Shown here: piece by piece, positions 1 to 64,000 of the stretch
Layout: each line of letters opens with the position of its first letter
How positions within the stretch are numbered: position 1 is the first letter of the stretch
Origin: Caldisericia bacterium
GTDB taxonomy: Bacteria > Caldisericota > Caldisericia > UBA6126
Length of the DNA: 64,000 bases
Direction of reading: 5' to 3'
Assembly (NCBI GenBank): GCA_028700655.1
Contig: JAQVSG010000001.1
Location: forward strand, 40,507 to 104,506
Position numbers and translations under genes: made by a program
The notes under the pieces: model-generated
Told to the model about the DNA's origin: nothing
What the model saw: the letters and a program-made list of their open reading frames with translations, nothing else
Database searches by the model: none

Positions 1-1
1 T

Positions 2-2545
2 ATCAAGGGACGAACTATGGTCCCTTTGCGATGTATCGCCGATTGTTTTAGCGCTGATATTCAATGGGAGGGTTCAACCCAAGTCATTACACTAAAAGCG
101 TACCGTTTGCAACCCTCTCTATCGAAAAGCGATGTCGTTGTAATGCAATCGACGCCGTCTGCCACAACCCAAGAAATATTTACTTCCAAAGCCAATCTAC
201 CTTCTTATGTTTTATCCTGTCAAGAAAATGAAGAGGGTCTTTTCGTAGCCACAAAGTTTGGAATTCATCATTATAACAACGGAGAAGAAGTGTCTTTTAT
301 GTCTTATCCGGAAGAATTCAATAGCCAATTTTTATCCTATGATCCTGAAAAGTTTTTCTTTGCTGTTCACGAAGATTACTTTATAATTCCAAACCATCAG
401 GGTGTTTATCGGATGCACCGTGATACCCATGAATGCTCTCTTTTTCTTTCGCAAGAAGAAACCGATTTGTTGGTCGTGGCAAAAGACCATTATTACCGCA
501 TCGAAGAAATGCTCATTCACGATGATTTGTTGTACATTTTATGCGCACGTAATGGCATCATGGTATACAATGTTCATACCCAAGAATATCTTTATACACT
601 GGGTATTCTGTATGGAACTTCTATGGCCTTTTCAGACCCCTATCTTGTGATTACTACATTGTTTGGTGACTTAATGGTGTACAATGTGTCTGAAAAAACC
701 TTGCACACTTGTGAACTTCACAATCTCTACGAAAATGGGAAAGTAGCTTTTGAAAACGATACTACACTAGCGTTGTATGATTTATACGATGAAGAAGAAT
801 GGATTTCTCTTTCATTTGAAGAAGTTGTATCACAAGATTCTATAGATATGGAAGAATGGGAAGCAATATCTTCCTTTTCGCGCTTTCGTGGAGCTTTATG
901 TTATATTGCCAGTGGACCTTCTCATTATGGAATTGCTATGGATTCTACGGGAGGGGTGTTGGATTTCACAACCGAAATCGTTCAAGTTGATTTTAAAAAG
1001 GCCAAGATTGACTCTGTCATTGAGGACGATATTACGGATTGCAAACGGATTCGAAATTGGATCCCAAACCCTACAAATGTAAGAATCATAGCAGATTGCA
1101 ATCGACTGGTTTGTGCGCAAGATTCACCAGGGAACCAAGATACGGTGTTTTATACACAGGAAGACAAAATCACCCGTCACACCCTGAAAACCTCAAAGAA
1201 TCCTATGTTTTCTCAATCGTTTGGGTATGCTTGGAAAGACAATTCCTATTCAGCACTGAATCTTGATATTGATTTTGAAGGGGAGGAAATGATCTTGTAT
1301 TTATTGTTGGATGTGACTGATTTTAGTGAAGATAAGCCGAAGCACAAAGGCCCTTACAAAGTGAATGTTGGCACGGGAGATTTTTCGGTGTCTTCGTACG
1401 CATTTTCTGACGATTATTTGGTAATTCATGATGCCTTTAAGAATTCACTCCTTTGGTTTGATATTTCCTCCCATGATCTTGAAAACCGACAATATTGTAT
1501 ACCCCAGGACAAAAGGGATGTTCCACTTTCTATCTCCAACCTAACCATGGTAGATGACGTAGTGTACTTTCTAGACCCTGTAGGGAAAGCGATGTATTCT
1601 TCAACATTAGAAGAGGGCTTCACGAAAATAGTAGATTTATCTGCGCATACTCGTTTTCTAAAAGTGGACAACCTTGTCGTTGACGGGGAATTCTATTATA
1701 TATATGATGTGCTCTCCAATAGCATTATAAAATGCAATGATCGAGAAGTTTTGAGCTGGATTCCAGCCACATCCGTTGGGGCTTCCACTGTACAGTCTTT
1801 GGATATATCGGCATCACATATTCTGTACCATGATTCTTTGGCTGGTATTGTTGCTATGAGTACGTTTGACGATGCTACCGAAACGATACATTCCGACGAT
1901 GACATTTACTTTTCATCCAATGCCCTATTGTACGACTTTTACCCGGGCATGAAGAGTACTGAACATATAGGGGTATACGTGAAAAAACCCTTTAAAAATC
2001 TGCAAATAGAAACCAATAACAAAGAAATTCAAATCGGAGAGATCCAACAAAAACAATCCCAGATTCTTGCTTTGACAATCACTCCTACCCAAGAAAAAAA
2101 CCTGGAAATAAAAGTCATTGTTGATGGATTCGAGAAAGTTTTTCCCATACACATGAAGCAGAAAGAAATGTTTGTTACACTTTTTGACCAGTCTATTTTT
2201 ACCCATACTTGGAAAGGGTGCTGTTGGTCAAAAGTACCCTGTGTTATTCAAGAAAAACAACAGTTCTGTTGGATTGATATTGCCCTTATGGAACAATTGT
2301 TTCCTTGTGAGATTTATGCCAAAGAAGACGTGTACTTTCTTTCTTTTGAAGGTATTACGCTAGAAGCGCAACCAAATGAATCGTGGTACATTTATCAAAA
2401 CAAGGAAGGACAACGATATCGAAGAGATGGCGTCTTGTTTCAGAAAAATGACGACAATGTAACCATTGAGCCCACCCTATATACAACATATAGAAAAGGA
2501 AGAATCAAAAGAAGTACCCATTCTGTTACCATTTCCGGATTGTAA
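2..2545 (+). CDS. Surface protein, 5' end outside the window: CuAO-N-like domain, beta-propeller-like repeats, degenerate CuAO-N-like C-terminus
   Basis: The ORF track gives 17..2545, but the frame is open back to base 2. IKGRT-MVPLRCIADCFSADIQWEGSTQVITL is the second half of the NGRT(F/M)xPLRFxAExxGAxVxW motif. Blade-like motifs: LYILCARNGIMVYNV, FYYIYDVLSNSIIKCND, VVYFLDPVGKAMYSS. The C-terminal FCWIDIALMEQLFPCEIYAKEDVYFLSF parallels IWLSLQDLQTLFPMRYTIKEDTITIQT of the next protein. Confidence 0.75.
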   Translation: MKGRTMVPLRCIADCFSADIQWEGSTQVITLKAYRLQPSLSKSDVVVMQSTPSATTQEIFTSKANLPSYVLSCQENEEGLFVATKFGIHHYNNGEEVSFMSYPEEFNSQFLSYDPEKFFFAVHEDYFIIPNHQGVYRMHRDTHECSLFLSQEETDLLVVAKDHYYRIEEMLIHDDLLYILCARNGIMVYNVHTQEYLYTLGILYGTSMAFSDPYLVITTLFGDLMVYNVSEKTLHTCELHNLYENGKVAFENDTTLALYDLYDEEEWISLSFEEVVSQDSIDMEEWEAISSFSRFRGALCYIASGPSHYGIAMDSTGGVLDFTTEIVQVDFKKAKIDSVIEDDITDCKRIRNWIPNPTNVRIIADCNRLVCAQDSPGNQDTVFYTQEDKITRHTLKTSKNPMFSQSFGYAWKDNSYSALNLDIDFEGEEMILYLLLDVTDFSEDKPKHKGPYKVNVGTGDFSVSSYAFSDDYLVIHDAFKNSLLWFDISSHDLENRQYCIPQDKRDVPLSISNLTMVDDVVYFLDPVGKAMYSSTLEEGFTKIVDLSAHTRFLKVDNLVVDGEFYYIYDVLSNSIIKCNDREVLSWIPATSVGASTVQSLDISASHILYHDSLAGIVAMSTFDDATETIHSDDDIYFSSNALLYDFYPGMKSTEHIGVYVKKPFKNLQIETNNKEIQIGEIQQKQSQILALTITPTQEKNLEIKVIVDGFEKVFPIHMKQKEMFVTLFDQSIFTHTWKGCCWSKVPCVIQEKQQFCWIDIALMEQLFPCEIYAKEDVYFLSFEGITLEAQPNESWYIYQNKEGQRYRRDGVLFQKNDDNVTIEPTLYTTYRKGRIKRSTHSVTISGL

Positions 2546-2555
2546 CCCCTATAAT
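2526..2555 (+). promoter_or_regulatory. Candidate sigma-70-type promoter for the C25-peptidase gene
   Basis: TTACCA (2526-2531), an 18-nt spacer, then TATAAT (2550-2555), 33 nt upstream of the ATG at 2588. The -35 matches only 4 of 6 positions. Confidence 0.3.
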
Positions 2556-2587
2556 AGAAGTACCTTTTCCTATATTTGGAGGCTCTC

Positions 2588-5500
2588 ATGAAACGTGTAC
2601 AATCGTTTATTATTCTTGTATTGGTTTCATTGCTGTGTTTGTATCCTTTTTCTTTTGCAAATGCACAAGTAGACCCGTCCGTATTCTATGACATACTACC
2701 TTCTACATCCCAGGTGCATATACAAAGCACAAATCGACTGCGAACAAAAACGTTTCATCGAGTGTATTCTTCAGAACTTCTTGCGGTGGAGCCTTCTCAG
2801 CAAGGCAATCGAATTTCTTTAGGATCCCTACCTTCCTTCTATCAACCAGAACAACCCATTGTCCCTATGGATACCTTCCAAATACCTCTGCGTTCCAACG
2901 AGACTGTGTCCTATATTAAAACAGTTTCTATGAAGGTTCAAAAAATGCCTTTGTTAAATATTCCCTTAGAGGTTGCCCAAAAACCTGTGCCCATTCATGA
3001 GCTTGCTTCCCCTTATAACGGAGAGCCTTTTGGATACGATACTGGTTCACGAGTGTCTTCGCCAGAACGGCATGTGGTAACAGCCCAAGAGATTCAAACC
3101 GTATTTCCCAAAGATAACATTCAGTTCATTATTTCGGGTCATTCTTCAGATCGCTATGCACGTATTACTTGTTTTCCTGTTTTTCTATGCAAAGGAGATT
3201 TGTATTTAGTAGAAAAATATACATTTGAGATGGGAATTACCTCCAGCGTGTATACTACTTCCAAGGAATCGTCAAAAAAGGCAATCATACTCGCTCCTGA
3301 CGAGTTTCAAAAAGAAGCCCAAGAGCTACAGGAAATTCAAGAAGAACGAGGATATTCATCAAAAATTGTACTTTTGTCTAGCATACAAAGTTACCCTCCT
3401 CTAGAAGCGCCTAGTTACCCTTCTGTGTCGGGTTTTTTGGAAGTATCGGAATCGATTCGAAGCAGAGTTTCTTCTTACGACTACAAACTTGCTTTTAAAA
3501 TCCGATCCTATCTGAAAGAAACCCTAGAAGACGAAGGCATTGGTTACCTCACCATTCTAGGCGATGCTACCTGTGTCCCCCCCTCTTACTATATGCTTTC
3601 TCCCGACCGTAGAAACAGTTACGATCAATGGGTACCCACCGATATTTATTATGCATCCCCTCATGGAGATGGCATTGAAATACCTATGGAAATTGCTGTT
3701 GGAAGACTTCCTGTTCGAGACAAGAAAGAAGCTGCCGCTGTTGTTGAAAAACAAAAACTCTATTCTATGCTTTTGAACAAGGATTCTTCCTGGACTTCAA
3801 AGGCTACCATAATGGCTGGTGCTCCTTTTGGAGAACACTTTTTAGGAGAATTGGCAACCGCACGAAGCGTTAATCTAGGCTATTTTTCTTCTCTTCAAGT
3901 AGAAAAACTATATCGCACCGAAAATAAGTTCCATAAAGATGAATTTATGCGTGTGTTAAACGAAGGGAAAAGAGGTTTTTTATGGGCGTTTGGACATGGA
4001 TCTGGAGAAGGACTTGCCCTAGAACCAGGATATGCAAATGCCAAAGATATTTTATCCGTTCCTCAAAAATCCTCCTTACCCATTGTGTTAAGTGAAGCCT
4101 GTGGCAATGGAGCGTGGGACAATCGTTTGGCAAGCGCTCCCTTTAAAAACAACACCGACTATGCCTATCCCACAAGTTTTTCCGAGGCAGTTGTCCTGTC
4201 TAAAGGTGCAGGGATTGCTTATGTGGGCGGCGCTCGAGTGAATTATGCTGGGTGGTCTTTGTCCTATCAAAATGGAATTGCTCAGCTGAAGGCCATTCAT
4301 TATATGGATGCAATCTTGGAGTATTTCATGAAAGGTTTTTCAGAAGGTGAAGGTGCCTTGGGCGATTGGGCTCTGAAAGCCATGACATACTATGCTGACG
4401 AACAGTTAATGTGGGGAATGAATGGGGCCAATGTGAAGACCTATTTTGGATTTACTTTGCAAGGAGATCCCACCATTGAGTACCCCGATTTCGATCGAAA
4501 ATCGGATTCAAGCGTTCCCGCAATTCAACCTATTGAATCGCAACCACAGGACTATCGAAATTGGCCTTTGTTTTCCATTGACGATGGACAAGAAGTTCGA
4601 GTCCAATCCAATGAAGAGAGGTTGCGAGTTGTAATAGCCGATTATACAAATATGAGTACTCCTTTTGTAGAAGAAGCGGAATCCATTGAATGCAGCAATG
4701 GAATGCACCAACAGAAATTTGATGATTTTGATAAAAAAACGTATGCTCTTCGATTTATTACGCCCGATCAAAAAGAACAACGTATTGTTTTTCATGGTCG
4801 ATACAACCATGATGTTGTCATCCAACCTTCTGCTGTTCAATCTGTCATGCGGTTAGGAGAAACCCGTTCTCAGTATGCCGTTATTCGAAATGACGGAATT
4901 TACCCTGTTACAGAATGCGATATTGTATGCAAAGAAGATACTAAAGAAATACACAGAAAATCATTCACCTCAATTCCTGTTCTCTCTGAAAAACTATTTT
5001 ATTACACCATAGACTCCAGCAATGTGGGGCATAAGGCATTTCTCTTAGAGACACAGAACCTACAAAACGAATCCAATGAAGTGGACAATACCTACCAATG
5101 GGATGTTCAATGCACCGATCAACCCTTACTTCGTGTGGGTGTTCTTACCGATGAGTCTGGTGTCAATAGCGACTATGTCAAGAGTGCTCTTGATTTATCG
5201 ATGTTGAATGCGTACTTTGCAGAACAAAATGAAGCCATCGAAATTACGCAGGTACCTTTCCAGTTTTATGCAGATGGTTCTTTGTCTTTTGAATCTCTTG
5301 GTTACGATGTTGTGGTCTTGTATACCAATAATTTTTCCCCTACCAATCCTCTTCAATCTTGCCAGGCGGCCTTGGAGCGATTCACAGAGCATGGAGGGGT
5401 AGTCCTAGGGATGCTGTGTCTGGGTCAATCTAACAATGGAGTGAATTTACAATCGATACAATCTTTTTTTGGGATTGATCCCGAGGAATACTTTCAATTG

Positions 5501-8500
5501 TATCGAACCTCCGTATCCGACACTGAAATTGTATTGAAAGGAGAACACGAGACCTTCTCTTCAGCATATCAAATTCAAAACCGATATACCGTTTTACCAA
5601 AAGGAAGAAATTGGCATCAAATTCGTCGCGAAGATTCTACCGAATTGATTGCCATAGACGATAAAGGCTATGCTGCCTTGTTACGAAACAGAAACCGATG
5701 GTTCTATTCCGGATTTCTTTCACAAATTGATTTTAAAGACCAACCCGAATCACTTCATTTTTTCTTGGACCTTCTTCGTGCTGTTCGTAATGATTTTCCC
5801 AATGTTGCCCTCCAATCAGTCTCTGCAAATCCTCTTGTGCCTATTGTTGATGAAGATGTTGAGATTGTAGCCACCATTGTGAATACATCTCAGACAACCA
5901 TTAATTTCGGCACCATTCATGTGGGAGAGGCATACGTTGAGTTCCGACAACTGCTCCCCAGAGAGATTCGCGATGTATCTCTCTTCATCATCAATAAAGA
6001 AGTGGGGCAACACACCGAAAATGTTACAATAGACTGTATTCAAGATGAAGATAAAAGCGATAACGCCATGCAAATTGTATACCTTGTAGACAAGAAACCA
6101 GTAGCCTTGACAAAACCTTCTTTGGTGGTTGATGATATCTACGATTTCACCTCTTGTATGGAACTCTATGGAACGGTTCAACCTCCGGAAGCAACCGTGG
6201 TGTGGAACGGAAAATCGATCTCCTGCAATGACGATGGAAGTTTTGTGCTCGTTGTTGACCAAAAAGGTCTTGACCGTATTCTTTTACACCCCATGATGGG
6301 AGATATTGAAGGAGATACTGTGGAGGTTCCCTTGGAGTGGAACGAGGCACGTTCAATAGAAATGCACCTTCATGATAAAAGGGCCGTAGCAAATGGAACA
6401 CGAATCACTTTACAACAACCCTATCAGTTGGTGAGCGGACAGTCTTATTTTCCTCTACGAGATGTAGTAGAAGCATTGGGCGGATCTATTTCCTGGAACT
6501 CCGCCACAAGAATGGTTTCTATTCACATGGAACAGTCTGAGTTGCAATTTGTACCGGGCGAGGAAGAAATTGTTGTCAACGGGAGTGTCAAAACTCTTAC
6601 ATACTTGCCTCAAATTATGGATGGAACAACGATGGTAAGTATTGATTTGTTGATGCATCTTCCTGAATTAACGGCGACTGTGTACTCTCCTTCTCAAGCA
6701 TTGCGAATTTCATCATCGCTACGCATGCACCATGAAAACCCATCGATTGTCTTACACCCCAAACAATACCAACAAGAAAACAAGAACCCCCCCTCTTTTC
6801 TAGGACGAACCCAGTATCCTGTGTCGATGATAACATGTTTTGATGTGTATGAAGAGGATCTATATATAAGTACCCCAACAGGCATATACCATATACAAGA
6901 ACAATCGTATGAATGCATATTTGAATACCCTTCCTTTTTATACCAGCAAATGCCGTCTTTTCTTTCGTACAGTCATACTGTCAACTCTATGTTTTTCCGT
7001 ATTCATAAAGACTTTATCTTCCTTGTACTGGATACCACTATATACATCTTTGATCGAAGTTCATCGCAGCTACATACATCGATTCAAAAAATGTCTACTG
7101 AAGCTTTTCTAGAACCTATTGAACACTACTCCACCATTGTGGATGTTGAAGTGGTGGGAAACACGTTGTATGTGCTGGATATTTATCAAGGATTTCTTTT
7201 GTTTGATATTGTCACTGGAGACCTGCTATCAACCTATTACATACCAAGCTATTTATACAGTTTTGAAGTGGTTGAAGATACCATTTATGCCTGTTCTTAT
7301 TGGGGCTATTTAGTTACTCTTCACCTGGATGGTTCGCATCTGCAAGAACGCGAATTGCCTGTGTCCTACTGTTATCGACTCTATATGCTAGATGCAACAA
7401 CTTGCCTCATTGGCTCTCTTCGGAATCCTACCAAGTTGTATGTTTTTGATGTATCAAAAGAGCTTCTTCTTCAAAAAGAAGAGAAGGATTTACAACTTGG
7501 TTTTGATTGGATTGATCAAGTGTCCATGTTTGGCAACCAAATCCTTGCTTTGGGATATTCGTACCAGTCACAGAGAACACTTGCTTTGCAAAGCGGGTTG
7601 TTTTCTTTGGATCGAGACTTATCTCCGGCCTCTATATATAGATATCTGGAATCAGAAGCGCAAGAGGCAGAAAAGGATCCCCAATTTATTTCTCATGTTC
7701 GATCTCTTCATCCCATTCCAAACTCTCCCTATCTTTCCATCGAACAAGGATTTCCCTATAGCGACCAAAAAATACGATTGCTACATACGGAAACAGGAGA
7801 GATGAAAACTCTTTCTACAGGTTCCAGCCATCCTACGGTTGATTCCATATATGATACCTATTGGTTCCAAGATACTTATTCTATCTTGTTTTTAAATCAG
7901 GAAACCAGAGAGTACTGGTTCCGGCAATTCCAGATTACACAAGAGGGTAAAAAGCAAACACTTGTTTCTGAGAAGCTGCACATCGATTTTTCGTTGTTTC
8001 CTGATCAGTTGGCTGTGAATGCGAATGGATTTTGTATTTTAGATCAGTACCAATCCACTTTGTTTTGGTTTGATTTTGAAGGAAAAGTTTTAGATCGTTG
8101 TCGGTTGCAATCGGGTGAAGTTACAATCCAAATTCCTTTGTCGTTTGAACAGTTTGACCTGGACGATGCAGATCAAGCTTACATATTGGATCCTCACAGC
8201 AAAGGAATCTTTGTTTACGATACGGCGGGTTTCCTATCTTTTGAGTCGCTTGCTTTTATAGGGAATACCTCTCATTTGAGCAGTGTTCTTTATGATGAAA
8301 AGGAGCGTTCTTTGCTAGATCGCCAACGTTCCTCTTTATATACCGTTTCGGATCAAATGACGCATTCTGTTTTCTTTCCTCCAGCCGATTACACGTCCAT
8401 TGGATGCTTTTCTCATTATCCAGACCGTTGGACTGTGTACGATGAAAAAACAGGACAGCTTATGGTTTGTCCCAAAGATCTTCCACCCTCTCCCCCTACC

Positions 8501-9232
8501 CCTCTTTCTGCAGAAGATATTACCGTGTTCCCAGATCACTTATCGTTTCTGGTATACCCAAATAAAACTTCTTCTGTAGGGCATTTTTCTGTGTCCATCC
8601 CAAAGTCCTACTCTGCACTTACGGTTCACCTCCCCACAGGAATATCTAGTTATCAGAAGCGATTTAATAGGGGGACAGATTCATTGTCAGGAAAACAGAG
8701 CTCGTTTTCCGTTCAGTTTTCTATAGAGGGTCTTGATAGTTTCAAGGAAGAAACAACGCTTGATATCATTCTCGAAATGGATTCTGTGCAAAAGCATATT
8801 CCTATTCAGATACAAACTGTATATCCTGCATGGGAATTCATGAACGGAACTCCTTTATTCAGAATAGGGAAGGCGTGCGTTGTGGGGCAATTATGCTCCC
8901 TAGTAAAGGATGAGCAGATTTGGCTTTCTTTACAAGATTTGCAAACTCTTTTCCCTATGCGCTATACCATAAAGGAAGACACGATAACCATTCAAACCGA
9001 AGTAGGGGTGTTTGTTTCTCCCCTAGATGGAAGACAAGCCACTTTTACAAACAACCAGGGTTCACTAGAAGCTTTTCCCGAAACGTTTGTTCAACCCGTT
9101 GGAGACAAGCATTATCTTGTACGCGCAGACCTTATTTTCAAAACATTGGGAGCTCGTATGACGTATACGGATTCCACCCAAGAAACAGTCCTTGTAGAAG
9201 GTTGGGAACTTGTGAGTTCGCCTAAGGTCTAA
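2588..9232 (+). CDS. Giant secreted multidomain protein: C25 (gingipain-like) cysteine peptidase domain, CARDB-like domains, CuAO-N-like domain, beta-propeller-like region, degenerate CuAO-N-like C-terminus
   Basis: The track start at 2576 is TTG. The ATG at 2588 is preceded by GGAGG (2578-2582) and gives the signal peptide MKRVQSFIILVLVSLLCLYPFSFANAQ. C25 landmarks: KKAIILAPDEFQKEAQELQEIQEERGYSSKIVLLSSI, YLTILGDATCVPPSYY, TDIYYASPHGD...AVGRLPV, WAFGHGSGEG (His), VLSEACGNGAWD (Cys). CARDB-like: NVALQSVSANPLVPIVDEDVEIVATIVNTSQ...DEDKSDNAMQI. CuAO-N-like: GQSYFPLRDVVEALGGSISWNSATRMVSI. Confidence 0.85.
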   Translation: MKRVQSFIILVLVSLLCLYPFSFANAQVDPSVFYDILPSTSQVHIQSTNRLRTKTFHRVYSSELLAVEPSQQGNRISLGSLPSFYQPEQPIVPMDTFQIPLRSNETVSYIKTVSMKVQKMPLLNIPLEVAQKPVPIHELASPYNGEPFGYDTGSRVSSPERHVVTAQEIQTVFPKDNIQFIISGHSSDRYARITCFPVFLCKGDLYLVEKYTFEMGITSSVYTTSKESSKKAIILAPDEFQKEAQELQEIQEERGYSSKIVLLSSIQSYPPLEAPSYPSVSGFLEVSESIRSRVSSYDYKLAFKIRSYLKETLEDEGIGYLTILGDATCVPPSYYMLSPDRRNSYDQWVPTDIYYASPHGDGIEIPMEIAVGRLPVRDKKEAAAVVEKQKLYSMLLNKDSSWTSKATIMAGAPFGEHFLGELATARSVNLGYFSSLQVEKLYRTENKFHKDEFMRVLNEGKRGFLWAFGHGSGEGLALEPGYANAKDILSVPQKSSLPIVLSEACGNGAWDNRLASAPFKNNTDYAYPTSFSEAVVLSKGAGIAYVGGARVNYAGWSLSYQNGIAQLKAIHYMDAILEYFMKGFSEGEGALGDWALKAMTYYADEQLMWGMNGANVKTYFGFTLQGDPTIEYPDFDRKSDSSVPAIQPIESQPQDYRNWPLFSIDDGQEVRVQSNEERLRVVIADYTNMSTPFVEEAESIECSNGMHQQKFDDFDKKTYALRFITPDQKEQRIVFHGRYNHDVVIQPSAVQSVMRLGETRSQYAVIRNDGIYPVTECDIVCKEDTKEIHRKSFTSIPVLSEKLFYYTIDSSNVGHKAFLLETQNLQNESNEVDNTYQWDVQCTDQPLLRVGVLTDESGVNSDYVKSALDLSMLNAYFAEQNEAIEITQVPFQFYADGSLSFESLGYDVVVLYTNNFSPTNPLQSCQAALERFTEHGGVVLGMLCLGQSNNGVNLQSIQSFFGIDPEEYFQLYRTSVSDTEIVLKGEHETFSSAYQIQNRYTVLPKGRNWHQIRREDSTELIAIDDKGYAALLRNRNRWFYSGFLSQIDFKDQPESLHFFLDLLRAVRNDFPNVALQSVSANPLVPIVDEDVEIVATIVNTSQTTINFGTIHVGEAYVEFRQLLPREIRDVSLFIINKEVGQHTENVTIDCIQDEDKSDNAMQIVYLVDKKPVALTKPSLVVDDIYDFTSCMELYGTVQPPEATVVWNGKSISCNDDGSFVLVVDQKGLDRILLHPMMGDIEGDTVEVPLEWNEARSIEMHLHDKRAVANGTRITLQQPYQLVSGQSYFPLRDVVEALGGSISWNSATRMVSIHMEQSELQFVPGEEEIVVNGSVKTLTYLPQIMDGTTMVSIDLLMHLPELTATVYSPSQALRISSSLRMHHENPSIVLHPKQYQQENKNPPSFLGRTQYPVSMITCFDVYEEDLYISTPTGIYHIQEQSYECIFEYPSFLYQQMPSFLSYSHTVNSMFFRIHKDFIFLVLDTTIYIFDRSSSQLHTSIQKMSTEAFLEPIEHYSTIVDVEVVGNTLYVLDIYQGFLLFDIVTGDLLSTYYIPSYLYSFEVVEDTIYACSYWGYLVTLHLDGSHLQERELPVSYCYRLYMLDATTCLIGSLRNPTKLYVFDVSKELLLQKEEKDLQLGFDWIDQVSMFGNQILALGYSYQSQRTLALQSGLFSLDRDLSPASIYRYLESEAQEAEKDPQFISHVRSLHPIPNSPYLSIEQGFPYSDQKIRLLHTETGEMKTLSTGSSHPTVDSIYDTYWFQDTYSILFLNQETREYWFRQFQITQEGKKQTLVSEKLHIDFSLFPDQLAVNANGFCILDQYQSTLFWFDFEGKVLDRCRLQSGEVTIQIPLSFEQFDLDDADQAYILDPHSKGIFVYDTAGFLSFESLAFIGNTSHLSSVLYDEKERSLLDRQRSSLYTVSDQMTHSVFFPPADYTSIGCFSHYPDRWTVYDEKTGQLMVCPKDLPPSPPTPLSAEDITVFPDHLSFLVYPNKTSSVGHFSVSIPKSYSALTVHLPTGISSYQKRFNRGTDSLSGKQSSFSVQFSIEGLDSFKEETTLDIILEMDSVQKHIPIQIQTVYPAWEFMNGTPLFRIGKACVVGQLCSLVKDEQIWLSLQDLQTLFPMRYTIKEDTITIQTEVGVFVSPLDGRQATFTNNQGSLEAFPETFVQPVGDKHYLVRADLIFKTLGARMTYTDSTQETVLVEGWELVSSPKV
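3260..4500 (+). other. C25/gingipain-like catalytic domain (approximate limits) inside the 2588..9232 CDS
   Basis: The putative catalytic His codon is at 3995-3997 (GHGS). The Cys codon is at 4100-4102 (SEACGNG), 35 residues downstream. Order and spacing resemble the clan CD His-Cys dyad of gingipains. Confidence 0.7.
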
Positions 9233-9244
9233 GAGTATAGAGGA

Positions 9245-10669
9245 TTACTTTTCAGACGTTCGTGGGGTTTTTTCCCAAAATTCTCTTTTCGCAGAGTAGG
9301 GTTTGTTTTGGAGTTTTTGATAAACAGAGAGTAAACTCCCACATATAAAGGGCAGTCCATATAGAAAACTGAAAAATGGCAATACAGTGACCATGTAGAG
9401 AGTGAGAAGAAAGAACTGAAATAGTTCGCAGACAGACCATTTATTGTATTGCATATAACGACGATAGCGAAGATACAAGGATTGTATAAATACGATACTG
9501 GTGCCCAAAAACAAGAAATACGAAACATCAAAACTAGAAATCGGAACACTTATTTTTTGGAGTGTATGGGATAGATAAAAAATAGAAAGGATTCCATATA
9601 AATACCACTCAATAGGACCCAGCAGAAACACTTTCCACAGCATCCAAGAGCGTTCTTTTGGGGTATGAAAAAAGGATTTGTTGGCATGCAATAGAACATC
9701 TATAATCCCTTTCCCCCAACGATATCGTTGAACAAAATAACCACGGAAATTGGCAGGAGTTTGTTCAGTACATACAATGGGAAGGAATTTTGGAATTGTA
9801 TTCCATTGATCCCATATTCGAATTCCCATTTCTATATCTTCGGTAGCACATGTAGCTTGAAAACCATGTAGATCTTGAATCATTGAATAGGGAATGTGCA
9901 TATTGGTTCCTCCTAAGAAAGGAATCCAACGCAACAGAGAAGGGAGTGTATAATCGTGAGAGAAAGCTTGGGCTAGAGCTGCAATTTTTGAAAACAAAGA
10001 AAGGTGCTTAAAATTACGTACTTGAAGAGCAGGTCCTTGCCAAACAGGCAGAGGCTCCTTTTTTGATGTGTGTTCTTGGATATACGAAAAAATGGATTCT
10101 TCTGCGTGTGTTTCTGCGTCAAAAAAACTACAGTAATGGTATGGATGTGAAAAGGAATGAACCGACAATGCATAGTTTAGGGCTCTTCCCTTGGAGGAGG
10201 GGATGAATTGATTTTTGTAGGAACCTGGAATCGTACCATCGTAGGTAATAGGAACATCTAAAATGTATATAGAGGGGAATGAATCCCCTTCAAAAAAAGA
10301 CTGATTTTTATCTTTGCCACTATTGGTTGGGTTGCAATTTTTTTCAATCCAGCGTTCCACCACCTTTCGAGTGGATTCATTTTTGTGGGCAATCGTTTCT
10401 TTTTGGTCTGTAATGAGGATGATTTCCTGTTTGTTTCTTGAATATTGTATCTGTAGCATGTTTTTGAGAGTGTTTGTGATGACAGAAGCTTCTTCTTTGG
10501 CAGGAATTAGAATGCTAAAGAACAGTTGATCATGAAGAGAAGAATAGAGAATTCTCTTGTCCGTATTTTTTTGGTAGGTACCCATGAGTACAAAAAAGAA
10601 AAAACGGATCGAAACCAAAAAACCGATGCTTGATAGGACTATATAAAGAATGTTTTGCCATGTATTCAT
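9245..10669 (-). CDS. Membrane-bound processive family-2 glycosyltransferase (polysaccharide synthase-like)
   Basis: 474 aa. N-terminal TM segment, ILIPAKEEASVI, SKGRALNYAL, FFDAETH (DxD-like), QRYRWGKG (QxxRW), C-terminal TM helices, ending FWEKTPRTSEK. Convergent with the previous gene, with a 12-nt gap. Confidence 0.85.
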   Translation of the reverse strand: MNTWQNILYIVLSSIGFLVSIRFFFFVLMGTYQKNTDKRILYSSLHDQLFFSILIPAKEEASVITNTLKNMLQIQYSRNKQEIILITDQKETIAHKNESTRKVVERWIEKNCNPTNSGKDKNQSFFEGDSFPSIYILDVPITYDGTIPGSYKNQFIPSSKGRALNYALSVHSFSHPYHYCSFFDAETHAEESIFSYIQEHTSKKEPLPVWQGPALQVRNFKHLSLFSKIAALAQAFSHDYTLPSLLRWIPFLGGTNMHIPYSMIQDLHGFQATCATEDIEMGIRIWDQWNTIPKFLPIVCTEQTPANFRGYFVQRYRWGKGIIDVLLHANKSFFHTPKERSWMLWKVFLLGPIEWYLYGILSIFYLSHTLQKISVPISSFDVSYFLFLGTSIVFIQSLYLRYRRYMQYNKWSVCELFQFFLLTLYMVTVLPFFSFLYGLPFICGSLLSVYQKLQNKPYSAKREFWEKTPRTSEK

Positions 10670-10720
10670 ACCAAGAAGTGTATCAAAAAAAGTGGAAAGG
10701 AAGAATTTTTTCCTGATATC

Positions 10721-10728
10721 TGTATAAT
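10721..10728 (+). promoter_or_regulatory. Candidate -10 box (TG-TATAAT) for a possibly leaderless GAF-gene transcript
   Basis: TGTATAAT at 10721-10728, with TATAAT at 10723-10728. The ATG at 10736 starts 8 nt after the hexamer. There is no Shine-Dalgarno sequence in between, and the -35 is poor. Confidence 0.3.
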
Positions 10729-10735
10729 ACTTATC

Positions 10736-11215
10736 ATGAAAGCAAAATATGAGAAACTTTTAAAAACGATTTCCGAAACCATTTCTGCGAACACGATTTG
10801 GAGATACACCCTAAACGATGTTGTGTTTGATCTAAAAAATGGAAATTCACGATACGATTGGGTAGGAATTTACTTACTTGACGGAAACACTCTTCGCTTA
10901 GAAACTTTTCTAGGGCATCCCACCGAACATACACTTATTGATCTTCCTAAGGGTGTCTGTGGAGAATCTGCCCATACAAAAAAATCGATGATTGTGGATG
11001 ATGTTACAAGCTGTGACAATTATATTTCGTGTAGCTTGTACGTGAAATCTGAAATTGTAATTCCCATTTTGCGAAACAATGAAGTATTGGGTGTCATTGA
11101 CATTGATAGCCACACAAAAGCAGCATTTACAAACGCAGATCAAACGTTCCTTGAAAAAGTGGCTTCTTTGATTGCTGACAAGGCTCCTTTTGTGCAAAAA
11201 CAGACACACCTCTAA
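10736..11215 (+). CDS. GAF domain protein (free methionine-R-sulfoxide reductase-like family)
   Basis: The track ORF is 10655..11215. The internal ATG at 10736 gives MKAKYEKLLKTISE. Family motifs: YDWVGIYLLDGNTLRL, KGVCGESAHTKKSMIVDDV, SEIVIPILRNNEVLGVIDIDSH. Confidence 0.8.
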   Translation: MKAKYEKLLKTISETISANTIWRYTLNDVVFDLKNGNSRYDWVGIYLLDGNTLRLETFLGHPTEHTLIDLPKGVCGESAHTKKSMIVDDVTSCDNYISCSLYVKSEIVIPILRNNEVLGVIDIDSHTKAAFTNADQTFLEKVASLIADKAPFVQKQTHL

Positions 11216-11277
11216 CTTCTTTTCATTGCTTCCAATGTTCTCCTATGTTTCGTTCTTCTTTTTTTCTTTTTTTTCTT

Positions 11278-11306
11278 TGAACCTTTTCCACCCCTTACCC
11301 TATTAT
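11278..11306 (+). promoter_or_regulatory. Candidate ECF-type (autoregulatory) promoter upstream of the ECF sigma gene
   Basis: TGAACC (11278-11283), a 17-nt spacer, then TATTAT (11301-11306), 65 nt upstream of the sigma ATG. The same bipartite motif occurs at 22458-22487. Confidence 0.4.
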
Positions 11307-11370
11307 GAGTAGAAAACATAAGGCAGGTAAAGTATGAAATTGATCTTATCAGGGTTGATGAAGTAGTGTC

Positions 11371-11937
11371 ATGAATTTAACCCGTAAAGAAGAAAAAGAA
11401 TTAGTACTACGAGCAAAGCAAGGAGACTCAGAAGCTATGACTGTAATCTACAAAGAATTTGAACAAGAAATCTTACGAGCCGCTTATGGAGTTACAAAGA
11501 ATCCTGACGATGCACAAGATGTTGCAGCGGAAGCATTTATGACATTTTTTCAGACCATTGATCGTTTTAATACCGACTACCCCATCCGACCTTGGCTTCA
11601 TAGAATTATGCACAACCAGGCCAATTCTATGTTTCGGAAAAAGAATCGCGTTATCAGCAGTGGGGATTGTTTTGATAACTATACAATGGAACATTCTTCT
11701 CAAACCGATGAAAACCTTTTTGAAGAAGAAGACGTATCGTTGTTAAAGAAAGCATTGAATTTGTTGTCCATAGAAGAAAAGAAAATTTTAACTCTTTTCT
11801 ATATTGAAGACTTTTCCATCACAGATTTATCCGTCACACTCAACATTCCGGAAGGAACGGTGAAGAGCCGTTTGTTCAACAGCCGCAAAAAACTAGCAAA
11901 AAAAGTCCAACTTTGCAAAAAAGGGGGTGGATTTTGA
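11371..11937 (+). CDS. ECF (sigma-70 family, group IV) RNA polymerase sigma factor
   Basis: 188 aa. Region 2: DAQDVAAEAFMTFFQTIDRFNTDYPIRPWLHRIMHNQANSMFRKK. Region 4: LSIEEKKILTLFYIEDFSITDLSVTLNIPEGTVKSRLFNSRKKL. Confidence 0.92.
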   Translation: MNLTRKEEKELVLRAKQGDSEAMTVIYKEFEQEILRAAYGVTKNPDDAQDVAAEAFMTFFQTIDRFNTDYPIRPWLHRIMHNQANSMFRKKNRVISSGDCFDNYTMEHSSQTDENLFEEEDVSLLKKALNLLSIEEKKILTLFYIEDFSITDLSVTLNIPEGTVKSRLFNSRKKLAKKVQLCKKGGGF

Positions 11938-14177
11938 ACACCTGTAAACATGTAGAAAAATGGTTACGAGATCATCCTCAAGAGTCTTTGCCAAAATGGA
12001 TACAAAATCATATTCAAGGATGTTCTTCTTGTAAGCAGATTGTAGAGTCTTCTTCTCTTCTTCATACTTTTACCCCGGTTTCGCCTTCTTCAGCGCAATA
12101 CTCTTTCTCGCCAGAATTGGATTGGAAAATACGAAATTGTATCTATACAACGTCTGAAACGTTAAAAAACTCTCAAAGAATCGCGAAAAAAACAGTTTTC
12201 TATTTGCACCGAGGATTTGTCGCGACTTTATCGGCAATATGTTTAATAGTAGCTGTTTTTTTTATGGTACCTGTGGCCAACCAGAATACGACCTACTCTC
12301 TTTTGTTGAACGAGAAGTTTAAAGAAATGATGCAAACGCCTTCTTCTGTTTTTATGATGGAAGTAGATACCATGGAAACAATGGATGACCACTTGCAATT
12401 TGCACGTTACTATTGCGAAACAAAAGAAGAGCGGGAATTCTTATATAGCAATAATGAAGATAGTCGCAACAAACTCCTTTTTGTGAAGTTTTTAGGAATG
12501 CAGTCGGACGTATCGTATTTACAAATCTATCAATATGCACGAAATGATCTGTACTTTCAAGCTATACGAAAGGCCAAGCTTCCTCTTTGGAAAACTTGGA
12601 GAGAGTTTTCTTCCTATATTGAGCAATACACCTTGCTTCCGGGGCAACCCTTTGAATCTTTTGATGCCACTGTTTTGTCTGTGGATTATGCAACAGGAGC
12701 GATAAAAACGGATGTATTTACAGACCCCTTGTTTGCTGATTTTATTATCATGCAACAAGTAACTCCCTTTCGTACTTATCATTTCACAGTGAAAACAATA
12801 TCCTCACAAAACAACATTGTTGCTATTGATTTGCCTCGAGAAAACGATACTTCTTTGCAAGGAAAATTACTTTCTGTTACCAAAAATACAATACGACTGG
12901 AAGGATTCCCAGAGGATCTTTTTGTCAGTGAAAAAGTTCTTCATGATGAAACAGCAAATTCTTATCTTGAAAATGGGGAGTATGTATTTGTTCGTATTGC
13001 ACAAACCAACCAGAACCAGTGGGTTGTTACCTCTTTATCAGTATTACAAGAACCTTCTCCAAGAACTCTAACGGGAAAAATTGTTGAGGTGTACCGCAAC
13101 GGATTTGTCTTAGAGAACCTTGGAATGAGCTTTTTCTTTTCTTCTCCCACCACACCTACCATTTCTCAATATGATATTATTACTGTGCAAGGATTGGATT
13201 ATGGTTCCTTTTTCGTAGTTGAAAAGGTGCTTTCAATAGCCCCCTTCATAGAGGAAAAAGAAGACTATTATTTAGCTTCTCACAAGGAAGAAAAAACCAT
13301 TGCACGAGAGCCTGTTTTTACCCCTCCAAACAGATCCATATCGTCTCCTTCTCCTGTAAATCCTCCCGATCAAATGCCATTAGAAAGTGATATCGTCGTG
13401 GGTATCGATAAGGACCAGTATTATTTTTTAAGCGGGAAAACAGTTCCCAAAGATCAGCTTTCACAATCCCTATCCGCCGGTGAATCTATTCGATATCAGA
13501 GAGAGCAGAACAACATTACCATTCAACGACATTTTATGAATCAAACGCAAGTGGTGCAGTTTACTGTAGAATTTTTAGAACGGTTGCCCAATGGCATTGA
13601 AATTTATCATGCTCCACAAGATGGAAGTCGCATTTATGTCTTCCGCTCTTCTATGGCAGACAAAGGAAATGTTTCTGTGTTTCAAGGAAACGTGGTTTCC
13701 TATGGAACCATTCATATTGCTTTGGAATGGAGAATGTTTTCCTTATCCACTCTTGTCAACATTCAAGCTGTTGTTACTAAAGAAATTGAACGGAACTCTT
13801 TGTATCAATTGGATAATGGCTGTGTGCTAAAAATAGATGATTTCACAGAAATACAGGGCCATGTTCAAGTTGGGAAAACGGTAAAGATTTCGGGTCAATA
13901 TGATCAAAACGTTCTCCGTGGGTATATTGTCCGCGTGGAAAAAGAAATTTTTATGATGCAAGGAGAGATTGTTGATTGGAACAAGGAGCAAAAATGGTTT
14001 CTTTTAGACTCGGGTGTTGTCATTCAAATCCATGAAGCCACTATTTTTCATGGGCAGGGTGTATTAGGAGAGGGCATCTTTGTGTACTGCAAAGTATATC
14101 TGAAAGAAGGTCAATACGTTGCCTCCGATATTGCATGGGAAGAAAACTCAATTCCCGGAACAGGAGACCGCATATGA
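11934..14177 (+). CDS. Anti-sigma factor (zf-HC2 type) with one TM segment and a large extracytoplasmic domain
   Basis: The track start is TTG at 11913. I prefer the in-frame TTG at 11934, which follows AAGGGGGTGG (11921-11930) and overlaps the sigma stop as TTGA. N-terminal HIQGCSSC (Hx3Cx2C). TM segment FVATLSAICLIVAVFFMVPV. About 630 aa lie outside the membrane. Confidence 0.8.
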   Translation: MNTCKHVEKWLRDHPQESLPKWIQNHIQGCSSCKQIVESSSLLHTFTPVSPSSAQYSFSPELDWKIRNCIYTTSETLKNSQRIAKKTVFYLHRGFVATLSAICLIVAVFFMVPVANQNTTYSLLLNEKFKEMMQTPSSVFMMEVDTMETMDDHLQFARYYCETKEEREFLYSNNEDSRNKLLFVKFLGMQSDVSYLQIYQYARNDLYFQAIRKAKLPLWKTWREFSSYIEQYTLLPGQPFESFDATVLSVDYATGAIKTDVFTDPLFADFIIMQQVTPFRTYHFTVKTISSQNNIVAIDLPRENDTSLQGKLLSVTKNTIRLEGFPEDLFVSEKVLHDETANSYLENGEYVFVRIAQTNQNQWVVTSLSVLQEPSPRTLTGKIVEVYRNGFVLENLGMSFFFSSPTTPTISQYDIITVQGLDYGSFFVVEKVLSIAPFIEEKEDYYLASHKEEKTIAREPVFTPPNRSISSPSPVNPPDQMPLESDIVVGIDKDQYYFLSGKTVPKDQLSQSLSAGESIRYQREQNNITIQRHFMNQTQVVQFTVEFLERLPNGIEIYHAPQDGSRIYVFRSSMADKGNVSVFQGNVVSYGTIHIALEWRMFSLSTLVNIQAVVTKEIERNSLYQLDNGCVLKIDDFTEIQGHVQVGKTVKISGQYDQNVLRGYIVRVEKEIFMMQGEIVDWNKEQKWFLLDSGVVIQIHEATIFHGQGVLGEGIFVYCKVYLKEGQYVASDIAWEENSIPGTGDRI

Positions 14178-15835
14178 AAAGACTTTTTCAAATCATAACA
14201 ACAATCTATCTAACCGCACTCTTTTTCGTACCCATGCCTATGTCATTGCATGCAAACGAAGCTTCATCTGGATCGATTCGTCCTGTCCAAAAAACGCAGT
14301 GTAGGGTTTTGTTAAGCAATTACGAAAAAGGGGAGATAACCTCTATGGAATTTCGTCTTTCGCTTTCAGAAAACCCCATACTGGCCGAATCTTGGATTAC
14401 AATACTACTACCAGAATCGTACACGATCCCAGAATTGTTCCGGGAAGATTTTGTTTTCTCTGATACGGTTGCTTTACAGGTTCAAAGGAAGGGAAACAAT
14501 AACATACGAATTCAAACCCCTATCGATATTTCTGAAATCCTTACCATATCTATTTCTCACTATGCGGGGATTCAAAATCCATTGGAAGAAGATACTTTTG
14601 TATGTACTCTTCTTGTAGAATCTTGGGAGGAATTTTTTGAATCGGATTCTATACACCTTATTTCTCCTCAGAATTCCGTATTCTATGAAATACAAAACAA
14701 AATCAAAGCAAATCAACATGGATGGATGTCAGAAATACCAATCCTTCAATTGTATTCCAAAAAAGGAACCGAATTGTATGTTGCCTGGAATGAGGATGAA
14801 TTTCACAAATTGGAAAACCGTATTATTACAATACCCGAAGGGATTCATCGTTGTTCTTTTTATGGATTGCGCCCTTCTGGTCTAAAAGAAGAGATACAGT
14901 CTGTTCTTTGGAAAGTGGATCCGTATCCACCGTCCTGTATTGATGTTTCTCCTTCTCATCGAACCTGGATCAATACGCAAGATCCTTTGGTAAAATTTCA
15001 GATCACCTCCATTTCACCTGCTTTTCTTGTTATATCAGAAGAAGCATATCCTGTTCTAAACAATGAAGTGGAAATACCCTTGTCATTGAATCCTGGGAAG
15101 AATACTGTTTCTTACAGCATTGTCAATCAAGCGGGTCATAGTATCTCTGACGAACTCACTCTTTTTGTGGATATTACTCCTCCTGTTATTACCTTGTACT
15201 CCCCTTCAGAAGAACAGATATATTGCGGATACCATATGATTGTCAATGGAAAGACGGAGCCAGGATGCCTTTTATCTGTCAATGGGATAAAGTTAGAGAT
15301 GGACGCATATGGGAACTTTGCAACGGAAATTCCTATTGCGGAAGGAAAGAATAATGTTATTGTGCGCAGTGAAGATCGGGCAGGGAATGTTACGATCATC
15401 AGTAGAACCTTTTTTCACTATGCAGGGACTGTTTTTGAAATCCAATTGTCTCATCAGAAAGTTTTTTTGAATGAAAAGGAAATCTCGGTGGATCCATTTC
15501 CGTTTCGCGATCCCCAAAATGGCGAAATATATGCTTCCATTCGATTGTTTACGGAATCACTGGGGTATTCTTTACGATGGGATTCAAACTTAAATGCAGC
15601 TATACTAGACAAAAATGGAGTTTTGATTTATGTTCGACCCAATGATTCCATCATTAAAGTGTCTCAAGGAGACAATGTTGAAGAAATAGATATCTATTAT
15701 GCCCCCACCATTGTCGATGGCGTTATTTTTGTACCCATTGAATTTACGAAGAAAATACTTGGTTCCGAAGTAAAATACGATCCAAAACATGAATCTATTT
15801 TTATTATATTTTGTCCCGAAAGGAGTGAGAAATGA
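14174..15835 (+). CDS. Secreted surface protein: one FP-NP module plus the shared C-terminal cassette (OmpL47-like, Ig-like, CuAO-N pair)
   Basis: The ATG at 14174 (AGGAG at 14162-14166) overlaps the anti-sigma stop as ATGA. Signal peptide MKRLFQIITTIYLTALFFVPMPMSLHANE. Module exit ISHYAGIQNPLEEDTFVCTLLV. Ig-like DITPPVITLYSP...VIVRSEDRAGN. CuAO-N: GEIYASIRLFTESLGYSLRWD and DGVIFVPIEFTKKILGSEVKYD. Confidence 0.85.
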   Translation: MKRLFQIITTIYLTALFFVPMPMSLHANEASSGSIRPVQKTQCRVLLSNYEKGEITSMEFRLSLSENPILAESWITILLPESYTIPELFREDFVFSDTVALQVQRKGNNNIRIQTPIDISEILTISISHYAGIQNPLEEDTFVCTLLVESWEEFFESDSIHLISPQNSVFYEIQNKIKANQHGWMSEIPILQLYSKKGTELYVAWNEDEFHKLENRIITIPEGIHRCSFYGLRPSGLKEEIQSVLWKVDPYPPSCIDVSPSHRTWINTQDPLVKFQITSISPAFLVISEEAYPVLNNEVEIPLSLNPGKNTVSYSIVNQAGHSISDELTLFVDITPPVITLYSPSEEQIYCGYHMIVNGKTEPGCLLSVNGIKLEMDAYGNFATEIPIAEGKNNVIVRSEDRAGNVTIISRTFFHYAGTVFEIQLSHQKVFLNEKEISVDPFPFRDPQNGEIYASIRLFTESLGYSLRWDSNLNAAILDKNGVLIYVRPNDSIIKVSQGDNVEEIDIYYAPTIVDGVIFVPIEFTKKILGSEVKYDPKHESIFIIFCPERSEK

Positions 15836-18800
15836 AATCCATACGTTTATTTACAAAGATACGAACGGTTTTTTTCGTCGTTTTGTTTGTGTTCACCACT
15901 CTCATTCCATTGTATGCGAAAGCAGCCGTTACAAGAATCGAAGTAAGCCCCAATGTACAGTGTATAAAAATTGGCGAATCCGTTACTTTTACAGCAACTG
16001 CCTATGACGAAAATGGGTCGGTTGTACCAGAGGCGACATTTCGTTGGTACCAGGAAGGACCCGGAACGGGTTCTCCTTCTTCCAATACGCGTTCTTACAC
16101 TTTTCGGGCAACCAGTTCAGGTCAAGTCCAAATGTTTGTCTCCTCGGGGGACACAAAACTTGTTTTTCGATTTGATGTGGGAGCTACCCAAGTTCGCGAT
16201 GTTCAAATACGGGTGGAACCCAATACTGCCGGAGAACTAGCGAATTATACCGTCATGTTTTACACAGATGAATGTGGGAAATTAAGTCCTGGTGATAAAA
16301 TATATTTGGCTTTTCCCTATGGAACAACCTTTGCCCGTTATTCTGGGTGCGATGCAGTTACCGTGAACGGTATACCCGCTTCCTATTACGTGGAAACCGA
16401 TAAAAATGACAATCAAATTGTCTCGATCACGGTACCCAATTCCTACCCCGACACAACCCTTGTCTATATACGAATATGCCGCGTGCAAAATCCTCGAGGA
16501 GGAGCTTGCTATCGTATGGCTGCAGCCACTAGCAAGCAGCCTTATTGGGCTCTTTCCAACAGTTATGCGATTGTAGGCTCCATCATTACCACTCCCACCG
16601 TAGAAGTAGCCCCCGATATTGTAGGGGAAATAGCGGCATATACCATTCGATTTGAAACCTCTTCAACGGGACGATTGGGCAGTTGTTACGGGGGGTATAT
16701 CATGGTGGAGTTTCCTTATGGCACCAAAGTGCCTACCACTATTGCGGCGGAGCACATTTTGGTGAACGGACAGTATTGTAACGATGCCGACCCTGTTATA
16801 AACGGACGAGTTGTGAAAATATACCCAGGCATGGTTGTGCTAGAAGAGTCCGATGTAAAAGTAGAGTTTCTTTTAGAAGCCGGGATTACCAATCCAACAA
16901 GTTCGGATCAATATCGTTTGGTTGTGTGGACTAATGCCGACAATACAAGGGTCAATTCAAATTACTACAAAATACGCAACAGTGTTATCCAAGATGTAAA
17001 AGTATGGATTGACAAACCTTACATCAATACAAAATCGGAATGGAGAATCACTTTTCAAACTGGCTTAGTGGGGAGAATGAGAGAAAATGGAATCATTACG
17101 ATCTATTTTCCTTCTTCTGTTCGTTTCCCAGAATCATCAGTTCCTGGGGATATTAAGGTAAATGGGGTGCCCACCACAAAACCTGCCATTATCGAAGGAG
17201 CAGGGACATTGAAAATTCAAACCCCAGTTCTGTTTGAAGCACAGAGTCCCGTAGAGATTGTTATAAAGGAAGAGTTTGGTCTTACCAATCCTACATCGGT
17301 AGGTCGATACACCATTAAAGCGCACACAGGGAAAGAAGGAACCAATGTAGAATCCCAAGAATTTGAAATCGGTCCTAGCATGATTGGTGATCTGTCTGTT
17401 CGTATTGGATCTCCTTTTGTATCTGTGAATACATCGATTCAACTCACCTTTACAACGGGTGGTGGTGGTCAACTAACATCGGACAATGGGCAAGTGTATC
17501 TCATTATGCCCCAAGGAATGTATATCCCCAATACAATGGCAAAAGATAGTGTATTGATCAACAATGTTCCCATGAAAACAACACCTTTTTTGAAAAAGGC
17601 AGAGAATCGAATCATTCTCAATGTACCCATTGATATAGGTCCTGAAGCAGTAGTGACAGTCGACTTTTTACAAGAAGCAGGATTGCGAAATCCGGTCACA
17701 CCGGGTGAGTACATTTTTCGAGTGGCCACCAATCGAGAGGTATCTTACATTTCCTCTCCCAAAATTTGGATTCAAGAATCAAGGGTGCAAAATGTCTCTG
17801 TGGATGTTTTGTCCCGTACTGTTGAGCAACCAGCTTCTTTACATATTTCCTTCAAAACCGGCCCCGCTGGTTTTTTGAGTGCGGGAGAAAAAATATTTGT
17901 GTTTTTGGACACTCGTTTCCAGTTTCCCACCGATTATCAACACGGCATTCTATTCAATGAAATAAACGTAGACCTGTTTCCAGTTTTTCTAAAACCCAGC
18001 GAAGGCATGATACAGATTACCCTTCATGAAAACATCGAACCTCTCGAAACCGTTGTTATTCAAATCACTCCTGAAGCAGGCTTTGTGAATCCTTCACAAG
18101 AAGGTGCTTATACATTGGGTGTTTCTACGCAAAGTGAAACACAAACCGTAGCTTCTGAGCCTTTTTCGATTATTCCTTTACCAAAAACAAACATTACCAT
18201 TGAACCTACTTTCCCCGATGGAGATAACCAATGGTATGTGTCCAAGCCAAACATATCCTTCGATGTGTATTCCCAAGAACCAGAATCGATTCAAACCTGG
18301 TTTTCGTTAAATGGGGAAGATTGGATTTTGTATCAAGAGACTCTTGTTCTATCTTCTGGAATATACGAAATACGGTATTATTCGACACAAGGGGATGCAA
18401 AAGAGGAAATCCAATCCATACCCATTAAAATTGACACCTTCCCTCCCTATATACAACTACCCGAAGGCCCCATTTTTACCAATCAACCGATCTACCCATT
18501 TTCGGTTACTATTGTCGAATCTCATTTTCTTAAGGGTATGATTGGAGAGCATGAAGTACTCTCTCTTGTCGAGGGTCAAATGAAGGCGAACTTACGGCTT
18601 GAAGAAGGGGACAATGAATTCTCTATTTTGGTATATGACGAGGCGGGTCATCGAAGTGAAACAACGGTTGTTATAGTTTTAGATCAAACTCCTCCCACGC
18701 TTCAAATTAGCAAACCGTCTCCCTGGCAAAAAACAATTCGGAAAACAATTCCTATTGATGGATATACAGAATCAAATGTGGATGTAACCCTGAATGGAAA

Positions 18801-19317
18801 ACGTCTGTCTGTGGTAGATGGGAAATTTATGACGCAGTTTACCTGTACAAGTGGTATTAATGCTCTTGAGTTTATTGCAACGGATCTGTCTGGAAATGCA
18901 ACAAAGGCAATTGTTCCTGTGCAATACTACGAGAATTTCTGGGTACAATTCTCGATAGGTCAACAAATTGCCTCTTCCTCTATGGGAACACTGAATTTGG
19001 GGTCACCTATTTTTTTACAATCGTCTCATACTATGATTCCTTTAACTGTTTTTACATCTTTATTAGGCTGTGAAGTTGAGTACGAGCCCATTTTTCAAAT
19101 CATCACTGTGAGCAATCCTGATGGCAAAGTTATTCAAGCTCAAATTGGCAATACCACTGCCACTGTGAACGATGAAAAAAGAATTCTCCCAACTCCCCCT
19201 GTAATTCGCAATGGACGAACCTTCATTCCACTTCGATTCTTCGCTGAAGAATTCGGTTTTGTTGTACACTACATCAAAGAACAAAATGCTGTCAAAATGG
19301 AGTATCATGAGAGCTAA
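15832..19317 (+). CDS. Secreted surface protein: Big_2 domain, five FP-NP modules, shared C-terminal cassette
   Basis: 1,161 aa. The ATG overlaps the upstream stop as ATGA. Signal peptide MKSIRLF...LIPLYAKAAV. Big_2: RIEVSPNVQCIKIGESVTFTATAYDENG. Exit hallmarks: RVQNPRGGACY, AGITNPTSSDQY, FGLTNPTSVGRY, AGLRNPVTPGEY, AGFVNPSQEGAY. CuAO-N: VIRNGRTFIPLRFFAEEFGFVVHY. Confidence 0.9.
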   Translation: MKSIRLFTKIRTVFFVVLFVFTTLIPLYAKAAVTRIEVSPNVQCIKIGESVTFTATAYDENGSVVPEATFRWYQEGPGTGSPSSNTRSYTFRATSSGQVQMFVSSGDTKLVFRFDVGATQVRDVQIRVEPNTAGELANYTVMFYTDECGKLSPGDKIYLAFPYGTTFARYSGCDAVTVNGIPASYYVETDKNDNQIVSITVPNSYPDTTLVYIRICRVQNPRGGACYRMAAATSKQPYWALSNSYAIVGSIITTPTVEVAPDIVGEIAAYTIRFETSSTGRLGSCYGGYIMVEFPYGTKVPTTIAAEHILVNGQYCNDADPVINGRVVKIYPGMVVLEESDVKVEFLLEAGITNPTSSDQYRLVVWTNADNTRVNSNYYKIRNSVIQDVKVWIDKPYINTKSEWRITFQTGLVGRMRENGIITIYFPSSVRFPESSVPGDIKVNGVPTTKPAIIEGAGTLKIQTPVLFEAQSPVEIVIKEEFGLTNPTSVGRYTIKAHTGKEGTNVESQEFEIGPSMIGDLSVRIGSPFVSVNTSIQLTFTTGGGGQLTSDNGQVYLIMPQGMYIPNTMAKDSVLINNVPMKTTPFLKKAENRIILNVPIDIGPEAVVTVDFLQEAGLRNPVTPGEYIFRVATNREVSYISSPKIWIQESRVQNVSVDVLSRTVEQPASLHISFKTGPAGFLSAGEKIFVFLDTRFQFPTDYQHGILFNEINVDLFPVFLKPSEGMIQITLHENIEPLETVVIQITPEAGFVNPSQEGAYTLGVSTQSETQTVASEPFSIIPLPKTNITIEPTFPDGDNQWYVSKPNISFDVYSQEPESIQTWFSLNGEDWILYQETLVLSSGIYEIRYYSTQGDAKEEIQSIPIKIDTFPPYIQLPEGPIFTNQPIYPFSVTIVESHFLKGMIGEHEVLSLVEGQMKANLRLEEGDNEFSILVYDEAGHRSETTVVIVLDQTPPTLQISKPSPWQKTIRKTIPIDGYTESNVDVTLNGKRLSVVDGKFMTQFTCTSGINALEFIATDLSGNATKAIVPVQYYENFWVQFSIGQQIASSSMGTLNLGSPIFLQSSHTMIPLTVFTSLLGCEVEYEPIFQIITVSNPDGKVIQAQIGNTTATVNDEKRILPTPPVIRNGRTFIPLRFFAEEFGFVVHYIKEQNAVKMEYHES

Positions 19318-21142
19318 CTTCCTATATTCCTTGGCTTTTTTATGTTATGGAATCACATTTTTCCTTTTTATTCGTTTATTGATATGGAAAAAACTAAGTA
19401 AAAAATACTACTGGACAGCAAAATCGAAACTTTCACTTGCCGATGTAAAGATGATATCAGCTTTTGAGGACATACCACTTCCATTCATTTCTATTATGAT
19501 CCCTGCGAAAAACGAAAGCGCTGTCATCCGACACACTATTCACAATGCTATACACTTGAGTTATCCATCCCATCGATATGAGCTGCTTGTTATTGTAGAT
19601 GAAAGAGAACATATTGAAAATGAGAAGAGAATTGAAAAAGTATGGGAAGAAATTACCAAATGGAGAAAAGAAGTTGGGAATTCTCAACCATTTGATAAAA
19701 GAAGAGTAGATTTTTCTTTTAAATCCATTTCGAAAGAGTTACAACAAGCTGTATTGATGTACAAAATGAAGCATCTGTTATGGGGTCCTTTTTACCATGA
19801 ATTGTATGTAGAATTTTCGTCGACACTTTCTTATACATCCGATCCCTCTGTTTTGCATGCTCTGAAATGTTCTCTAGAAGAAGCGTTAAAGAAAATGCCC
19901 TACACTCGAAAAGATGTCAAAAAATGCTTAATGATATCCTTACAGAAAGCATTTCCCTCGACAGAACGTGTGGTTCTAAAGAAGATGATGTTGAAACTGG
20001 AAGAGACTATTTATTCTTTTGTGCATACAATTTCTATTCACGAATTGCAAGATATTACAAGAGACGACGTAAGAGATGCCTTTCCCACCACAAAGTCTAT
20101 AGCAGAAGATATGATGGAAGATGCTTCCAAACAAGGTGTAATGTTGAAGGTTGTTTCGGTTCCTACGAATTACACAGGCGTGTATCCTCGAACCTATACA
20201 AATCAGAATACCCATTCTACAAAAGGAAGAGCTCTAAATTATGCCCTAGACGAGGTAGATTCTTTGACAGATATAGTCGGGTTTTACGATGCCGAAAGTC
20301 GCCCGGACCACTCAGTTCTTCTGCACGTCGCCAAAGTATATTTGCAAAAGAAAGAAAACCTTCCCATTCTACAAGGACCTCTTTACCAAGTCCGAAACTA
20401 TTATACAATGGGTCTTGTTTCGCGCATTGGAGGTCTTTTTAAGGCCGTATCCCACGAGTGGTATCTTCCTATCATTTTTAAAAAAGTTCCGTTTGTAGGG
20501 GGTACCAATCTATTTGTTTCGAAAGCACTGCTGTTCAAAATTCACGGTTTTAACCCCGAGGCTTTAACCGAAGACTTGGATCTTGGGATTCGAGCCTATA
20601 TGATGCATAACGTTCATGTAGAGTTTCTGCCCGTGATTTCTACAGAGCAGACTCCTCCTTTTTGGAGTCAGTTTTTTAAACAACGATTGCGTTGGGCTTC
20701 AGGTCACCTGCAAGTGATGAGTGAGATACGAAAGACACACCGTGAATTATACTGGCAGTTGTTCTGGAAAGGACCTTTTGAGTGGGTTTTATACCAATTT
20801 TCTGCGATTGTTGTCATTCTTATGAATATCGGGTTTATAGTGTCTAAAATGGGGTGGATTCCAAAACAAATGATTCCTGTTAACCCTGTTTTACAAATGG
20901 TTCTTTTATTTATGAACATTCCTTACATTTTTTTCTCTTTTTACTGTTTTTATCACTACCAGTTCACTTTTGAAAAACATTTTCTATCACTGGATTCTTT
21001 TCCAGGAATGGAATGTATAAAACTAGTTTTATCGAGTGTGCTGGTGTTTCTTCTTCCTCTGCCCTATATCTGGGCGTTGATTCTTCACATTCTCGATAAA
21101 AAACCTAAAACCTGGGTGAAAACCCCAAGAACCTGTGAATAA
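19307..21142 (+). CDS. Membrane-bound processive family-2 glycosyltransferase, paralog of 9245..10669, with a large internal insertion
   Basis: The track start is 19211. I prefer the ATG at 19307 (MRANFLYSLAFLCYGITFF, a TM segment right after the start), which overlaps the upstream gene by 11 nt. 19286 is an alternative start. Motifs: IMIPAKNESAVI, STKGRALNYAL, FYDAESR, QRLRWASG, ending TWVKTPRTCE. Confidence 0.8.
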   Translation: MRANFLYSLAFLCYGITFFLFIRLLIWKKLSKKYYWTAKSKLSLADVKMISAFEDIPLPFISIMIPAKNESAVIRHTIHNAIHLSYPSHRYELLVIVDEREHIENEKRIEKVWEEITKWRKEVGNSQPFDKRRVDFSFKSISKELQQAVLMYKMKHLLWGPFYHELYVEFSSTLSYTSDPSVLHALKCSLEEALKKMPYTRKDVKKCLMISLQKAFPSTERVVLKKMMLKLEETIYSFVHTISIHELQDITRDDVRDAFPTTKSIAEDMMEDASKQGVMLKVVSVPTNYTGVYPRTYTNQNTHSTKGRALNYALDEVDSLTDIVGFYDAESRPDHSVLLHVAKVYLQKKENLPILQGPLYQVRNYYTMGLVSRIGGLFKAVSHEWYLPIIFKKVPFVGGTNLFVSKALLFKIHGFNPEALTEDLDLGIRAYMMHNVHVEFLPVISTEQTPPFWSQFFKQRLRWASGHLQVMSEIRKTHRELYWQLFWKGPFEWVLYQFSAIVVILMNIGFIVSKMGWIPKQMIPVNPVLQMVLLFMNIPYIFFSFYCFYHYQFTFEKHFLSLDSFPGMECIKLVLSSVLVFLLPLPYIWALILHILDKKPKTWVKTPRTCE

Positions 21143-21229
21143 AACAATCTTCTGAAAATCTCAGACATTTCCATATTCCCGCTATATTTTGCAAAAAGTA
21201 AAAATATTTCGATTTTTTTCTAATTTCTA

Positions 21230-21258
21230 TTGACACAAAGTAAAACTTTTTGTAAATT
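21230..21258 (+). promoter_or_regulatory. Sigma-70-type promoter for the AAA+ ATPase gene, likely giving a leaderless mRNA
   Basis: TTGACA (21230-21235), a 17-nt spacer, then TAAATT (21253-21258). The A of the ATG at 21265 is the 7th nt after the -10 hexamer. There is no Shine-Dalgarno sequence. Confidence 0.5.
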
Positions 21259-21264
21259 AAGCAT

Positions 21265-22455
21265 ATGCGAATAGATCGATTTAAGGAACGGGACATTTTA
21301 AAACAAGTTGAACCGTATCGTGAATCGAAAGAAGCAGTAATTATCACAGGTATGAGGAGGACCGGGAAGACTACTCTTTTACAGTATTTATTCGAGACAA
21401 CGGAATCAGAGAACAAGCTTCTACTAGATTTAGAAAATCCGTTAAATCGAAAGTATTTTGAAGAAGAGAATTTTGATAAAATACAGGCTTCTTTAGAAAT
21501 TCTCGGTATAAATTTTAGTGAGCCTTCGTACATTTTTTTGGATGAGATCCAGCTATTTAAGAATATTCCGAGTATTGTGAAGTATTTTATTGATCACTTC
21601 CAAACGAAGTTTTTCTTAACAGGATCAACAAACTACTATACAAGGAAGCAGTTTGAAGAATCGTTGGCTGGTCGAAAGGTTGTATTTGAGCTATATCCTC
21701 TTACCTTTAAAGAGTTTATAAAATTCAGTGGAAAAGGTTTGAATCCTCCCACCCAAAAAAGTAGTATTTCCAGGCCCATTTTCGAAAAACTTTCTACTTT
21801 GTACGATGAATATATTATGTTCGGGGGGTTTCCCGAAGTTGTTCTGAAGCAAAGTGTTACGGAAAAAAATGCTGCTTTGGACGATATATTTCGATCGTAT
21901 TTTAATCTAGAAGTTGTGCAAATGAGCAATTATCGAAAAAGTGCTGTTATCCGTGATTTAATGCTTCTTCTTATGAACCGAGCCGGGGAGAGAATTGATG
22001 TTCAGAATATTTCGCAGGAGCTTGGAATATCCAGAGCTACTACGTATTCTTATCTGGAATTCTTGGAAGGCTCCTATTTCATTAAACTTCTCAAGCCCTT
22101 TAATCTAGGATCTAAAATGGAGATTCGGAAATCGAACAAAATCTATATTTGTGATGTAGGTTTGGTTCGTCATTTTGCCCACGCGGCAGAAGATTGTTTG
22201 TTCGAGAACAGTGTTTTTCAAAATTTGCGCACAAAATGTGATATAAAATATTATGAGAGAAAAAGTGGTACACAAATACATTTCATTTGCGATGATCAAA
22301 ACAATAAAGTAGCCTACGATACAGCACTTCACCCTCGCAAGACAGACCTAACAAGACTGTCTAGAATTGCTAGTGAAATCAATGTTGATGAGTATTCTAT
22401 CATCTCAAAATACTATTGTGATTTAGAACACACAATGTACGGCTTTATGGTGTAA
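21265..22455 (+). CDS. AAA+ ATPase with a DUF4143-type C-terminal domain
   Basis: 396 aa. Walker A ITGMRRTGKTTLLQYL, Walker B YIFLDEIQ, and a C-terminal region typical of the AAA_14/DUF4143 family. It looks more AT-rich by eye than its neighbours (not computed). Confidence 0.8.
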   Translation: MRIDRFKERDILKQVEPYRESKEAVIITGMRRTGKTTLLQYLFETTESENKLLLDLENPLNRKYFEEENFDKIQASLEILGINFSEPSYIFLDEIQLFKNIPSIVKYFIDHFQTKFFLTGSTNYYTRKQFEESLAGRKVVFELYPLTFKEFIKFSGKGLNPPTQKSSISRPIFEKLSTLYDEYIMFGGFPEVVLKQSVTEKNAALDDIFRSYFNLEVVQMSNYRKSAVIRDLMLLLMNRAGERIDVQNISQELGISRATTYSYLEFLEGSYFIKLLKPFNLGSKMEIRKSNKIYICDVGLVRHFAHAAEDCLFENSVFQNLRTKCDIKYYERKSGTQIHFICDDQNNKVAYDTALHPRKTDLTRLSRIASEINVDEYSIISKYYCDLEHTMYGFMV

Positions 22456-22457
22456 CA

Positions 22458-22487
22458 TGAACCATTTGTATAACAAATCCGTATTAT
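22458..22487 (+). promoter_or_regulatory. Candidate ECF-type promoter upstream of the giant-protein genes
   Basis: TGAACC (22458-22463), an 18-nt spacer, then TATTAT (22482-22487). This can also be read as TGAACC-N16-CGTATTAT. It lies 41 nt upstream of the ATG at 22528, with AAAGGAGG at 22513-22520. Confidence 0.4.
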
Positions 22488-22527
22488 ATGAAATTCACGA
22501 GTTTCCTGCACTAAAGGAGGAACGACT

Positions 22528-25500
22528 ATGAAAAAAGGAATAGCCTTTATTGTCGCTTTTGTGTTAGCTCTTTCTCAGTTTGGTTTCTATACAGCCGTTA
22601 ATGCAATACATGCTATTGATGTTCTGGTTGTAAACCAAAGTGGCACAGACGATGTAGCCACAGGAGAAATTTCTGAATATACAATAGATTTTACTTTGGA
22701 TGAAGATGTAGCTCTTGATGATGTCATCAAGATCAAGTTTCCTACAGGTACCTCTTTTGTGAATGCAACCATCGACAAATCCAATGTTTTTGTGGACGGT
22801 ACCAATCCTACAAAAGATGCTACAGCATCGGGTACGATTCTTAGTATTCACACCCCTGCTGCCTACTCTGCGGGGGATATAATTTCTATCAATCTGCCCA
22901 TTGAAGCAGGTGTAAAAAATCCTTCCACCCAAAGCGGAAAATACAAACTGCAGGTGGGTACCTTTTTAGGGCCTAACGGGACAACGACCATCGAAAATTA
23001 TGACCAGTACTCCAACAATTACTATATTGGCCATCGATCGGAAGTTACGATTAGCCCCTCCGTAGATCCAAATTACAACACAGCAGGGGTTAAAAACATC
23101 AAAGAATTTGTAACGTGGACCATAAAGTGGAAAACTGGTAATCAGGGACACCTCACGGCTGGTAGCGATACAATAACCCTTGATTTTACTGGGAATACGA
23201 ACACTTTTCCAAAGCCAGATGGATGCTTTGACAACGGTTCTGGTGTTTATTTTATTCCGGCCACTTACATTCAAATTAACTCCAAAACACTAAAGAGTTC
23301 TGCCACTGCAACATTAAGCGGAGTTGCCCCAAACCAAACTCTTGATACAATCACCTTCACGATTCCCAATACACTTAGTGATATTTCTGCGAACGCAACC
23401 GTTACTATTATTCTGACCAATCAAGTAGGTATGTTTAACCCTCCCGCTGGGGATTATACTATCAAAGTAAATTCCAGCCGAGAAACAACCCCCATCTCGT
23501 CGCAGACAATTGCTGTTAATGATGCCGTATCATTTTATGATTTAGATGCCGTAAAAGCAGGTGTTCAGGGAGTTGTTGTAGATCCTCCCACAACGTCTAC
23601 CGTTGCCTCCTTCCAAATGGGAATCATTAACGACATCCCACTGTCCGTTGGCGTAGGTACAATAACCTTTGCCATGCCCATGACCATGACAGGAGTTCGC
23701 AACCCACCCATTACAGCAGTCCAATTTGAACATTCGATAGACGCTGGTGTAACCTGGGTTGAAACAACGTTAAAAACAGCTCCTATATTTACGGGTAGCA
23801 ATGTTGTTGTGACCGTTCCTTTAGATATTCCAGCCAACAGTCCTATCCGTGTTACTCTCACAAAAGATTTGAACATTAAAACACCCACCACCGCAGGCGC
23901 TTATAGTGTGCAAGCCATGACCTCGGCCCAACCCTATTACCGGAATTCTCCCACTTTTGCCATTGGTACAGGTGTATCGGGTGTAAAAGTAATTCCTTCT
24001 CCTGCCACCGATGATTCTGAAAATGTTCAGTATGTTGTTGAATGCAAATTAGGACAAAGTGGTGCTTTGTATAAAAGCACAGGGAAAATTTTTGTGGAAT
24101 TATTCCTCGGCAACGATCCTTTAACTTTCGATGGCATCACATTGTCCAATGGTTCTGTTTTCCTTGGAACTGGACAATATACAACCATTCCAACAGAAGT
24201 GGAAAGTCTTGGGGCAGGGATCTTTAAGTTTACGGTGTCTCCTCCACAAGACCTAAATGCCGGTGCCTCTGTAAAAATAACATTTAAACCCTCTGCAGGA
24301 TTCGTGAATCCTATTGCAGGTACATATAAAGGTATTGTTTACACCACGTCTGAGATGCTAGAATCCGAATCCGAATCGTATGAAATCCAAGATGCTATCA
24401 TGGTGGATGCGATTGATGTAGATCCTACCGCTGCAGGCGTAGATGCTGAATACACAATTACTGTGAGTATTGATGATAATCTTACCAAAAATATAGATAC
24501 TATATCTGTTGCTTTTCCTCAAGGACAAAGGCTTCCTACCACTATAACCCCGGGCGACATTTCCGTGGATGGTGTGGATGTCATATTATCCCCCAAGGTT
24601 TCCTCCAATGTCCTCACTTTTCATGTACCTATTGATATTCTCGCTGGTCCAACCTTTGATATTGTTTTGAAAAAATCTGCCAAAATTAAGAACCCAACAA
24701 CCGCTGGTATTTATAGACTGCAAGTAAATACATCCAAGCAAATTGCCTATCGCCTGTCCCCTCCCTTTAATATTGGAACCTCCGTAACGGGAATTGAAGT
24801 AATACCCTCTCCCGATACTGCCAACAGTGCCAATGTACAATACACAGTCAAATTCAAAATTGGTACCAACGGAGCGTTAACCGCAAACTCAGGCGATTTC
24901 ATATCCATTCAGTTACCCTTAGGAGAATTGCCAACGGCAGGCGCTTCTTCCATTACTGTGAACAATGATCGATGTATTGAAAACCCCACTATTACGGATC
25001 TTGGAGGAGGATTGTACGACCTTGAAGTGTATCCTCCCAAAGATTTGCGATCGGGTTCTCTTGTAACAGTAGTGTTTACAACTTCTGCTGGACTAAAAAA
25101 TCCGACGGAAGGAAACTATCGAATTACGGTCTTTACGAATAAAGAACCCATTCCTATGCAATCCGATATTTATTTAATCAAAAATGCCGTTGTCATCCAT
25201 TCTGTGGATGTAGAACCACCCGCTACAGGGGCAGAAGCAGAATACACAATAAGTATCGATATTGGGAAAAAACTGACAAAAGATATCGATACAATTACCA
25301 TTTCTTTTCCTCGCGAATCACGAATTCCTACCTCCATTAACAAGGGAAGTATTTCTATCGAAAACGATGGGGTTGTAAGAGATTTAACCCTTCCACCCAC
25401 CGTATCCAGTACTAGCATTACTCTAAAAGTTCCTGTAACCTATGATCCAACTCTCCCTGGGGCAGATCCTACTTTAATCATTGTTGTTAAACAATCTGCC

Positions 25501-28500
25501 AAAGTTCAGAACCCATCCACAGCTGGCATTTATACACTCCAAATATTGACGTCTTCGCAACCCTACTATCGAGTATCTCCCAATTATGCAATTGGTACTG
25601 CTGTAACCGACTTTAAAATTACGCCAAATCCAAAGTCCAAAAATACAGTAGATGTACAGTATAATTATGAGTTCAAAGTAGGTGCTAGCGGAGGGCTTAC
25701 GAAGAATGCAGATGAAATACATATCATCCAAAAAGTTGGTACCGCTGCTCCTCTTCCTATGCTACTACCAACATCGTCTGTAACTGTGAATGGAAAATAC
25801 ACTCAAGTTGCCACCGAAATCATTGAACCTACAAGTCCTCTTTATCCACCGGCGGCAGGATGGGTAGAAATTATTCTCCAAGTTCCCGAAGATATTCGAA
25901 ATAGCGGTACTGTAAAAATTGTGATAATGTCATCTGCAGGGCTTATTAACCCCACTGCTGGCAATTATAAGGGCGTGATATGGACCGACCAAGAGCCTAT
26001 TGCTGTTGAATCTGAATATTATCAAATTGAAGATACAATTCTGTTCTTAGGTCCTGTTATCGTAACTCCTCCTTCTGTGGGGCAGATTGCTGAATACGAA
26101 GTAAGTCTTCACTTGGATTTGGGCTTGCAAGCCAATCAAGGAACCATTACACTTGCTTTCCCAAGTGGAACTAAAGTCAATCGAACCATCCCCACCACAG
26201 GAATTACCATACAAATTGGTGCCGGTCCCGAACAAAATCTAAACATTGCTCCTCAAATATCGGGGACAAATATTACCATAACAACACCTTCCAATATTCC
26301 GGATGCAACCGATATTGTTCTTCGATTTAAAAAGAATGCAGGGGTAACAAACCCTACCACTGCGGGACTGTATCGACTGCAAGCAATGACCTCTTCACAG
26401 CCTTATTATGCCTTGTCCGAGTATTATGCAATCGGTAGTTCTATTACCGTTTTTGAAGTTACTCCTATGCCTAATAATATTGGTGGAGAAAGAGTTGTAT
26501 ACGTTGTCAAAATGAAAATCGGAGCCAATGGATTAATAGCAAACGAAGACCAGATATTCCTTAGCTTACCACTCGGTGCTCCTGCTGGAGCAGGCACTTT
26601 GCAGCCTAGCACAATCACTGTAAATGGTGAATTTACAACTCTGTCAACAAACTACCAAATTGATCCAACGTATGGTCCTCCCTATATCCAATTTGAAATA
26701 CCCACTCCTGTGGATGTGAAAGCGAATGCAGAACTCACGGTTGTTTTCTTGGAGTCGTGTGCCCTTACAAATCCTCTTACCGAAGGGATAAAATTTGGAT
26801 ATGCACACACTTCACAAGAAGATATTGAGATTAAGTCAAATCTTTACAATATTGTTGATTCTGTTGCTTTTCCAGGTATTAACCCACCTCTTGATATGCG
26901 ATCTGTGATCCCCAAATCCAACGGAATTTCTTTATCTGCTCAATATATGGTGCATTTCGTTACGTCACCTACGAAACCTCAACTCACGCAAAACTTAGAT
27001 CGTATCCATATTGTATTCCCCGATGGTACCACCGTACCATCCAGCATATCTCCAGGATCTATCTATATATCCACTGCCCCTATTTGGGGACCCGGAGACC
27101 CTGATTCTCTTACCTGTCCTCCACCCGTGGGAACAATTTTGAATCAATCCGTTACCATTACAGGACAAGAAGTATCCTTCCCTGTTCCCTTTACAGTTGC
27201 TCCTGGTTCCAATGTATATATTCTGTTTTGTAAAGATGCAGGACTGAAAAATCCTTCTAAACCACAAATTTACAATCTTTTGGTAAAAACGTCCACACAA
27301 CCCAACTATGGTATTTCACGTAACTACATTATTCGATCTACCATAACTCCTCCCGAAGTTTTCCCAGATCCACCTGTCATCAATCAAAATGCAGAATACA
27401 CAGTGCAGTTTACTCTTGGCGAAAGCGGTGCTATTACTGCAAACAATGATGATTTGTTTATAGGTTTTAACGGAGATGATTATCTAACTCCCGTAGGCAA
27501 CCTAGCTCCCTCCTCTGTGAAAGTGAATGGTGTGTATTGTACAACGTACTCCATAGTTACTGCAGGACCTGCTCTGCCGGGCAATGTTGACAATGCCCCT
27601 GGTTGGAACTTATATCGGTGGATACGAATACAATCACCAGTACATATAGAAAAAAGTTCTCAAGTAACCATTGAATTTTTACAGAGCGCCGGGTTTACTA
27701 ATCCCGCCGTTTCCAACAACTACACATGTATTGCATGGACCAATAAAGAACCCATTGCTATAGAGTCTTACCAATACACAATTGGTGATGCCGTACAAAG
27801 TTTGGAAGTACCCGCTACGCATCCCAACCCCAAAACAACTGGATCGTTTGCAGAATACCTTATTGAATTTGATCTTGGTGCAGATCCAGCTTCTCAATTG
27901 TATGCCAATACCAGTTCTATATCGGTCGAATTTCCAGAAGGTACAGCGGTTCCTTCCTATATCAACCCCGCCAATATTAAAATTGGATTTGGTGCTGTGT
28001 GCAATCCAACATTTTCTTCCGTACCTCCCATTACTGTTGAAGGGAATACCGTTACGTTCCGCGTTCCTGTTAATATTCCTGCGGGAGAACATGTTTGTGT
28101 GAAGTTTGAAAAGGGTTCTCAAATTGCCAATCCACAAGAACCAGGCTCTTATCAGTTAAAACTAAAAACTTCTTCACAACCAATTGCGGCCATTTCCAAT
28201 TACTATTCGATTCTTTCTACAAGCAGCATTCCTAGAGTTTCTGCAGCCCCACCTGCCATTAACGCCAAAAACGTTGCTTATGAAATACGTTTTAATACCG
28301 GAATCAATGGCAATATGCTGAAGGATACGGAAGACATAGTGATCGTGTTTGACCCAGCGTATATAGGAGACTATACCGTTGGTTTTGATCCCAACCCCTC
28401 TCCTTACCCAGCATTGACAACATCCATACCGCAAAATTCTGTCTATATCAATGGTATTGTGTTGAGTTCCATTCCTACTGTTGTCAATGATGCGGGAGAA

Positions 28501-31500
28501 TTAAAGTATATTAAACTGATTACTCCCGTTGATATAAGTGCAGAATCAGAAGTAGTAGTACAAATTACCAATATTGCAGGAATAAAGAATCCACCCACCG
28601 TGGGTCTGTATCGTTTGGCTGTGTTAACGTCTGTTGAGCCAACTCCTGTAGAGTCTCATGCTTTTAGCTTATTCTCTTCTGTTGGTGCTATTACTGTAGA
28701 GTTGGCCAAAGATGGTTTTGTAGAACCTGCGTTTCCTCCTGCCCCTGACCCAAGAGGTGCAACGCCAAATACGAATGCAGAATACATTATTCATTTCTCT
28801 ACCGGACCCTCGGGAAATTTGGTAAAAGATTTAGGAGCTATCACAATTGCTTTTCCTTATGATACCAAGCTACCCTCATCCATTTTACCAGGCTCTGTAC
28901 GATGTAAAATTACAAATACTATTCTTGGTGTTACGTTCGATGGGACTTTGTCACAAGCTCCCGTTGTTAACCAAGAAACCAATGAAATTGTGATCCGTGT
29001 TCCCGATGATGTTGAAGCCACAGATACTGTTGAAATCCGTTTTACAGAACTTGCCAATATTAAGAACCCGACACAATCTGGTACCTATTCCTTGGAAGTA
29101 TCTACTTCTTCAGAACCATTGTTAGTCCGATCCGATCCTTATTCAATTCTCGGACTATCGGCTGCGGACGTTTCTGTAGAACCTTGTTTACAACAACTAA
29201 CAGGTGCTGTAGTCAGTATCAATTTTACGACTGTGAATGCTTTAGCCATTGGAGATACTATTGACATAGAGTTTCCTTATGGTACTCGATTACCCTCTGT
29301 TATCGATGGAGATTTTGTAACCGTAAACAATCATCCTGCAAATATTGGGGCGTATCCCCAAGTGCAAGTTAATCAACAAATTGTATCGATCAAAGTACCC
29401 GAAGTCATTCAAGCATTGTCTACGGTACGGGTAGTATTTATTGAAAAAGCTCGTATACAAAACCCTTCCACTGGAATGTATTCTTTAAAAATCAAAGCGG
29501 GAGCAACAGATCCTGATCACCGATGGGTACATTCTAAAGACTACTTCATTTGTGGCGATTTTACATTGTATGCTGCCGAAATGATCCCTGATACTTTACT
29601 ACTCGGAAAGGGTCAAAGAAAACAGCTTGAAGTAATATCCTATGATGAAGATGGCAACGAGATACCAGCGGCTGGACTATCGTATTACTGGACAACGCAA
29701 GGGAATGCAGGTAGTTTAACAGATATAACGAAGAACAAAGCTACCTTAGTAGCCTCTCAAACGTCCGGTAGCGGTACGGTACAATGCGCTGTTACGTTTG
29801 GGAATACAACCATACAGGTAAGCGCTTCCGTTACCGTTTCTTCCACCACAGCACAATTGGTGATAAATCCTACGAGTGCCTCGATGTCTATTGGCGATAC
29901 AAAAACCTTTACCGCAGGAGCTTATAAACAAGATGGTAGTCCTCTTAACCTCACCTATAGCTGGAGGTTGGAAGGTGAATCCACCGGGACGTTGTCTCCA
30001 ACAACGGGACAAACAACCACGTTTACTGCTTCTTCTGCAGGAACCTCCAAAATTATCGTTTCTGCTACCTATGAAGGAGAAAAGCTTGAAGCGACTGCCA
30101 ACGTTACGGTTTCGGACAACGGAGGGCCTGGTCCTGGACCAGGCGACCAAGCTCCTATCCAAGCAACAATAACTCCAACAAGAGTGAATGCAAATCAAGG
30201 CGATGTTAACTTCAATTTTACGTTTACATCGGTGGCTGATATTTCGAATGGAACCATTGAGATCACTATTCCCTCTGGTTTCCCAGATCCTACCACAGCC
30301 CCTGGATCACAAGGTTATATAGCTGCATTGGCAGGAACAGGTGTGAATATTTCCAACCCTCCCAATATTCAAGGCAGAAAAATAATCTTTACAGTCATGA
30401 GTATGTCCATACGAAAAACATTCACAATGTCGTACTCAAAAGTATCTGCTCCTTCGACACCTGGTGAGTATATTTTCCAAGTACAAGGAAAACAAAACCA
30501 GGACAGTACCCTTGTGTCTGTAGAGGAACCTCCTGAAGTACTCGTTGTTTCAGTTGCTGACGGAAGTGGAAGAGCCAGTATTAATCCAAATCAAGCTTCC
30601 TCTGGAGCAACAGGGCAGCGATTCGAAATCTCCTATACCGCTGATGCACCTATGGACAGTGGAGCTGTACAAATCATCGTTCCACAGGGTTTCTCCAGAC
30701 CCTCTCTATCGTCCACTGCAGAAGGGTATGTTCGTCTAAAAGAGGATTCTCTAGACTTCGCGAATTCTCCCGAAGTGTTGGGCAATATCATTACTGTCCC
30801 TATTATGTCAATGGGTGTAAACGATAAGCTAACGATTATTTACGAAAATGTACGAATTCCTGCCCAACCCAATGTGTATACCTTTGTTGTCAAAAGCAAG
30901 GGGATGGGAGGCAGTTTTGTAGAGATTCCTTCAAGCCCCTCTGTCAATGTTAGCAATACAAGAATTTCCGATGCAAAAGTGGAAGTGGATCCCAATCAAA
31001 CATCCATGCCTGCAGAATATACCATATCGTTCCGAACCTCTGGTACTGGCTCTCTTCTGAGCGGAAAAGGGACCATCGAATTCATATATCCTGCCCAAAC
31101 GATCCTTCCCGATTCCATAAAGAGTAGTAACATTACAGTCAATGGTGAAGTCGTTACCTTACCACCCAATGTGGAATCTGTACGTAGTAAAATTACAATC
31201 ACTGTACCCAAAGATATCCCTTCGAATACCTTAGTGATTGTAAAATTTAGCATTGAAGCCAACATTGTGAATCCAGCAAAACCGGGGGACGAATACAAAA
31301 TATCCATTACTACCTCTTCCGATACCATACAAACATCAACAGATCCCTATACCATTGTTGTTTCAGAGCTTCGAAATATCAAAGTAGAAGTTTCTCCCAT
31401 ACAACCGGCTGCCATTGCAGAATATACAATTCGAATGAAAGTAGGAGGCGCGGGGGCTTTAAGTGTAAACCAAGACTCTATTACTGTCATCTTCCCGTCC

Positions 31501-33366
31501 GACACAGAATTGCCTTCTTCTATACCAGCGAATGCAATTCTTATAAATAGTACTCCCTTAATGACGCGACCTCAAGTTGACCTTGCACAGCGGAAAATCA
31601 TTATGGCTCTTCCGGTACGAATTGAAAATGACACTGACGTCAACATTGAGATAAAAACAGCTGCAATGATTAAAAACCCCACAAGGGATGGCATGTACAA
31701 ACTCAAAGTCTTTACATCCAAAGAAACCAAGCAAACAGAATCGGAAGCGTATCAAATTGGGACCTCACTTCTGGGTGATATCCGAGTATCTCTCTCTTCT
31801 CCTTTGGTGGACGAACAAGATGTTACCTATACCGTTCAGTTTAGAACCGGTGGATATGGACGCATTGAAGTGGGAGAAACCATCACGGTTACCTTTGATA
31901 GCCGCTACAATTTAGGGACTATTCAGTCTCACCATGTCACAGTAAATGGCGTTGTTTGTTCGGTGACTCCCGAAGTATCTGAAGGTGTTTCGGTTATTAT
32001 TAAATCACCTATTGCAATCGATGGAGAAAGCAATGTAACAGTCACTATTAGCAATATGCGTAACCCCTCGATATCCGGAGAGTATACCGTATCCGTATCA
32101 ACCCAAGCGGAGCCTATGCCCGTCGTATCGACTCCTTATACAGTGGGCATGATTCTGACCACAGAAATTACCGTCAATCCTTCTTCACCAAATGGTCTTT
32201 CGGGATGGTATAAAATTGCCCCCAATATTCTTTTCAACAACGACGTGGCGAGTGCTAAGATATTCTATGCATGGGATGAAGAACCCTTCCAGCGCTATAC
32301 AGGTTCAGCTATTACAGCGCCAGAAGGGATCCATACACTCAATTGGTATTCTGTTGCAGAAGGATTTTCCGATGAATCCAAGCAAGATATGCAGTTTAAA
32401 GTAGATACAAAAGCTCCTGAAGTGCATGTTAGCGAACCTAAAGATGGGGCTGTTTTGAACGAACCGCAAGTGAAAGTTGCAGGTGAGGTCTATGAAAACA
32501 ACTCCTTCACCGTAACGGTGAATGACAGACCAGCGACCCTAACAGAAAAACGCTTTACTTCAATTGTGTCTTTGAATCCAGGAGACAATTTGATTGATAT
32601 CATCGCCATTGATGAGGCTGGAAACCGAAGTGTTACACCTCGAATCCGCGTTAAATACGTGCAACCCTCCGATATCAAATTCAATATTCAATCTCCTCAA
32701 AGCCTATCGTCTGTATATCCCATTTTAGAAAAAGTAGATGACGAAAGACGGTTAATTGCAACCATTCCTATCCAAGGGAAAATAAATCCATCCACTGCCG
32801 ATACTGTGAACATTATCATCATGGATTTGATGGACAAACCTGTCACTCTACCCATCGACACAGAGGGTGTTTTCAAAGGCGACGTAAAAATGCCTGTAAT
32901 TGCTGGATTAAATGGGATTGTTTTTTCTGTCAAGGATCGTATAACAGGAAAAGAGTATTCCTCTTCTGCAACTGTGATTGCAAAGGTCATGATTGAATTG
33001 CAAATAGGGAATTCATTAGCCTTTATCAATGAACAAGAAAACAAATTGGATGCACCTCCCTATATCAAAGATGGCAGAACAATGCTTCCCATGCGATTTA
33101 TTGGAGAAGCCATTGGAGCTACCGTAGGGTGGATACCCGACAGCAAAACTGTTGTATATGACTTTGATACCATTCATATTGAACTGCAAATCGGTAGTAC
33201 AGAATCTCTAGTAAAACGCGGAGAAACGTCTGAAAAAATTGTCATGGATGTAGCTCCCGAAATTAAGAATGGTAGAACTTTTGTTCCGCTACGTTTTGTA
33301 ACAGAAACCTTAGGAGCTGAAGTGGAATGGATTCCAGAAACGAAAACTATAAAGGTTTCCAAATGA
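22528..33366 (+). CDS. Giant secreted surface protein (3,612 aa): 16 FP-NP modules, 2 Big_2, GPGPGPG linker, 2 divergent modules, 3 FP-NP modules, OmpL47-like, Ig-like domains, CuAO-N pair
   Basis: Uninterrupted ORF with a strong RBS. Signal peptide MKKGIAFIVAFVLALSQFGFYTAVNA. Repeated exit hallmarks such as SAKIKNPTTAGIYRLQVNTS and SAGLKNPTEGNYRITVFTN. C-terminal APPYIKDGRTMLPMRFIGEAIGATVGW and EIKNGRTFVPLRFVTETLGAEVEW. Confidence 0.93.
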   Translation: MKKGIAFIVAFVLALSQFGFYTAVNAIHAIDVLVVNQSGTDDVATGEISEYTIDFTLDEDVALDDVIKIKFPTGTSFVNATIDKSNVFVDGTNPTKDATASGTILSIHTPAAYSAGDIISINLPIEAGVKNPSTQSGKYKLQVGTFLGPNGTTTIENYDQYSNNYYIGHRSEVTISPSVDPNYNTAGVKNIKEFVTWTIKWKTGNQGHLTAGSDTITLDFTGNTNTFPKPDGCFDNGSGVYFIPATYIQINSKTLKSSATATLSGVAPNQTLDTITFTIPNTLSDISANATVTIILTNQVGMFNPPAGDYTIKVNSSRETTPISSQTIAVNDAVSFYDLDAVKAGVQGVVVDPPTTSTVASFQMGIINDIPLSVGVGTITFAMPMTMTGVRNPPITAVQFEHSIDAGVTWVETTLKTAPIFTGSNVVVTVPLDIPANSPIRVTLTKDLNIKTPTTAGAYSVQAMTSAQPYYRNSPTFAIGTGVSGVKVIPSPATDDSENVQYVVECKLGQSGALYKSTGKIFVELFLGNDPLTFDGITLSNGSVFLGTGQYTTIPTEVESLGAGIFKFTVSPPQDLNAGASVKITFKPSAGFVNPIAGTYKGIVYTTSEMLESESESYEIQDAIMVDAIDVDPTAAGVDAEYTITVSIDDNLTKNIDTISVAFPQGQRLPTTITPGDISVDGVDVILSPKVSSNVLTFHVPIDILAGPTFDIVLKKSAKIKNPTTAGIYRLQVNTSKQIAYRLSPPFNIGTSVTGIEVIPSPDTANSANVQYTVKFKIGTNGALTANSGDFISIQLPLGELPTAGASSITVNNDRCIENPTITDLGGGLYDLEVYPPKDLRSGSLVTVVFTTSAGLKNPTEGNYRITVFTNKEPIPMQSDIYLIKNAVVIHSVDVEPPATGAEAEYTISIDIGKKLTKDIDTITISFPRESRIPTSINKGSISIENDGVVRDLTLPPTVSSTSITLKVPVTYDPTLPGADPTLIIVVKQSAKVQNPSTAGIYTLQILTSSQPYYRVSPNYAIGTAVTDFKITPNPKSKNTVDVQYNYEFKVGASGGLTKNADEIHIIQKVGTAAPLPMLLPTSSVTVNGKYTQVATEIIEPTSPLYPPAAGWVEIILQVPEDIRNSGTVKIVIMSSAGLINPTAGNYKGVIWTDQEPIAVESEYYQIEDTILFLGPVIVTPPSVGQIAEYEVSLHLDLGLQANQGTITLAFPSGTKVNRTIPTTGITIQIGAGPEQNLNIAPQISGTNITITTPSNIPDATDIVLRFKKNAGVTNPTTAGLYRLQAMTSSQPYYALSEYYAIGSSITVFEVTPMPNNIGGERVVYVVKMKIGANGLIANEDQIFLSLPLGAPAGAGTLQPSTITVNGEFTTLSTNYQIDPTYGPPYIQFEIPTPVDVKANAELTVVFLESCALTNPLTEGIKFGYAHTSQEDIEIKSNLYNIVDSVAFPGINPPLDMRSVIPKSNGISLSAQYMVHFVTSPTKPQLTQNLDRIHIVFPDGTTVPSSISPGSIYISTAPIWGPGDPDSLTCPPPVGTILNQSVTITGQEVSFPVPFTVAPGSNVYILFCKDAGLKNPSKPQIYNLLVKTSTQPNYGISRNYIIRSTITPPEVFPDPPVINQNAEYTVQFTLGESGAITANNDDLFIGFNGDDYLTPVGNLAPSSVKVNGVYCTTYSIVTAGPALPGNVDNAPGWNLYRWIRIQSPVHIEKSSQVTIEFLQSAGFTNPAVSNNYTCIAWTNKEPIAIESYQYTIGDAVQSLEVPATHPNPKTTGSFAEYLIEFDLGADPASQLYANTSSISVEFPEGTAVPSYINPANIKIGFGAVCNPTFSSVPPITVEGNTVTFRVPVNIPAGEHVCVKFEKGSQIANPQEPGSYQLKLKTSSQPIAAISNYYSILSTSSIPRVSAAPPAINAKNVAYEIRFNTGINGNMLKDTEDIVIVFDPAYIGDYTVGFDPNPSPYPALTTSIPQNSVYINGIVLSSIPTVVNDAGELKYIKLITPVDISAESEVVVQITNIAGIKNPPTVGLYRLAVLTSVEPTPVESHAFSLFSSVGAITVELAKDGFVEPAFPPAPDPRGATPNTNAEYIIHFSTGPSGNLVKDLGAITIAFPYDTKLPSSILPGSVRCKITNTILGVTFDGTLSQAPVVNQETNEIVIRVPDDVEATDTVEIRFTELANIKNPTQSGTYSLEVSTSSEPLLVRSDPYSILGLSAADVSVEPCLQQLTGAVVSINFTTVNALAIGDTIDIEFPYGTRLPSVIDGDFVTVNNHPANIGAYPQVQVNQQIVSIKVPEVIQALSTVRVVFIEKARIQNPSTGMYSLKIKAGATDPDHRWVHSKDYFICGDFTLYAAEMIPDTLLLGKGQRKQLEVISYDEDGNEIPAAGLSYYWTTQGNAGSLTDITKNKATLVASQTSGSGTVQCAVTFGNTTIQVSASVTVSSTTAQLVINPTSASMSIGDTKTFTAGAYKQDGSPLNLTYSWRLEGESTGTLSPTTGQTTTFTASSAGTSKIIVSATYEGEKLEATANVTVSDNGGPGPGPGDQAPIQATITPTRVNANQGDVNFNFTFTSVADISNGTIEITIPSGFPDPTTAPGSQGYIAALAGTGVNISNPPNIQGRKIIFTVMSMSIRKTFTMSYSKVSAPSTPGEYIFQVQGKQNQDSTLVSVEEPPEVLVVSVADGSGRASINPNQASSGATGQRFEISYTADAPMDSGAVQIIVPQGFSRPSLSSTAEGYVRLKEDSLDFANSPEVLGNIITVPIMSMGVNDKLTIIYENVRIPAQPNVYTFVVKSKGMGGSFVEIPSSPSVNVSNTRISDAKVEVDPNQTSMPAEYTISFRTSGTGSLLSGKGTIEFIYPAQTILPDSIKSSNITVNGEVVTLPPNVESVRSKITITVPKDIPSNTLVIVKFSIEANIVNPAKPGDEYKISITTSSDTIQTSTDPYTIVVSELRNIKVEVSPIQPAAIAEYTIRMKVGGAGALSVNQDSITVIFPSDTELPSSIPANAILINSTPLMTRPQVDLAQRKIIMALPVRIENDTDVNIEIKTAAMIKNPTRDGMYKLKVFTSKETKQTESEAYQIGTSLLGDIRVSLSSPLVDEQDVTYTVQFRTGGYGRIEVGETITVTFDSRYNLGTIQSHHVTVNGVVCSVTPEVSEGVSVIIKSPIAIDGESNVTVTISNMRNPSISGEYTVSVSTQAEPMPVVSTPYTVGMILTTEITVNPSSPNGLSGWYKIAPNILFNNDVASAKIFYAWDEEPFQRYTGSAITAPEGIHTLNWYSVAEGFSDESKQDMQFKVDTKAPEVHVSEPKDGAVLNEPQVKVAGEVYENNSFTVTVNDRPATLTEKRFTSIVSLNPGDNLIDIIAIDEAGNRSVTPRIRVKYVQPSDIKFNIQSPQSLSSVYPILEKVDDERRLIATIPIQGKINPSTADTVNIIIMDLMDKPVTLPIDTEGVFKGDVKMPVIAGLNGIVFSVKDRITGKEYSSSATVIAKVMIELQIGNSLAFINEQENKLDAPPYIKDGRTMLPMRFIGEAIGATVGWIPDSKTVVYDFDTIHIELQIGSTESLVKRGETSEKIVMDVAPEIKNGRTFVPLRFVTETLGAEVEWIPETKTIKVSK
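23530..29570 (+). repeat. Protein-level tandem array with alternating A/B module subtypes (di-module period about 270-310 codons); limits approximate
   Basis: The NP hallmark codons start at 23881 (KTP variant), 24307, 24691, 25099, 25510, 25948, 26350, 26770, 27250, 27700, 28129, 28588, 29065 and 29461. The repeats are diverged at synonymous sites. Confidence 0.8.
29559..30117 (+). other. Two bacterial Ig-like group 2 (Big_2) domains inside the 3,612-aa protein
   Basis: MIPDTLLLGKGQRKQLEVISYDEDGNEIP...YYWTTQG...GTVQCAVTFGNTTIQVSASVTV and LVINPTSASMSIGDTKTFTAGAYKQDGSPL...YSWRLEG...SKIIVSATYEGEKLEATANVTV. These are followed by GGPGPGPGD at 30121-30146. Confidence 0.75.
32982..33363 (+). other. 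C-terminal pair of CuAO-N-like repeats (putative envelope anchor)
   Basis: IELQIGNSLAFINEQENKLDAPPYIKDGRTMLPMRFIGEAIGATVGWIPDSKTVVY and IELQIGSTESLV...APEIKNGRTFVPLRFVTETLGAEVEWIPETKTIKV. Confidence 0.85.
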
Positions 33367-33409
33367 CGACTTGTTGTAAAGTTTACTCCTACAACGAAGG
33401 AGGAAGGAC

Positions 33410-36400
33410 ATGAGCGCGAAAAAGATCATTAGTTTGTTGTTAGGATTTATGGTAATGTTCTCTATGGTTTCGGTTGGGTATTCCAGAATCACTACTTTTG
33501 TAAATGAACCCAACCCGAATACTGCAGGGACTCCTGCTAATCATACTTTAAAATTTACGAACACAGAAGAAATCCCTTTGGGAGGTCGTATTGAGATAGA
33601 GTTTCCCTCTGCTTTCGATTTATCGACTTTATCCATGGGAGCTCCTTTTGATGAGACAGATTTTGTGGTTACTTTACAAAAACCAGCAGCTTCTCCTACT
33701 CCTCCCGTTGTAAAGCCTGGATCTGTTATGCGTGATGGAAAGAAGTTGTCTTTTGAAATCGGCGACTCTAAAGTAGATCCTGGTTTTCAGAGAATTGAAA
33801 TCATCAATACAAAAATATTGAATCCCCCTACCCCAGGAAATTACACCATTCTACTACGAACCTACGATACGGCTGCGAATGGTCAAAGGCAGATTGAGTA
33901 TGCAACGTCTTCTCAATTTGAAATTGTAACAGAGATGAATCGTGCTTCTGTATACCCAGAACCAAACCGAGCGGGAGAAAGAGCCAAATACACAATTCGT
34001 TTCAAACTTGGAACGGGAACGAGTAGAAGTCTGTATGCTGGAGATCGTATTCGTATTCAGTGGGATGCCAATCTTGTACCCGGAGGCGATCCTACTAACG
34101 CTACGTTTATCCAAGCTCCCATTCCCAAAGAGTCTGTTACCGTAAACGGAGTGCATCCGCAAGTCGATCCACAATTTATCTCAGAAGGAATTCCAGAACC
34201 AAATCCCACAGGAAGTTTTTGTGAGATGGATGTTATTCTACCCAATAACATTAGTACGTCTTCTTCGTATGCTCCTGAAATTGTGATTGTGTTTGATCAA
34301 TCGGCAGGGATTATTAACCCCGATGGAGAATTGGACAATCGTACGATTGCAATCAGTGTCTACAGAAGCGATGGAATAACAGTGGTAGAGCCTGCTCTTG
34401 AATCCAATGCTTATTCTCTGAAAACATCCCTATTTGTTCCGGCTGTTTTTGTACAACCTGATAAAACAAATGCAGTCGCGGAATATCATGTTGCTTTCAA
34501 AGTAGGAGAGCAAGGGAAACTGATTGCGAATTCAGGAAAAATAACCGTTGAATTTCCTTCCGAAACCATTGTTCCCTCCACAATATCTGCATTTAGCATA
34601 AAAAATGCTTCTCCCCCTCCTGCTGTTGAACCTGTATTGCCCTATGCTGGTGGTACGGCAAACGCTCCTTATGATCCTCAAATCACAGGAAACAAGGTTT
34701 CTTTTGTGGTCCCAGAAACAGTTATGCCTGGTCAATACGTGTGTTTTATTTTTAAAACCGATGCAGGCATTCGCAACCCTGACAGAGAAGGTATTTATCA
34801 TTTAAAACTTTCAACATCGGCCGAACCTTCTGTGGTAACATCGCAGAATTATCGAATCCAGGGTTATAGTACAACAAGTGTTACCGTGGTTCCTAACAAA
34901 TCAGAAGAAGAAGCCGAATGGGATATCCGTTTTAAACTTGGATCTTCTGCTGGGTTGTATACATTTAACAACGATACTATTGCCATTACTTTTCCTCAAG
35001 GAACAGGTCTTCCTGCCATTGATATTCCTGCTGGGGATATCACCATCAATGGCGTTGCAACGACAGCACCAGCTGTGGTTACTCCGGCTACAAGGCAGGT
35101 TACCATCCTAGTACCGCAATCGATTGAACAAGGTTCCAATGTTGTAGTACGCTTTAAAAAACAAGCAAAAATAAACGTCCCCACCATTGATATAACCCCC
35201 AAATATTTTACGTTGAAAATTGTAGTTTCGACCGAAACAGATCCCTACATATCCGACCCTTTTGAAGTGTATACATCCATTGACAATCTGGTTGTATTAC
35301 TAAACGATCCAGGGGTTGGTGTTGTTTCTCAACAACAGGTTTCCTTTACACTAGGAGATGTGGATGAAGGATTGAAAGCCAATGAAAGCATTACGTTTGA
35401 GTATCCCGCAGGAACCAATATCCCTACTTTTGTCAATGCAGGGAATATTCGAATCTTGAACGTAACTTCTGCTGTGGAAATGAATCCATCGTCGGTACAA
35501 GCAAGTGGTCAGAAGATTAAAATTACTTTACCCACGACATTTCCTACTATTTTAGAGAAAGATCCTGTGCGTGTTACCTTCTTATCAAGCTGTGGTATTA
35601 CCAACCCAACCGAACCGGGATCCTATACTCTGAAAGCCTATACTTCGAAAGAAACCACGCCGGTTCAATCCGAATTCTATACGATTGGTACTGTCTCTGG
35701 AGCAGTTCAAATTTTCGTAGACCCAAAAGCATCTGGGTATTGTATCCCACAACCTACCATCCCCAAAAACAATAAAGGAGCAGAGTATACCATACAATTC
35801 CTAACCGGATCTAGTGGTGGTATCTCCAACGGTCAGTATGTGACAGTTGTATTCCCTCCTTCGTATGCCACGATTTTTAATACCAACTATCCGGCTCCTA
35901 CCAATATCATTCCTTCTGGTACCATTATGATCAACGATCAACCTGTAACCATGGGATCAAATATTGTGGATGCTCCTGCTTCCTATCCTCCTGGTTCCAA
36001 AATGGTTCAAATTCCTTTGCCTGTTTCAATTGGAACCAATGAAAAAGTGTCGATTCGATTTCTAGAATCAGCCGATATTGACAACCCTGTTGTTACAATC
36101 ACTCCGCAACCTTTTACTATCCATGTATTTACAGCCACAGAATCCTCCGCTGTATCGGGCACTTTTTATCTGTATTCTCAAATAGAAGGTATTGGGGGCA
36201 CGCCCATTAATAGCAATTTGCCCATCAATGTAACTTTATCGAATTATACCGCGGGGCGAGATTGCGGTATTGAGTTTGGTTTTAAAACTGGCCCAATAGG
36301 AGCTTTAAAAGCAAATTCCGATACAGTTTCTGTGATGCTTCCACAAGGCACACGACTTCCTTCCTATATCGCCTCTGGCACCATCGTGGTAGATCAAGAT

Positions 36401-39400
36401 GGTATTATAAGCGGAAACGAAGTAGCTGTCTTAAATCCTAAAATTGATCACAATATTGTGACATTTACAGTCCCATTTGATGTAGGAAATCTTGACGACC
36501 TGTATGTGTATTTTACAGAGCAAGTGGGAATGCTAAACCCCAGTGCTCCAGGGAATTACCAAGTGTTTGTCAAAACGTCTTCTGAAGAAAACTATATTGG
36601 ATCGCTAGAATACACTATTAATCCAGTTTCCTACACCATTCCTACGGTCACCATCAAACCTGCTTACATCGGTGTCGATGGCACCTATACAATTCGTTTT
36701 CAAACCGGTTCGTATGGAAACTTGAACATGGGCGATACCATCAATCTACGCTTTCCCCTAGATACTACTATTCCTGCTTCCTTAAACTCCTCCTATGTTC
36801 GCGTCAACAATGTTCGTTGTTCAATTAACCCGTTAACGAACCCTGCTGATCGAACCATACAAATTTATAGCCCCGTGGCCATCAATGGGAACTCGACCAT
36901 TGAAATCACTCTTCTCGAAGATGCCAAAGTGAAGAACCCAACGATAGCGGGCAAATACAACATGGAAATGTGGACCCTACGAGAAGGTTCTAAAAACAAT
37001 CCATTGATATCTAGCGAGTATGAGATTTATGCCAATACCAGCCCCCTTCATATTACTACCGATATTTCTCCTTGCACTCCCTATACCAATGCACAATACA
37101 CTTGTGAGTTTTATACCCCCGAGGCTATTGTTGCCAACACAACAGAAGTGGAAATCACCTTTCCAAATGGTACCTTTATTCCCTCTTCTCTCGATTCATA
37201 CACCATTATGTTTGGCTCTACATACTGTAGGACAACACCAACCGTGGCACAATATACCGTTACCTTGGTGTCTCCTATTGCGGTTGGGAAAAATGACCTT
37301 GTGAAGATAACCTTCACAAAAGAAGCCGATATCCAAAATACAAGCGAAGGGTCTCACAAAATGTATTTTGAAGTTGTTGGACCCGGATTGGTTCGTAGAG
37401 ATCTAGATGTATATATTTGTCCCGATTTAGATATAAACCGTGTAGAAATCACTCCCAATGATGTCCGAATTTCAGAAGGCAAATCGCAAACCTTTACCGC
37501 GTTTGCCTACGATGCCAATGGAAATCGAATTACTCGTGGTGTCGTATACCACTGGAGCTTGTCTGGTGGCATTGGCTGGCTAAGTAGCTTCAAAGAAGAA
37601 AGAACCGAATTCTACGCCAGTGATGTAGGCAAAGGAAGCGTTACCGTTACAGTATCATACGGTTCTCAATCGTCGATTACTGTGTCCTCTATGGTCACAG
37701 TAGTAGGTCCTTTGGATCGCATCGTGCTATCACCCACTTCCATTACCACTTCTCGTGGTAAAAAGACACGATTCATGGTGACTGCTTACGATGGACAAGG
37801 AGAAATGATCGACGATGTTACCTATACTTGGTCTGTCGAACCTTCTCTGGGAACAATTGATAAATTAACCAACCCCAACGAAATCGACTTTTTAGCCTCA
37901 TCAGAAGGTCGATGTACCTTGCATGTAACTGTTAAACAGAAAGATGTGTATCGAGAATCATCCGCCGATATTGAAATTCGAAACGGAGTTCATGATTTGC
38001 GTTTTGATCCTCCTTCGTATCCGGCCCCCTTTGAACCGTCCCAAATCATAGGACCCATTGTTGTAAAAATGGTCGATCAAAGTGGAAATCCCATTGTTCA
38101 AAATAGTATCTATACCATTACTCTGAAATCTTCCTCCACCACCACTCGATTTTCTTTGGATGGAGCCACATGGACGGAACAGCACACAATAGATGTGAAC
38201 GTATCCCCTAATTTTTCCGAATCGATGCCCTTTTATGTGTCTGACTTGGAACAGGGCAATATTTCTGTTACTGCTACATCCAAAGATTACAATGCTGCCA
38301 TTATGACGCTTAATATCCGGGGTATTAAAAAACGGTTGATGTTTCAGACTCCTCCTCGGCTTTTGCGTATTAACAAACCATCTGATCCCATCAAGGTACA
38401 GCTAGTTGATATCTTTGGTAATGCGTACAAAATGAACAAAGACATATTGATTGACGTCAAAGCCGACTCCCATACCGTGACTTTTTCAACCTTTTCTTCT
38501 GTAGAAGAATGGCTTCCTCAAAGTAGTATTTTGTTGAAAGCGGGAGAAGAGAATAAGGATTTTTATTGTATGGATTCGCGAGAAGGATCATTCAATATAA
38601 CAGTATCGCATCCCTTGTTTGGTAGCATTACTCAGATGGCAATGGTGGCTTCTCCAGGTTCTGTAAGTATGCCTGAAGTAACAGTAAACCCTTCCACCGT
38701 AGGTGCAAAAGCCACCTATGAAATTGGTTTTACTCTAGGACTTGATGGAAGCTTGGGTACAATATCCGATACGATTACCATCCAATTTCCCAAAGAAACC
38801 ATTCTTCCTAACTATCTGTCTGCACAAGATGTTCTCGTGAATGATAATCCAATGTTCACAACACCCTATATTGATGCTGCCAAGAAATTTATTCGCATTG
38901 TTCCCCCCATTGAGTTAAATGGAGGACAAAAAATTGAGATCGTGATCAAAGGGATCACCAATCCTTCGACAGAAAATGATTATCATATTACTGTCTTTAC
39001 CTCAAAACAAACGACACCTTCTCTTTCTTCTGCCTACCATATTGGTGTATCGTCCGTTACAGATGTAACTGTATCCCCTGACCCTGTAATTACAGGGGAA
39101 ATTGCCCTTTATGAAATTGCATTCCGAACGGGTGTGTCTGGTGCCTTAGAATCGGGAGATACAATTGTTATATTGTTTGATTACAATTTTACATTGCCCA
39201 AGAAAATTACCAGAAATACAGTGATGGTGAATGGAATCATTCCTTCAGCCGATCCCATTGTATCCGGAAAATCTGTAATTGTGAAAGTAGATCGAGCTAT
39301 TGGGATTAACACCAACGTGGAAATCGTTCTTACTAAAGAGGCAGGTATTGTAAATCCTGAATTTCCAGGTATGTATCAATGCAGACTCTACACATCCAAG

Positions 39401-41050
39401 GAAGAATCCAGTGTAGAATCAGAACCTTTCCAAATTGTAGATCGCTCTACTTTACAACGTATCAAAGTCCAATTGAAACCCGCTAGTATTGCTTCCGAAA
39501 CGCAAATTACCATCACTGGAAATCTAGGACCGTATGGTGCTTTAAACCGTGGAGAAAACATTTATGTTTCTTTACACCCGTTTATCATGCCAGAAGATCT
39601 ACATGGATCGTACGTTTCCGTAAACGGTATTCGGTTCAGTGGGACTCTAGAAGTTCAAAAGAAAGTTGTTTCGATACCTCTTTCCATGAATCTTTCCAAT
39701 GGAGCAGATATTACAATTACTTTCTACAACCAGGCAGGTATTATCAATCCAACAGTTCCTGGATACGATTATAGAATTAGTATGTGGACCGACAAAGAAC
39801 CAGCACAGGTGATGTCAGAACCATTTACGGTGGAGCCAAACCTAGAAATTGATTGTTTACTAACTCCGGATGCTCCCGATGGAATATCCAATTGGTATAT
39901 TACAGCCCCCACAGCTATTTTTACATCGAATGTGATGGGAACTTTCTATTACCGTATCGATAACAGTATTGAAAAAGAGTATACGAATCCAGTGTTGTTA
40001 AATCTTCCCGGAAAACACACCTTGTACTATCGTTTGGTAACCAATATGGGTACAGAATCAGAAGAATACAACGTAACTTTTGCATACGACGGAGACGGAC
40101 CGGAAATTCTTACGAATATTGAATCAGAAGTTGTCTATACGCGGGATCAGACATTTGCCTTGTCGATCCGTATCCAAGATATTTCTCCTGTTAAGGTGAC
40201 TGTGAATCAAAAGCCAATTACTCTCATTGAAAATACCTATTCCGCACTTTTGAATTTGCACAATGGAGAGAATATTCTTCAAATTAAAGCGGAAGATGAA
40301 GCTGGGAATATAACCTATGCCACTTACCGCATTATTGTGAAAGTGAATCCACCTATTCTCGTCTTGTCTTCCCCGCAACTTTATCAAACGGTGGAGGATG
40401 TGTATTTTTCCACTACACCCAATGGAAATGAACTGTATGCCAATATTCGAATAAAAGGCAGTACTGAAATGGGTATAGAGAAAGTACAAGTAATGACTCC
40501 TGCAAAACCTGATGAAACCTTTTTGCTCGATGTTGATCATATGGGAACCTTTGATCGAGTGGTGGGAATGTCGGTATTAGCAGGAGACAACATCTTAAAA
40601 GTACAAGTGGAAGATTTAGTTGGAAATACCAACAGTGTAACCATCTCTTTCATTGTACGATGTACTCTCAAATTGCGCATTGGAGTTGAAAAAGGGTATT
40701 TGAATGCAACACCACTTACGTTAGATGCAGCACCCTATCTGAAATACAATATGCACACCATGATACCCTTCCGATTGGTTGCAGAATCGTTTGGCGCTAA
40801 AGTTGGATGGCTTGAATCAGAAAGACGAGTTTCTTATGATTTCCGAGGGGTTCATATTGATTTATGGATTGATCAACTGAAAGCTGTGATTACAGAGTCG
40901 GATGGAAGAAAAACAACCAAAGCAATGCCTGCAGAACCCGAACTAAAAAATGGAAGAACCATGATACCTCTCCGTTTTGTGGCTGAATCTATGGGCATGA
41001 AAGTGGGTTGGGATGCAAAACTATGGGAGGCTTCTTTAAGCTATCCATAG
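33410..41050 (+). CDS. Giant secreted surface protein (2,546 aa): 9 FP-NP modules, 2 Big_2, 2 Ig-like domains, 3 FP-NP modules, OmpL47-like, Ig-like domains, CuAO-N pair
   Basis: Lies 43 nt after the previous stop, with RBS GAAGGAGGAAGG. Signal peptide MSAKKIISLLLGFMVMFSMVSVGYS. Hallmarks: KILNPPTPGNYTILLRT, AGIRNPDREGIYHLKLSTS, CGITNPTEPGSYTLKAYTS, VGMLNPSAPGNYQVFVKTS, AKVKNPTIAGKYNMEMWT, GITNPSTENDYHITVFTS, AGIVNPEFPGMYQCRLYTS, AGIINPTVPGYDYRISMWT. C-terminal ELKNGRTMIPLRFVAESMGMKVGW. Confidence 0.93.
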   Translation: MSAKKIISLLLGFMVMFSMVSVGYSRITTFVNEPNPNTAGTPANHTLKFTNTEEIPLGGRIEIEFPSAFDLSTLSMGAPFDETDFVVTLQKPAASPTPPVVKPGSVMRDGKKLSFEIGDSKVDPGFQRIEIINTKILNPPTPGNYTILLRTYDTAANGQRQIEYATSSQFEIVTEMNRASVYPEPNRAGERAKYTIRFKLGTGTSRSLYAGDRIRIQWDANLVPGGDPTNATFIQAPIPKESVTVNGVHPQVDPQFISEGIPEPNPTGSFCEMDVILPNNISTSSSYAPEIVIVFDQSAGIINPDGELDNRTIAISVYRSDGITVVEPALESNAYSLKTSLFVPAVFVQPDKTNAVAEYHVAFKVGEQGKLIANSGKITVEFPSETIVPSTISAFSIKNASPPPAVEPVLPYAGGTANAPYDPQITGNKVSFVVPETVMPGQYVCFIFKTDAGIRNPDREGIYHLKLSTSAEPSVVTSQNYRIQGYSTTSVTVVPNKSEEEAEWDIRFKLGSSAGLYTFNNDTIAITFPQGTGLPAIDIPAGDITINGVATTAPAVVTPATRQVTILVPQSIEQGSNVVVRFKKQAKINVPTIDITPKYFTLKIVVSTETDPYISDPFEVYTSIDNLVVLLNDPGVGVVSQQQVSFTLGDVDEGLKANESITFEYPAGTNIPTFVNAGNIRILNVTSAVEMNPSSVQASGQKIKITLPTTFPTILEKDPVRVTFLSSCGITNPTEPGSYTLKAYTSKETTPVQSEFYTIGTVSGAVQIFVDPKASGYCIPQPTIPKNNKGAEYTIQFLTGSSGGISNGQYVTVVFPPSYATIFNTNYPAPTNIIPSGTIMINDQPVTMGSNIVDAPASYPPGSKMVQIPLPVSIGTNEKVSIRFLESADIDNPVVTITPQPFTIHVFTATESSAVSGTFYLYSQIEGIGGTPINSNLPINVTLSNYTAGRDCGIEFGFKTGPIGALKANSDTVSVMLPQGTRLPSYIASGTIVVDQDGIISGNEVAVLNPKIDHNIVTFTVPFDVGNLDDLYVYFTEQVGMLNPSAPGNYQVFVKTSSEENYIGSLEYTINPVSYTIPTVTIKPAYIGVDGTYTIRFQTGSYGNLNMGDTINLRFPLDTTIPASLNSSYVRVNNVRCSINPLTNPADRTIQIYSPVAINGNSTIEITLLEDAKVKNPTIAGKYNMEMWTLREGSKNNPLISSEYEIYANTSPLHITTDISPCTPYTNAQYTCEFYTPEAIVANTTEVEITFPNGTFIPSSLDSYTIMFGSTYCRTTPTVAQYTVTLVSPIAVGKNDLVKITFTKEADIQNTSEGSHKMYFEVVGPGLVRRDLDVYICPDLDINRVEITPNDVRISEGKSQTFTAFAYDANGNRITRGVVYHWSLSGGIGWLSSFKEERTEFYASDVGKGSVTVTVSYGSQSSITVSSMVTVVGPLDRIVLSPTSITTSRGKKTRFMVTAYDGQGEMIDDVTYTWSVEPSLGTIDKLTNPNEIDFLASSEGRCTLHVTVKQKDVYRESSADIEIRNGVHDLRFDPPSYPAPFEPSQIIGPIVVKMVDQSGNPIVQNSIYTITLKSSSTTTRFSLDGATWTEQHTIDVNVSPNFSESMPFYVSDLEQGNISVTATSKDYNAAIMTLNIRGIKKRLMFQTPPRLLRINKPSDPIKVQLVDIFGNAYKMNKDILIDVKADSHTVTFSTFSSVEEWLPQSSILLKAGEENKDFYCMDSREGSFNITVSHPLFGSITQMAMVASPGSVSMPEVTVNPSTVGAKATYEIGFTLGLDGSLGTISDTITIQFPKETILPNYLSAQDVLVNDNPMFTTPYIDAAKKFIRIVPPIELNGGQKIEIVIKGITNPSTENDYHITVFTSKQTTPSLSSAYHIGVSSVTDVTVSPDPVITGEIALYEIAFRTGVSGALESGDTIVILFDYNFTLPKKITRNTVMVNGIIPSADPIVSGKSVIVKVDRAIGINTNVEIVLTKEAGIVNPEFPGMYQCRLYTSKEESSVESEPFQIVDRSTLQRIKVQLKPASIASETQITITGNLGPYGALNRGENIYVSLHPFIMPEDLHGSYVSVNGIRFSGTLEVQKKVVSIPLSMNLSNGADITITFYNQAGIINPTVPGYDYRISMWTDKEPAQVMSEPFTVEPNLEIDCLLTPDAPDGISNWYITAPTAIFTSNVMGTFYYRIDNSIEKEYTNPVLLNLPGKHTLYYRLVTNMGTESEEYNVTFAYDGDGPEILTNIESEVVYTRDQTFALSIRIQDISPVKVTVNQKPITLIENTYSALLNLHNGENILQIKAEDEAGNITYATYRIIVKVNPPILVLSSPQLYQTVEDVYFSTTPNGNELYANIRIKGSTEMGIEKVQVMTPAKPDETFLLDVDHMGTFDRVVGMSVLAGDNILKVQVEDLVGNTNSVTISFIVRCTLKLRIGVEKGYLNATPLTLDAAPYLKYNMHTMIPFRLVAESFGAKVGWLESERRVSYDFRGVHIDLWIDQLKAVITESDGRKTTKAMPAEPELKNGRTMIPLRFVAESMGMKVGWDAKLWEASLSYP
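33500..37420 (+). repeat. Protein-level tandem array of nine FP-NP modules (canonical and degenerate exits largely alternate); limits approximate
   Basis: Modules 1, 3, 5, 7 and 8 have canonical NP-x(2-4)-G-x-Y exits. Modules 2, 4, 6 and 9 are degenerate: IINPDGELDNRTIAISVY, INVPTIDITPKYFTLKI, IDNPVVTITPQPFTIHV, IQNTSEGSHKMYFEV. Confidence 0.7.
37427..37985 (+). other. Two Big_2 domains inside the 2,546-aa protein
   Basis: VEITPNDVRISEGKSQTFTAFAYDANGNRI...YHWSLSG...GSVTVTVSYGSQSSITVSSMVTV and IVLSPTSITTSRGKKTRFMVTAYDGQGEMI...YTWSVEP...CTLHVTVKQKDVYRESSADIEI. Confidence 0.75.
40661..41047 (+). other. C-terminal pair of CuAO-N-like repeats (putative envelope anchor)
   Basis: LKLRIGVEKGYLNATPLTLDAAPYLKYNMHTMIPFRLVAESFGAKVGWLESERRVSY and IDLWIDQLKAVI...EPELKNGRTMIPLRFVAESMGMKVGWDAKLWEASL. 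Confidence 0.85.
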
Positions 41051-41074
41051 AGAAATTCATCATTAAGTACATAG

Positions 41075-41108
41075 AAAAAAAGACTGCTTTTTAAGCAGTC
41101 TTTTTTTC
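41075..41108 (+). terminator. Rho-independent terminator closing the giant-gene transcription unit (symmetric, could act in both directions)
   Basis: An A-tract, then the stem AGACTGCTT (41081-41089) / AAGCAGTCT (41093-41101) with a 3-nt loop, then TTTTTTT (41101-41107). It lies 25 nt after the stop at 41050. Confidence 0.8.
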
Positions 41109-41112
41109 TACC

Positions 41113-41140
41113 TTGTAAAAAAAGCACGAAATGATACACT
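41113..41140 (+). promoter_or_regulatory. Candidate promoter with a TGn-extended -10 for trxA and the rimP-nusA-infB operon
   Basis: TTGTAA (41113-41118), a 16-nt spacer, TG (41132-41133), one nt, then TACACT (41135-41140). AGGAG at 41154-41158 and the ATG at 41166. Confidence 0.45.
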
Positions 41141-41165
41141 TGATAAAAATGATTAGGAGTTTTGA

Positions 41166-41492
41166 ATGAGTAATTATATTGAGATTAAATCAGTCGATGA
41201 TTTTCAGACACAAGTGCTGGACGCAGAAAAACCAGTTTTAGTTGATTTTTGGGCTCCCTGGTGTGGACCTTGCAGAATGGTTGCTCCTGTTCTAGAAGAG
41301 CTTGCTAAAGAATCGGACGGGAAGTATACCATTGCAAAAGTGAATACAGATGAAGTCCCTGATATCGCCATGAAGTATTCCATTGTCAGCATACCCACCT
41401 TGATTCTTTTTAAAAATGGAGCTGCCGTTGATAAGGTCATCGGTGCTTTGCCAAAAGAACAACTAAAGGCTTTTGTCGACAAAAATTCTTAA
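41166..41492 (+). CDS. trxA: Thioredoxin
   Basis: 108 aa with the WCGPC active site (VDFWAPWCGPCRMVAP), and PTLILFKNG. Confidence 0.95.
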   Translation: MSNYIEIKSVDDFQTQVLDAEKPVLVDFWAPWCGPCRMVAPVLEELAKESDGKYTIAKVNTDEVPDIAMKYSIVSIPTLILFKNGAAVDKVIGALPKEQLKAFVDKNS

Positions 41493-41495
41493 TGA

Positions 41496-41936
41496 ATGGA
41501 TAAAAAAACCTTTTTGGAGAATATCCAGTCTTTTGTTGTAAAGACTGGATATTTGCCCTTGGATATGAAAGTTCGTGTAAAAAACGAAACCTTGATGGTT
41601 TCTTTTGCCATATTTAAACAGGACTCTGATATTTCTTTGGAGGATTGTTCAAAGGTTACGTTGGTGGTTCGTGATTTTTTAAATATGTTGCTTGGAAGAG
41701 ACGCTGATTTTACTGTGGATGTATCTTCTCCTGGAGCCGATAGAAAATTGAAAACATGGCAAGAATTTTCTTTGTTTCAAGGGAAAAAGGCTATGATTAC
41801 ATACCAAGATGGTCAGTCTGTGAAAGCTGTATTGAAAGGTACATTGGAACCCGATAAAGTGGTCCTTTTTTGCGAAGATCAAGAAGTGATTGTTGTGTAT
41901 AGTGATATTGCACGTTGCCAATTAGTTTTATACTAG
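41496..41936 (+). CDS. rimP: Ribosome maturation factor RimP
   Basis: 146 aa. VDVSSPGADRKLKT motif. Located immediately upstream of nusA. Confidence 0.85.
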   Translation: MDKKTFLENIQSFVVKTGYLPLDMKVRVKNETLMVSFAIFKQDSDISLEDCSKVTLVVRDFLNMLLGRDADFTVDVSSPGADRKLKTWQEFSLFQGKKAMITYQDGQSVKAVLKGTLEPDKVVLFCEDQEVIVVYSDIARCQLVLY

Positions 41937-41945
41937 GAGTGAAAA

Positions 41946-43013
41946 GTGCCAGCTGGTAAAATTTTTCAAGCGATTGATATATATTGTAAAGAGCGTGAGA
42001 TCAAAAAGAAAGATGCAATATATAACGCCATTGAACAGGGAATATTGGCAGCTTATAAAAGAGCGTTTGGCAATATTCAGAATATTCGTGTTGTTATGAA
42101 TCCTCACATGCGGCTCTTAAAAGTATATGAAGCAAAAAAAGTAGTGATTACTCCTCAAAATGATGGTACTGAGATTTCTTTGGAAGAGGCACAGAAGATA
42201 AAACCAAACGTCGAAATTGGCGACACCGTTGAAATTGAACTCAATCTAAACAAATTGGATCGTATTCTTGCTGATGTTGTAAAGCAAGTAGTGATGCAGC
42301 ATATTCATAAAAACTACCAAGACGAGATTTTTGATGAATTTAAAACCCGTGAACATACAATGGTGATTGGCGAGGTGTCCAAAGTTACGCCATCACGTGT
42401 GTATGTGAAGATAAACAAAGCAGAAGGAATTCTTCCTCAAGACGAACAAATACCCAATGAACACTATCAAGTGGGAGAACAAATCCACTGCTATATATTT
42501 TATGTATATCGTTCGAAACGAGAACCTATCATTATGTTATCCAGAACCCACCCCAACTTGCTCAAAACGCTTATGGAGTTAGAAATACCAGAATTAGCCC
42601 AAGGATTGATTGAAGTCAAAAAAATAGTACGAGAAGCTGGCATCCGTGCGAAAGTTTCTGTGTTTTCTACAGAGCCAAAAATAGATCCTGTTGGAACTTG
42701 TATTGGAACCAAGGGTTCAAGAATAAATGCTGTCGGGAAACGATTATATGGTGAGAAAATTGATGTAATACGGTGGAGTGATGACATTGCCTCCTATATC
42801 GCCAACTCTCTTAGTCCTGCGAAGGTAGATCAAACCGACGTGAAAATTGATCAAAATTGTCATTTAGCCACTGTTTTAGTAAACCCACAATATTTTTCAT
42901 TGGCCATTGGACAAAAAGGGCTCAATGTTAAATTAGCTGCTCGATTAACCAGCTTTAAACTGGATGTTTTACAAAAAAACGAATCGCATGAACAGGAGAA
43001 TGTATCTTTATGA
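41946..43013 (+). CDS. nusA: Transcription termination/antitermination factor NusA
   Basis: 355 aa. GTG start after AGGAG. S1-like (GEVSKVTPSRVYVKI) and KH regions (DPVGTCIGTKGSRINAV, AIGQKGLNVKLAARL). Confidence 0.95.
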   Translation: MPAGKIFQAIDIYCKEREIKKKDAIYNAIEQGILAAYKRAFGNIQNIRVVMNPHMRLLKVYEAKKVVITPQNDGTEISLEEAQKIKPNVEIGDTVEIELNLNKLDRILADVVKQVVMQHIHKNYQDEIFDEFKTREHTMVIGEVSKVTPSRVYVKINKAEGILPQDEQIPNEHYQVGEQIHCYIFYVYRSKREPIIMLSRTHPNLLKTLMELEIPELAQGLIEVKKIVREAGIRAKVSVFSTEPKIDPVGTCIGTKGSRINAVGKRLYGEKIDVIRWSDDIASYIANSLSPAKVDQTDVKIDQNCHLATVLVNPQYFSLAIGQKGLNVKLAARLTSFKLDVLQKNESHEQENVSL

Positions 43014-44998
43014 GTGATAAGAAAGTTCGAGTGTACGAACTAGCCAAAGAATTGGGTGTTACTTCCCAAGTTTTAATGGTAATTTTGAAGGATTTAGGAG
43101 AATCTGTAAAAAGTTACTTGTCTACAATAGAGCAAGAAACTTCTGAAGCAGTGCAAGAAATCGTTCAGTCTCAAAACGAGGAACGGAAACGAAAAAAACA
43201 AGAAGAAGCGCTCAAAAAAGGCATTCCCATTGTCGTTACCGAACAAGTTTCTCATAAAGAGAGAAAAGAATCTGACCACGAAGAACAAAAACCGAAAGAG
43301 GACCTTGTATACTTCAATGCAGACCAGCTTTGTCGATTGATTCATATTGACTATCCAGAATTGCAGACCCGTCTTTTGAAATACGGTATTGTTTCTTATT
43401 CTCCTCAAGATTCCATTCCTGGTTTTGCCGTCAAATCTCTGTGTGAAATTTACGAAATACCCTTAGAATTTAACGTGGATGACAAAATTGACGATCGTTT
43501 TTTTAAAATGAGAGCGCCTGTTATAACGATTATGGGCCATGTTGATCACGGAAAAACAACTCTTCTTGATTACATTCGAAAGACTCGCGTTGCAGACAAA
43601 GAATTGGGGGGCATTACACAAGCTATTGGTGCCTATAGTGTATTATGCCATGACAAGCCCATTATTTTTATTGATACCCCTGGCCACGAAGCATTCACTG
43701 CGATGCGTGCAAAAGGATCCGAAATCACCGATATTGTAGTTCTTATTGTGGCAGCTGAAGATGGTGTCAAAGAAACAACTCTTGAAGCTATTGATCATGC
43801 GAAAGCTGCCAAAGTACCCATCATTGTTGCTATTAATAAAATAGACCTTGACAATGCAAATATAGAGAGAGTCAAAACACAATTGGCCGATCGCGGATTA
43901 AATCCAGAAGAATGGGGAGGAGACACTATTGTTGTACCCATATCTGCCAAAAAGGGAATTGGCGTTGATGATCTCCTTGAAATGATTCTCCTAAAAGCCG
44001 AGATGATTGAACTTCACACAAGCACATTGGCAGATTTTGCAGGAACTGTTATTGAATCCAATATTACCAAAACATTTGGATCGCAAGCAACCATTATAGT
44101 ACAAACCGGTACTCTTCGAAGAGGAGATGTGGTTACTGTCGATGGTAAAACAGAGTACAAAATTCGGGTTTTGAACGACGATCTGGGAGTAACCATTAAG
44201 AAAGCTTCGGCTTTAACCCCTGTTAACGTAAAAGGGTTACCTGAAATTCTAAAACCAGGTTCTATTGCTCGATCCGCTAAGAATTATGTACCCTACCAGG
44301 CCAGTGTTTTGCATGAAAAACCTGAAGAGATAACCTCACAAGAGGAAGAAGTTGATTGGGCTGAGGATTTCTTATCCGAAAAAGAAATCGTAGAACGGTT
44401 CAATATTATTATCAAAGCCGATGGTGAAGGCACCCTTGACGCTTTACAGGTGGCTTTGGAAAAAATGAAAGTCGAAGGTGTTGAACTGAATATCATTCGA
44501 CAAGGAGTCGGTATTATTACCGAAGACGATATCCTTTTAGCCTCTGTAAGCAAAGCCCATATTTTTGGTTTTAATAGTACTGCTAGCCCTGGCGCACGAG
44601 CCGAAGCAAAAAATAAATCCATTCGACTCAAAACCTACCGCATCATTTTTGAGCTTTTGGATGACATTAAGGCGGGAATGAAGGGTGTACTGACTCCCGA
44701 AGAAACAGAAGAAGTTCTTGGTACAGCAGAAGTAAAGCAAGTCTTTAAGGTACCTAGAGCAGGTTCTATTGCAGGGTGTATTGTTCGCTCAGGCATTATA
44801 CGAAGAAATGCCAAAGCTCGCATTATACGAGACCGCTCCATCCTTTTTGAATCCAAGGTTTCTTCTCTAAAACGGTTCAAAGAAGATGCGAAGGAAGTCC
44901 GTGAAGGATTTGAATGCGGCATTGGAGTAGAGAATTTTAACGATATCAAGGCGGGTGACACTATAGAAGTTTTCCAAATGGTGGAAAAACCCCAATAG
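43010..44998 (+). CDS. infB: Translation initiation factor IF-2
   Basis: 662 aa. ATGA overlap with nusA. G domain: [26 protein letters not shown]. Confidence 0.97.
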
Positions 44999-44999
44999 T

Positions 45000-45287
45000 A
45001 TGGCAGGCGAAATTGCTCTTCTCACCGTAGAGATGAGGTTGCCAGGTATTCAAAGTCTGAAGGAAAAGCGTAGAATTCTTCAGTCAATGATCCAAAAAAT
45101 GAAATCGAAGTTTAATGTAGCTGTTAGTGAAACAGATTTGCAAGATACATGGCAACGAGCAGAATTGTCTATCGTATCTATTAATACTTCATGGAATGAA
45201 CTTCAACGTACTATTGGGTATATCCAAAATTGGATACAAAGCCAATACGAGATTGAAGTGATTGAAGATAGGATTGAAAGATTATGA
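45000..45287 (+). CDS. DUF503 (YlxP-like) protein
   Basis: 95 aa. LPGIQSLKEKRRILQSMIQKMKSKFNVAVSETDLQDTWQRAELSIV. It sits in the conserved position between infB and rbfA. Confidence 0.85.
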   Translation: MAGEIALLTVEMRLPGIQSLKEKRRILQSMIQKMKSKFNVAVSETDLQDTWQRAELSIVSINTSWNELQRTIGYIQNWIQSQYEIEVIEDRIERL

Positions 45288-45706
45288 GAAGTTATCATAA
45301 AGAAAAATTAGAAAAACGAATCCGAGAAGCTTTAAGCCAAATTTTGGTATACGAAATAGAAGATCCAAGATTGCAAGCCTGTTTGATCAATCGAGTAGTG
45401 TGTTCGCCAGATTTTCGTCTTGCCAAGATATATATTAGTATTTTTGGTGGACCGGAAGCAGAAAAAGCAGGTCTTCAAGCGCTGCGAAGCGCCTCCAAAT
45501 TTCTCCAATCTCATTTGGCTTCTAAAATACAAGTGCGTTTTGTCCCTCTCCTTTCCTTTTTCTTGGAAGAAGATCCTGATAAAAGTCTCCAATCTATCAA
45601 AAGAGTATACAAAGTGTTAGAAGAAGAATCGGAGCTACATTCTCAAAATGAGGAAGAGGATACGTCTACAATCGAGGAAGATGAGATTCTAGAGGATACT
45701 CAGTAA
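45284..45706 (+). CDS. rbfA: Ribosome-binding factor A, with an acidic C-terminal tail
   Basis: 140 aa. ATGA overlap with the upstream gene. LEKRIREALSQILVYEIEDPRL, AKIYISIFG. Confidence 0.9.
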   Translation: MRSYHKEKLEKRIREALSQILVYEIEDPRLQACLINRVVCSPDFRLAKIYISIFGGPEAEKAGLQALRSASKFLQSHLASKIQVRFVPLLSFFLEEDPDKSLQSIKRVYKVLEEESELHSQNEEEDTSTIEEDEILEDTQ

Positions 45707-45710
45707 CCAA

Positions 45711-46670
45711 ATGTTACGATTCTTCTCTTCTCTAGGTTCCTCTACTTCCCTTGTATTATGTACGCACGAAAACCCTGATATTGACGGAGTAAGTTCTTTG
45801 GGAGTTTTGTCCCAATGGCTTGCTTCGTATGGATTTTCTGTGCAAAGTATTATTCAACCTCCTATTCCTGGGGTACAATATCTTCACGGGGTAAGTACTT
45901 CCCTTACCGATCCTTCCCAATTGAATTTGTCCCAACCACACATCGTTGTTTCATTGGATTGTGCCACTTTGCAGCGAATTTGGCCCCAATCCATACTTTC
46001 TTCTGCCTCTATGTGTGTAAACTTTGACCATCATATTGACAACCCTTTTTTTGGGGATCAGAATTACGTCGACCCCACCCTATCTTCTACTGCTGAATTG
46101 ATGTATGTGGAAATAAAGAAAATAGAACCAGTGATTCCTCTTACACTTTTGGAAAACTGTTATGCGGGGCTTTTGTTTGATACAGGAGGATTTCGGTATA
46201 GCAATACTACAGCCACTACATTACAGCATGCAACAGAGATGGTGCAAGCAGGAGTTTGCCCTGCTCTTGTAGCACAACGTGTATTCCAATCTTATTCAAG
46301 CCAAACATTCCAAGCCTTACAATGCTCTCTACAAAACTGTATATACGAGAAACAAACTCCTTCCTATATTTTTACTCATGTTTCGTATTCCATGGTGCAG
46401 GAATATCATTTAGCTCCTCATGACTTTGAAGGAGTTGTGGATATTCTTAGATTGCATCAAAATGCAGATATTATTGTTCTGGTTCGCGAATTGGGACCGA
46501 ATCAATGGAAAGGTAGCATTCGTAGCATTGAGAAATACTCCATACTAGCAGTTGCCCATTCTTTTTCCGGAGGGGGACATCACAATGCAGCTGGGTTTTC
46601 TTTCCAAGGAACATACGAAGAACTTCATACAAAAATTCTATCACAAATCAACTCCATAGCACCCCATTGA
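45711..46670 (+). CDS. DHH/DHHA1 family phosphoesterase (NrnA-like oligoribonuclease/pAp phosphatase)
   Basis: 319 aa. CTHENPDIDGVSS, NFDHHIDN and GGGHHNAAG motifs. Confidence 0.85.
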   Translation: MLRFFSSLGSSTSLVLCTHENPDIDGVSSLGVLSQWLASYGFSVQSIIQPPIPGVQYLHGVSTSLTDPSQLNLSQPHIVVSLDCATLQRIWPQSILSSASMCVNFDHHIDNPFFGDQNYVDPTLSSTAELMYVEIKKIEPVIPLTLLENCYAGLLFDTGGFRYSNTTATTLQHATEMVQAGVCPALVAQRVFQSYSSQTFQALQCSLQNCIYEKQTPSYIFTHVSYSMVQEYHLAPHDFEGVVDILRLHQNADIIVLVRELGPNQWKGSIRSIEKYSILAVAHSFSGGGHHNAAGFSFQGTYEELHTKILSQINSIAPH

Positions 46671-46684
46671 CCGAAAGGAACGTA

Positions 46685-47407
46685 ATGAATACTGAGTATT
46701 TCCCAACTCCCCATGTGAACGTTTCTGGACTCCTTCTTGTGAACAAACCAAAAGGAATTACTTCCTTTGATGTCATTCGTATTCTGCGTTCCAAAACAGG
46801 TCTGTCAAAGATGGGACACGGGGGCGTTTTGGATAAAAATGCAACAGGGCTTCTTATAGTGGGAGTTGGAAAAGCAACCAAGAAATTGTCCATCCTGTTA
46901 GAAGGATCCAAAAAGTATACTACCACTATTGTTATTGGGGCTGGATCTGATACTCATGATTGGTTGGGGCACCGTTGGGTTTATAAAAGCGTTCCCAAAA
47001 ATATTACCCTTTCGACGATTCAAGAACTCTTATCTACCTCTTTTACGGGAACCATTCAACAAAAACCACCCCTCTATTCAGCGTTAAAAAAAGAGGGGAA
47101 AAAGTATTATCAATATGCTCTTTCGGGTGAATCTCTAGAGATCTCCGCCAGAGAAGTCGATATTTTCTCTCTCCGATGTGTTTCGTATATACAAAAATCG
47201 TATCAAGCGCAACTGGTTTTATCCATTGAGTGTTCCAAAGGAACCTATATTCGATCTCTTGCTCGAGATATTGGACTACAACTAGGCAGTGTTGGAGTTG
47301 TAAAAGACCTTTGCAGAACCCATATAGGGAACTATTCTCTAGCCAATGCCATCCCGCTTTCCCGTATTACTTCTTTGGAAGATATTCAGAAGGCTGTTAT
47401 ATCATGA
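46685..47407 (+). CDS. truB: tRNA pseudouridine(55) synthase TruB
   Basis: The track start at 46667 is TTG. The ATG at 46685 follows GAAAGGAA. LLVNKPKGITSFDV, GHGGVLDKNATGLL, QKPPLYSALKKEGKKYY. Confidence 0.9.
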   Translation: MNTEYFPTPHVNVSGLLLVNKPKGITSFDVIRILRSKTGLSKMGHGGVLDKNATGLLIVGVGKATKKLSILLEGSKKYTTTIVIGAGSDTHDWLGHRWVYKSVPKNITLSTIQELLSTSFTGTIQQKPPLYSALKKEGKKYYQYALSGESLEISAREVDIFSLRCVSYIQKSYQAQLVLSIECSKGTYIRSLARDIGLQLGSVGVVKDLCRTHIGNYSLANAIPLSRITSLEDIQKAVIS

Positions 47408-48330
47408 ACCAGAGGCAGATTGGTTGCATTGGAAACTTTGATGGAGTACATGTTGGCCATCAAGAACTCATTCGAGTCACCAGGGATATTGCTGAAAAGG
47501 AAGACTTGAAACCCATCTTAGTTACCTTCCAAACACACACAAAAATTCTTGATGAGTGTTCCTATCTAACAACCTCTAGCGAAAAAAATCACATCATTCA
47601 TAATCTTGGGATTGAAAAGGTCGTACAATTGGATTTTCCAGGAATTATAGCGGACATGAGTCCCGATGAATTTGTTGAACACATCCTGATGCATTCTCTT
47701 CAAATGACCCACGTCATTGTGGGGGACAACTTTTGTTTTGGAAAGAATCGCTCTGGTAATAGCTCTACCTTAAAAATGATAGGAGAAAAAAGAAACATAG
47801 GGGTTACTGTTGTGCCCTTAAAAACGTACCAAGACGCACCCATTTGTAGTTCTAGTATACGAAAAGCAATTGATGAAGGGGATGTAACTCGAGCCAATGC
47901 GATGCTGGGATACCCCTTTTTTAATCAAGGCATCATTGTTCCTGGGAAAAAACGAGGACGAACAATGGGAATACCCACAGCAAACCTGCATCCTCGAAAT
48001 GCCATGAAAAAAAATCCCAAAGAAGGGGTCTATATTACCCATATTCTACTGAATGGAGAATTGTATCCCTCAATCACTCATATTGGCCCAAAGCCAACAT
48101 TTCAAGAAATGAATGATGGGATTGAAACGTACCTTCTTTCTCACAGTGGAAACTTTTATTCACAACGATTTGTGATTCTTTGGTTGGAGCGAATTCGAGA
48201 TGTCCAGTGCTTTTCCACCCAAGACGAATTGGTGCAGCAAATCCAAAGAGATATTCTACGTACCCAAACTTACTTTAAGGAACAAGAACCATCATGGTCC
48301 GGATTGCCCAACCTTCTTAGAAACCTTTAA
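47404..48330 (+). CDS. ribF: Bifunctional riboflavin kinase / FMN adenylyltransferase
   Basis: The track ORF begins at 47230 inside truB. The ATG at 47404 forms an ATGA overlap with the truB stop and gives MNQRQIGCIGNFDGVHVGHQ. The kinase part contains GKKRGRTMGIPTANL. Confidence 0.92.
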   Translation: MNQRQIGCIGNFDGVHVGHQELIRVTRDIAEKEDLKPILVTFQTHTKILDECSYLTTSSEKNHIIHNLGIEKVVQLDFPGIIADMSPDEFVEHILMHSLQMTHVIVGDNFCFGKNRSGNSSTLKMIGEKRNIGVTVVPLKTYQDAPICSSSIRKAIDEGDVTRANAMLGYPFFNQGIIVPGKKRGRTMGIPTANLHPRNAMKKNPKEGVYITHILLNGELYPSITHIGPKPTFQEMNDGIETYLLSHSGNFYSQRFVILWLERIRDVQCFSTQDELVQQIQRDILRTQTYFKEQEPSWSGLPNLLRNL

Positions 48331-48346
48331 AAATATGCTTGAAGGG

Positions 48347-50746
48347 TTATTTCTTTGAGGTTTCTTTAGAATTCTCTTTTGTGTTTTTGGATTCTTCATC
48401 CCCAAAGATTTCTCTGTACATTTGATCCTCGGAAGAGTTATCTCTGACGGAGTGTTCTTTATTTTCCACCGATTCTTTTTGGGTCTTCTTTACTTCATTT
48501 TCATGGAAGAATTTTTTTTCTAGAGCAGGGAGCAGGGTTTTTTCTAAAAAACGTTTGTTAATTTCTTTGTTGGAGTCGTAGATGATTTGTCCCTGTGAAA
48601 CAGCAATTTGAATATCTTCATCGGTAGGAAACCCATTAATAAACTGATCTCCAGGGGTTGGATAGGGTTCGATACCGGAAAAGGGAAATCCAGTTTGCAT
48701 TTGGAACGGTGTTTTTTGATCGTTGGATGCGGATGCTGTGGGGGTGGGAGTAGAAACAGATGGATCGGGGTCTTTCCTTTTTTGTTCTTGTTCTTCTCGT
48801 TCTTTTTCTTCTTTTTCCCTTTTTTGTTGCATTGCATATTCTTCAAACAAGGGATTTTTCGATTTTTCTTCGGGTGTTAACTCTCGAATTCGGCTTAAAA
48901 TTTCTTCCAATTCCATCCCACTAACGGTTTCTTTTTCACTTAACAATATAGCAATTTCTTTGATTTCTTTGTGTTTTTCTCTGACAATGTTCTGGGCATT
49001 TTCGTAGGCTTCATCAATCAGGGCTTTTATCTCCATGTCGATGGTTTGTCCGGTTTCTTCACTATAGTCTCTTTCAGAGGTAAGCGATTTTCCTAAAAAG
49101 ATCGCTCCTCCTTCTTTTCCAAATGTACGTTGGCCAAGTTTTGAGCTCATCCCAAATTTGGTAACCATACTAGTGGCTACTTCTGTTACTTTTTCAAGGT
49201 CGTTTGCTGCTCCGGTGGAAACATCATGCAAGAAAAACTGTTCGGCAGCTCTTCCACCAAGCAGGCCTGATAGAGTATGGATGAGTTCTTTTCGGGTTCG
49301 TAAAAAGCGATCTTCAATAGGAAGTTGCATGGTATATCCAAGCGCTCTTCCACGAGAAACAACAGAAATTTTATGAACGGGTTCTAAATCCTTGTAATAG
49401 CGAAGAACCGTAGCGTGACCTGTTTCGTGAATAGCAATGGCCCATTTTTCAGGGGGTGTAATTTGTCGGCTTTTCTTTTCAGGACCTGCTACAATGCGAT
49501 CAATGGAATCTTCAATTTCATCGTGATGAATAAAGGATTTGTTTCTTCGAGCTGCTAGTATAGCTGATTCATTGAGTAGGTTTTCCAGGTCGGCTCCCGT
49601 AAAACCAGCGGTTTGTTTAGATATGATAGGGATGTTCACATCTTTTCCTAACGGTTTGTTTTTGGCATGCAGTGTCAGGATTTCTTGTCTTTCGGAGGAA
49701 TCGGGAAGATCAATAAACATTTGACGATCAAAACGTCCTGGTCGAAGAAGGGCTGGATCTAAAATATCGGGTCGGTTGGTGGCGGCAATAATGATGACAC
49801 CTGAGTTGGCAGCAAAACCATCCATTTCGACCAAAATCTGGTTGAGGGTTTGCTCTCTTTCGTCGTGTCCTCCACCCAGACCGGCACCTCGTTGTCTTCC
49901 CACGGCATCAATCTCATCAATAAAAATAATGGCGGGTGCAAACTTTTTGGCTTGTGTAAATAAATCTCGCACTCGGGATGCACCAACACCTACGAACATC
50001 TCTACAAATTCCGATCCAGAAACCGTGAAAAAAGGGGCTTTCGCTTCGCCAGAAATGGCCCGCGCAATCAATGTTTTACCACAACCCGGAGGGCCTACTA
50101 AAAGGATCCCTTTGGGTATTTTCGCACCAATTTTATTGAATTTGTCAGGATTTTTCAGGAAATCAATAATTTCCTGTATCTCTGTTTTTACTTCATTGAG
50201 ACCAGCAACATCCTTTAGTGTAACGCGAGGATGATTGTCCATAAACAATTTGGCGGTGCTTTTGCCAAAATTAAATACTTGTCCCCCACCACTGCTTTGC
50301 ATACTTCTACTAAGCAACATCCAAAAAAGGAAAATGATCAGAATGGTGGATCCAAAGTTAAGAACATATCCCCACACTTCGGAGTTATTGGGAATCACCA
50401 TGTTTGTGGGAATACTATTGTCCAGAAGAATGGCAGTAACATCTTCAATTTGAGAGGGGAAAATAACTACTTTAAACTGCGTACTACCTTCCACGGTACC
50501 TGGTTTTAAAACACCTATGATTTCGGTTTCATGGACTTTCGCAGATTCAATTTTCTGCTCGGTTGCAAGTCGTTGAAATTCGTTGATGGTAAGTTCTGTT
50601 GGAGAGGGTGCATTGGCAGAATTAAAAAGGAAAGAGGATAGGAGAATGACAAACACAATGCCCAGAATCCACATAAAGCTGAAATTTGGTGTTCCTTTGG
50701 GGGGAGTTTTTTTTTGGGAAGGTCTTGGGTATTTTGGTTCCGGCAT
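48347..50746 (-). CDS. ftsH: ATP-dependent zinc metalloprotease FtsH with a ~180-aa C-terminal extension
   Basis: 799 aa. Two N-terminal TM segments, [33 protein letters not shown]. The tail runs from about [10 protein letters not shown] to the end. Confidence 0.97.
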
Positions 50747-50748
50747 AA

Positions 50749-51291
50749 TTATTCCTTTTCTTCATTTATTATGGCGACATAGGGAAGGCAACGATGCTGT
50801 TCTTTTGCATCAAGCCCATAGCCAACGACAAAATGATTGGGTATGGTAAACCCACAAAAATCTATATTCAACGGCACTTCTCTTCGATCTTTCTTATCCA
50901 AAAAAGTACACACATATATCTTTTTAGCACCTTTCAGAGCAAAGTATTGTTGCAAAAATACCATCGAATGACCTGAATCGATGATATCCTCTACAAGGAT
51001 AATGCTTCGTCCAAAAACAGACAAAGAAATATCTTTCTTGATTGTAATATTCCCAGAACTACAAAGATTTTGCCCATAGCTTGAAATTTGAATAAAATCA
51101 ACAGCAATATCTCTTTGAATTCTTCGACATAAATCGGATAAAAAGATAAACGCTCCATTCAAAACCCCAATCATCAAAAGGGGTTCGTTGGTTGGGAATG
51201 TATTTGATATTTCCAATGCGACACGTTCCACACCACTTTGTATTTGATCCTCGTTAAGCAAAATATCCGATGGATGAATATTCCATGACAT
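50749..51291 (-). CDS. hpt: Hypoxanthine phosphoribosyltransferase
   Basis: The track start at 51300 is TTG. The ATG at 51291 lies 1 nt after the tilS stop. IILVEDIIDSGHSM (PRPP-binding site) and FVVGYGLD. Confidence 0.92.
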   Translation of the reverse strand: MSWNIHPSDILLNEDQIQSGVERVALEISNTFPTNEPLLMIGVLNGAFIFLSDLCRRIQRDIAVDFIQISSYGQNLCSSGNITIKKDISLSVFGRSIILVEDIIDSGHSMVFLQQYFALKGAKKIYVCTFLDKKDRREVPLNIDFCGFTIPNHFVVGYGLDAKEQHRCLPYVAIINEEKE

Positions 51292-51292
51292 A

Positions 51293-52291
51293 TCACACAA
51301 CCTCGTTGATCCTAAAGTTTATAACTTCATTCTCTCGTTCTACGTTCATTTTTGAATCCGAATATAAGATAGCATTCTTTTGAGGATGTGAAAGGATACT
51401 GTTTCGAATTGTTTCCACCGAGGCAAATGAAAAATCCTCGCGATGACCAACAAGCATGCCTCGTATCTGAAGAATCGATCTTCTTTGAAGAGCTTTATGC
51501 AAGGTAGAAAAAAGAGAGCGAGGAACCCGAATGCTACAAGAGGAGATTTTCCATGTTGCCATTGTGTCTTGTACTGCTTTTTCAATCCAGTCATTTTCTC
51601 CTGATAAAACAGTCTGAAATCGCAGTACAGAAGATGAAAAACGTGGATTTAATCGGAGTATTTCTGGAAGAATATTGTTTCGTATGCGATTTCTAGAAAA
51701 CTGTACATCCTGGTTGGTGGCATCTTCTCGGAAAGGAATCTGGTAAAAAGAAGCATAGTGTCGTATTTTATCTCTTGAATAGAGAAGAAGGGGTCGAAAA
51801 ATAGTCGTTTTTGGGTCCCAGATAGGGAGTATACTGGACAATTTCTCGGGGCTGGAGCCTCGAATGAAATTGAACAAGAACGTTTCGCACAAATCGTCTT
51901 GATTGTGTCCAATCACGCTGACGTCAAAAGAATTCTTTGCACACATTTTTGCAAGGGTTTGTTTGCGAAGTTTTCTTGCTTTTTCTTCCACCCCAGTACC
52001 TGTAACAGATTCCCAATCAGAGGGATGAAAATGGACAATTTCTACCGGCACATGATGTTCTTTGCAAAAGGAGGCTACTACATTCTGATCCTCGTCACTA
52101 GCAGAACCACGTAGGTGATGATTCATATGAAGAGCTGCAAAGGTAGTTTTTAAAAGAGGTTGGGTCGAAACAAAAAGGTGGAGTAAAACCATAGAATCAG
52201 CCCCTCCAGATACAGAAAGCAAAAAAGTAGTGGAGGGAAGGAAAGGAAATGTTCTAAAAGTTGTAATAAATTGCTGTGTTACTATATTCAT
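51293..52291 (-). CDS. tilS: tRNA(Ile)-lysidine synthetase
   Basis: 332 aa. PP-loop VSGGADSMVL, and GHNQDDLCETFLFNFIRG. Confidence 0.92.
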   Translation of the reverse strand: MNIVTQQFITTFRTFPFLPSTTFLLSVSGGADSMVLLHLFVSTQPLLKTTFAALHMNHHLRGSASDEDQNVVASFCKEHHVPVEIVHFHPSDWESVTGTGVEEKARKLRKQTLAKMCAKNSFDVSVIGHNQDDLCETFLFNFIRGSSPEKLSSILPIWDPKTTIFRPLLLYSRDKIRHYASFYQIPFREDATNQDVQFSRNRIRNNILPEILRLNPRFSSSVLRFQTVLSGENDWIEKAVQDTMATWKISSCSIRVPRSLFSTLHKALQRRSILQIRGMLVGHREDFSFASVETIRNSILSHPQKNAILYSDSKMNVERENEVINFRINEVV

Positions 52292-52299
52292 AAAAAAAG

Positions 52300-52373
52300 T
52301 AGCGGCACAGGGATTCGAACCCCGGACAACACGGGTATGAGCCGTGTGCTCTGACCAACTGAGCTATACCGCC
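52300..52373 (-). tRNA. tRNA with CAT anticodon, elongator type (tRNA-Met most likely; tRNA-Ile2 not excluded); no encoded CCA
   Basis: Minus-strand read: GGCGGTA TA GCTC AGTTGGTCA GAGC A CACGG CTCATAC CCGTG TTGTC CGGGG TTCGAAT CCCTG TGCCGCT A. This gives a cloverleaf with a G1-U72 wobble, C11-G24 (elongator-like) and the anticodon loop CUCAUAC. Confidence 0.9.
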
Positions 52374-52379
52374 AAGTAG

Positions 52380-52661
52380 TTATTGAGACGTAAACTTTAT
52401 AACAAAATCTCCTGGTTTTGCAAGATCCGATTCTTCTCTTGCTATTTTTTCAATGAAAAAATCCGTTTCTGCATATTGAATCTTATTTTTCAATTCTTCA
52501 ATCTGTTCCTTAAATACTCTTTGATCTCTTTCAAGAGACTGTAAATAAACAGAAAGCTTCCCATACTGAATCATTTTAAAACTAATGAATACAACGACAC
52601 AGAATATGACGATTCGCACTACCATTGTAAGAAGATTGGGTCGCGTTCGTTTCTTTTTCAT
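52380..52661 (-). CDS. Septum formation initiator (FtsB/DivIC family) protein
   Basis: 93 aa. N-terminal TM segment VVRIVIFCVVVFISF, a coiled coil, and IEKIAREESDLAKPGDFVIKF. Confidence 0.8.
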   Translation of the reverse strand: MKKKRTRPNLLTMVVRIVIFCVVVFISFKMIQYGKLSVYLQSLERDQRVFKEQIEELKNKIQYAETDFFIEKIAREESDLAKPGDFVIKFTSQ

Positions 52662-52662
52662 G

Positions 52663-53241
52663 TTATGTTCGAGCTTTCAGCACTTCTTTCACAATTTCTT
52701 CCGCAGTGGATGCGGTATTGCCCTGGAGTCGAAGACGTTTCAATATTGTTTTGCTTTCCAAGGGGCTTAAACCCATTTCTACTAACAAATCATGAGCTTC
52801 TTCATAGCAAGAAGGTTCGTTTTCCATGTCTTGCATAGGAATGTCATCTTTCCATTTTTCGCTCAAGTAGAGATGGATTTTTTTGGCTGTTGTAGCTCCA
52901 ATGCCAGGTGTTTTGGAAAGGGCTTCCGGAACCCCTTCAGAAATGGTTTGAAACAGATCTTGCAATGAAAATGCAGACAAAATGCTAAGAGCCATTTTGG
53001 CACCAACTTTTGGAATCGATAGAAGAGTGATAAAAACTTTCTCGTGCGAAACGGTGGGAAAACCATATAGAGAAATGTTGTTCTCTCGCACCACCATGTG
53101 GGTATATAAGCGAACCGAATCACCAATAGTATATTCACTAGGTGTTGGAACAAATACTTGCAATCCGATGCCTTTTACAGCTTCGATAACAATGTACTGA
53201 TCTGCTGTGCTAATGATAGATCCTTCAAGCTGTTTAATCAT
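52663..53241 (-). CDS. ruvA: Holliday junction branch migration complex subunit RuvA
   Basis: 192 aa. MIKQLEGSI...GIGLQVFVP, and HhH motifs LLSIPKVGAKMAL and LSKTPGIGATTAKKI. Confidence 0.93.
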   Translation of the reverse strand: MIKQLEGSIISTADQYIVIEAVKGIGLQVFVPTPSEYTIGDSVRLYTHMVVRENNISLYGFPTVSHEKVFITLLSIPKVGAKMALSILSAFSLQDLFQTISEGVPEALSKTPGIGATTAKKIHLYLSEKWKDDIPMQDMENEPSCYEEAHDLLVEMGLSPLESKTILKRLRLQGNTASTAEEIVKEVLKART

Positions 53242-53729
53242 AGTATATCACCCCAATCACAATTGTAAGCATGACAAAGACTAACCGCAACTGCATCGCA
53301 CGCATCGTCTGAAGTGGGTAAGGCCATATTCAAGAGGGATTCCGACACAAGTTTCACTTCCATTTTTGAAGCCTGTCCATAATGAGTAAGTGTTTTTTTG
53401 ATTTGAAGAGGGGTATATTGAATTAGTTTTAAGTCTTGCTGAGCGGAAAGCAACATTAGAGATCCTCGCACTTCTTCAACAACAAGGGCTGTTTTTACAT
53501 TCTTTGAAAAAAACAAACGTTCCATTGCCATACAGTCGGGATGATAGGTTAAAATAAGCTGCTGGAAAAACTCGTATATTCTCTTGATACGGTATTCAGC
53601 AGGACCTTTTTGGGTAACAAAAACACCAACGTCCAATAAGCGAAACGTGTCTTCTAGGCATAGAAGACACGCATATCCCGTATTTGCTATTCCAGGATCA
53701 ACCCCCAGAATGATGGTGTTATTTTCCAC
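53238..53729 (-). CDS. ruvC: Crossover junction endodeoxyribonuclease RuvC
   Basis: 163 aa. ILGVDPGIANTGYA. ATGA overlap with ruvA. Confidence 0.93.
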   Translation of the reverse strand: MENNTIILGVDPGIANTGYACLLCLEDTFRLLDVGVFVTQKGPAEYRIKRIYEFFQQLILTYHPDCMAMERLFFSKNVKTALVVEEVRGSLMLLSAQQDLKLIQYTPLQIKKTLTHYGQASKMEVKLVSESLLNMALPTSDDACDAVAVSLCHAYNCDWGDIL

Positions 53730-53735
53730 GAAAAA

Positions 53736-54491
53736 TTAACTATTTAAGAAGATTTCAAATTCTTCGTCTGCAATATCGTAATTGGAAAAGAGTTTTGTTA
53801 CATCATCACTATCTTCCAACTCGTTTAAAAGACGAAGCATTTTTTGAGCCTTATCACCAACGAGTTTTACGTAGGTGTTGGGTACTTTATCCAGTTCAGC
53901 ATTTTCAATTTCAATGCCTTCTTGCTCAAGTATTTCTTTGGCAGAGTATAAGGACTTGGGCTCAACGGTGAGGTTCCATCCATTTTCTTCTTTTACAAAG
54001 TCTTCGGCTTCACATTTTGTGGCAATTTCAAAGACTTGATCCTCTGTGAGATCGGAATCTTTTAGTGTAATATTACCAACGGTTTTAAACATCCAGGAAA
54101 CACAACCTTGTTCCCCCATGCTACCACCAAATTTGCTAAATATTTTACGGACTTCTGCAGAGGTTCGGTTCTTGTTGTCGGTAGCCACTTCTACCAATAT
54201 GGCGGTACCTTCAGGACCATATCCCTCATAGGCGAGTTCAAGAATTTCAAAGCCATCTTTCAATTCTCCAGTTCCTCGCTTCACTGCTCTTTCAATATTA
54301 TTGTTGGGCATACCACCCGCTTTTGCTTTTTCAATAGCACTTCGAAGACGTGGATTGGAATCGATATTCCCGCCTCCTTCTCGGGCTGCTATTGATAATT
54401 CTTTGCCTAATTTTGTAAACAGTTTTCCTCTTTTTGCATCCTCTGCTTGTTTTTTACCTTTAATATTGTGCCATTTAGAGTGTCCGGACAT
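53736..54491 (-). CDS. yebC: YebC/PmpR family DNA-binding transcriptional regulator
   Basis: 251 aa. MSGHSKWHNIKGKKQAEDAKRGKLFTKL, and NPRLRSAIEKAKAGGMPNNNIERAVKRG. Confidence 0.93.
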   Translation of the reverse strand: MSGHSKWHNIKGKKQAEDAKRGKLFTKLGKELSIAAREGGGNIDSNPRLRSAIEKAKAGGMPNNNIERAVKRGTGELKDGFEILELAYEGYGPEGTAILVEVATDNKNRTSAEVRKIFSKFGGSMGEQGCVSWMFKTVGNITLKDSDLTEDQVFEIATKCEAEDFVKEENGWNLTVEPKSLYSAKEILEQEGIEIENAELDKVPNTYVKLVGDKAQKMLRLLNELEDSDDVTKLFSNYDIADEEFEIFLNS

Positions 54492-54502
54492 ACTACTTCC
54501 TC

Positions 54503-55069
54503 CTAGGTTATAGATTGAATAAACATGGAATGAATACGGTCGTCATTTCCAATTTCTGGGTGAAATGTGAGACCGAATATATTATCTTGCCGTACAAAGA
54601 TAGGATTGTGTTCTCTATCTTCGGACAAAATGGAAATGTTTGGGTTTAATGAGCGGACAATGGGGGCTCGTATGAAAACCGCTCGAAATTTCTCCGTAAA
54701 GCCTTCAATGCATACCTCCTCTACAAAACTAAAAAATTGCGGGCCGTAGCCATTTCTAGAAACAACAACGTCTAGAAGATGCAAGGCCTCCTGTTTTGTA
54801 TTGTCTATAGTTTGTGAAAGCAAAACCACTCCCGCGCATGTAGCAAGGGTTGGTAAGCCTTTCTGAATGACCTTTCGAAGAGGATCCCATAAGGCATTGA
54901 AATGGAGCAAACGAAGCATATGCGTACTTTCTCCACCAGGAAGAACAATACCATCAATGTCCTCTAGATCTTGCGGTGTTTTCACACGTTTCGTCGCGAT
55001 AGAAAGTCTTCTAAATACACACTCATGTTCTTCGATAGAACCCTGGAATCCCAGGATACCAATTTTCAC
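54503..55069 (-). CDS. pdxT: Pyridoxal 5'-phosphate synthase, glutaminase subunit PdxT
   Basis: 188 aa. KIGILGFQGSIEEH, LPGGESTHM, TCAGVVLL (Cys nucleophile), FHPE. Confidence 0.93.
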   Translation of the reverse strand: MKIGILGFQGSIEEHECVFRRLSIATKRVKTPQDLEDIDGIVLPGGESTHMLRLLHFNALWDPLRKVIQKGLPTLATCAGVVLLSQTIDNTKQEALHLLDVVVSRNGYGPQFFSFVEEVCIEGFTEKFRAVFIRAPIVRSLNPNISILSEDREHNPIFVRQDNIFGLTFHPEIGNDDRIHSMFIQSIT

Positions 55070-55072
55070 TAA

Positions 55073-55954
55073 TTATATACCCCTGTCTGAAAGTCTATCT
55101 TTGTCATCGATAAGATGAATATCCAAACCTTTCATAGCGTCTCCAAGACCTACAGAAACGTTTGCAATGATGTTTGGTTCATTCCAATGGGCGACGGCTT
55201 CAACAATAGCTTTTGCCATAACGGAGGGATTTTGCGATTTGAAAATACCAGATCCCACAAATACACCATCAGCGCCTAATAACATCATGAGAGCGGCATC
55301 GGACGGTGTGGCTACACCCCCTGCCGCAAAGTTTACGACAGGAAGTTTTTTCATTTCTTTTACTTCTCTAAGCAAACTTGCAGGGACTTGCCATTCTTTG
55401 GCGGCAGTATAGAGTTCATCGTCGGCCATGGAAACAATTTGACGAATTTGAGCTTGCACTTTACGCATGTGTCGTACAGCTTCAACAACGTTGCCGGTGC
55501 CAGCTTCTCCTTTGGTTCGAATCATGGAAGCGCCCTCCGATATTCTTCGAAGTGCTTCCCCTATATTTCGGCAACCGCAAACAAAAGGAATTGTAAATGC
55601 AGTTTTATCAATGTGGTTTTCTTCATCTGCAGGAGTTAGAACTTCACTTTCATCGATATAGTCTACATGAAGAGATTCTAGCACTCTTGCTTCTACAATG
55701 TGACCAATACGGCATTTTGCCATAACTGGAATGGTAACTGCTTTTTGAATTTCTTTGACTTTTAATGGGTCGCACATTCTAGCAACCCCGCCAGCTTTTC
55801 GAATATCCGCTGGCACACGTTCCAGAGCCATCACAGCAACGGCACCTGCTTCTTGAGCTATTGTAGCTTGTTGGGCGGTAGTAACATCCATAATTACTCC
55901 ACCTTTTAACATTTGGGCTAGCCCTCGATTTGTAATAACTCTGTCTTTATCCAT
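55073..55954 (-). CDS. pdxS: Pyridoxal 5'-phosphate synthase, lyase subunit PdxS
   Basis: 293 aa. [42 protein letters not shown], and [10 protein letters not shown]. Confidence 0.96.
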
Positions 55955-55986
55955 GCAAGTACACTCCTAAATGGATTTTTATAAAT

Positions 55987-56015
55987 AGTATATCACCAAA
56001 ATAATATAGTATTAA
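55987..56015 (-). promoter_or_regulatory. Candidate promoter with a TGn-extended -10 for the pdxS-headed minus-strand operon
   Basis: Minus-strand read: TTAATA (56015-56010), a 17-nt spacer containing TG (55995-55994), then TATACT (55992-55987). RBS TAGGAG lies before the ATG at 55954. Confidence 0.4.
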
Positions 56016-56060
56016 AAAATTTGGGAAATACGCAATATTTCGTTTCATTTCCTTGCCTTT

Positions 56061-57533
56061 TTAATTTTTTTTGATCCATTCTTCTGCTTCTTGTTTTGTT
56101 GTAATATTTCCAACACTTTGCTCTTCCAGAATTTTCTTTTGAAGTTCGCCTACTTTTTTCCCCGGCAAGAGACCTGTAATCTCCATAATTGCATGGCCAT
56201 CCAGTAAGGGTGTTTGGGTATAGATACCGGGAGTAAACACATACTGCAACATGTTCTTGACGAAAGCTTCGTATTGGGGAAGTTCATGCAAAGGAACCAT
56301 TCTTGTTGCATAGGCATCCGCTAAGGCAATCAAAAGAATGGGGATGGAATGGGGAGTGGTGTCACGGAAAAAACGATATTGAGCGCGTAGAGATAAATTT
56401 TCTACTTGGGACAAATTGTGAGGTCGCATATGCCATTGGATGATGTCTGCAATAAATCGAGTTTCTTTGGAAGAAAAACTCATTGCGTGAAGATAATTTC
56501 TAGCTGCCTTTACACCTACATTTTCGTGCTCAAAAAAACGAAGACGATCCTTCACCACCCGAAGAGTATCTGGTTTTCCTATATCGTGGAGGAGAATCGC
56601 AATTTTCATAGAGACTTCTATCGTGCTATCTCCTGCAAGAGATGTTTTTAAAATCAATTGCAATTCTTCTGCAAAGGGGAAATCACCTGCATGGATTCGC
56701 TGGAAAATACCCTCCAAATATTGCAGTCCCGCTTTGACATGGTCTTTTAGTTGCAACCAAGATGTATAGCATTGATCGACTTCAACAAACCATTCAAAAA
56801 AGGGAAAAAACTGTGAGAGAATGCCCACTTCTTCCATGGCAAAAATAGAAATATAACTTTTTGGGTGGGATAAAATTTTTATAAATTCTTCTCGAACTCT
56901 TTCACGAGAACATTGTTGCAATCCTTTTTTGTCCTCTATCATTTGCTGGTATGTGATGGGATCAATGGTTCCTTGAATTTGAGAAGCAATGCGATACGCT
57001 CTTAGAATTCGCAAGGGATCTTCTTGAAAAGTTGAGGGATTGTGCGCTCGAATATTTTTGTAAACAAGATCTGTGGATCCATTGAACAAGTCGATAACAG
57101 GTACTTGTGCAGGGTTGGTTTTTGCATGGTGTAGAAAGAGCGATAGGGGAGTGTACAGAGAGTTGATGGAAAAATCTCTTTGAAAAACATCATCTATGCA
57201 TTCTTCCCCTCGCATACCATTCAGGTCAAACTGAAGAGCATCTGCTTGGATTCGATATATGGAGCGTTCTTCGTCCAAGGGGAAAAAATGACTCTCCATT
57301 AAGGTGGCCAAGGACTGCGTTGCAAACTTTGTTTTTTCCAAGGGTTGAATCATAAAATCCAGGTCTAAACGAGATTTTTTTACATAGAGAGCGGAATCCC
57401 GCAAACATCCACCCACCAAAAAGGGTTCAATATGTTCATCCAAACAATGTTGTGCCCACTTTTCAAGATAGGCAAAACCTTCATTTTCTGTAAGGGTGGT
57501 TACTAGTTGAGTAAGGTCGATTGTTGTTTTCAT
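56061..57533 (-). CDS. cca: CCA-adding enzyme / tRNA nucleotidyltransferase family protein with an HD domain
   Basis: The track start is 57551. I prefer the ATG at 57533 (MKTTIDL), which forms an ATGA overlap with the upstream stop and follows AGGAG. Motifs: GGCLRDS, DLDF, LRILRAYRIASQ, HDIGKP. Confidence 0.85.
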   Translation of the reverse strand: MKTTIDLTQLVTTLTENEGFAYLEKWAQHCLDEHIEPFLVGGCLRDSALYVKKSRLDLDFMIQPLEKTKFATQSLATLMESHFFPLDEERSIYRIQADALQFDLNGMRGEECIDDVFQRDFSINSLYTPLSLFLHHAKTNPAQVPVIDLFNGSTDLVYKNIRAHNPSTFQEDPLRILRAYRIASQIQGTIDPITYQQMIEDKKGLQQCSRERVREEFIKILSHPKSYISIFAMEEVGILSQFFPFFEWFVEVDQCYTSWLQLKDHVKAGLQYLEGIFQRIHAGDFPFAEELQLILKTSLAGDSTIEVSMKIAILLHDIGKPDTLRVVKDRLRFFEHENVGVKAARNYLHAMSFSSKETRFIADIIQWHMRPHNLSQVENLSLRAQYRFFRDTTPHSIPILLIALADAYATRMVPLHELPQYEAFVKNMLQYVFTPGIYTQTPLLDGHAIMEITGLLPGKKVGELQKKILEEQSVGNITTKQEAEEWIKKN

Positions 57534-58444
57534 TCCAACTCCTGTGTCCATCCATTTGTAAAACCAAGGGAGTCAAGGGTTGCTGTAACAGTACCCCATT
57601 CTTCATGGGAGATAGTTCTGTCTAAAGGAGGGTTTTCAAATGCTTTCCATGTAGGAAAATATTGACTCATAAGACTAATGTATACCTTATTTCCTACGAT
57701 TCTGTGAAGAGTATGCAAAAGGGCTACGCACTCGTGTGCATAACCAGGTAAAACGAGCAATCGAAGGAGAACCCCTTTTTGCATTAGACCGTCTTCAAAA
57801 CAATCGTTGGGTTGGATGTCTCGAGCGAGACGGATAATGGTTTCATTGATGGTTGTGTACTGGGTTGCTTTGGAATACCGATAGGCTGTATCATCATTAC
57901 TATACCGTGCATCCAATAAAAAAATATCGCAGAAGTAACGAGACAGTTGGAAAATAGATGGATTTTCCCACCCACTAGAGTTCCATACAACAGGGATTCG
58001 AAGACCTTTTTCTCGCGCTATGAGCAAGGCTTCAAAAGCGTGCGGAAGAAACTGTGTGGGGCTAACCCAGTTCAGATTGTGACAGCCTTGTTGTTGAAGC
58101 CAAAGATAGACGAGTGCCAGTTCTTCGACAGAGTAATCTTTTCCATTGTGTTCTTGGGAAAAAGGGAAATTCTGACAATAACAACATTGCAAAGTACAAT
58201 GGGCAAAAAAAACAGTACCCGAGCCTTTTGTTCCTGAAATAGGGGGCTCTTCTCCTGTATGAACCATGTAGTTTCCAAGCCTAGTTTGTAAACCCGCTTT
58301 GCAAAACCCTTTTTCACCCTTTTGACGGTGTATATTGCATTTTCGTGGGCACAACTGACAATGTTGTAATTCTTCGGTAAGCTGTTCTTGAATCCGATGC
58401 AATTCTTCAAGAGAATAGGAAAGGTAATTAGGCAGATTTTTCAA
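57530..58444 (-). CDS. Radical SAM protein (PflX-like activating-enzyme family)
   Basis: 304 aa with a CX3CX2C cluster in FFAHCTLQCCYCQNF. Overlaps the upstream gene by 17 nt. Confidence 0.8.
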   Translation of the reverse strand: MKNLPNYLSYSLEELHRIQEQLTEELQHCQLCPRKCNIHRQKGEKGFCKAGLQTRLGNYMVHTGEEPPISGTKGSGTVFFAHCTLQCCYCQNFPFSQEHNGKDYSVEELALVYLWLQQQGCHNLNWVSPTQFLPHAFEALLIAREKGLRIPVVWNSSGWENPSIFQLSRYFCDIFLLDARYSNDDTAYRYSKATQYTTINETIIRLARDIQPNDCFEDGLMQKGVLLRLLVLPGYAHECVALLHTLHRIVGNKVYISLMSQYFPTWKAFENPPLDRTISHEEWGTVTATLDSLGFTNGWTQELE

Positions 58445-59057
58445 GACAATCGGCTACATTTCGAAACAGGGAGGAAAGACTATCTACAGAATTCGACTGC
58501 ATTTGTTTGGCTTCGTGTAAAAGCTTGGTTGTAAAATCTTCATCTTTGATAGAGTTTGCGTTGATGATTACGTTCAGATATGCGCTATTGATGGCAGAAG
58601 AAAGGAGAGTGCTGGCGGCACCTAAATCACTAAGCATGTTCTCTTTTACGTCATCTCTTAACATCATCATATATTTTGTACCAATACTACAGGCTTGTAA
58701 TGTTTGGAAAGGGATATCGGCCGCTTTCTTTAATGCGTTTTGCATGGCTTCTTTTCGCTCTTTTTTTTCATCGGGTGTTGATTTTGGCATTTTCATGGTC
58801 TTCATAAATGCATTAAAAGATTCAGCATCTTCATCAATGAGAGAAATTAATTTGTTTTTTTCTTCCTTTAAGGCATCCAAAATGGAGCGTAATTTTTCTT
58901 GATCTTCGGCATAATTACCAACCATTAGCACCAAACTCAAACCAAGTGCTCCCGCCGCCGCAGCAGCAGAACCACCACCAGGTGTTGGGTTTTTGGAAGC
59001 GAGCTCTTTGCAAAAGTCATGAATAGAAAGATCTTTTAGATTCATCGTTAACTCCAA
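58428..59057 (-). CDS. Cyclodeaminase/cyclohydrolase family protein (FTCD C-terminal-like)
   Basis: 209 aa. FCKELASKNPTPGGGSAAAAAGALGLSLVLMVGNY. Confidence 0.85.
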   Translation of the reverse strand: MELTMNLKDLSIHDFCKELASKNPTPGGGSAAAAAGALGLSLVLMVGNYAEDQEKLRSILDALKEEKNKLISLIDEDAESFNAFMKTMKMPKSTPDEKKERKEAMQNALKKAADIPFQTLQACSIGTKYMMMLRDDVKENMLSDLGAASTLLSSAINSAYLNVIINANSIKDEDFTTKLLHEAKQMQSNSVDSLSSLFRNVADCLEKSA

Positions 59058-59063
59058 TTTATT

Positions 59064-59072
59064 TGGTATACT
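59064..59072 (+). promoter_or_regulatory. Candidate TGn-extended -10 element for der
   Basis: TGGTATACT at 59064-59072, 48 nt upstream of the ATG at 59120. The -35 is weak. It sits in a 62-nt divergent intergenic region. Confidence 0.35.
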
Positions 59073-59119
59073 CTTAATAGAACGTATCCTTTATTATAAC
59101 GAAAGAAGAGAACATTAAA

Positions 59120-60421
59120 ATGGTAAAGATATTTTTGATCGGACGATACTCGGTTGGTAAATCATCGTTGTTTAATAGTATCACAAAACAGAGAAACATT
59201 GTTCTAGAAGAAAAAGCTACGACTCGAGATATCATTCGATACGAAATGGAATGGGGTCAAAAGAGCATTCGTGTGGCGGATTCAGCAGGCTTAGAAGATG
59301 TTTCATCTGTGCGTGAACTCGATGAACAACAAAAATTAATGGTGGATGAAATGCAAAAGTCAGATGTTATTCTGATGGTTGTTGATGGAGCACATGGCGT
59401 GCATCCACAAGATGAACAGCTAGTCGCATTTCTTCGCAAAGTTGGTCTCTATGAGCGGACTATACTGGTTGTGAATAAAGCGGACAAAAAGAAGAATTAT
59501 GATGAAAATGACTTCTACCGCCTTGGTTTTCAAGATATTTATCCAGTATCTGCTGTATCCAATTACGGTGTATACGAGCTTCTTGATGCTTGTGTTGAAA
59601 AAGGACAGGAATCGCCTATTCCCGAAGAAGAACCCGAGGAATTTCCCGCTATTGCTTTGCTGGGGAAACCAAATGTAGGGAAGTCCACTTTGTTTAATAG
59701 TGTCCTAGGGCAAATACGTTCTTATGTACAAAATGAAGAGTTTACAACCCGAGATCCTATCCAAGAACGCACGATTTACAAGGGACAAGAATACAAGTTC
59801 ATTGACACCGCAGGAATTCGATCCAAATGGATGCATGAATTTGGCCCGATCTATCTGAGTATGAAACGAGCGGAAGGCATTGTAAAAACAGCAGACATTG
59901 CTTTGCTGATGGTCGATGGAACCGAAGCCATTAGCAGAGAAGATCAGAAAATTGCACAAACCATACAAGCCAATGGAAAAGCATGCATTATTTTAGTCAA
60001 CAAAAAAGATCAGATAGGCGATCCCCATGAAGTGTTGTGGAACATTCGAACCCGCCTTCGATTTTTAGCCTATTCTCCCGTTGTTTTTATTTCTGCAAAA
60101 CAGGGACAAGGCATGGACGAAATGTTTGCCACAATTCAAAAAACCTATACTTCGTATTCAACCCGACTCACTACACATGAAGTCAACAAAATGATTCGTA
60201 GAATCATTGTGGACAATCCCATTCAAATGGGAGAACGAAAAATCCTGTATGTTACTCAATATGCTTCAAAACCCCCACGGTTTGTATTTTTTGTGAATCG
60301 ACCCAAAATGTTTACACAACCCTATATTAATTTTTTCAAGAACAAGATTATAGAAACCATGAAGCTTACAGGAACACCTGTTGTGATTCGCATTCGAGAT
60401 CGGAAAGGCGAGAATGAATGA
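59120..60421 (+). CDS. der: Ribosome biogenesis GTPase Der (EngA)
   Basis: 433 aa with two G domains (GRYSVGKSSLFN ... NKAD; GKPNVGKSTLFN ... DTAGIR ... NKKD) and a KH-like C-terminus. Confidence 0.93.
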   Translation: MVKIFLIGRYSVGKSSLFNSITKQRNIVLEEKATTRDIIRYEMEWGQKSIRVADSAGLEDVSSVRELDEQQKLMVDEMQKSDVILMVVDGAHGVHPQDEQLVAFLRKVGLYERTILVVNKADKKKNYDENDFYRLGFQDIYPVSAVSNYGVYELLDACVEKGQESPIPEEEPEEFPAIALLGKPNVGKSTLFNSVLGQIRSYVQNEEFTTRDPIQERTIYKGQEYKFIDTAGIRSKWMHEFGPIYLSMKRAEGIVKTADIALLMVDGTEAISREDQKIAQTIQANGKACIILVNKKDQIGDPHEVLWNIRTRLRFLAYSPVVFISAKQGQGMDEMFATIQKTYTSYSTRLTTHEVNKMIRRIIVDNPIQMGERKILYVTQYASKPPRFVFFVNRPKMFTQPYINFFKNKIIETMKLTGTPVVIRIRDRKGENE

Positions 60422-61422
60422 ACCCCTCTGCTATTTCAGTTCTTGGTGCAGGGGCATGGGGAACAACAATGGGGCGGTTGTTAGCCAAAAAAGGAGTTCC
60501 CATCACTTTGTGGACACACGAAAGTGCCGTTGAACAAGAGATTAACCAGCACCATGAGAATAGAAGCTATCTACAAGGCGTCCCATTGCCTAAGGAAATG
60601 GTTTGTACAACATCGATCGAAGAGGCTGTACAAAACAAACATTTAATCCTCATTGCGCAACCTTCCAAGTTTATACCCGCTCTTGTTTCTCAAATGAAAC
60701 CTTTCCTTTCGCCAAAAACCTCCATTACGATTCTTACTAAAGGTTTGATACATGGACAGAAAGTGCAGCTTCTTGCCGACTATTTTGCCGCAGAAACGTC
60801 TCTGTCCATGGATCGTATCTTTGTTCTTTCAGGACCCAATTTTGCCATTGAAATTGCCCATGATTTACCCGCTTGCACCACGCTAGCGGGAGTCCATCAA
60901 GCTCGTTTGGAAGAATTCCAAACTCTTTTTTCTCAACCCCAATTCCGTGTATATGCCAACACAGATATGATTGGAGTGCAACTTGGTGGACCTATGAAAA
61001 ATGTGATCGCGGTTGTGGCTGGCATTCTTGCTGGCATGAACATCGGCCAAAACATTCATGCAGCACTTCTAATTCGCGGAACACAAGAAATGAAAAGACT
61101 TTTAAGTGCTATTGGAGCTAACGACGAAACAATTTATGGATTGGCTTGTTTAGGAGATTTAATCCTAACAAGTTCTTCTTCAAAAAGCCGGAATTATTGG
61201 GCAGGGCTTCAGTTGGCACAAGGTACTTCTCCCGAATATCTTGTCAAAGAATCTGGGAAAACCATAGAAGGCATCGATAATTTGGAAGCTCTTATTTCAT
61301 TGGCGGAATCATTTCACGTTGAAATGCCTATCTCGATGATGTTACAGAATGTCCTTTTTCATGAGAAAAACCCACAAGAAGGTATATACGATTTAATGAA
61401 TCGACAATTGAAATACGAGTAG
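60418..61422 (+). CDS. gpsA: NAD(P)H-dependent glycerol-3-phosphate dehydrogenase
   Basis: 334 aa. ATGA overlap with der. VLGAGAWGTTMG, GPNFAIEIA, GGPMKNVIAV. Confidence 0.93.
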   Translation: MNPSAISVLGAGAWGTTMGRLLAKKGVPITLWTHESAVEQEINQHHENRSYLQGVPLPKEMVCTTSIEEAVQNKHLILIAQPSKFIPALVSQMKPFLSPKTSITILTKGLIHGQKVQLLADYFAAETSLSMDRIFVLSGPNFAIEIAHDLPACTTLAGVHQARLEEFQTLFSQPQFRVYANTDMIGVQLGGPMKNVIAVVAGILAGMNIGQNIHAALLIRGTQEMKRLLSAIGANDETIYGLACLGDLILTSSSSKSRNYWAGLQLAQGTSPEYLVKESGKTIEGIDNLEALISLAESFHVEMPISMMLQNVLFHEKNPQEGIYDLMNRQLKYE

Positions 61423-61437
61423 TATTTGCTTTTTTTT
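61411..61437 (+). terminator. Weak candidate rho-independent terminator overlapping the gpsA stop
   Basis: AAATAC (61411-61416) / GTATTT (61422-61427), a 5-nt loop, then GC and T8 (61430-61437). The stem is short and AT-rich. Confidence 0.3.
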
Positions 61438-61479
61438 CGATTTGGATATAATGAAATACGTGTTTTCAACAATTACCGT

Positions 61480-61557
61480 CGGAGCGTGGCGCAGTTTGGC
61501 TAGCGCACCAGCATGGGGTGCTGGGGGTCGGAAGTTCGAATCTTCTCGCTCCGACCA
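61480..61557 (+). tRNA. tRNA-Pro (anticodon GGG) with genomically encoded 3' CCA
   Basis: CGGAGCG TG GCGC AGTTTGGCTA GCGC A CCAGC ATGGGGT GCTGG GGGTC GGAAG TTCGAAT CTTCT CGCTCCG A CCA. Confidence 0.93.
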
Positions 61558-61579
61558 TCTTTCTTTCCTATTTCAATTT

Positions 61580-61653
61580 CGGGGAGTGGCTCAGTTTGGT
61601 AGAGCGCTTGGTTCGGGATCAAGAGGTCGGAAGTTCAAATCTTCTCTCCCCGA
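61580..61653 (+). tRNA. tRNA-Pro (anticodon CGG), no encoded CCA
   Basis: CGGGGAG TG GCTC AGTTTGGTA GAGC G CTTGG TTCGGGA TCAAG AGGTC GGAAG TTCAAAT CTTCT CTCCCCG A, followed by TAT. Confidence 0.93.
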
Positions 61654-61761
61654 TATCTCTTCGGAATTCTCTTTTTTCCATCCTGCATTTTTTGGAATTT
61701 GGCCTATACTATTGCCATACTTGAATATAATATTGTCCCTACGACTGAAAGGAGATTGGGC

Positions 61762-63519
61762 ATGAGTAGCGAAAATCATTCTTTAGAAGCGTTGCGTCAC
61801 TCTGCTTCCCATGTATTGGCGCAAGCAGTAAAACGTTTGTATCCGGAGGTGAAATTGGGCATTGGCCCCTCCACAGATACAGGTTTCTACTATGATTTTG
61901 ATCGAGACATCTCCTTTGTTCCAGAAGACCTTGAGAGGATTCAGGAAGAAATGGAAAAAATCGTGAAAGAAAACATACCCATCCAGCGAAGCGAGCTTTC
62001 ACGGGACGACGCAAAAAAACAACTAGAAGAACAGGGCGAGACATATAAACTAGAACTTCTTCAAGACATTCCCGACGATGAAACCATTGGAATGTATACA
62101 CAAGGAGAATTTACCGATATGTGTAAGGGCCCCCATCTATCTTCTACGGGGCACGTACGGTATTTTCAATTGTTGTCTCTGGCAGGAGCTTATTGGAGAG
62201 GAAAAGAAACCAATCCGATGTTGCAAAGAATCTATGGGACGGCTTTTTTTGACAAAAAAGAATTAAAGCACCACTTAGCCATGCTAGAAGAAGCAAAAAA
62301 GCGCGACCACCGAAAAGTTGGCAAAGAATTAAAGATATTCATTTTTGAAGAACAAGTCGGTGCAGGATTTCCTATCTGGCTGCCAAAAGGAGCGTCTCTA
62401 CTGGGGATGATTGAGGAGTACGATAAGAAAAAACATATTGAAGCTGGTTATCAGGAAGTACGCACACCACACCTAGGGCTTGTCGATTTATGGAAAACCT
62501 CGGGCCATTATGATCATTATCTAGAAACCATGTTTCCTCCCATGGAGAGAGACCACCAGACATTTATGGTAAAACCCATGAATTGTCCTTTTCACCTAAC
62601 CGTCTATAAATCAGAACTTCGAAGCTATCGAGAATTGCCTATACGGTATTTTGAGTTAGCCAATGTATATCGGTATGAAAAGTCGGGTGTTTTACACGGG
62701 CTTCTACGTGTTCGGAGTTTTGAACAAGATGATGCCCACGTATTTTGCACTCCCGATCAACTGGAAACCGAACTCAACAGCATTCGAAAATTTTCTATTG
62801 ATCTATTCAAAGATTTTGGGTTCACCGATTTACAAATTTTTGTAAGTGTTCGGGATCAAGCTCACATAGATGCTGGAAAATATACAGGCGATCCGGAACA
62901 ATGGGATCATATTGAAAAAGAGTTTATCTCGATTGTAGAGCGAATGGGAATTCCATACCAAATTGATCCAGGGGAAGCAAAATTTTATGGCCCCGCCATT
63001 GATATTAAAGTAAAAGATGCACTGGGAAGATTATGGCAGTGTACAACCATTCAGGTTGATTTTAACCTTCCCCAAAAATTTGGCTTAACCTATGTTGGAG
63101 AAGATGGACAAGAGCATGTTCCCTATATGCTTCATACCGCTACTTTGGGGTCTATGGAACGCTTCATTGCGATTCTATTAGAACAATATGCCGGGAATCT
63201 GCCCTTGTGGATTTCTCCCGAACAAGCGCGTATTATTCCCATTTCAGATGACGTTATACCCTATGCTCAACAGGTATGTGCAATGCTTCGCAAGCACAAT
63301 ATTCGCGTGATTGTGGATGAGAATAATGAAAGAATGAACGCGAAAGTTCGTAAAGGAGAAATGGAAAAAGTACCCTACTTGTTGATTGTTGGGAAAAGCG
63401 AAGAAGAACAGCAAACCGTGTCTGTTCGAAAACGCCACAGAAACAACCTCGGAACGATGTCTATAGAAGATATTGTGAAAAGGATATTACAAGACATTGA
63501 AGAAAAGGCTATTTCCTAG
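61762..63519 (+). CDS. thrS: Threonine--tRNA ligase lacking the N-terminal TGS domain
   Basis: The ATG at 61762 follows AAAGGAG (61748-61754). The protein begins MSSENHSLEALRHSASHVLAQAVKRLYPEVKLGIGPSTDTGFYYDF (editing-domain HxxxH region). Class II core: KRDHRKVGKEL, RVRSFEQDDAHVF, HTATLGSMERF. Confidence 0.93.
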   Translation: MSSENHSLEALRHSASHVLAQAVKRLYPEVKLGIGPSTDTGFYYDFDRDISFVPEDLERIQEEMEKIVKENIPIQRSELSRDDAKKQLEEQGETYKLELLQDIPDDETIGMYTQGEFTDMCKGPHLSSTGHVRYFQLLSLAGAYWRGKETNPMLQRIYGTAFFDKKELKHHLAMLEEAKKRDHRKVGKELKIFIFEEQVGAGFPIWLPKGASLLGMIEEYDKKKHIEAGYQEVRTPHLGLVDLWKTSGHYDHYLETMFPPMERDHQTFMVKPMNCPFHLTVYKSELRSYRELPIRYFELANVYRYEKSGVLHGLLRVRSFEQDDAHVFCTPDQLETELNSIRKFSIDLFKDFGFTDLQIFVSVRDQAHIDAGKYTGDPEQWDHIEKEFISIVERMGIPYQIDPGEAKFYGPAIDIKVKDALGRLWQCTTIQVDFNLPQKFGLTYVGEDGQEHVPYMLHTATLGSMERFIAILLEQYAGNLPLWISPEQARIIPISDDVIPYAQQVCAMLRKHNIRVIVDENNERMNAKVRKGEMEKVPYLLIVGKSEEEQQTVSVRKRHRNNLGTMSIEDIVKRILQDIEEKAIS

Positions 63520-63539
63520 ATTTATGAAACGACGATCGC

Positions 63540-63568
63540 TTGACTTTATAAGGAAGTTTTTGTAAAAC
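63540..63568 (+). promoter_or_regulatory. Candidate promoter for infC
   Basis: TTGACT (63540-63545), a 17-nt spacer, then TAAAAC (63563-63568) preceded by TG. It lies about 30 nt upstream of the infC start. Confidence 0.4.
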
Positions 63569-63599
63569 TATTAAGAATTTATTTGCATGGAGGTATTAT

Positions 63600-64000
63600 A
63601 TTAAACATCAGCATAGAATTAATGGAAGCATTGGCGCAAGACAGGTCAGGTTAATCGATGAAGACGGAGGCCAAGTCGGAATCGTAGACACAATATCCGC
63701 GCTCAATATGGCTAGAAATCGAGGTTATGATCTTGTTGAAATTGCACCAGATGCAAAACCTCCCGTTTGCAAAATTATGGATTATGGCAAGTTTGTCTAT
63801 GATTTGGCTAAGAAAAACCGGGAAGCAAAGAAAAAACAAGTTCATAATGATTTAAAAATCTGCAAAATTGGTTTAAACATAGCAGAAGGAGACTTTGACG
63901 TCAGAATGAAACGGGTTTCAAAATTTCTCCAAAATGGAGATAAGGTGAAGCTTATTGTGATGTTCAGAGGAAGAGAGATTATCTACAAGAAGCAAGGTTT
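63600..64000 (+). CDS. infC: Translation initiation factor IF-3, ATT start codon, 3' end outside the window
   Basis: Not in the ORF track because it has no ATG/GTG/TTG start. GGAGG at 63589-63593 is followed 6 nt later by ATT (63600). The frame reads (M)KHQHRINGSIGARQVRLIDEDGGQVGIVDTISALNMARNRGYDLVEIAPDAKPPVCKIMDYGKFVYD...LIVMFRGREIIYKKQG. Confidence 0.9.
   Translation, partial: MKHQHRINGSIGARQVRLIDEDGGQVGIVDTISALNMARNRGYDLVEIAPDAKPPVCKIMDYGKFVYDLAKKNREAKKKQVHNDLKICKIGLNIAEGDFDVRMKRVSKFLQNGDKVKLIVMFRGREIIYKKQG

Follow-up and report, generated by a model that had tools for sequence, protein, structure and literature searches.

Alternating Ig-like module subtypes in a giant secreted protein of an uncultured Caldisericota bacterium

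Analysis of a 64,000-nucleotide stretch of DNA (the window) from an uncultured Caldisericota bacterium revealed that the giant protein P1 carries two alternating module subtypes, A and B. This A/B pattern is real and conserved, yet it is a fairly ordinary design for bacterial surface rods. P1 is probably a secreted Ig-like rod whose alternation arose by duplication of an A-B pair and pairwise homogenisation. Nineteen Ig-like modules, each 130-160 aa long and with a predicted beta-sandwich fold, follow one another head to tail in the stalk; linkers of just 3-4 residues would produce a contiguous, semi-rigid rod, presumably attached to the envelope by C-terminal Glucodextran_B-like and Cu_amine_oxidN1 domains. 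The first 15 modules would go back to tandem duplication of an ancestral A-B pair, of which they represent seven and a half copies, and later homogenisation likewise treated the pair as its unit.

P1 is organised as a signal peptide, 16 modules, an insert of ~470 aa, three further modules and a C-terminal anchor region (Table 1), and a module HMM run on the protein recovered 19 modules. Pfam scans gave scores of 51.6 bits for DUF2808 (cut-off 25.3, in two stretches), 38.1 for Glucodextran_B and 110 bits for Cu_amine_oxidN1. The last of these domains (PF07833) lies at aa 3500-3609 (nt 33025-33354) and, at 110.2 bits, is above cut-off; together with the putative signal peptide read from the translation, it identifies P1 as a Cu_amine_oxidN1-tailed surface protein. 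The Glucodextran_B-like and Cu_amine_oxidN1 domains presumably provide envelope attachment. Within the insert, the matches are weak: Ig-like domains (PKD / Y_Y_Y), two BslA-like stretches and a module-HMM match at aa ~2548-2657; a GGPGPGPG linker is also present.

Table 1. Positions in the window of P1, its modules and other parts, and two paralogues.
Feature	Position	Strand	Basis or remark
P1 gene	22528..33366	+	intact ORF, 3,612 aa; secreted giant surface protein (ORF list, translation)
Putative Sec signal peptide MKKGIAFIVAFVLALSQFGFYTAVNA	22528..22605	+	read from translation: K-K, hydrophobic stretch, V-N-A pattern
M01 (weak A) and M02 (weak B)	22627..23529	+	HMM domains aa 34-170 and 175-334; subtype scores
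M03, A, KTP variant of hallmark	23560..23976	+	
M04, B	23977..24399	+	
M05, A	24400..24786	+	in AlphaFold2 model
M06, B	24787..25191	+	in AlphaFold2 model
M07, A	25192..25605	+	in AlphaFold2 model
M08, B	25606..26040	+	
M09, A	26047..26445	+	
M10, B	26446..26865	+	
M11, A	26893..27345	+	9 extra residues before M11 (B-to-A boundary)
M12, B	27346..27795	+	
M13, A	27805..28224	+	in AlphaFold2 model
M14, B	28225..28683	+	divergent by pairwise score; subtype HMM gives B in all orthologues; modelled
M15, A	28684..29160	+	16-residue insertion near start; aa 2063-2074 pLDDT <50
M16, divergent A-like	29158..29559	+	alternation stops here
Non-module insert, ~470 aa	29560..30966	+	sub-threshold Pfam matches, translation
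M17, M18 and M19, without alternation	30967..32157	+	each with a clear positional orthologue in L001
P1 C-terminal region	32158..33363	+	OmpL47-type barrel (weak), Glucodextran_B-like Ig domain, Cu_amine_oxidN1
Paralogue P2, 2,546 aa, 12 modules	33410..41050	+	P1's C-terminal domains also present
Paralogue P3, 1,161 aa, 5 modules, no alternation	15832..19317	+	P1's C-terminal domains also present

The original prediction had drawn the alternation from the spacing of an NP hallmark and from subtype-specific entry and exit motifs. All 16 codons listed for the N of the hallmark were correct, including the KTP variant at codon 452, and the A-to-A spacings of 270, 273, 280, 300, 293 and 312 codons, which derive from those positions, were exact. 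The motifs also agreed with the consensus computed here, namely KxAxIKNPTTAGxYxLQxxTSSQPxYxxSxxYxIG for the exit of A, VxPxPxxxxxxNVQYxVxFKxG for the entry of B and SAGLxNPxxxGNYxxxVxTxxEPIxxESxxYxIxDAV for its exit. Clustering by Smith-Waterman score separated an A clade (M03, 05, 07, 09, 11, 13 and 15, with M01 as a weaker member) from a B clade (M04, 06, 08, 10 and 12, with M14 and M02 as weaker members), so that the predicted alternation from M03 to M15 was recovered as two alternating clades and was clean over modules 3-13. Subtype HMMs read M01-M15 as ABABABABABABABA, which extends the alternation over the first 15 modules. In a permutation test on M03-M15 the observed same-parity excess was reached in 11 of 20,000 shuffles; this equals the floor of 1/1,716, meaning that none of the 1,716 possible parity splits is more extreme than the one observed. 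The contrast in global identity is modest, with means of 33% for A-A and B-B pairs versus 29% for A-B pairs; neighbouring modules are 20-41% identical and same-type modules 24-53%. Residues conserved in a subtype-specific manner cluster at two places in the module, its first strand and its final ~40 residues; the latter comprise the E-F loop, F strand, F-G loop and G strand. Across 36 modules, N107, P108 and S129 are the sole positions conserved at >=90%, and the NP..G.Y hallmark is most simply read as the E-F loop and tyrosine corner of a Greek-key sandwich, where it would stabilise the fold.

Two A-B-A segments were modelled with AlphaFold2. The M05-M07 model was all-beta (pLDDT 93.3, pTM 0.72) with no low-confidence linker, each module forming a complete sandwich and strand-to-strand linkers measuring ~3 residues. 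The M13-M15 model was also all-beta (pLDDT 88.4, pTM 0.68), with one 12-residue low-confidence loop, and across both models the linkers were 3-4 residues long. The models are consistent with a contiguous rod of Ig-like sandwiches; as had been proposed, the predicted arrangement is rod-like and not beads on flexible linkers, where rigidity is judged from pTM and linker pLDDT on a 14-row alignment of largely paralogous segments. In Foldseek, the tri-module model matched tandem Ig-like rods of surface proteins best, specifically PrgB, antigen I/II C123 and the MSCRAMMs (DEv-IgG and CnaB-like domains); these gave E = 1e-9 to 1e-5, yet TM-scores of only 0.2-0.28 and 9-13% identity. Moreover, the module boundaries proved asymmetric: in 48 of 49 cases the A-to-B boundary had no extra residue, and the B-to-A boundary had 0-16, although these 49 + 48 junctions are not independent because most of them are the same 7 + 7 junctions seen again in orthologues. 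That residues are gained at B-to-A and not at A-to-B suggests constraint. If duplication and homogenisation acted on pairs, two kinds of junction would follow, an unexpanded A-to-B and an insertion-tolerant B-to-A.

P1 orthologues were found in Caldisericota MAGs at end-to-end identities of 89% (L007) and ~50% (P0004 and L001), and, among the few genomes compared, they share both its 16+3 modules and its A/B order. The repeats had been described as old, neither a recent expansion nor an assembly artefact, on the basis of NPTTAGIYRLQ at 24691 and NPTTAGLYRLQ at 26350; these codon strings are exactly as quoted and differ in their codons. That description holds, because identical residues in same-type modules share a codon in just 31-53% of cases and because Tandem Repeats Finder and a direct-repeat search found no DNA-level repeat longer than ~50 nt in P1. 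M1-3 and M10-19 are positional orthologues across lineages. M4-9, on the other hand, became homogenised separately in the individual lineages, in step with the two-module period, which marks the A-B pair as a unit of evolution. In L001 the B copies are up to 76% identical, with the adjoining A modules just 26% identical to B. Under pairwise homogenisation, neighbours remain at <=41% identity even where copies two positions apart grow very similar, and this divergence would lower inter-domain misfolding, the rationale given for the neighbour-divergence rule in multidomain proteins (PMC8201768, PMC4660218). Misfolding avoidance alone need not demand strict alternation, since all P1 module pairs are <=53% identical.

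These same data bear on a neutral history, in which the alternation would be the frozen footprint of a two-module duplication, would confer no selective benefit on interfaces or folding, and would persist since the repeats are too diverged to recombine. The lack of any remaining DNA-level repeat in P1 makes unequal crossing-over unlikely now, most modules are positionally orthologous as expected of a static array, and homogeneous, period-2 and period-4 arrangements all occur in the module family. However, homogenisation of M4-9 was still going on once the lineages had separated, and always in A/B register, insertions fell at B-to-A and not at A-to-B boundaries, and the family member P0064 alternates strongly and independently (neighbours 26% identical, lag-2 55%). 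We consider a purely neutral origin improbable and favour pairwise duplication and homogenisation.

A and B are divergent members of the uncharacterised DUF2808 (PF10989) family. Single modules match DUF2808 in 12 of 36 cases, all sub-cut-off (best E = 1.1e-5), and cover the profile almost completely (positions 22-128 of 146); P0130 (66.4 bits), P0016 (37.9 bits) and P0064 pass the cut-off as whole proteins. The module family comprises at least 2,533 representative proteins (E <= 1e-3), whose members bear T9SS or Cu_amine_oxidN1 tails. Sequence search found no solved structure for the modules, and the literature searched mentions DUF2808 solely in hypothetical cyanobacterial proteins, with no function assigned to the domain. 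Parity structure at p <= 0.05 was detected in 36 of 70 family proteins, a count that overstates independence because many 10-module proteins are probably orthologues of each other, and distant 10-module T9SS proteins show a weak A-like/B-like oscillation. P0130, by contrast with these, is a homogeneous array with neighbours 74-87% identical.

The array had originally been interpreted as a chain of hetero-di-domains. The part of this claim that stands is evolutionary: the A-B pair is a unit, with order and number kept at both 89% and ~50% identity. In its obligate form, A and B would be structurally co-dependent like the staphylococcal E and G5 domains, with the pair as the functional folding unit and co-evolved A-to-B and B-to-A interfaces lending a stability and rigidity that A or B by itself would lack. 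This would fit the A-to-B boundary length, invariant in the ~50%-identity orthologues as well as the larger homologues P0005 and P0006, the location at module ends that strand topology predicts for subtype-specific residues, the high pTM of the tri-module models, the T9SS oscillation and the parity count, inflated though the last is by probable orthology. However, each module is modelled, at high pLDDT, as a sandwich complete in itself, and same-type neighbours occur inside P1 (M15-M16, an A-A pair, and M17-M18) and in the non-alternating P3. Together with the homogeneous arrays of the family, such as P0130, these neighbours argue that a heterotypic partner is dispensable for the fold, and obligate pairing is accordingly unlikely. 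A broader reading, that the A-B pair is an ancient cross-phylum two-domain block of DUF2808-type rods, with two co-evolved heterotypic interfaces setting stiffness and twist, seems doubtful; it draws on the T9SS oscillation and the parity structure, and the block may span Caldisericota, KSB1/T9SS-bearing bacteria and Firmicutes. Such a block would be a second, independently evolved answer to the problem met by SasG E-G5, built from paralogous Ig-like domains. Were the pair a true structural unit, P1 would offer a natural system for learning how very long Ig-like rods owe their folding and stiffness to neighbour divergence and heterotypic interfaces, and a handle on the role of a widespread DUF2808-like domain (at least 2,500 representative proteins). 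For now, P1 serves chiefly as a tidy illustration of an established design principle.

The staphylococcal proteins SasG and Aap had been offered as a precedent, and the likeness is partial. Like P1, they have stalks in which two module types alternate strictly, with very short linkers and an elongated, contiguous rod (modelled, for P1), and inter-module interfaces matter in the SasG array (PMC8201768). In SasG, E and G5 are flat single-layer sheets of unequal length, and E is unstable without G5, whereas A and B are full-size Ig-like sandwiches of 130-160 aa whose profiles are homologous (hhalign 99.3%); they match in size and are each a complete domain from a single family rather than two distinct types. 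A Pfam scan at E <= 0.1 gave no match to G5 in P1. SasG repeats are near-identical and variable in number, in contrast to the 24-53% identity of same-type P1 modules and the fixed 16+3 across orthologues, and the anchor is LPXTG in SasG rather than Cu_amine_oxidN1.

Periscope proteins (Rib, SHIRT/Sgo_0707, CdrA and others) likewise have a stalk of tandem beta domains, joined by short linkers, that stands out from the cell surface as a rod (PMC8201768). They are defined by repeats that are highly identical in DNA sequence and vary in number, and P1 has neither property: no tandem repeats of high DNA identity were present, neighbours being 20-41% identical, and module number did not vary among the orthologues at 89% and ~50% identity in the few genomes available. 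The rule that neighbours are <50% identical is kept by P1 and broken by Periscope proteins, which P0130 resembles. As a separate observation, no Lys/Asn/acid triad of isopeptide-bonded CnaA/CnaB-type domains was conserved across the 36 modules, in which neither a Lys nor an acidic residue is conserved. Long chains of related small domains with a higher-order repeat from duplication of multi-domain blocks are also seen in titin, whose A-band Ig/Fn3 super-repeats of 7 or 11 domains are fitted to the thick-filament period, and in Ebh, where helical FIVAR-GA modules alternate; both are unrelated to P1 in sequence and organism.

The two-state pattern proposed for the first seven modules of P2 was borne out in part. 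Modules 3, 5 and 7 are A-like, and modules 4 and 6 are mutual best matches, yet these belong to a third subtype and not to B, so that modules 3-7 switch between A-like and this third subtype. The parity statistic for P2 gave p = 0.023. In P1, the central region of B is variable and insertion-rich and that of A keeps an FPxGTxxPxxI segment. This difference would suit distinct binding roles for A and B, for instance towards a glycan, a neighbouring rod or an envelope lattice, and the ~280-aa super-repeat would fit a periodic partner. The locus contains glycosyltransferases and three further P1 paralogues with the same anchor, and the envelope of Caldisericum exile is reported to resemble an outer membrane, although the species lacks BamA (PMC4104836). 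However, Pfam scans found no ligand-binding family in the modules, and we regard this purely conjectural reading as very improbable. We flag here a conserved Caldisericota locus of four Cu_amine_oxidN1-tailed proteins, in a phylum whose outer envelope has the look of an outer membrane while the genome is without BamA (PMC4104836).

The region in which two module subtypes, A and B, had been proposed to alternate lies within the intact open reading frame of P1, the giant secreted surface protein. Every codon that the original prediction had assigned to the NP of the NP..G.Y module hallmark was confirmed, the KTP variant at codon 452 among them, and these positions in turn give the A-to-A spacings, 270 to 312 codons; the codon strings quoted at 24691 and 26350 likewise matched exactly. 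Module borders were set in two ways: by a cut at NP+31 and by a module-derived HMM used independently of it. The latter recognized 19 modules, arranged as 16 N-terminal modules, an insert of about 470 aa and three more modules. Pairwise Smith-Waterman scores separated them into two clean clades, as had been proposed: A (M03, M05, M07, M09, M11, M13 and M15) and B (M04, M06, M08, M10 and M12), with M14 and M02 as weaker B modules and M01 as a weaker A. Subtype HMMs called M01-M15 as ABABABABABABABA. When the order of M03-M15 was shuffled, a same-parity excess as large as that observed arose in 11 of 20,000 shuffles, which corresponds to the floor of 1/1,716, so that no arrangement could be more extreme than the one observed. 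Global identity differs only modestly, at 33% between modules of one subtype versus 29% between modules of different subtypes, and neighboring modules are at most 41% identical. Subtype-specific conservation is found in the first strand (V.V.PP.....AEY in A; V.P.P.....NVQY.V.FK.G..GAL in B), in a central segment present in A only (FP.GT..P..I) and in the last ~40 residues of the module.

The A and B profiles align to each other with an hhalign probability of 99.3% over 126 columns, and A and B are thus two subtypes of one domain. Whole P1 matches Pfam DUF2808 at 51.6 bits (cut-off 25.3), while 12 of 36 single modules match it, all below threshold and over nearly the full profile. When the A and B profiles were run against PDB sequences, no solved structure was detected (best E-value 0.73). 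At E <= 1e-3, a search with a 36-module profile retrieved 2,533 representative proteins, which carry up to 26 modules each; the named ones are a KSB1 protein labeled "T9SS type A sorting domain" and one from Tepidibacillus labeled "copper amine oxidase N-terminal domain". The T9SS or Cu_amine_oxidN1 tails of family members are confirmed by Pfam, and the module is thus part of the stalk of secreted surface proteins across several phyla.

The P1 repeats are old. Modules of the same type are 34-53% identical, their identical residues use the same codon in only 31-53% of cases, and synonymous sites between repeats are saturated. No DNA tandem repeats or long direct repeats were found. Together with the orthologues in independent MAGs, these observations rule out an assembly artefact or a recent expansion, as the original prediction had argued from codon usage. 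Close relatives of P1 (83-93% identity) occur in Caldisericota/Caldisericia MAGs; one orthologue, L007, is 89.4% identical and colinear across all 3,612 residues, and two others, P0004 and the JGI metagenome contig L001, are ~50% identical. All four proteins share the 16+3 modules and the A/B order, and module number has stayed fixed. In a module-by-module matrix of P1 against L001, M1-3 and M10-19 show positional orthology, whereas within M4-M9 similarity is higher within a genome than between genomes, always inside one subtype. B copies of L001 are up to 76% identical, whereas their A neighbors are only 26% identical to them. This within-subtype homogenization indicates that duplication or gene conversion acted on A and B jointly, as a pair, and with the conserved module order and number it establishes the di-module as a real evolutionary unit. 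Two frameshifts, located near 10000 and 12100, break the L001 orthologue (9170-20037 of that contig) into ORFs of 276, 698 and 2,640 aa, with the flanking modules joining in register; the breaks reflect either sequencing error or a pseudogene.

We modeled A-B-A segments with AlphaFold2. For M05-M06-M07 the input was a 14-row alignment in which the A-B-A triplets, drawn from the window and from homologues, do not overlap. This model (mean pLDDT 93.3, pTM 0.72) is all-beta without a low-confidence segment, and ~3 residues separate the last strand of one module from the first strand of the next. The M13-M14-M15 model (pLDDT 88.4, pTM 0.68) has a single low-confidence loop, at model residues 304-315 (P1 aa 2063-2074), just past the first M15 strand. 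Three independently tumbling domains would be expected to give a much lower pTM; the values obtained are therefore read as predicting a fixed inter-module geometry. The NP..G.Y hallmark falls in the loop preceding the penultimate strand, presumably as a counterpart of the E-F loop and tyrosine corner of Fn3/Ig sandwiches. Foldseek against the PDB returned integrin legs and surface proteins with Ig-like domains in tandem, among them PrgB, antigen I/II C123 and MSCRAMMs, with E-values down to 1e-9 but TM-scores of just 0.2-0.28. These matches assign the modules to the class of Ig-like sandwiches but to no narrower group. Isopeptide or ester cross-link domains, an idea raised by the MSCRAMM/pilin matches, were rejected because no Lys/acid is conserved and Gln is conserved in subtype A only.

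Extra residues at each junction were counted from the projected ends of HMM matches in the window, orthologues and larger homologues. Of 49 A-to-B junctions, 48 contain no extra residues, and B-to-A junctions contain 0-16 (10, 0, 0, 1, 9, 3 and 16 in the window); most junctions are orthologous copies, giving an effective sample of about 7 + 7. We considered whether the B-to-A residues are free linkers or spacers between A-B units. This reading was dropped because a strand directly follows M14 in the M13-M15 model and the extra residues fall in the low-confidence M15 loop; judged by that model, they are described only as boundary-region insertions. The Pro-rich insertion at the start of M15, GFVEPAFPPAPD, alone falls below pLDDT 50 in the two models and could be a hinge or a mere surface loop.

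Among 70 members of the family that have seven or more contiguous modules, even-lag similarity exceeded odd-lag similarity in 36 at p <= 0.05 and in 13 at p <= 0.01, counts that are not independent since many of the proteins are probably mutual orthologues; some of the 70 have a period of four. An independent, strict and strong alternator is P0064, a protein with a T9SS tail (neighbors 26% identical, lag-2 modules 55%). In distant T9SS proteins with 10 modules, A-like and B-like character oscillates weakly, and homogeneous arrays also occur, with neighbors 74-87% identical in P0130. The near-identical tandem arrays of P0130 and P0111 have a Periscope-like look. In the paralogue P2, a short insertion makes the hallmark of modules 4 and 6 a variant one (INVPTIDITPKYF and IDNPVVTITPQPF). 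The two modules are mutual best matches, which defines a third subtype alternating with the A-like modules 3, 5 and 7.

The best-supported reading is that duplication of an A-B pair would have built the P1 stalk as a semi-rigid rod of Ig-like modules, presumably anchored by the C-terminal Cu_amine_oxidN1 domain. Alternation would give such a rod two distinct junction types and would keep neighboring modules divergent. Multidomain proteins generally follow this rule of divergent neighbors, which is believed to curb misfolding between domains (PMC8201768; PMC4660218). The evolutionary unit is real and the rod prediction favorable, but a functional hetero-di-domain like SasG E/G5, as originally proposed, exceeds the evidence because A and B are each a complete domain and homologous to one another, A-A neighbors occur in P1 and in the paralogue P3, and homotypic arrays are tolerated in the family. 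P1 belongs to neither the SasG nor the Periscope class: unlike SasG, it contains no G5 domain, and unlike Periscope proteins it has neither high-identity repeats nor variation in repeat number. Super-repeats in tandem beta-domain surface rods are a well-known organizing principle; in the literature on DUF2808, Caldisericota surface proteins and bacterial super-repeats, we found no prior description of this alternation pattern or of a DUF2808-type module structure. Caldisericum exile is reported to possess an envelope resembling an outer membrane while lacking BamA (PMC4104836); a tie between that envelope and the module proteins is speculation.

P1 belongs to a group of four paralogues whose synteny is repeated in L001, and which looks like a conserved surface-structure locus. 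The 467-475-residue gap in the module array is kept in L007, L001 and the larger homologues P0005 and P0006, and the corresponding position of P2 (aa ~1322-1752) also holds an insert. A nearby peptidase C25 protein may be a surface protease sharing the anchor of the giant proteins.

Features of the surface-protein locus (window coordinates)
Feature	Coordinates	Strand	Remarks
C25 protein, 2,218 aa	2576-9232	+	Peptidase C25 (gingipain-like) 141.7 bits; Cu_amine_oxidN1 domains; weak PorU-like match
Two GT2 glycosyltransferases and one AAA_14/DUF4143 ATPase gene	9245-10669; 19211-21142; 21265-22455	-; +; +	Among the paralogues
Secreted paralogue	14135-15835		1 module; ends Glucodextran_B + Cu_amine_oxidN1
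P3, 1,161 aa	15832-19317	+	5 modules; same ending
P1, 3,612 aa	22528-33366	+	19 modules; same ending
Region of proposed alternation	23530-29570	+	Within P1
Pro-rich insertion, M15	28714-28749	+	P1 aa 2063-2074
P1 insert in module array	29560-30966	+	aa 2345-2813; weak Ig-like (PKD / Y_Y_Y); GGPGPGPG linker; two weak BslA-like stretches
P2, 2,546 aa	33410-41050	+	12 modules; same ending
P2 module 4	34868-35281	+	Variant hallmark
P2 module 6	35741-36184	+	Variant hallmark
Negative GC skew	22000-40000		-0.06 to -0.15
nusA-infB	41946-44998		Ordinary pair

GC skew is persistently negative over the two giant genes, which likely stems from their Thr/Pro/Ser/Asn-rich composition and not from replication. 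The nusA-infB pair lies directly downstream of the surface-protein locus.
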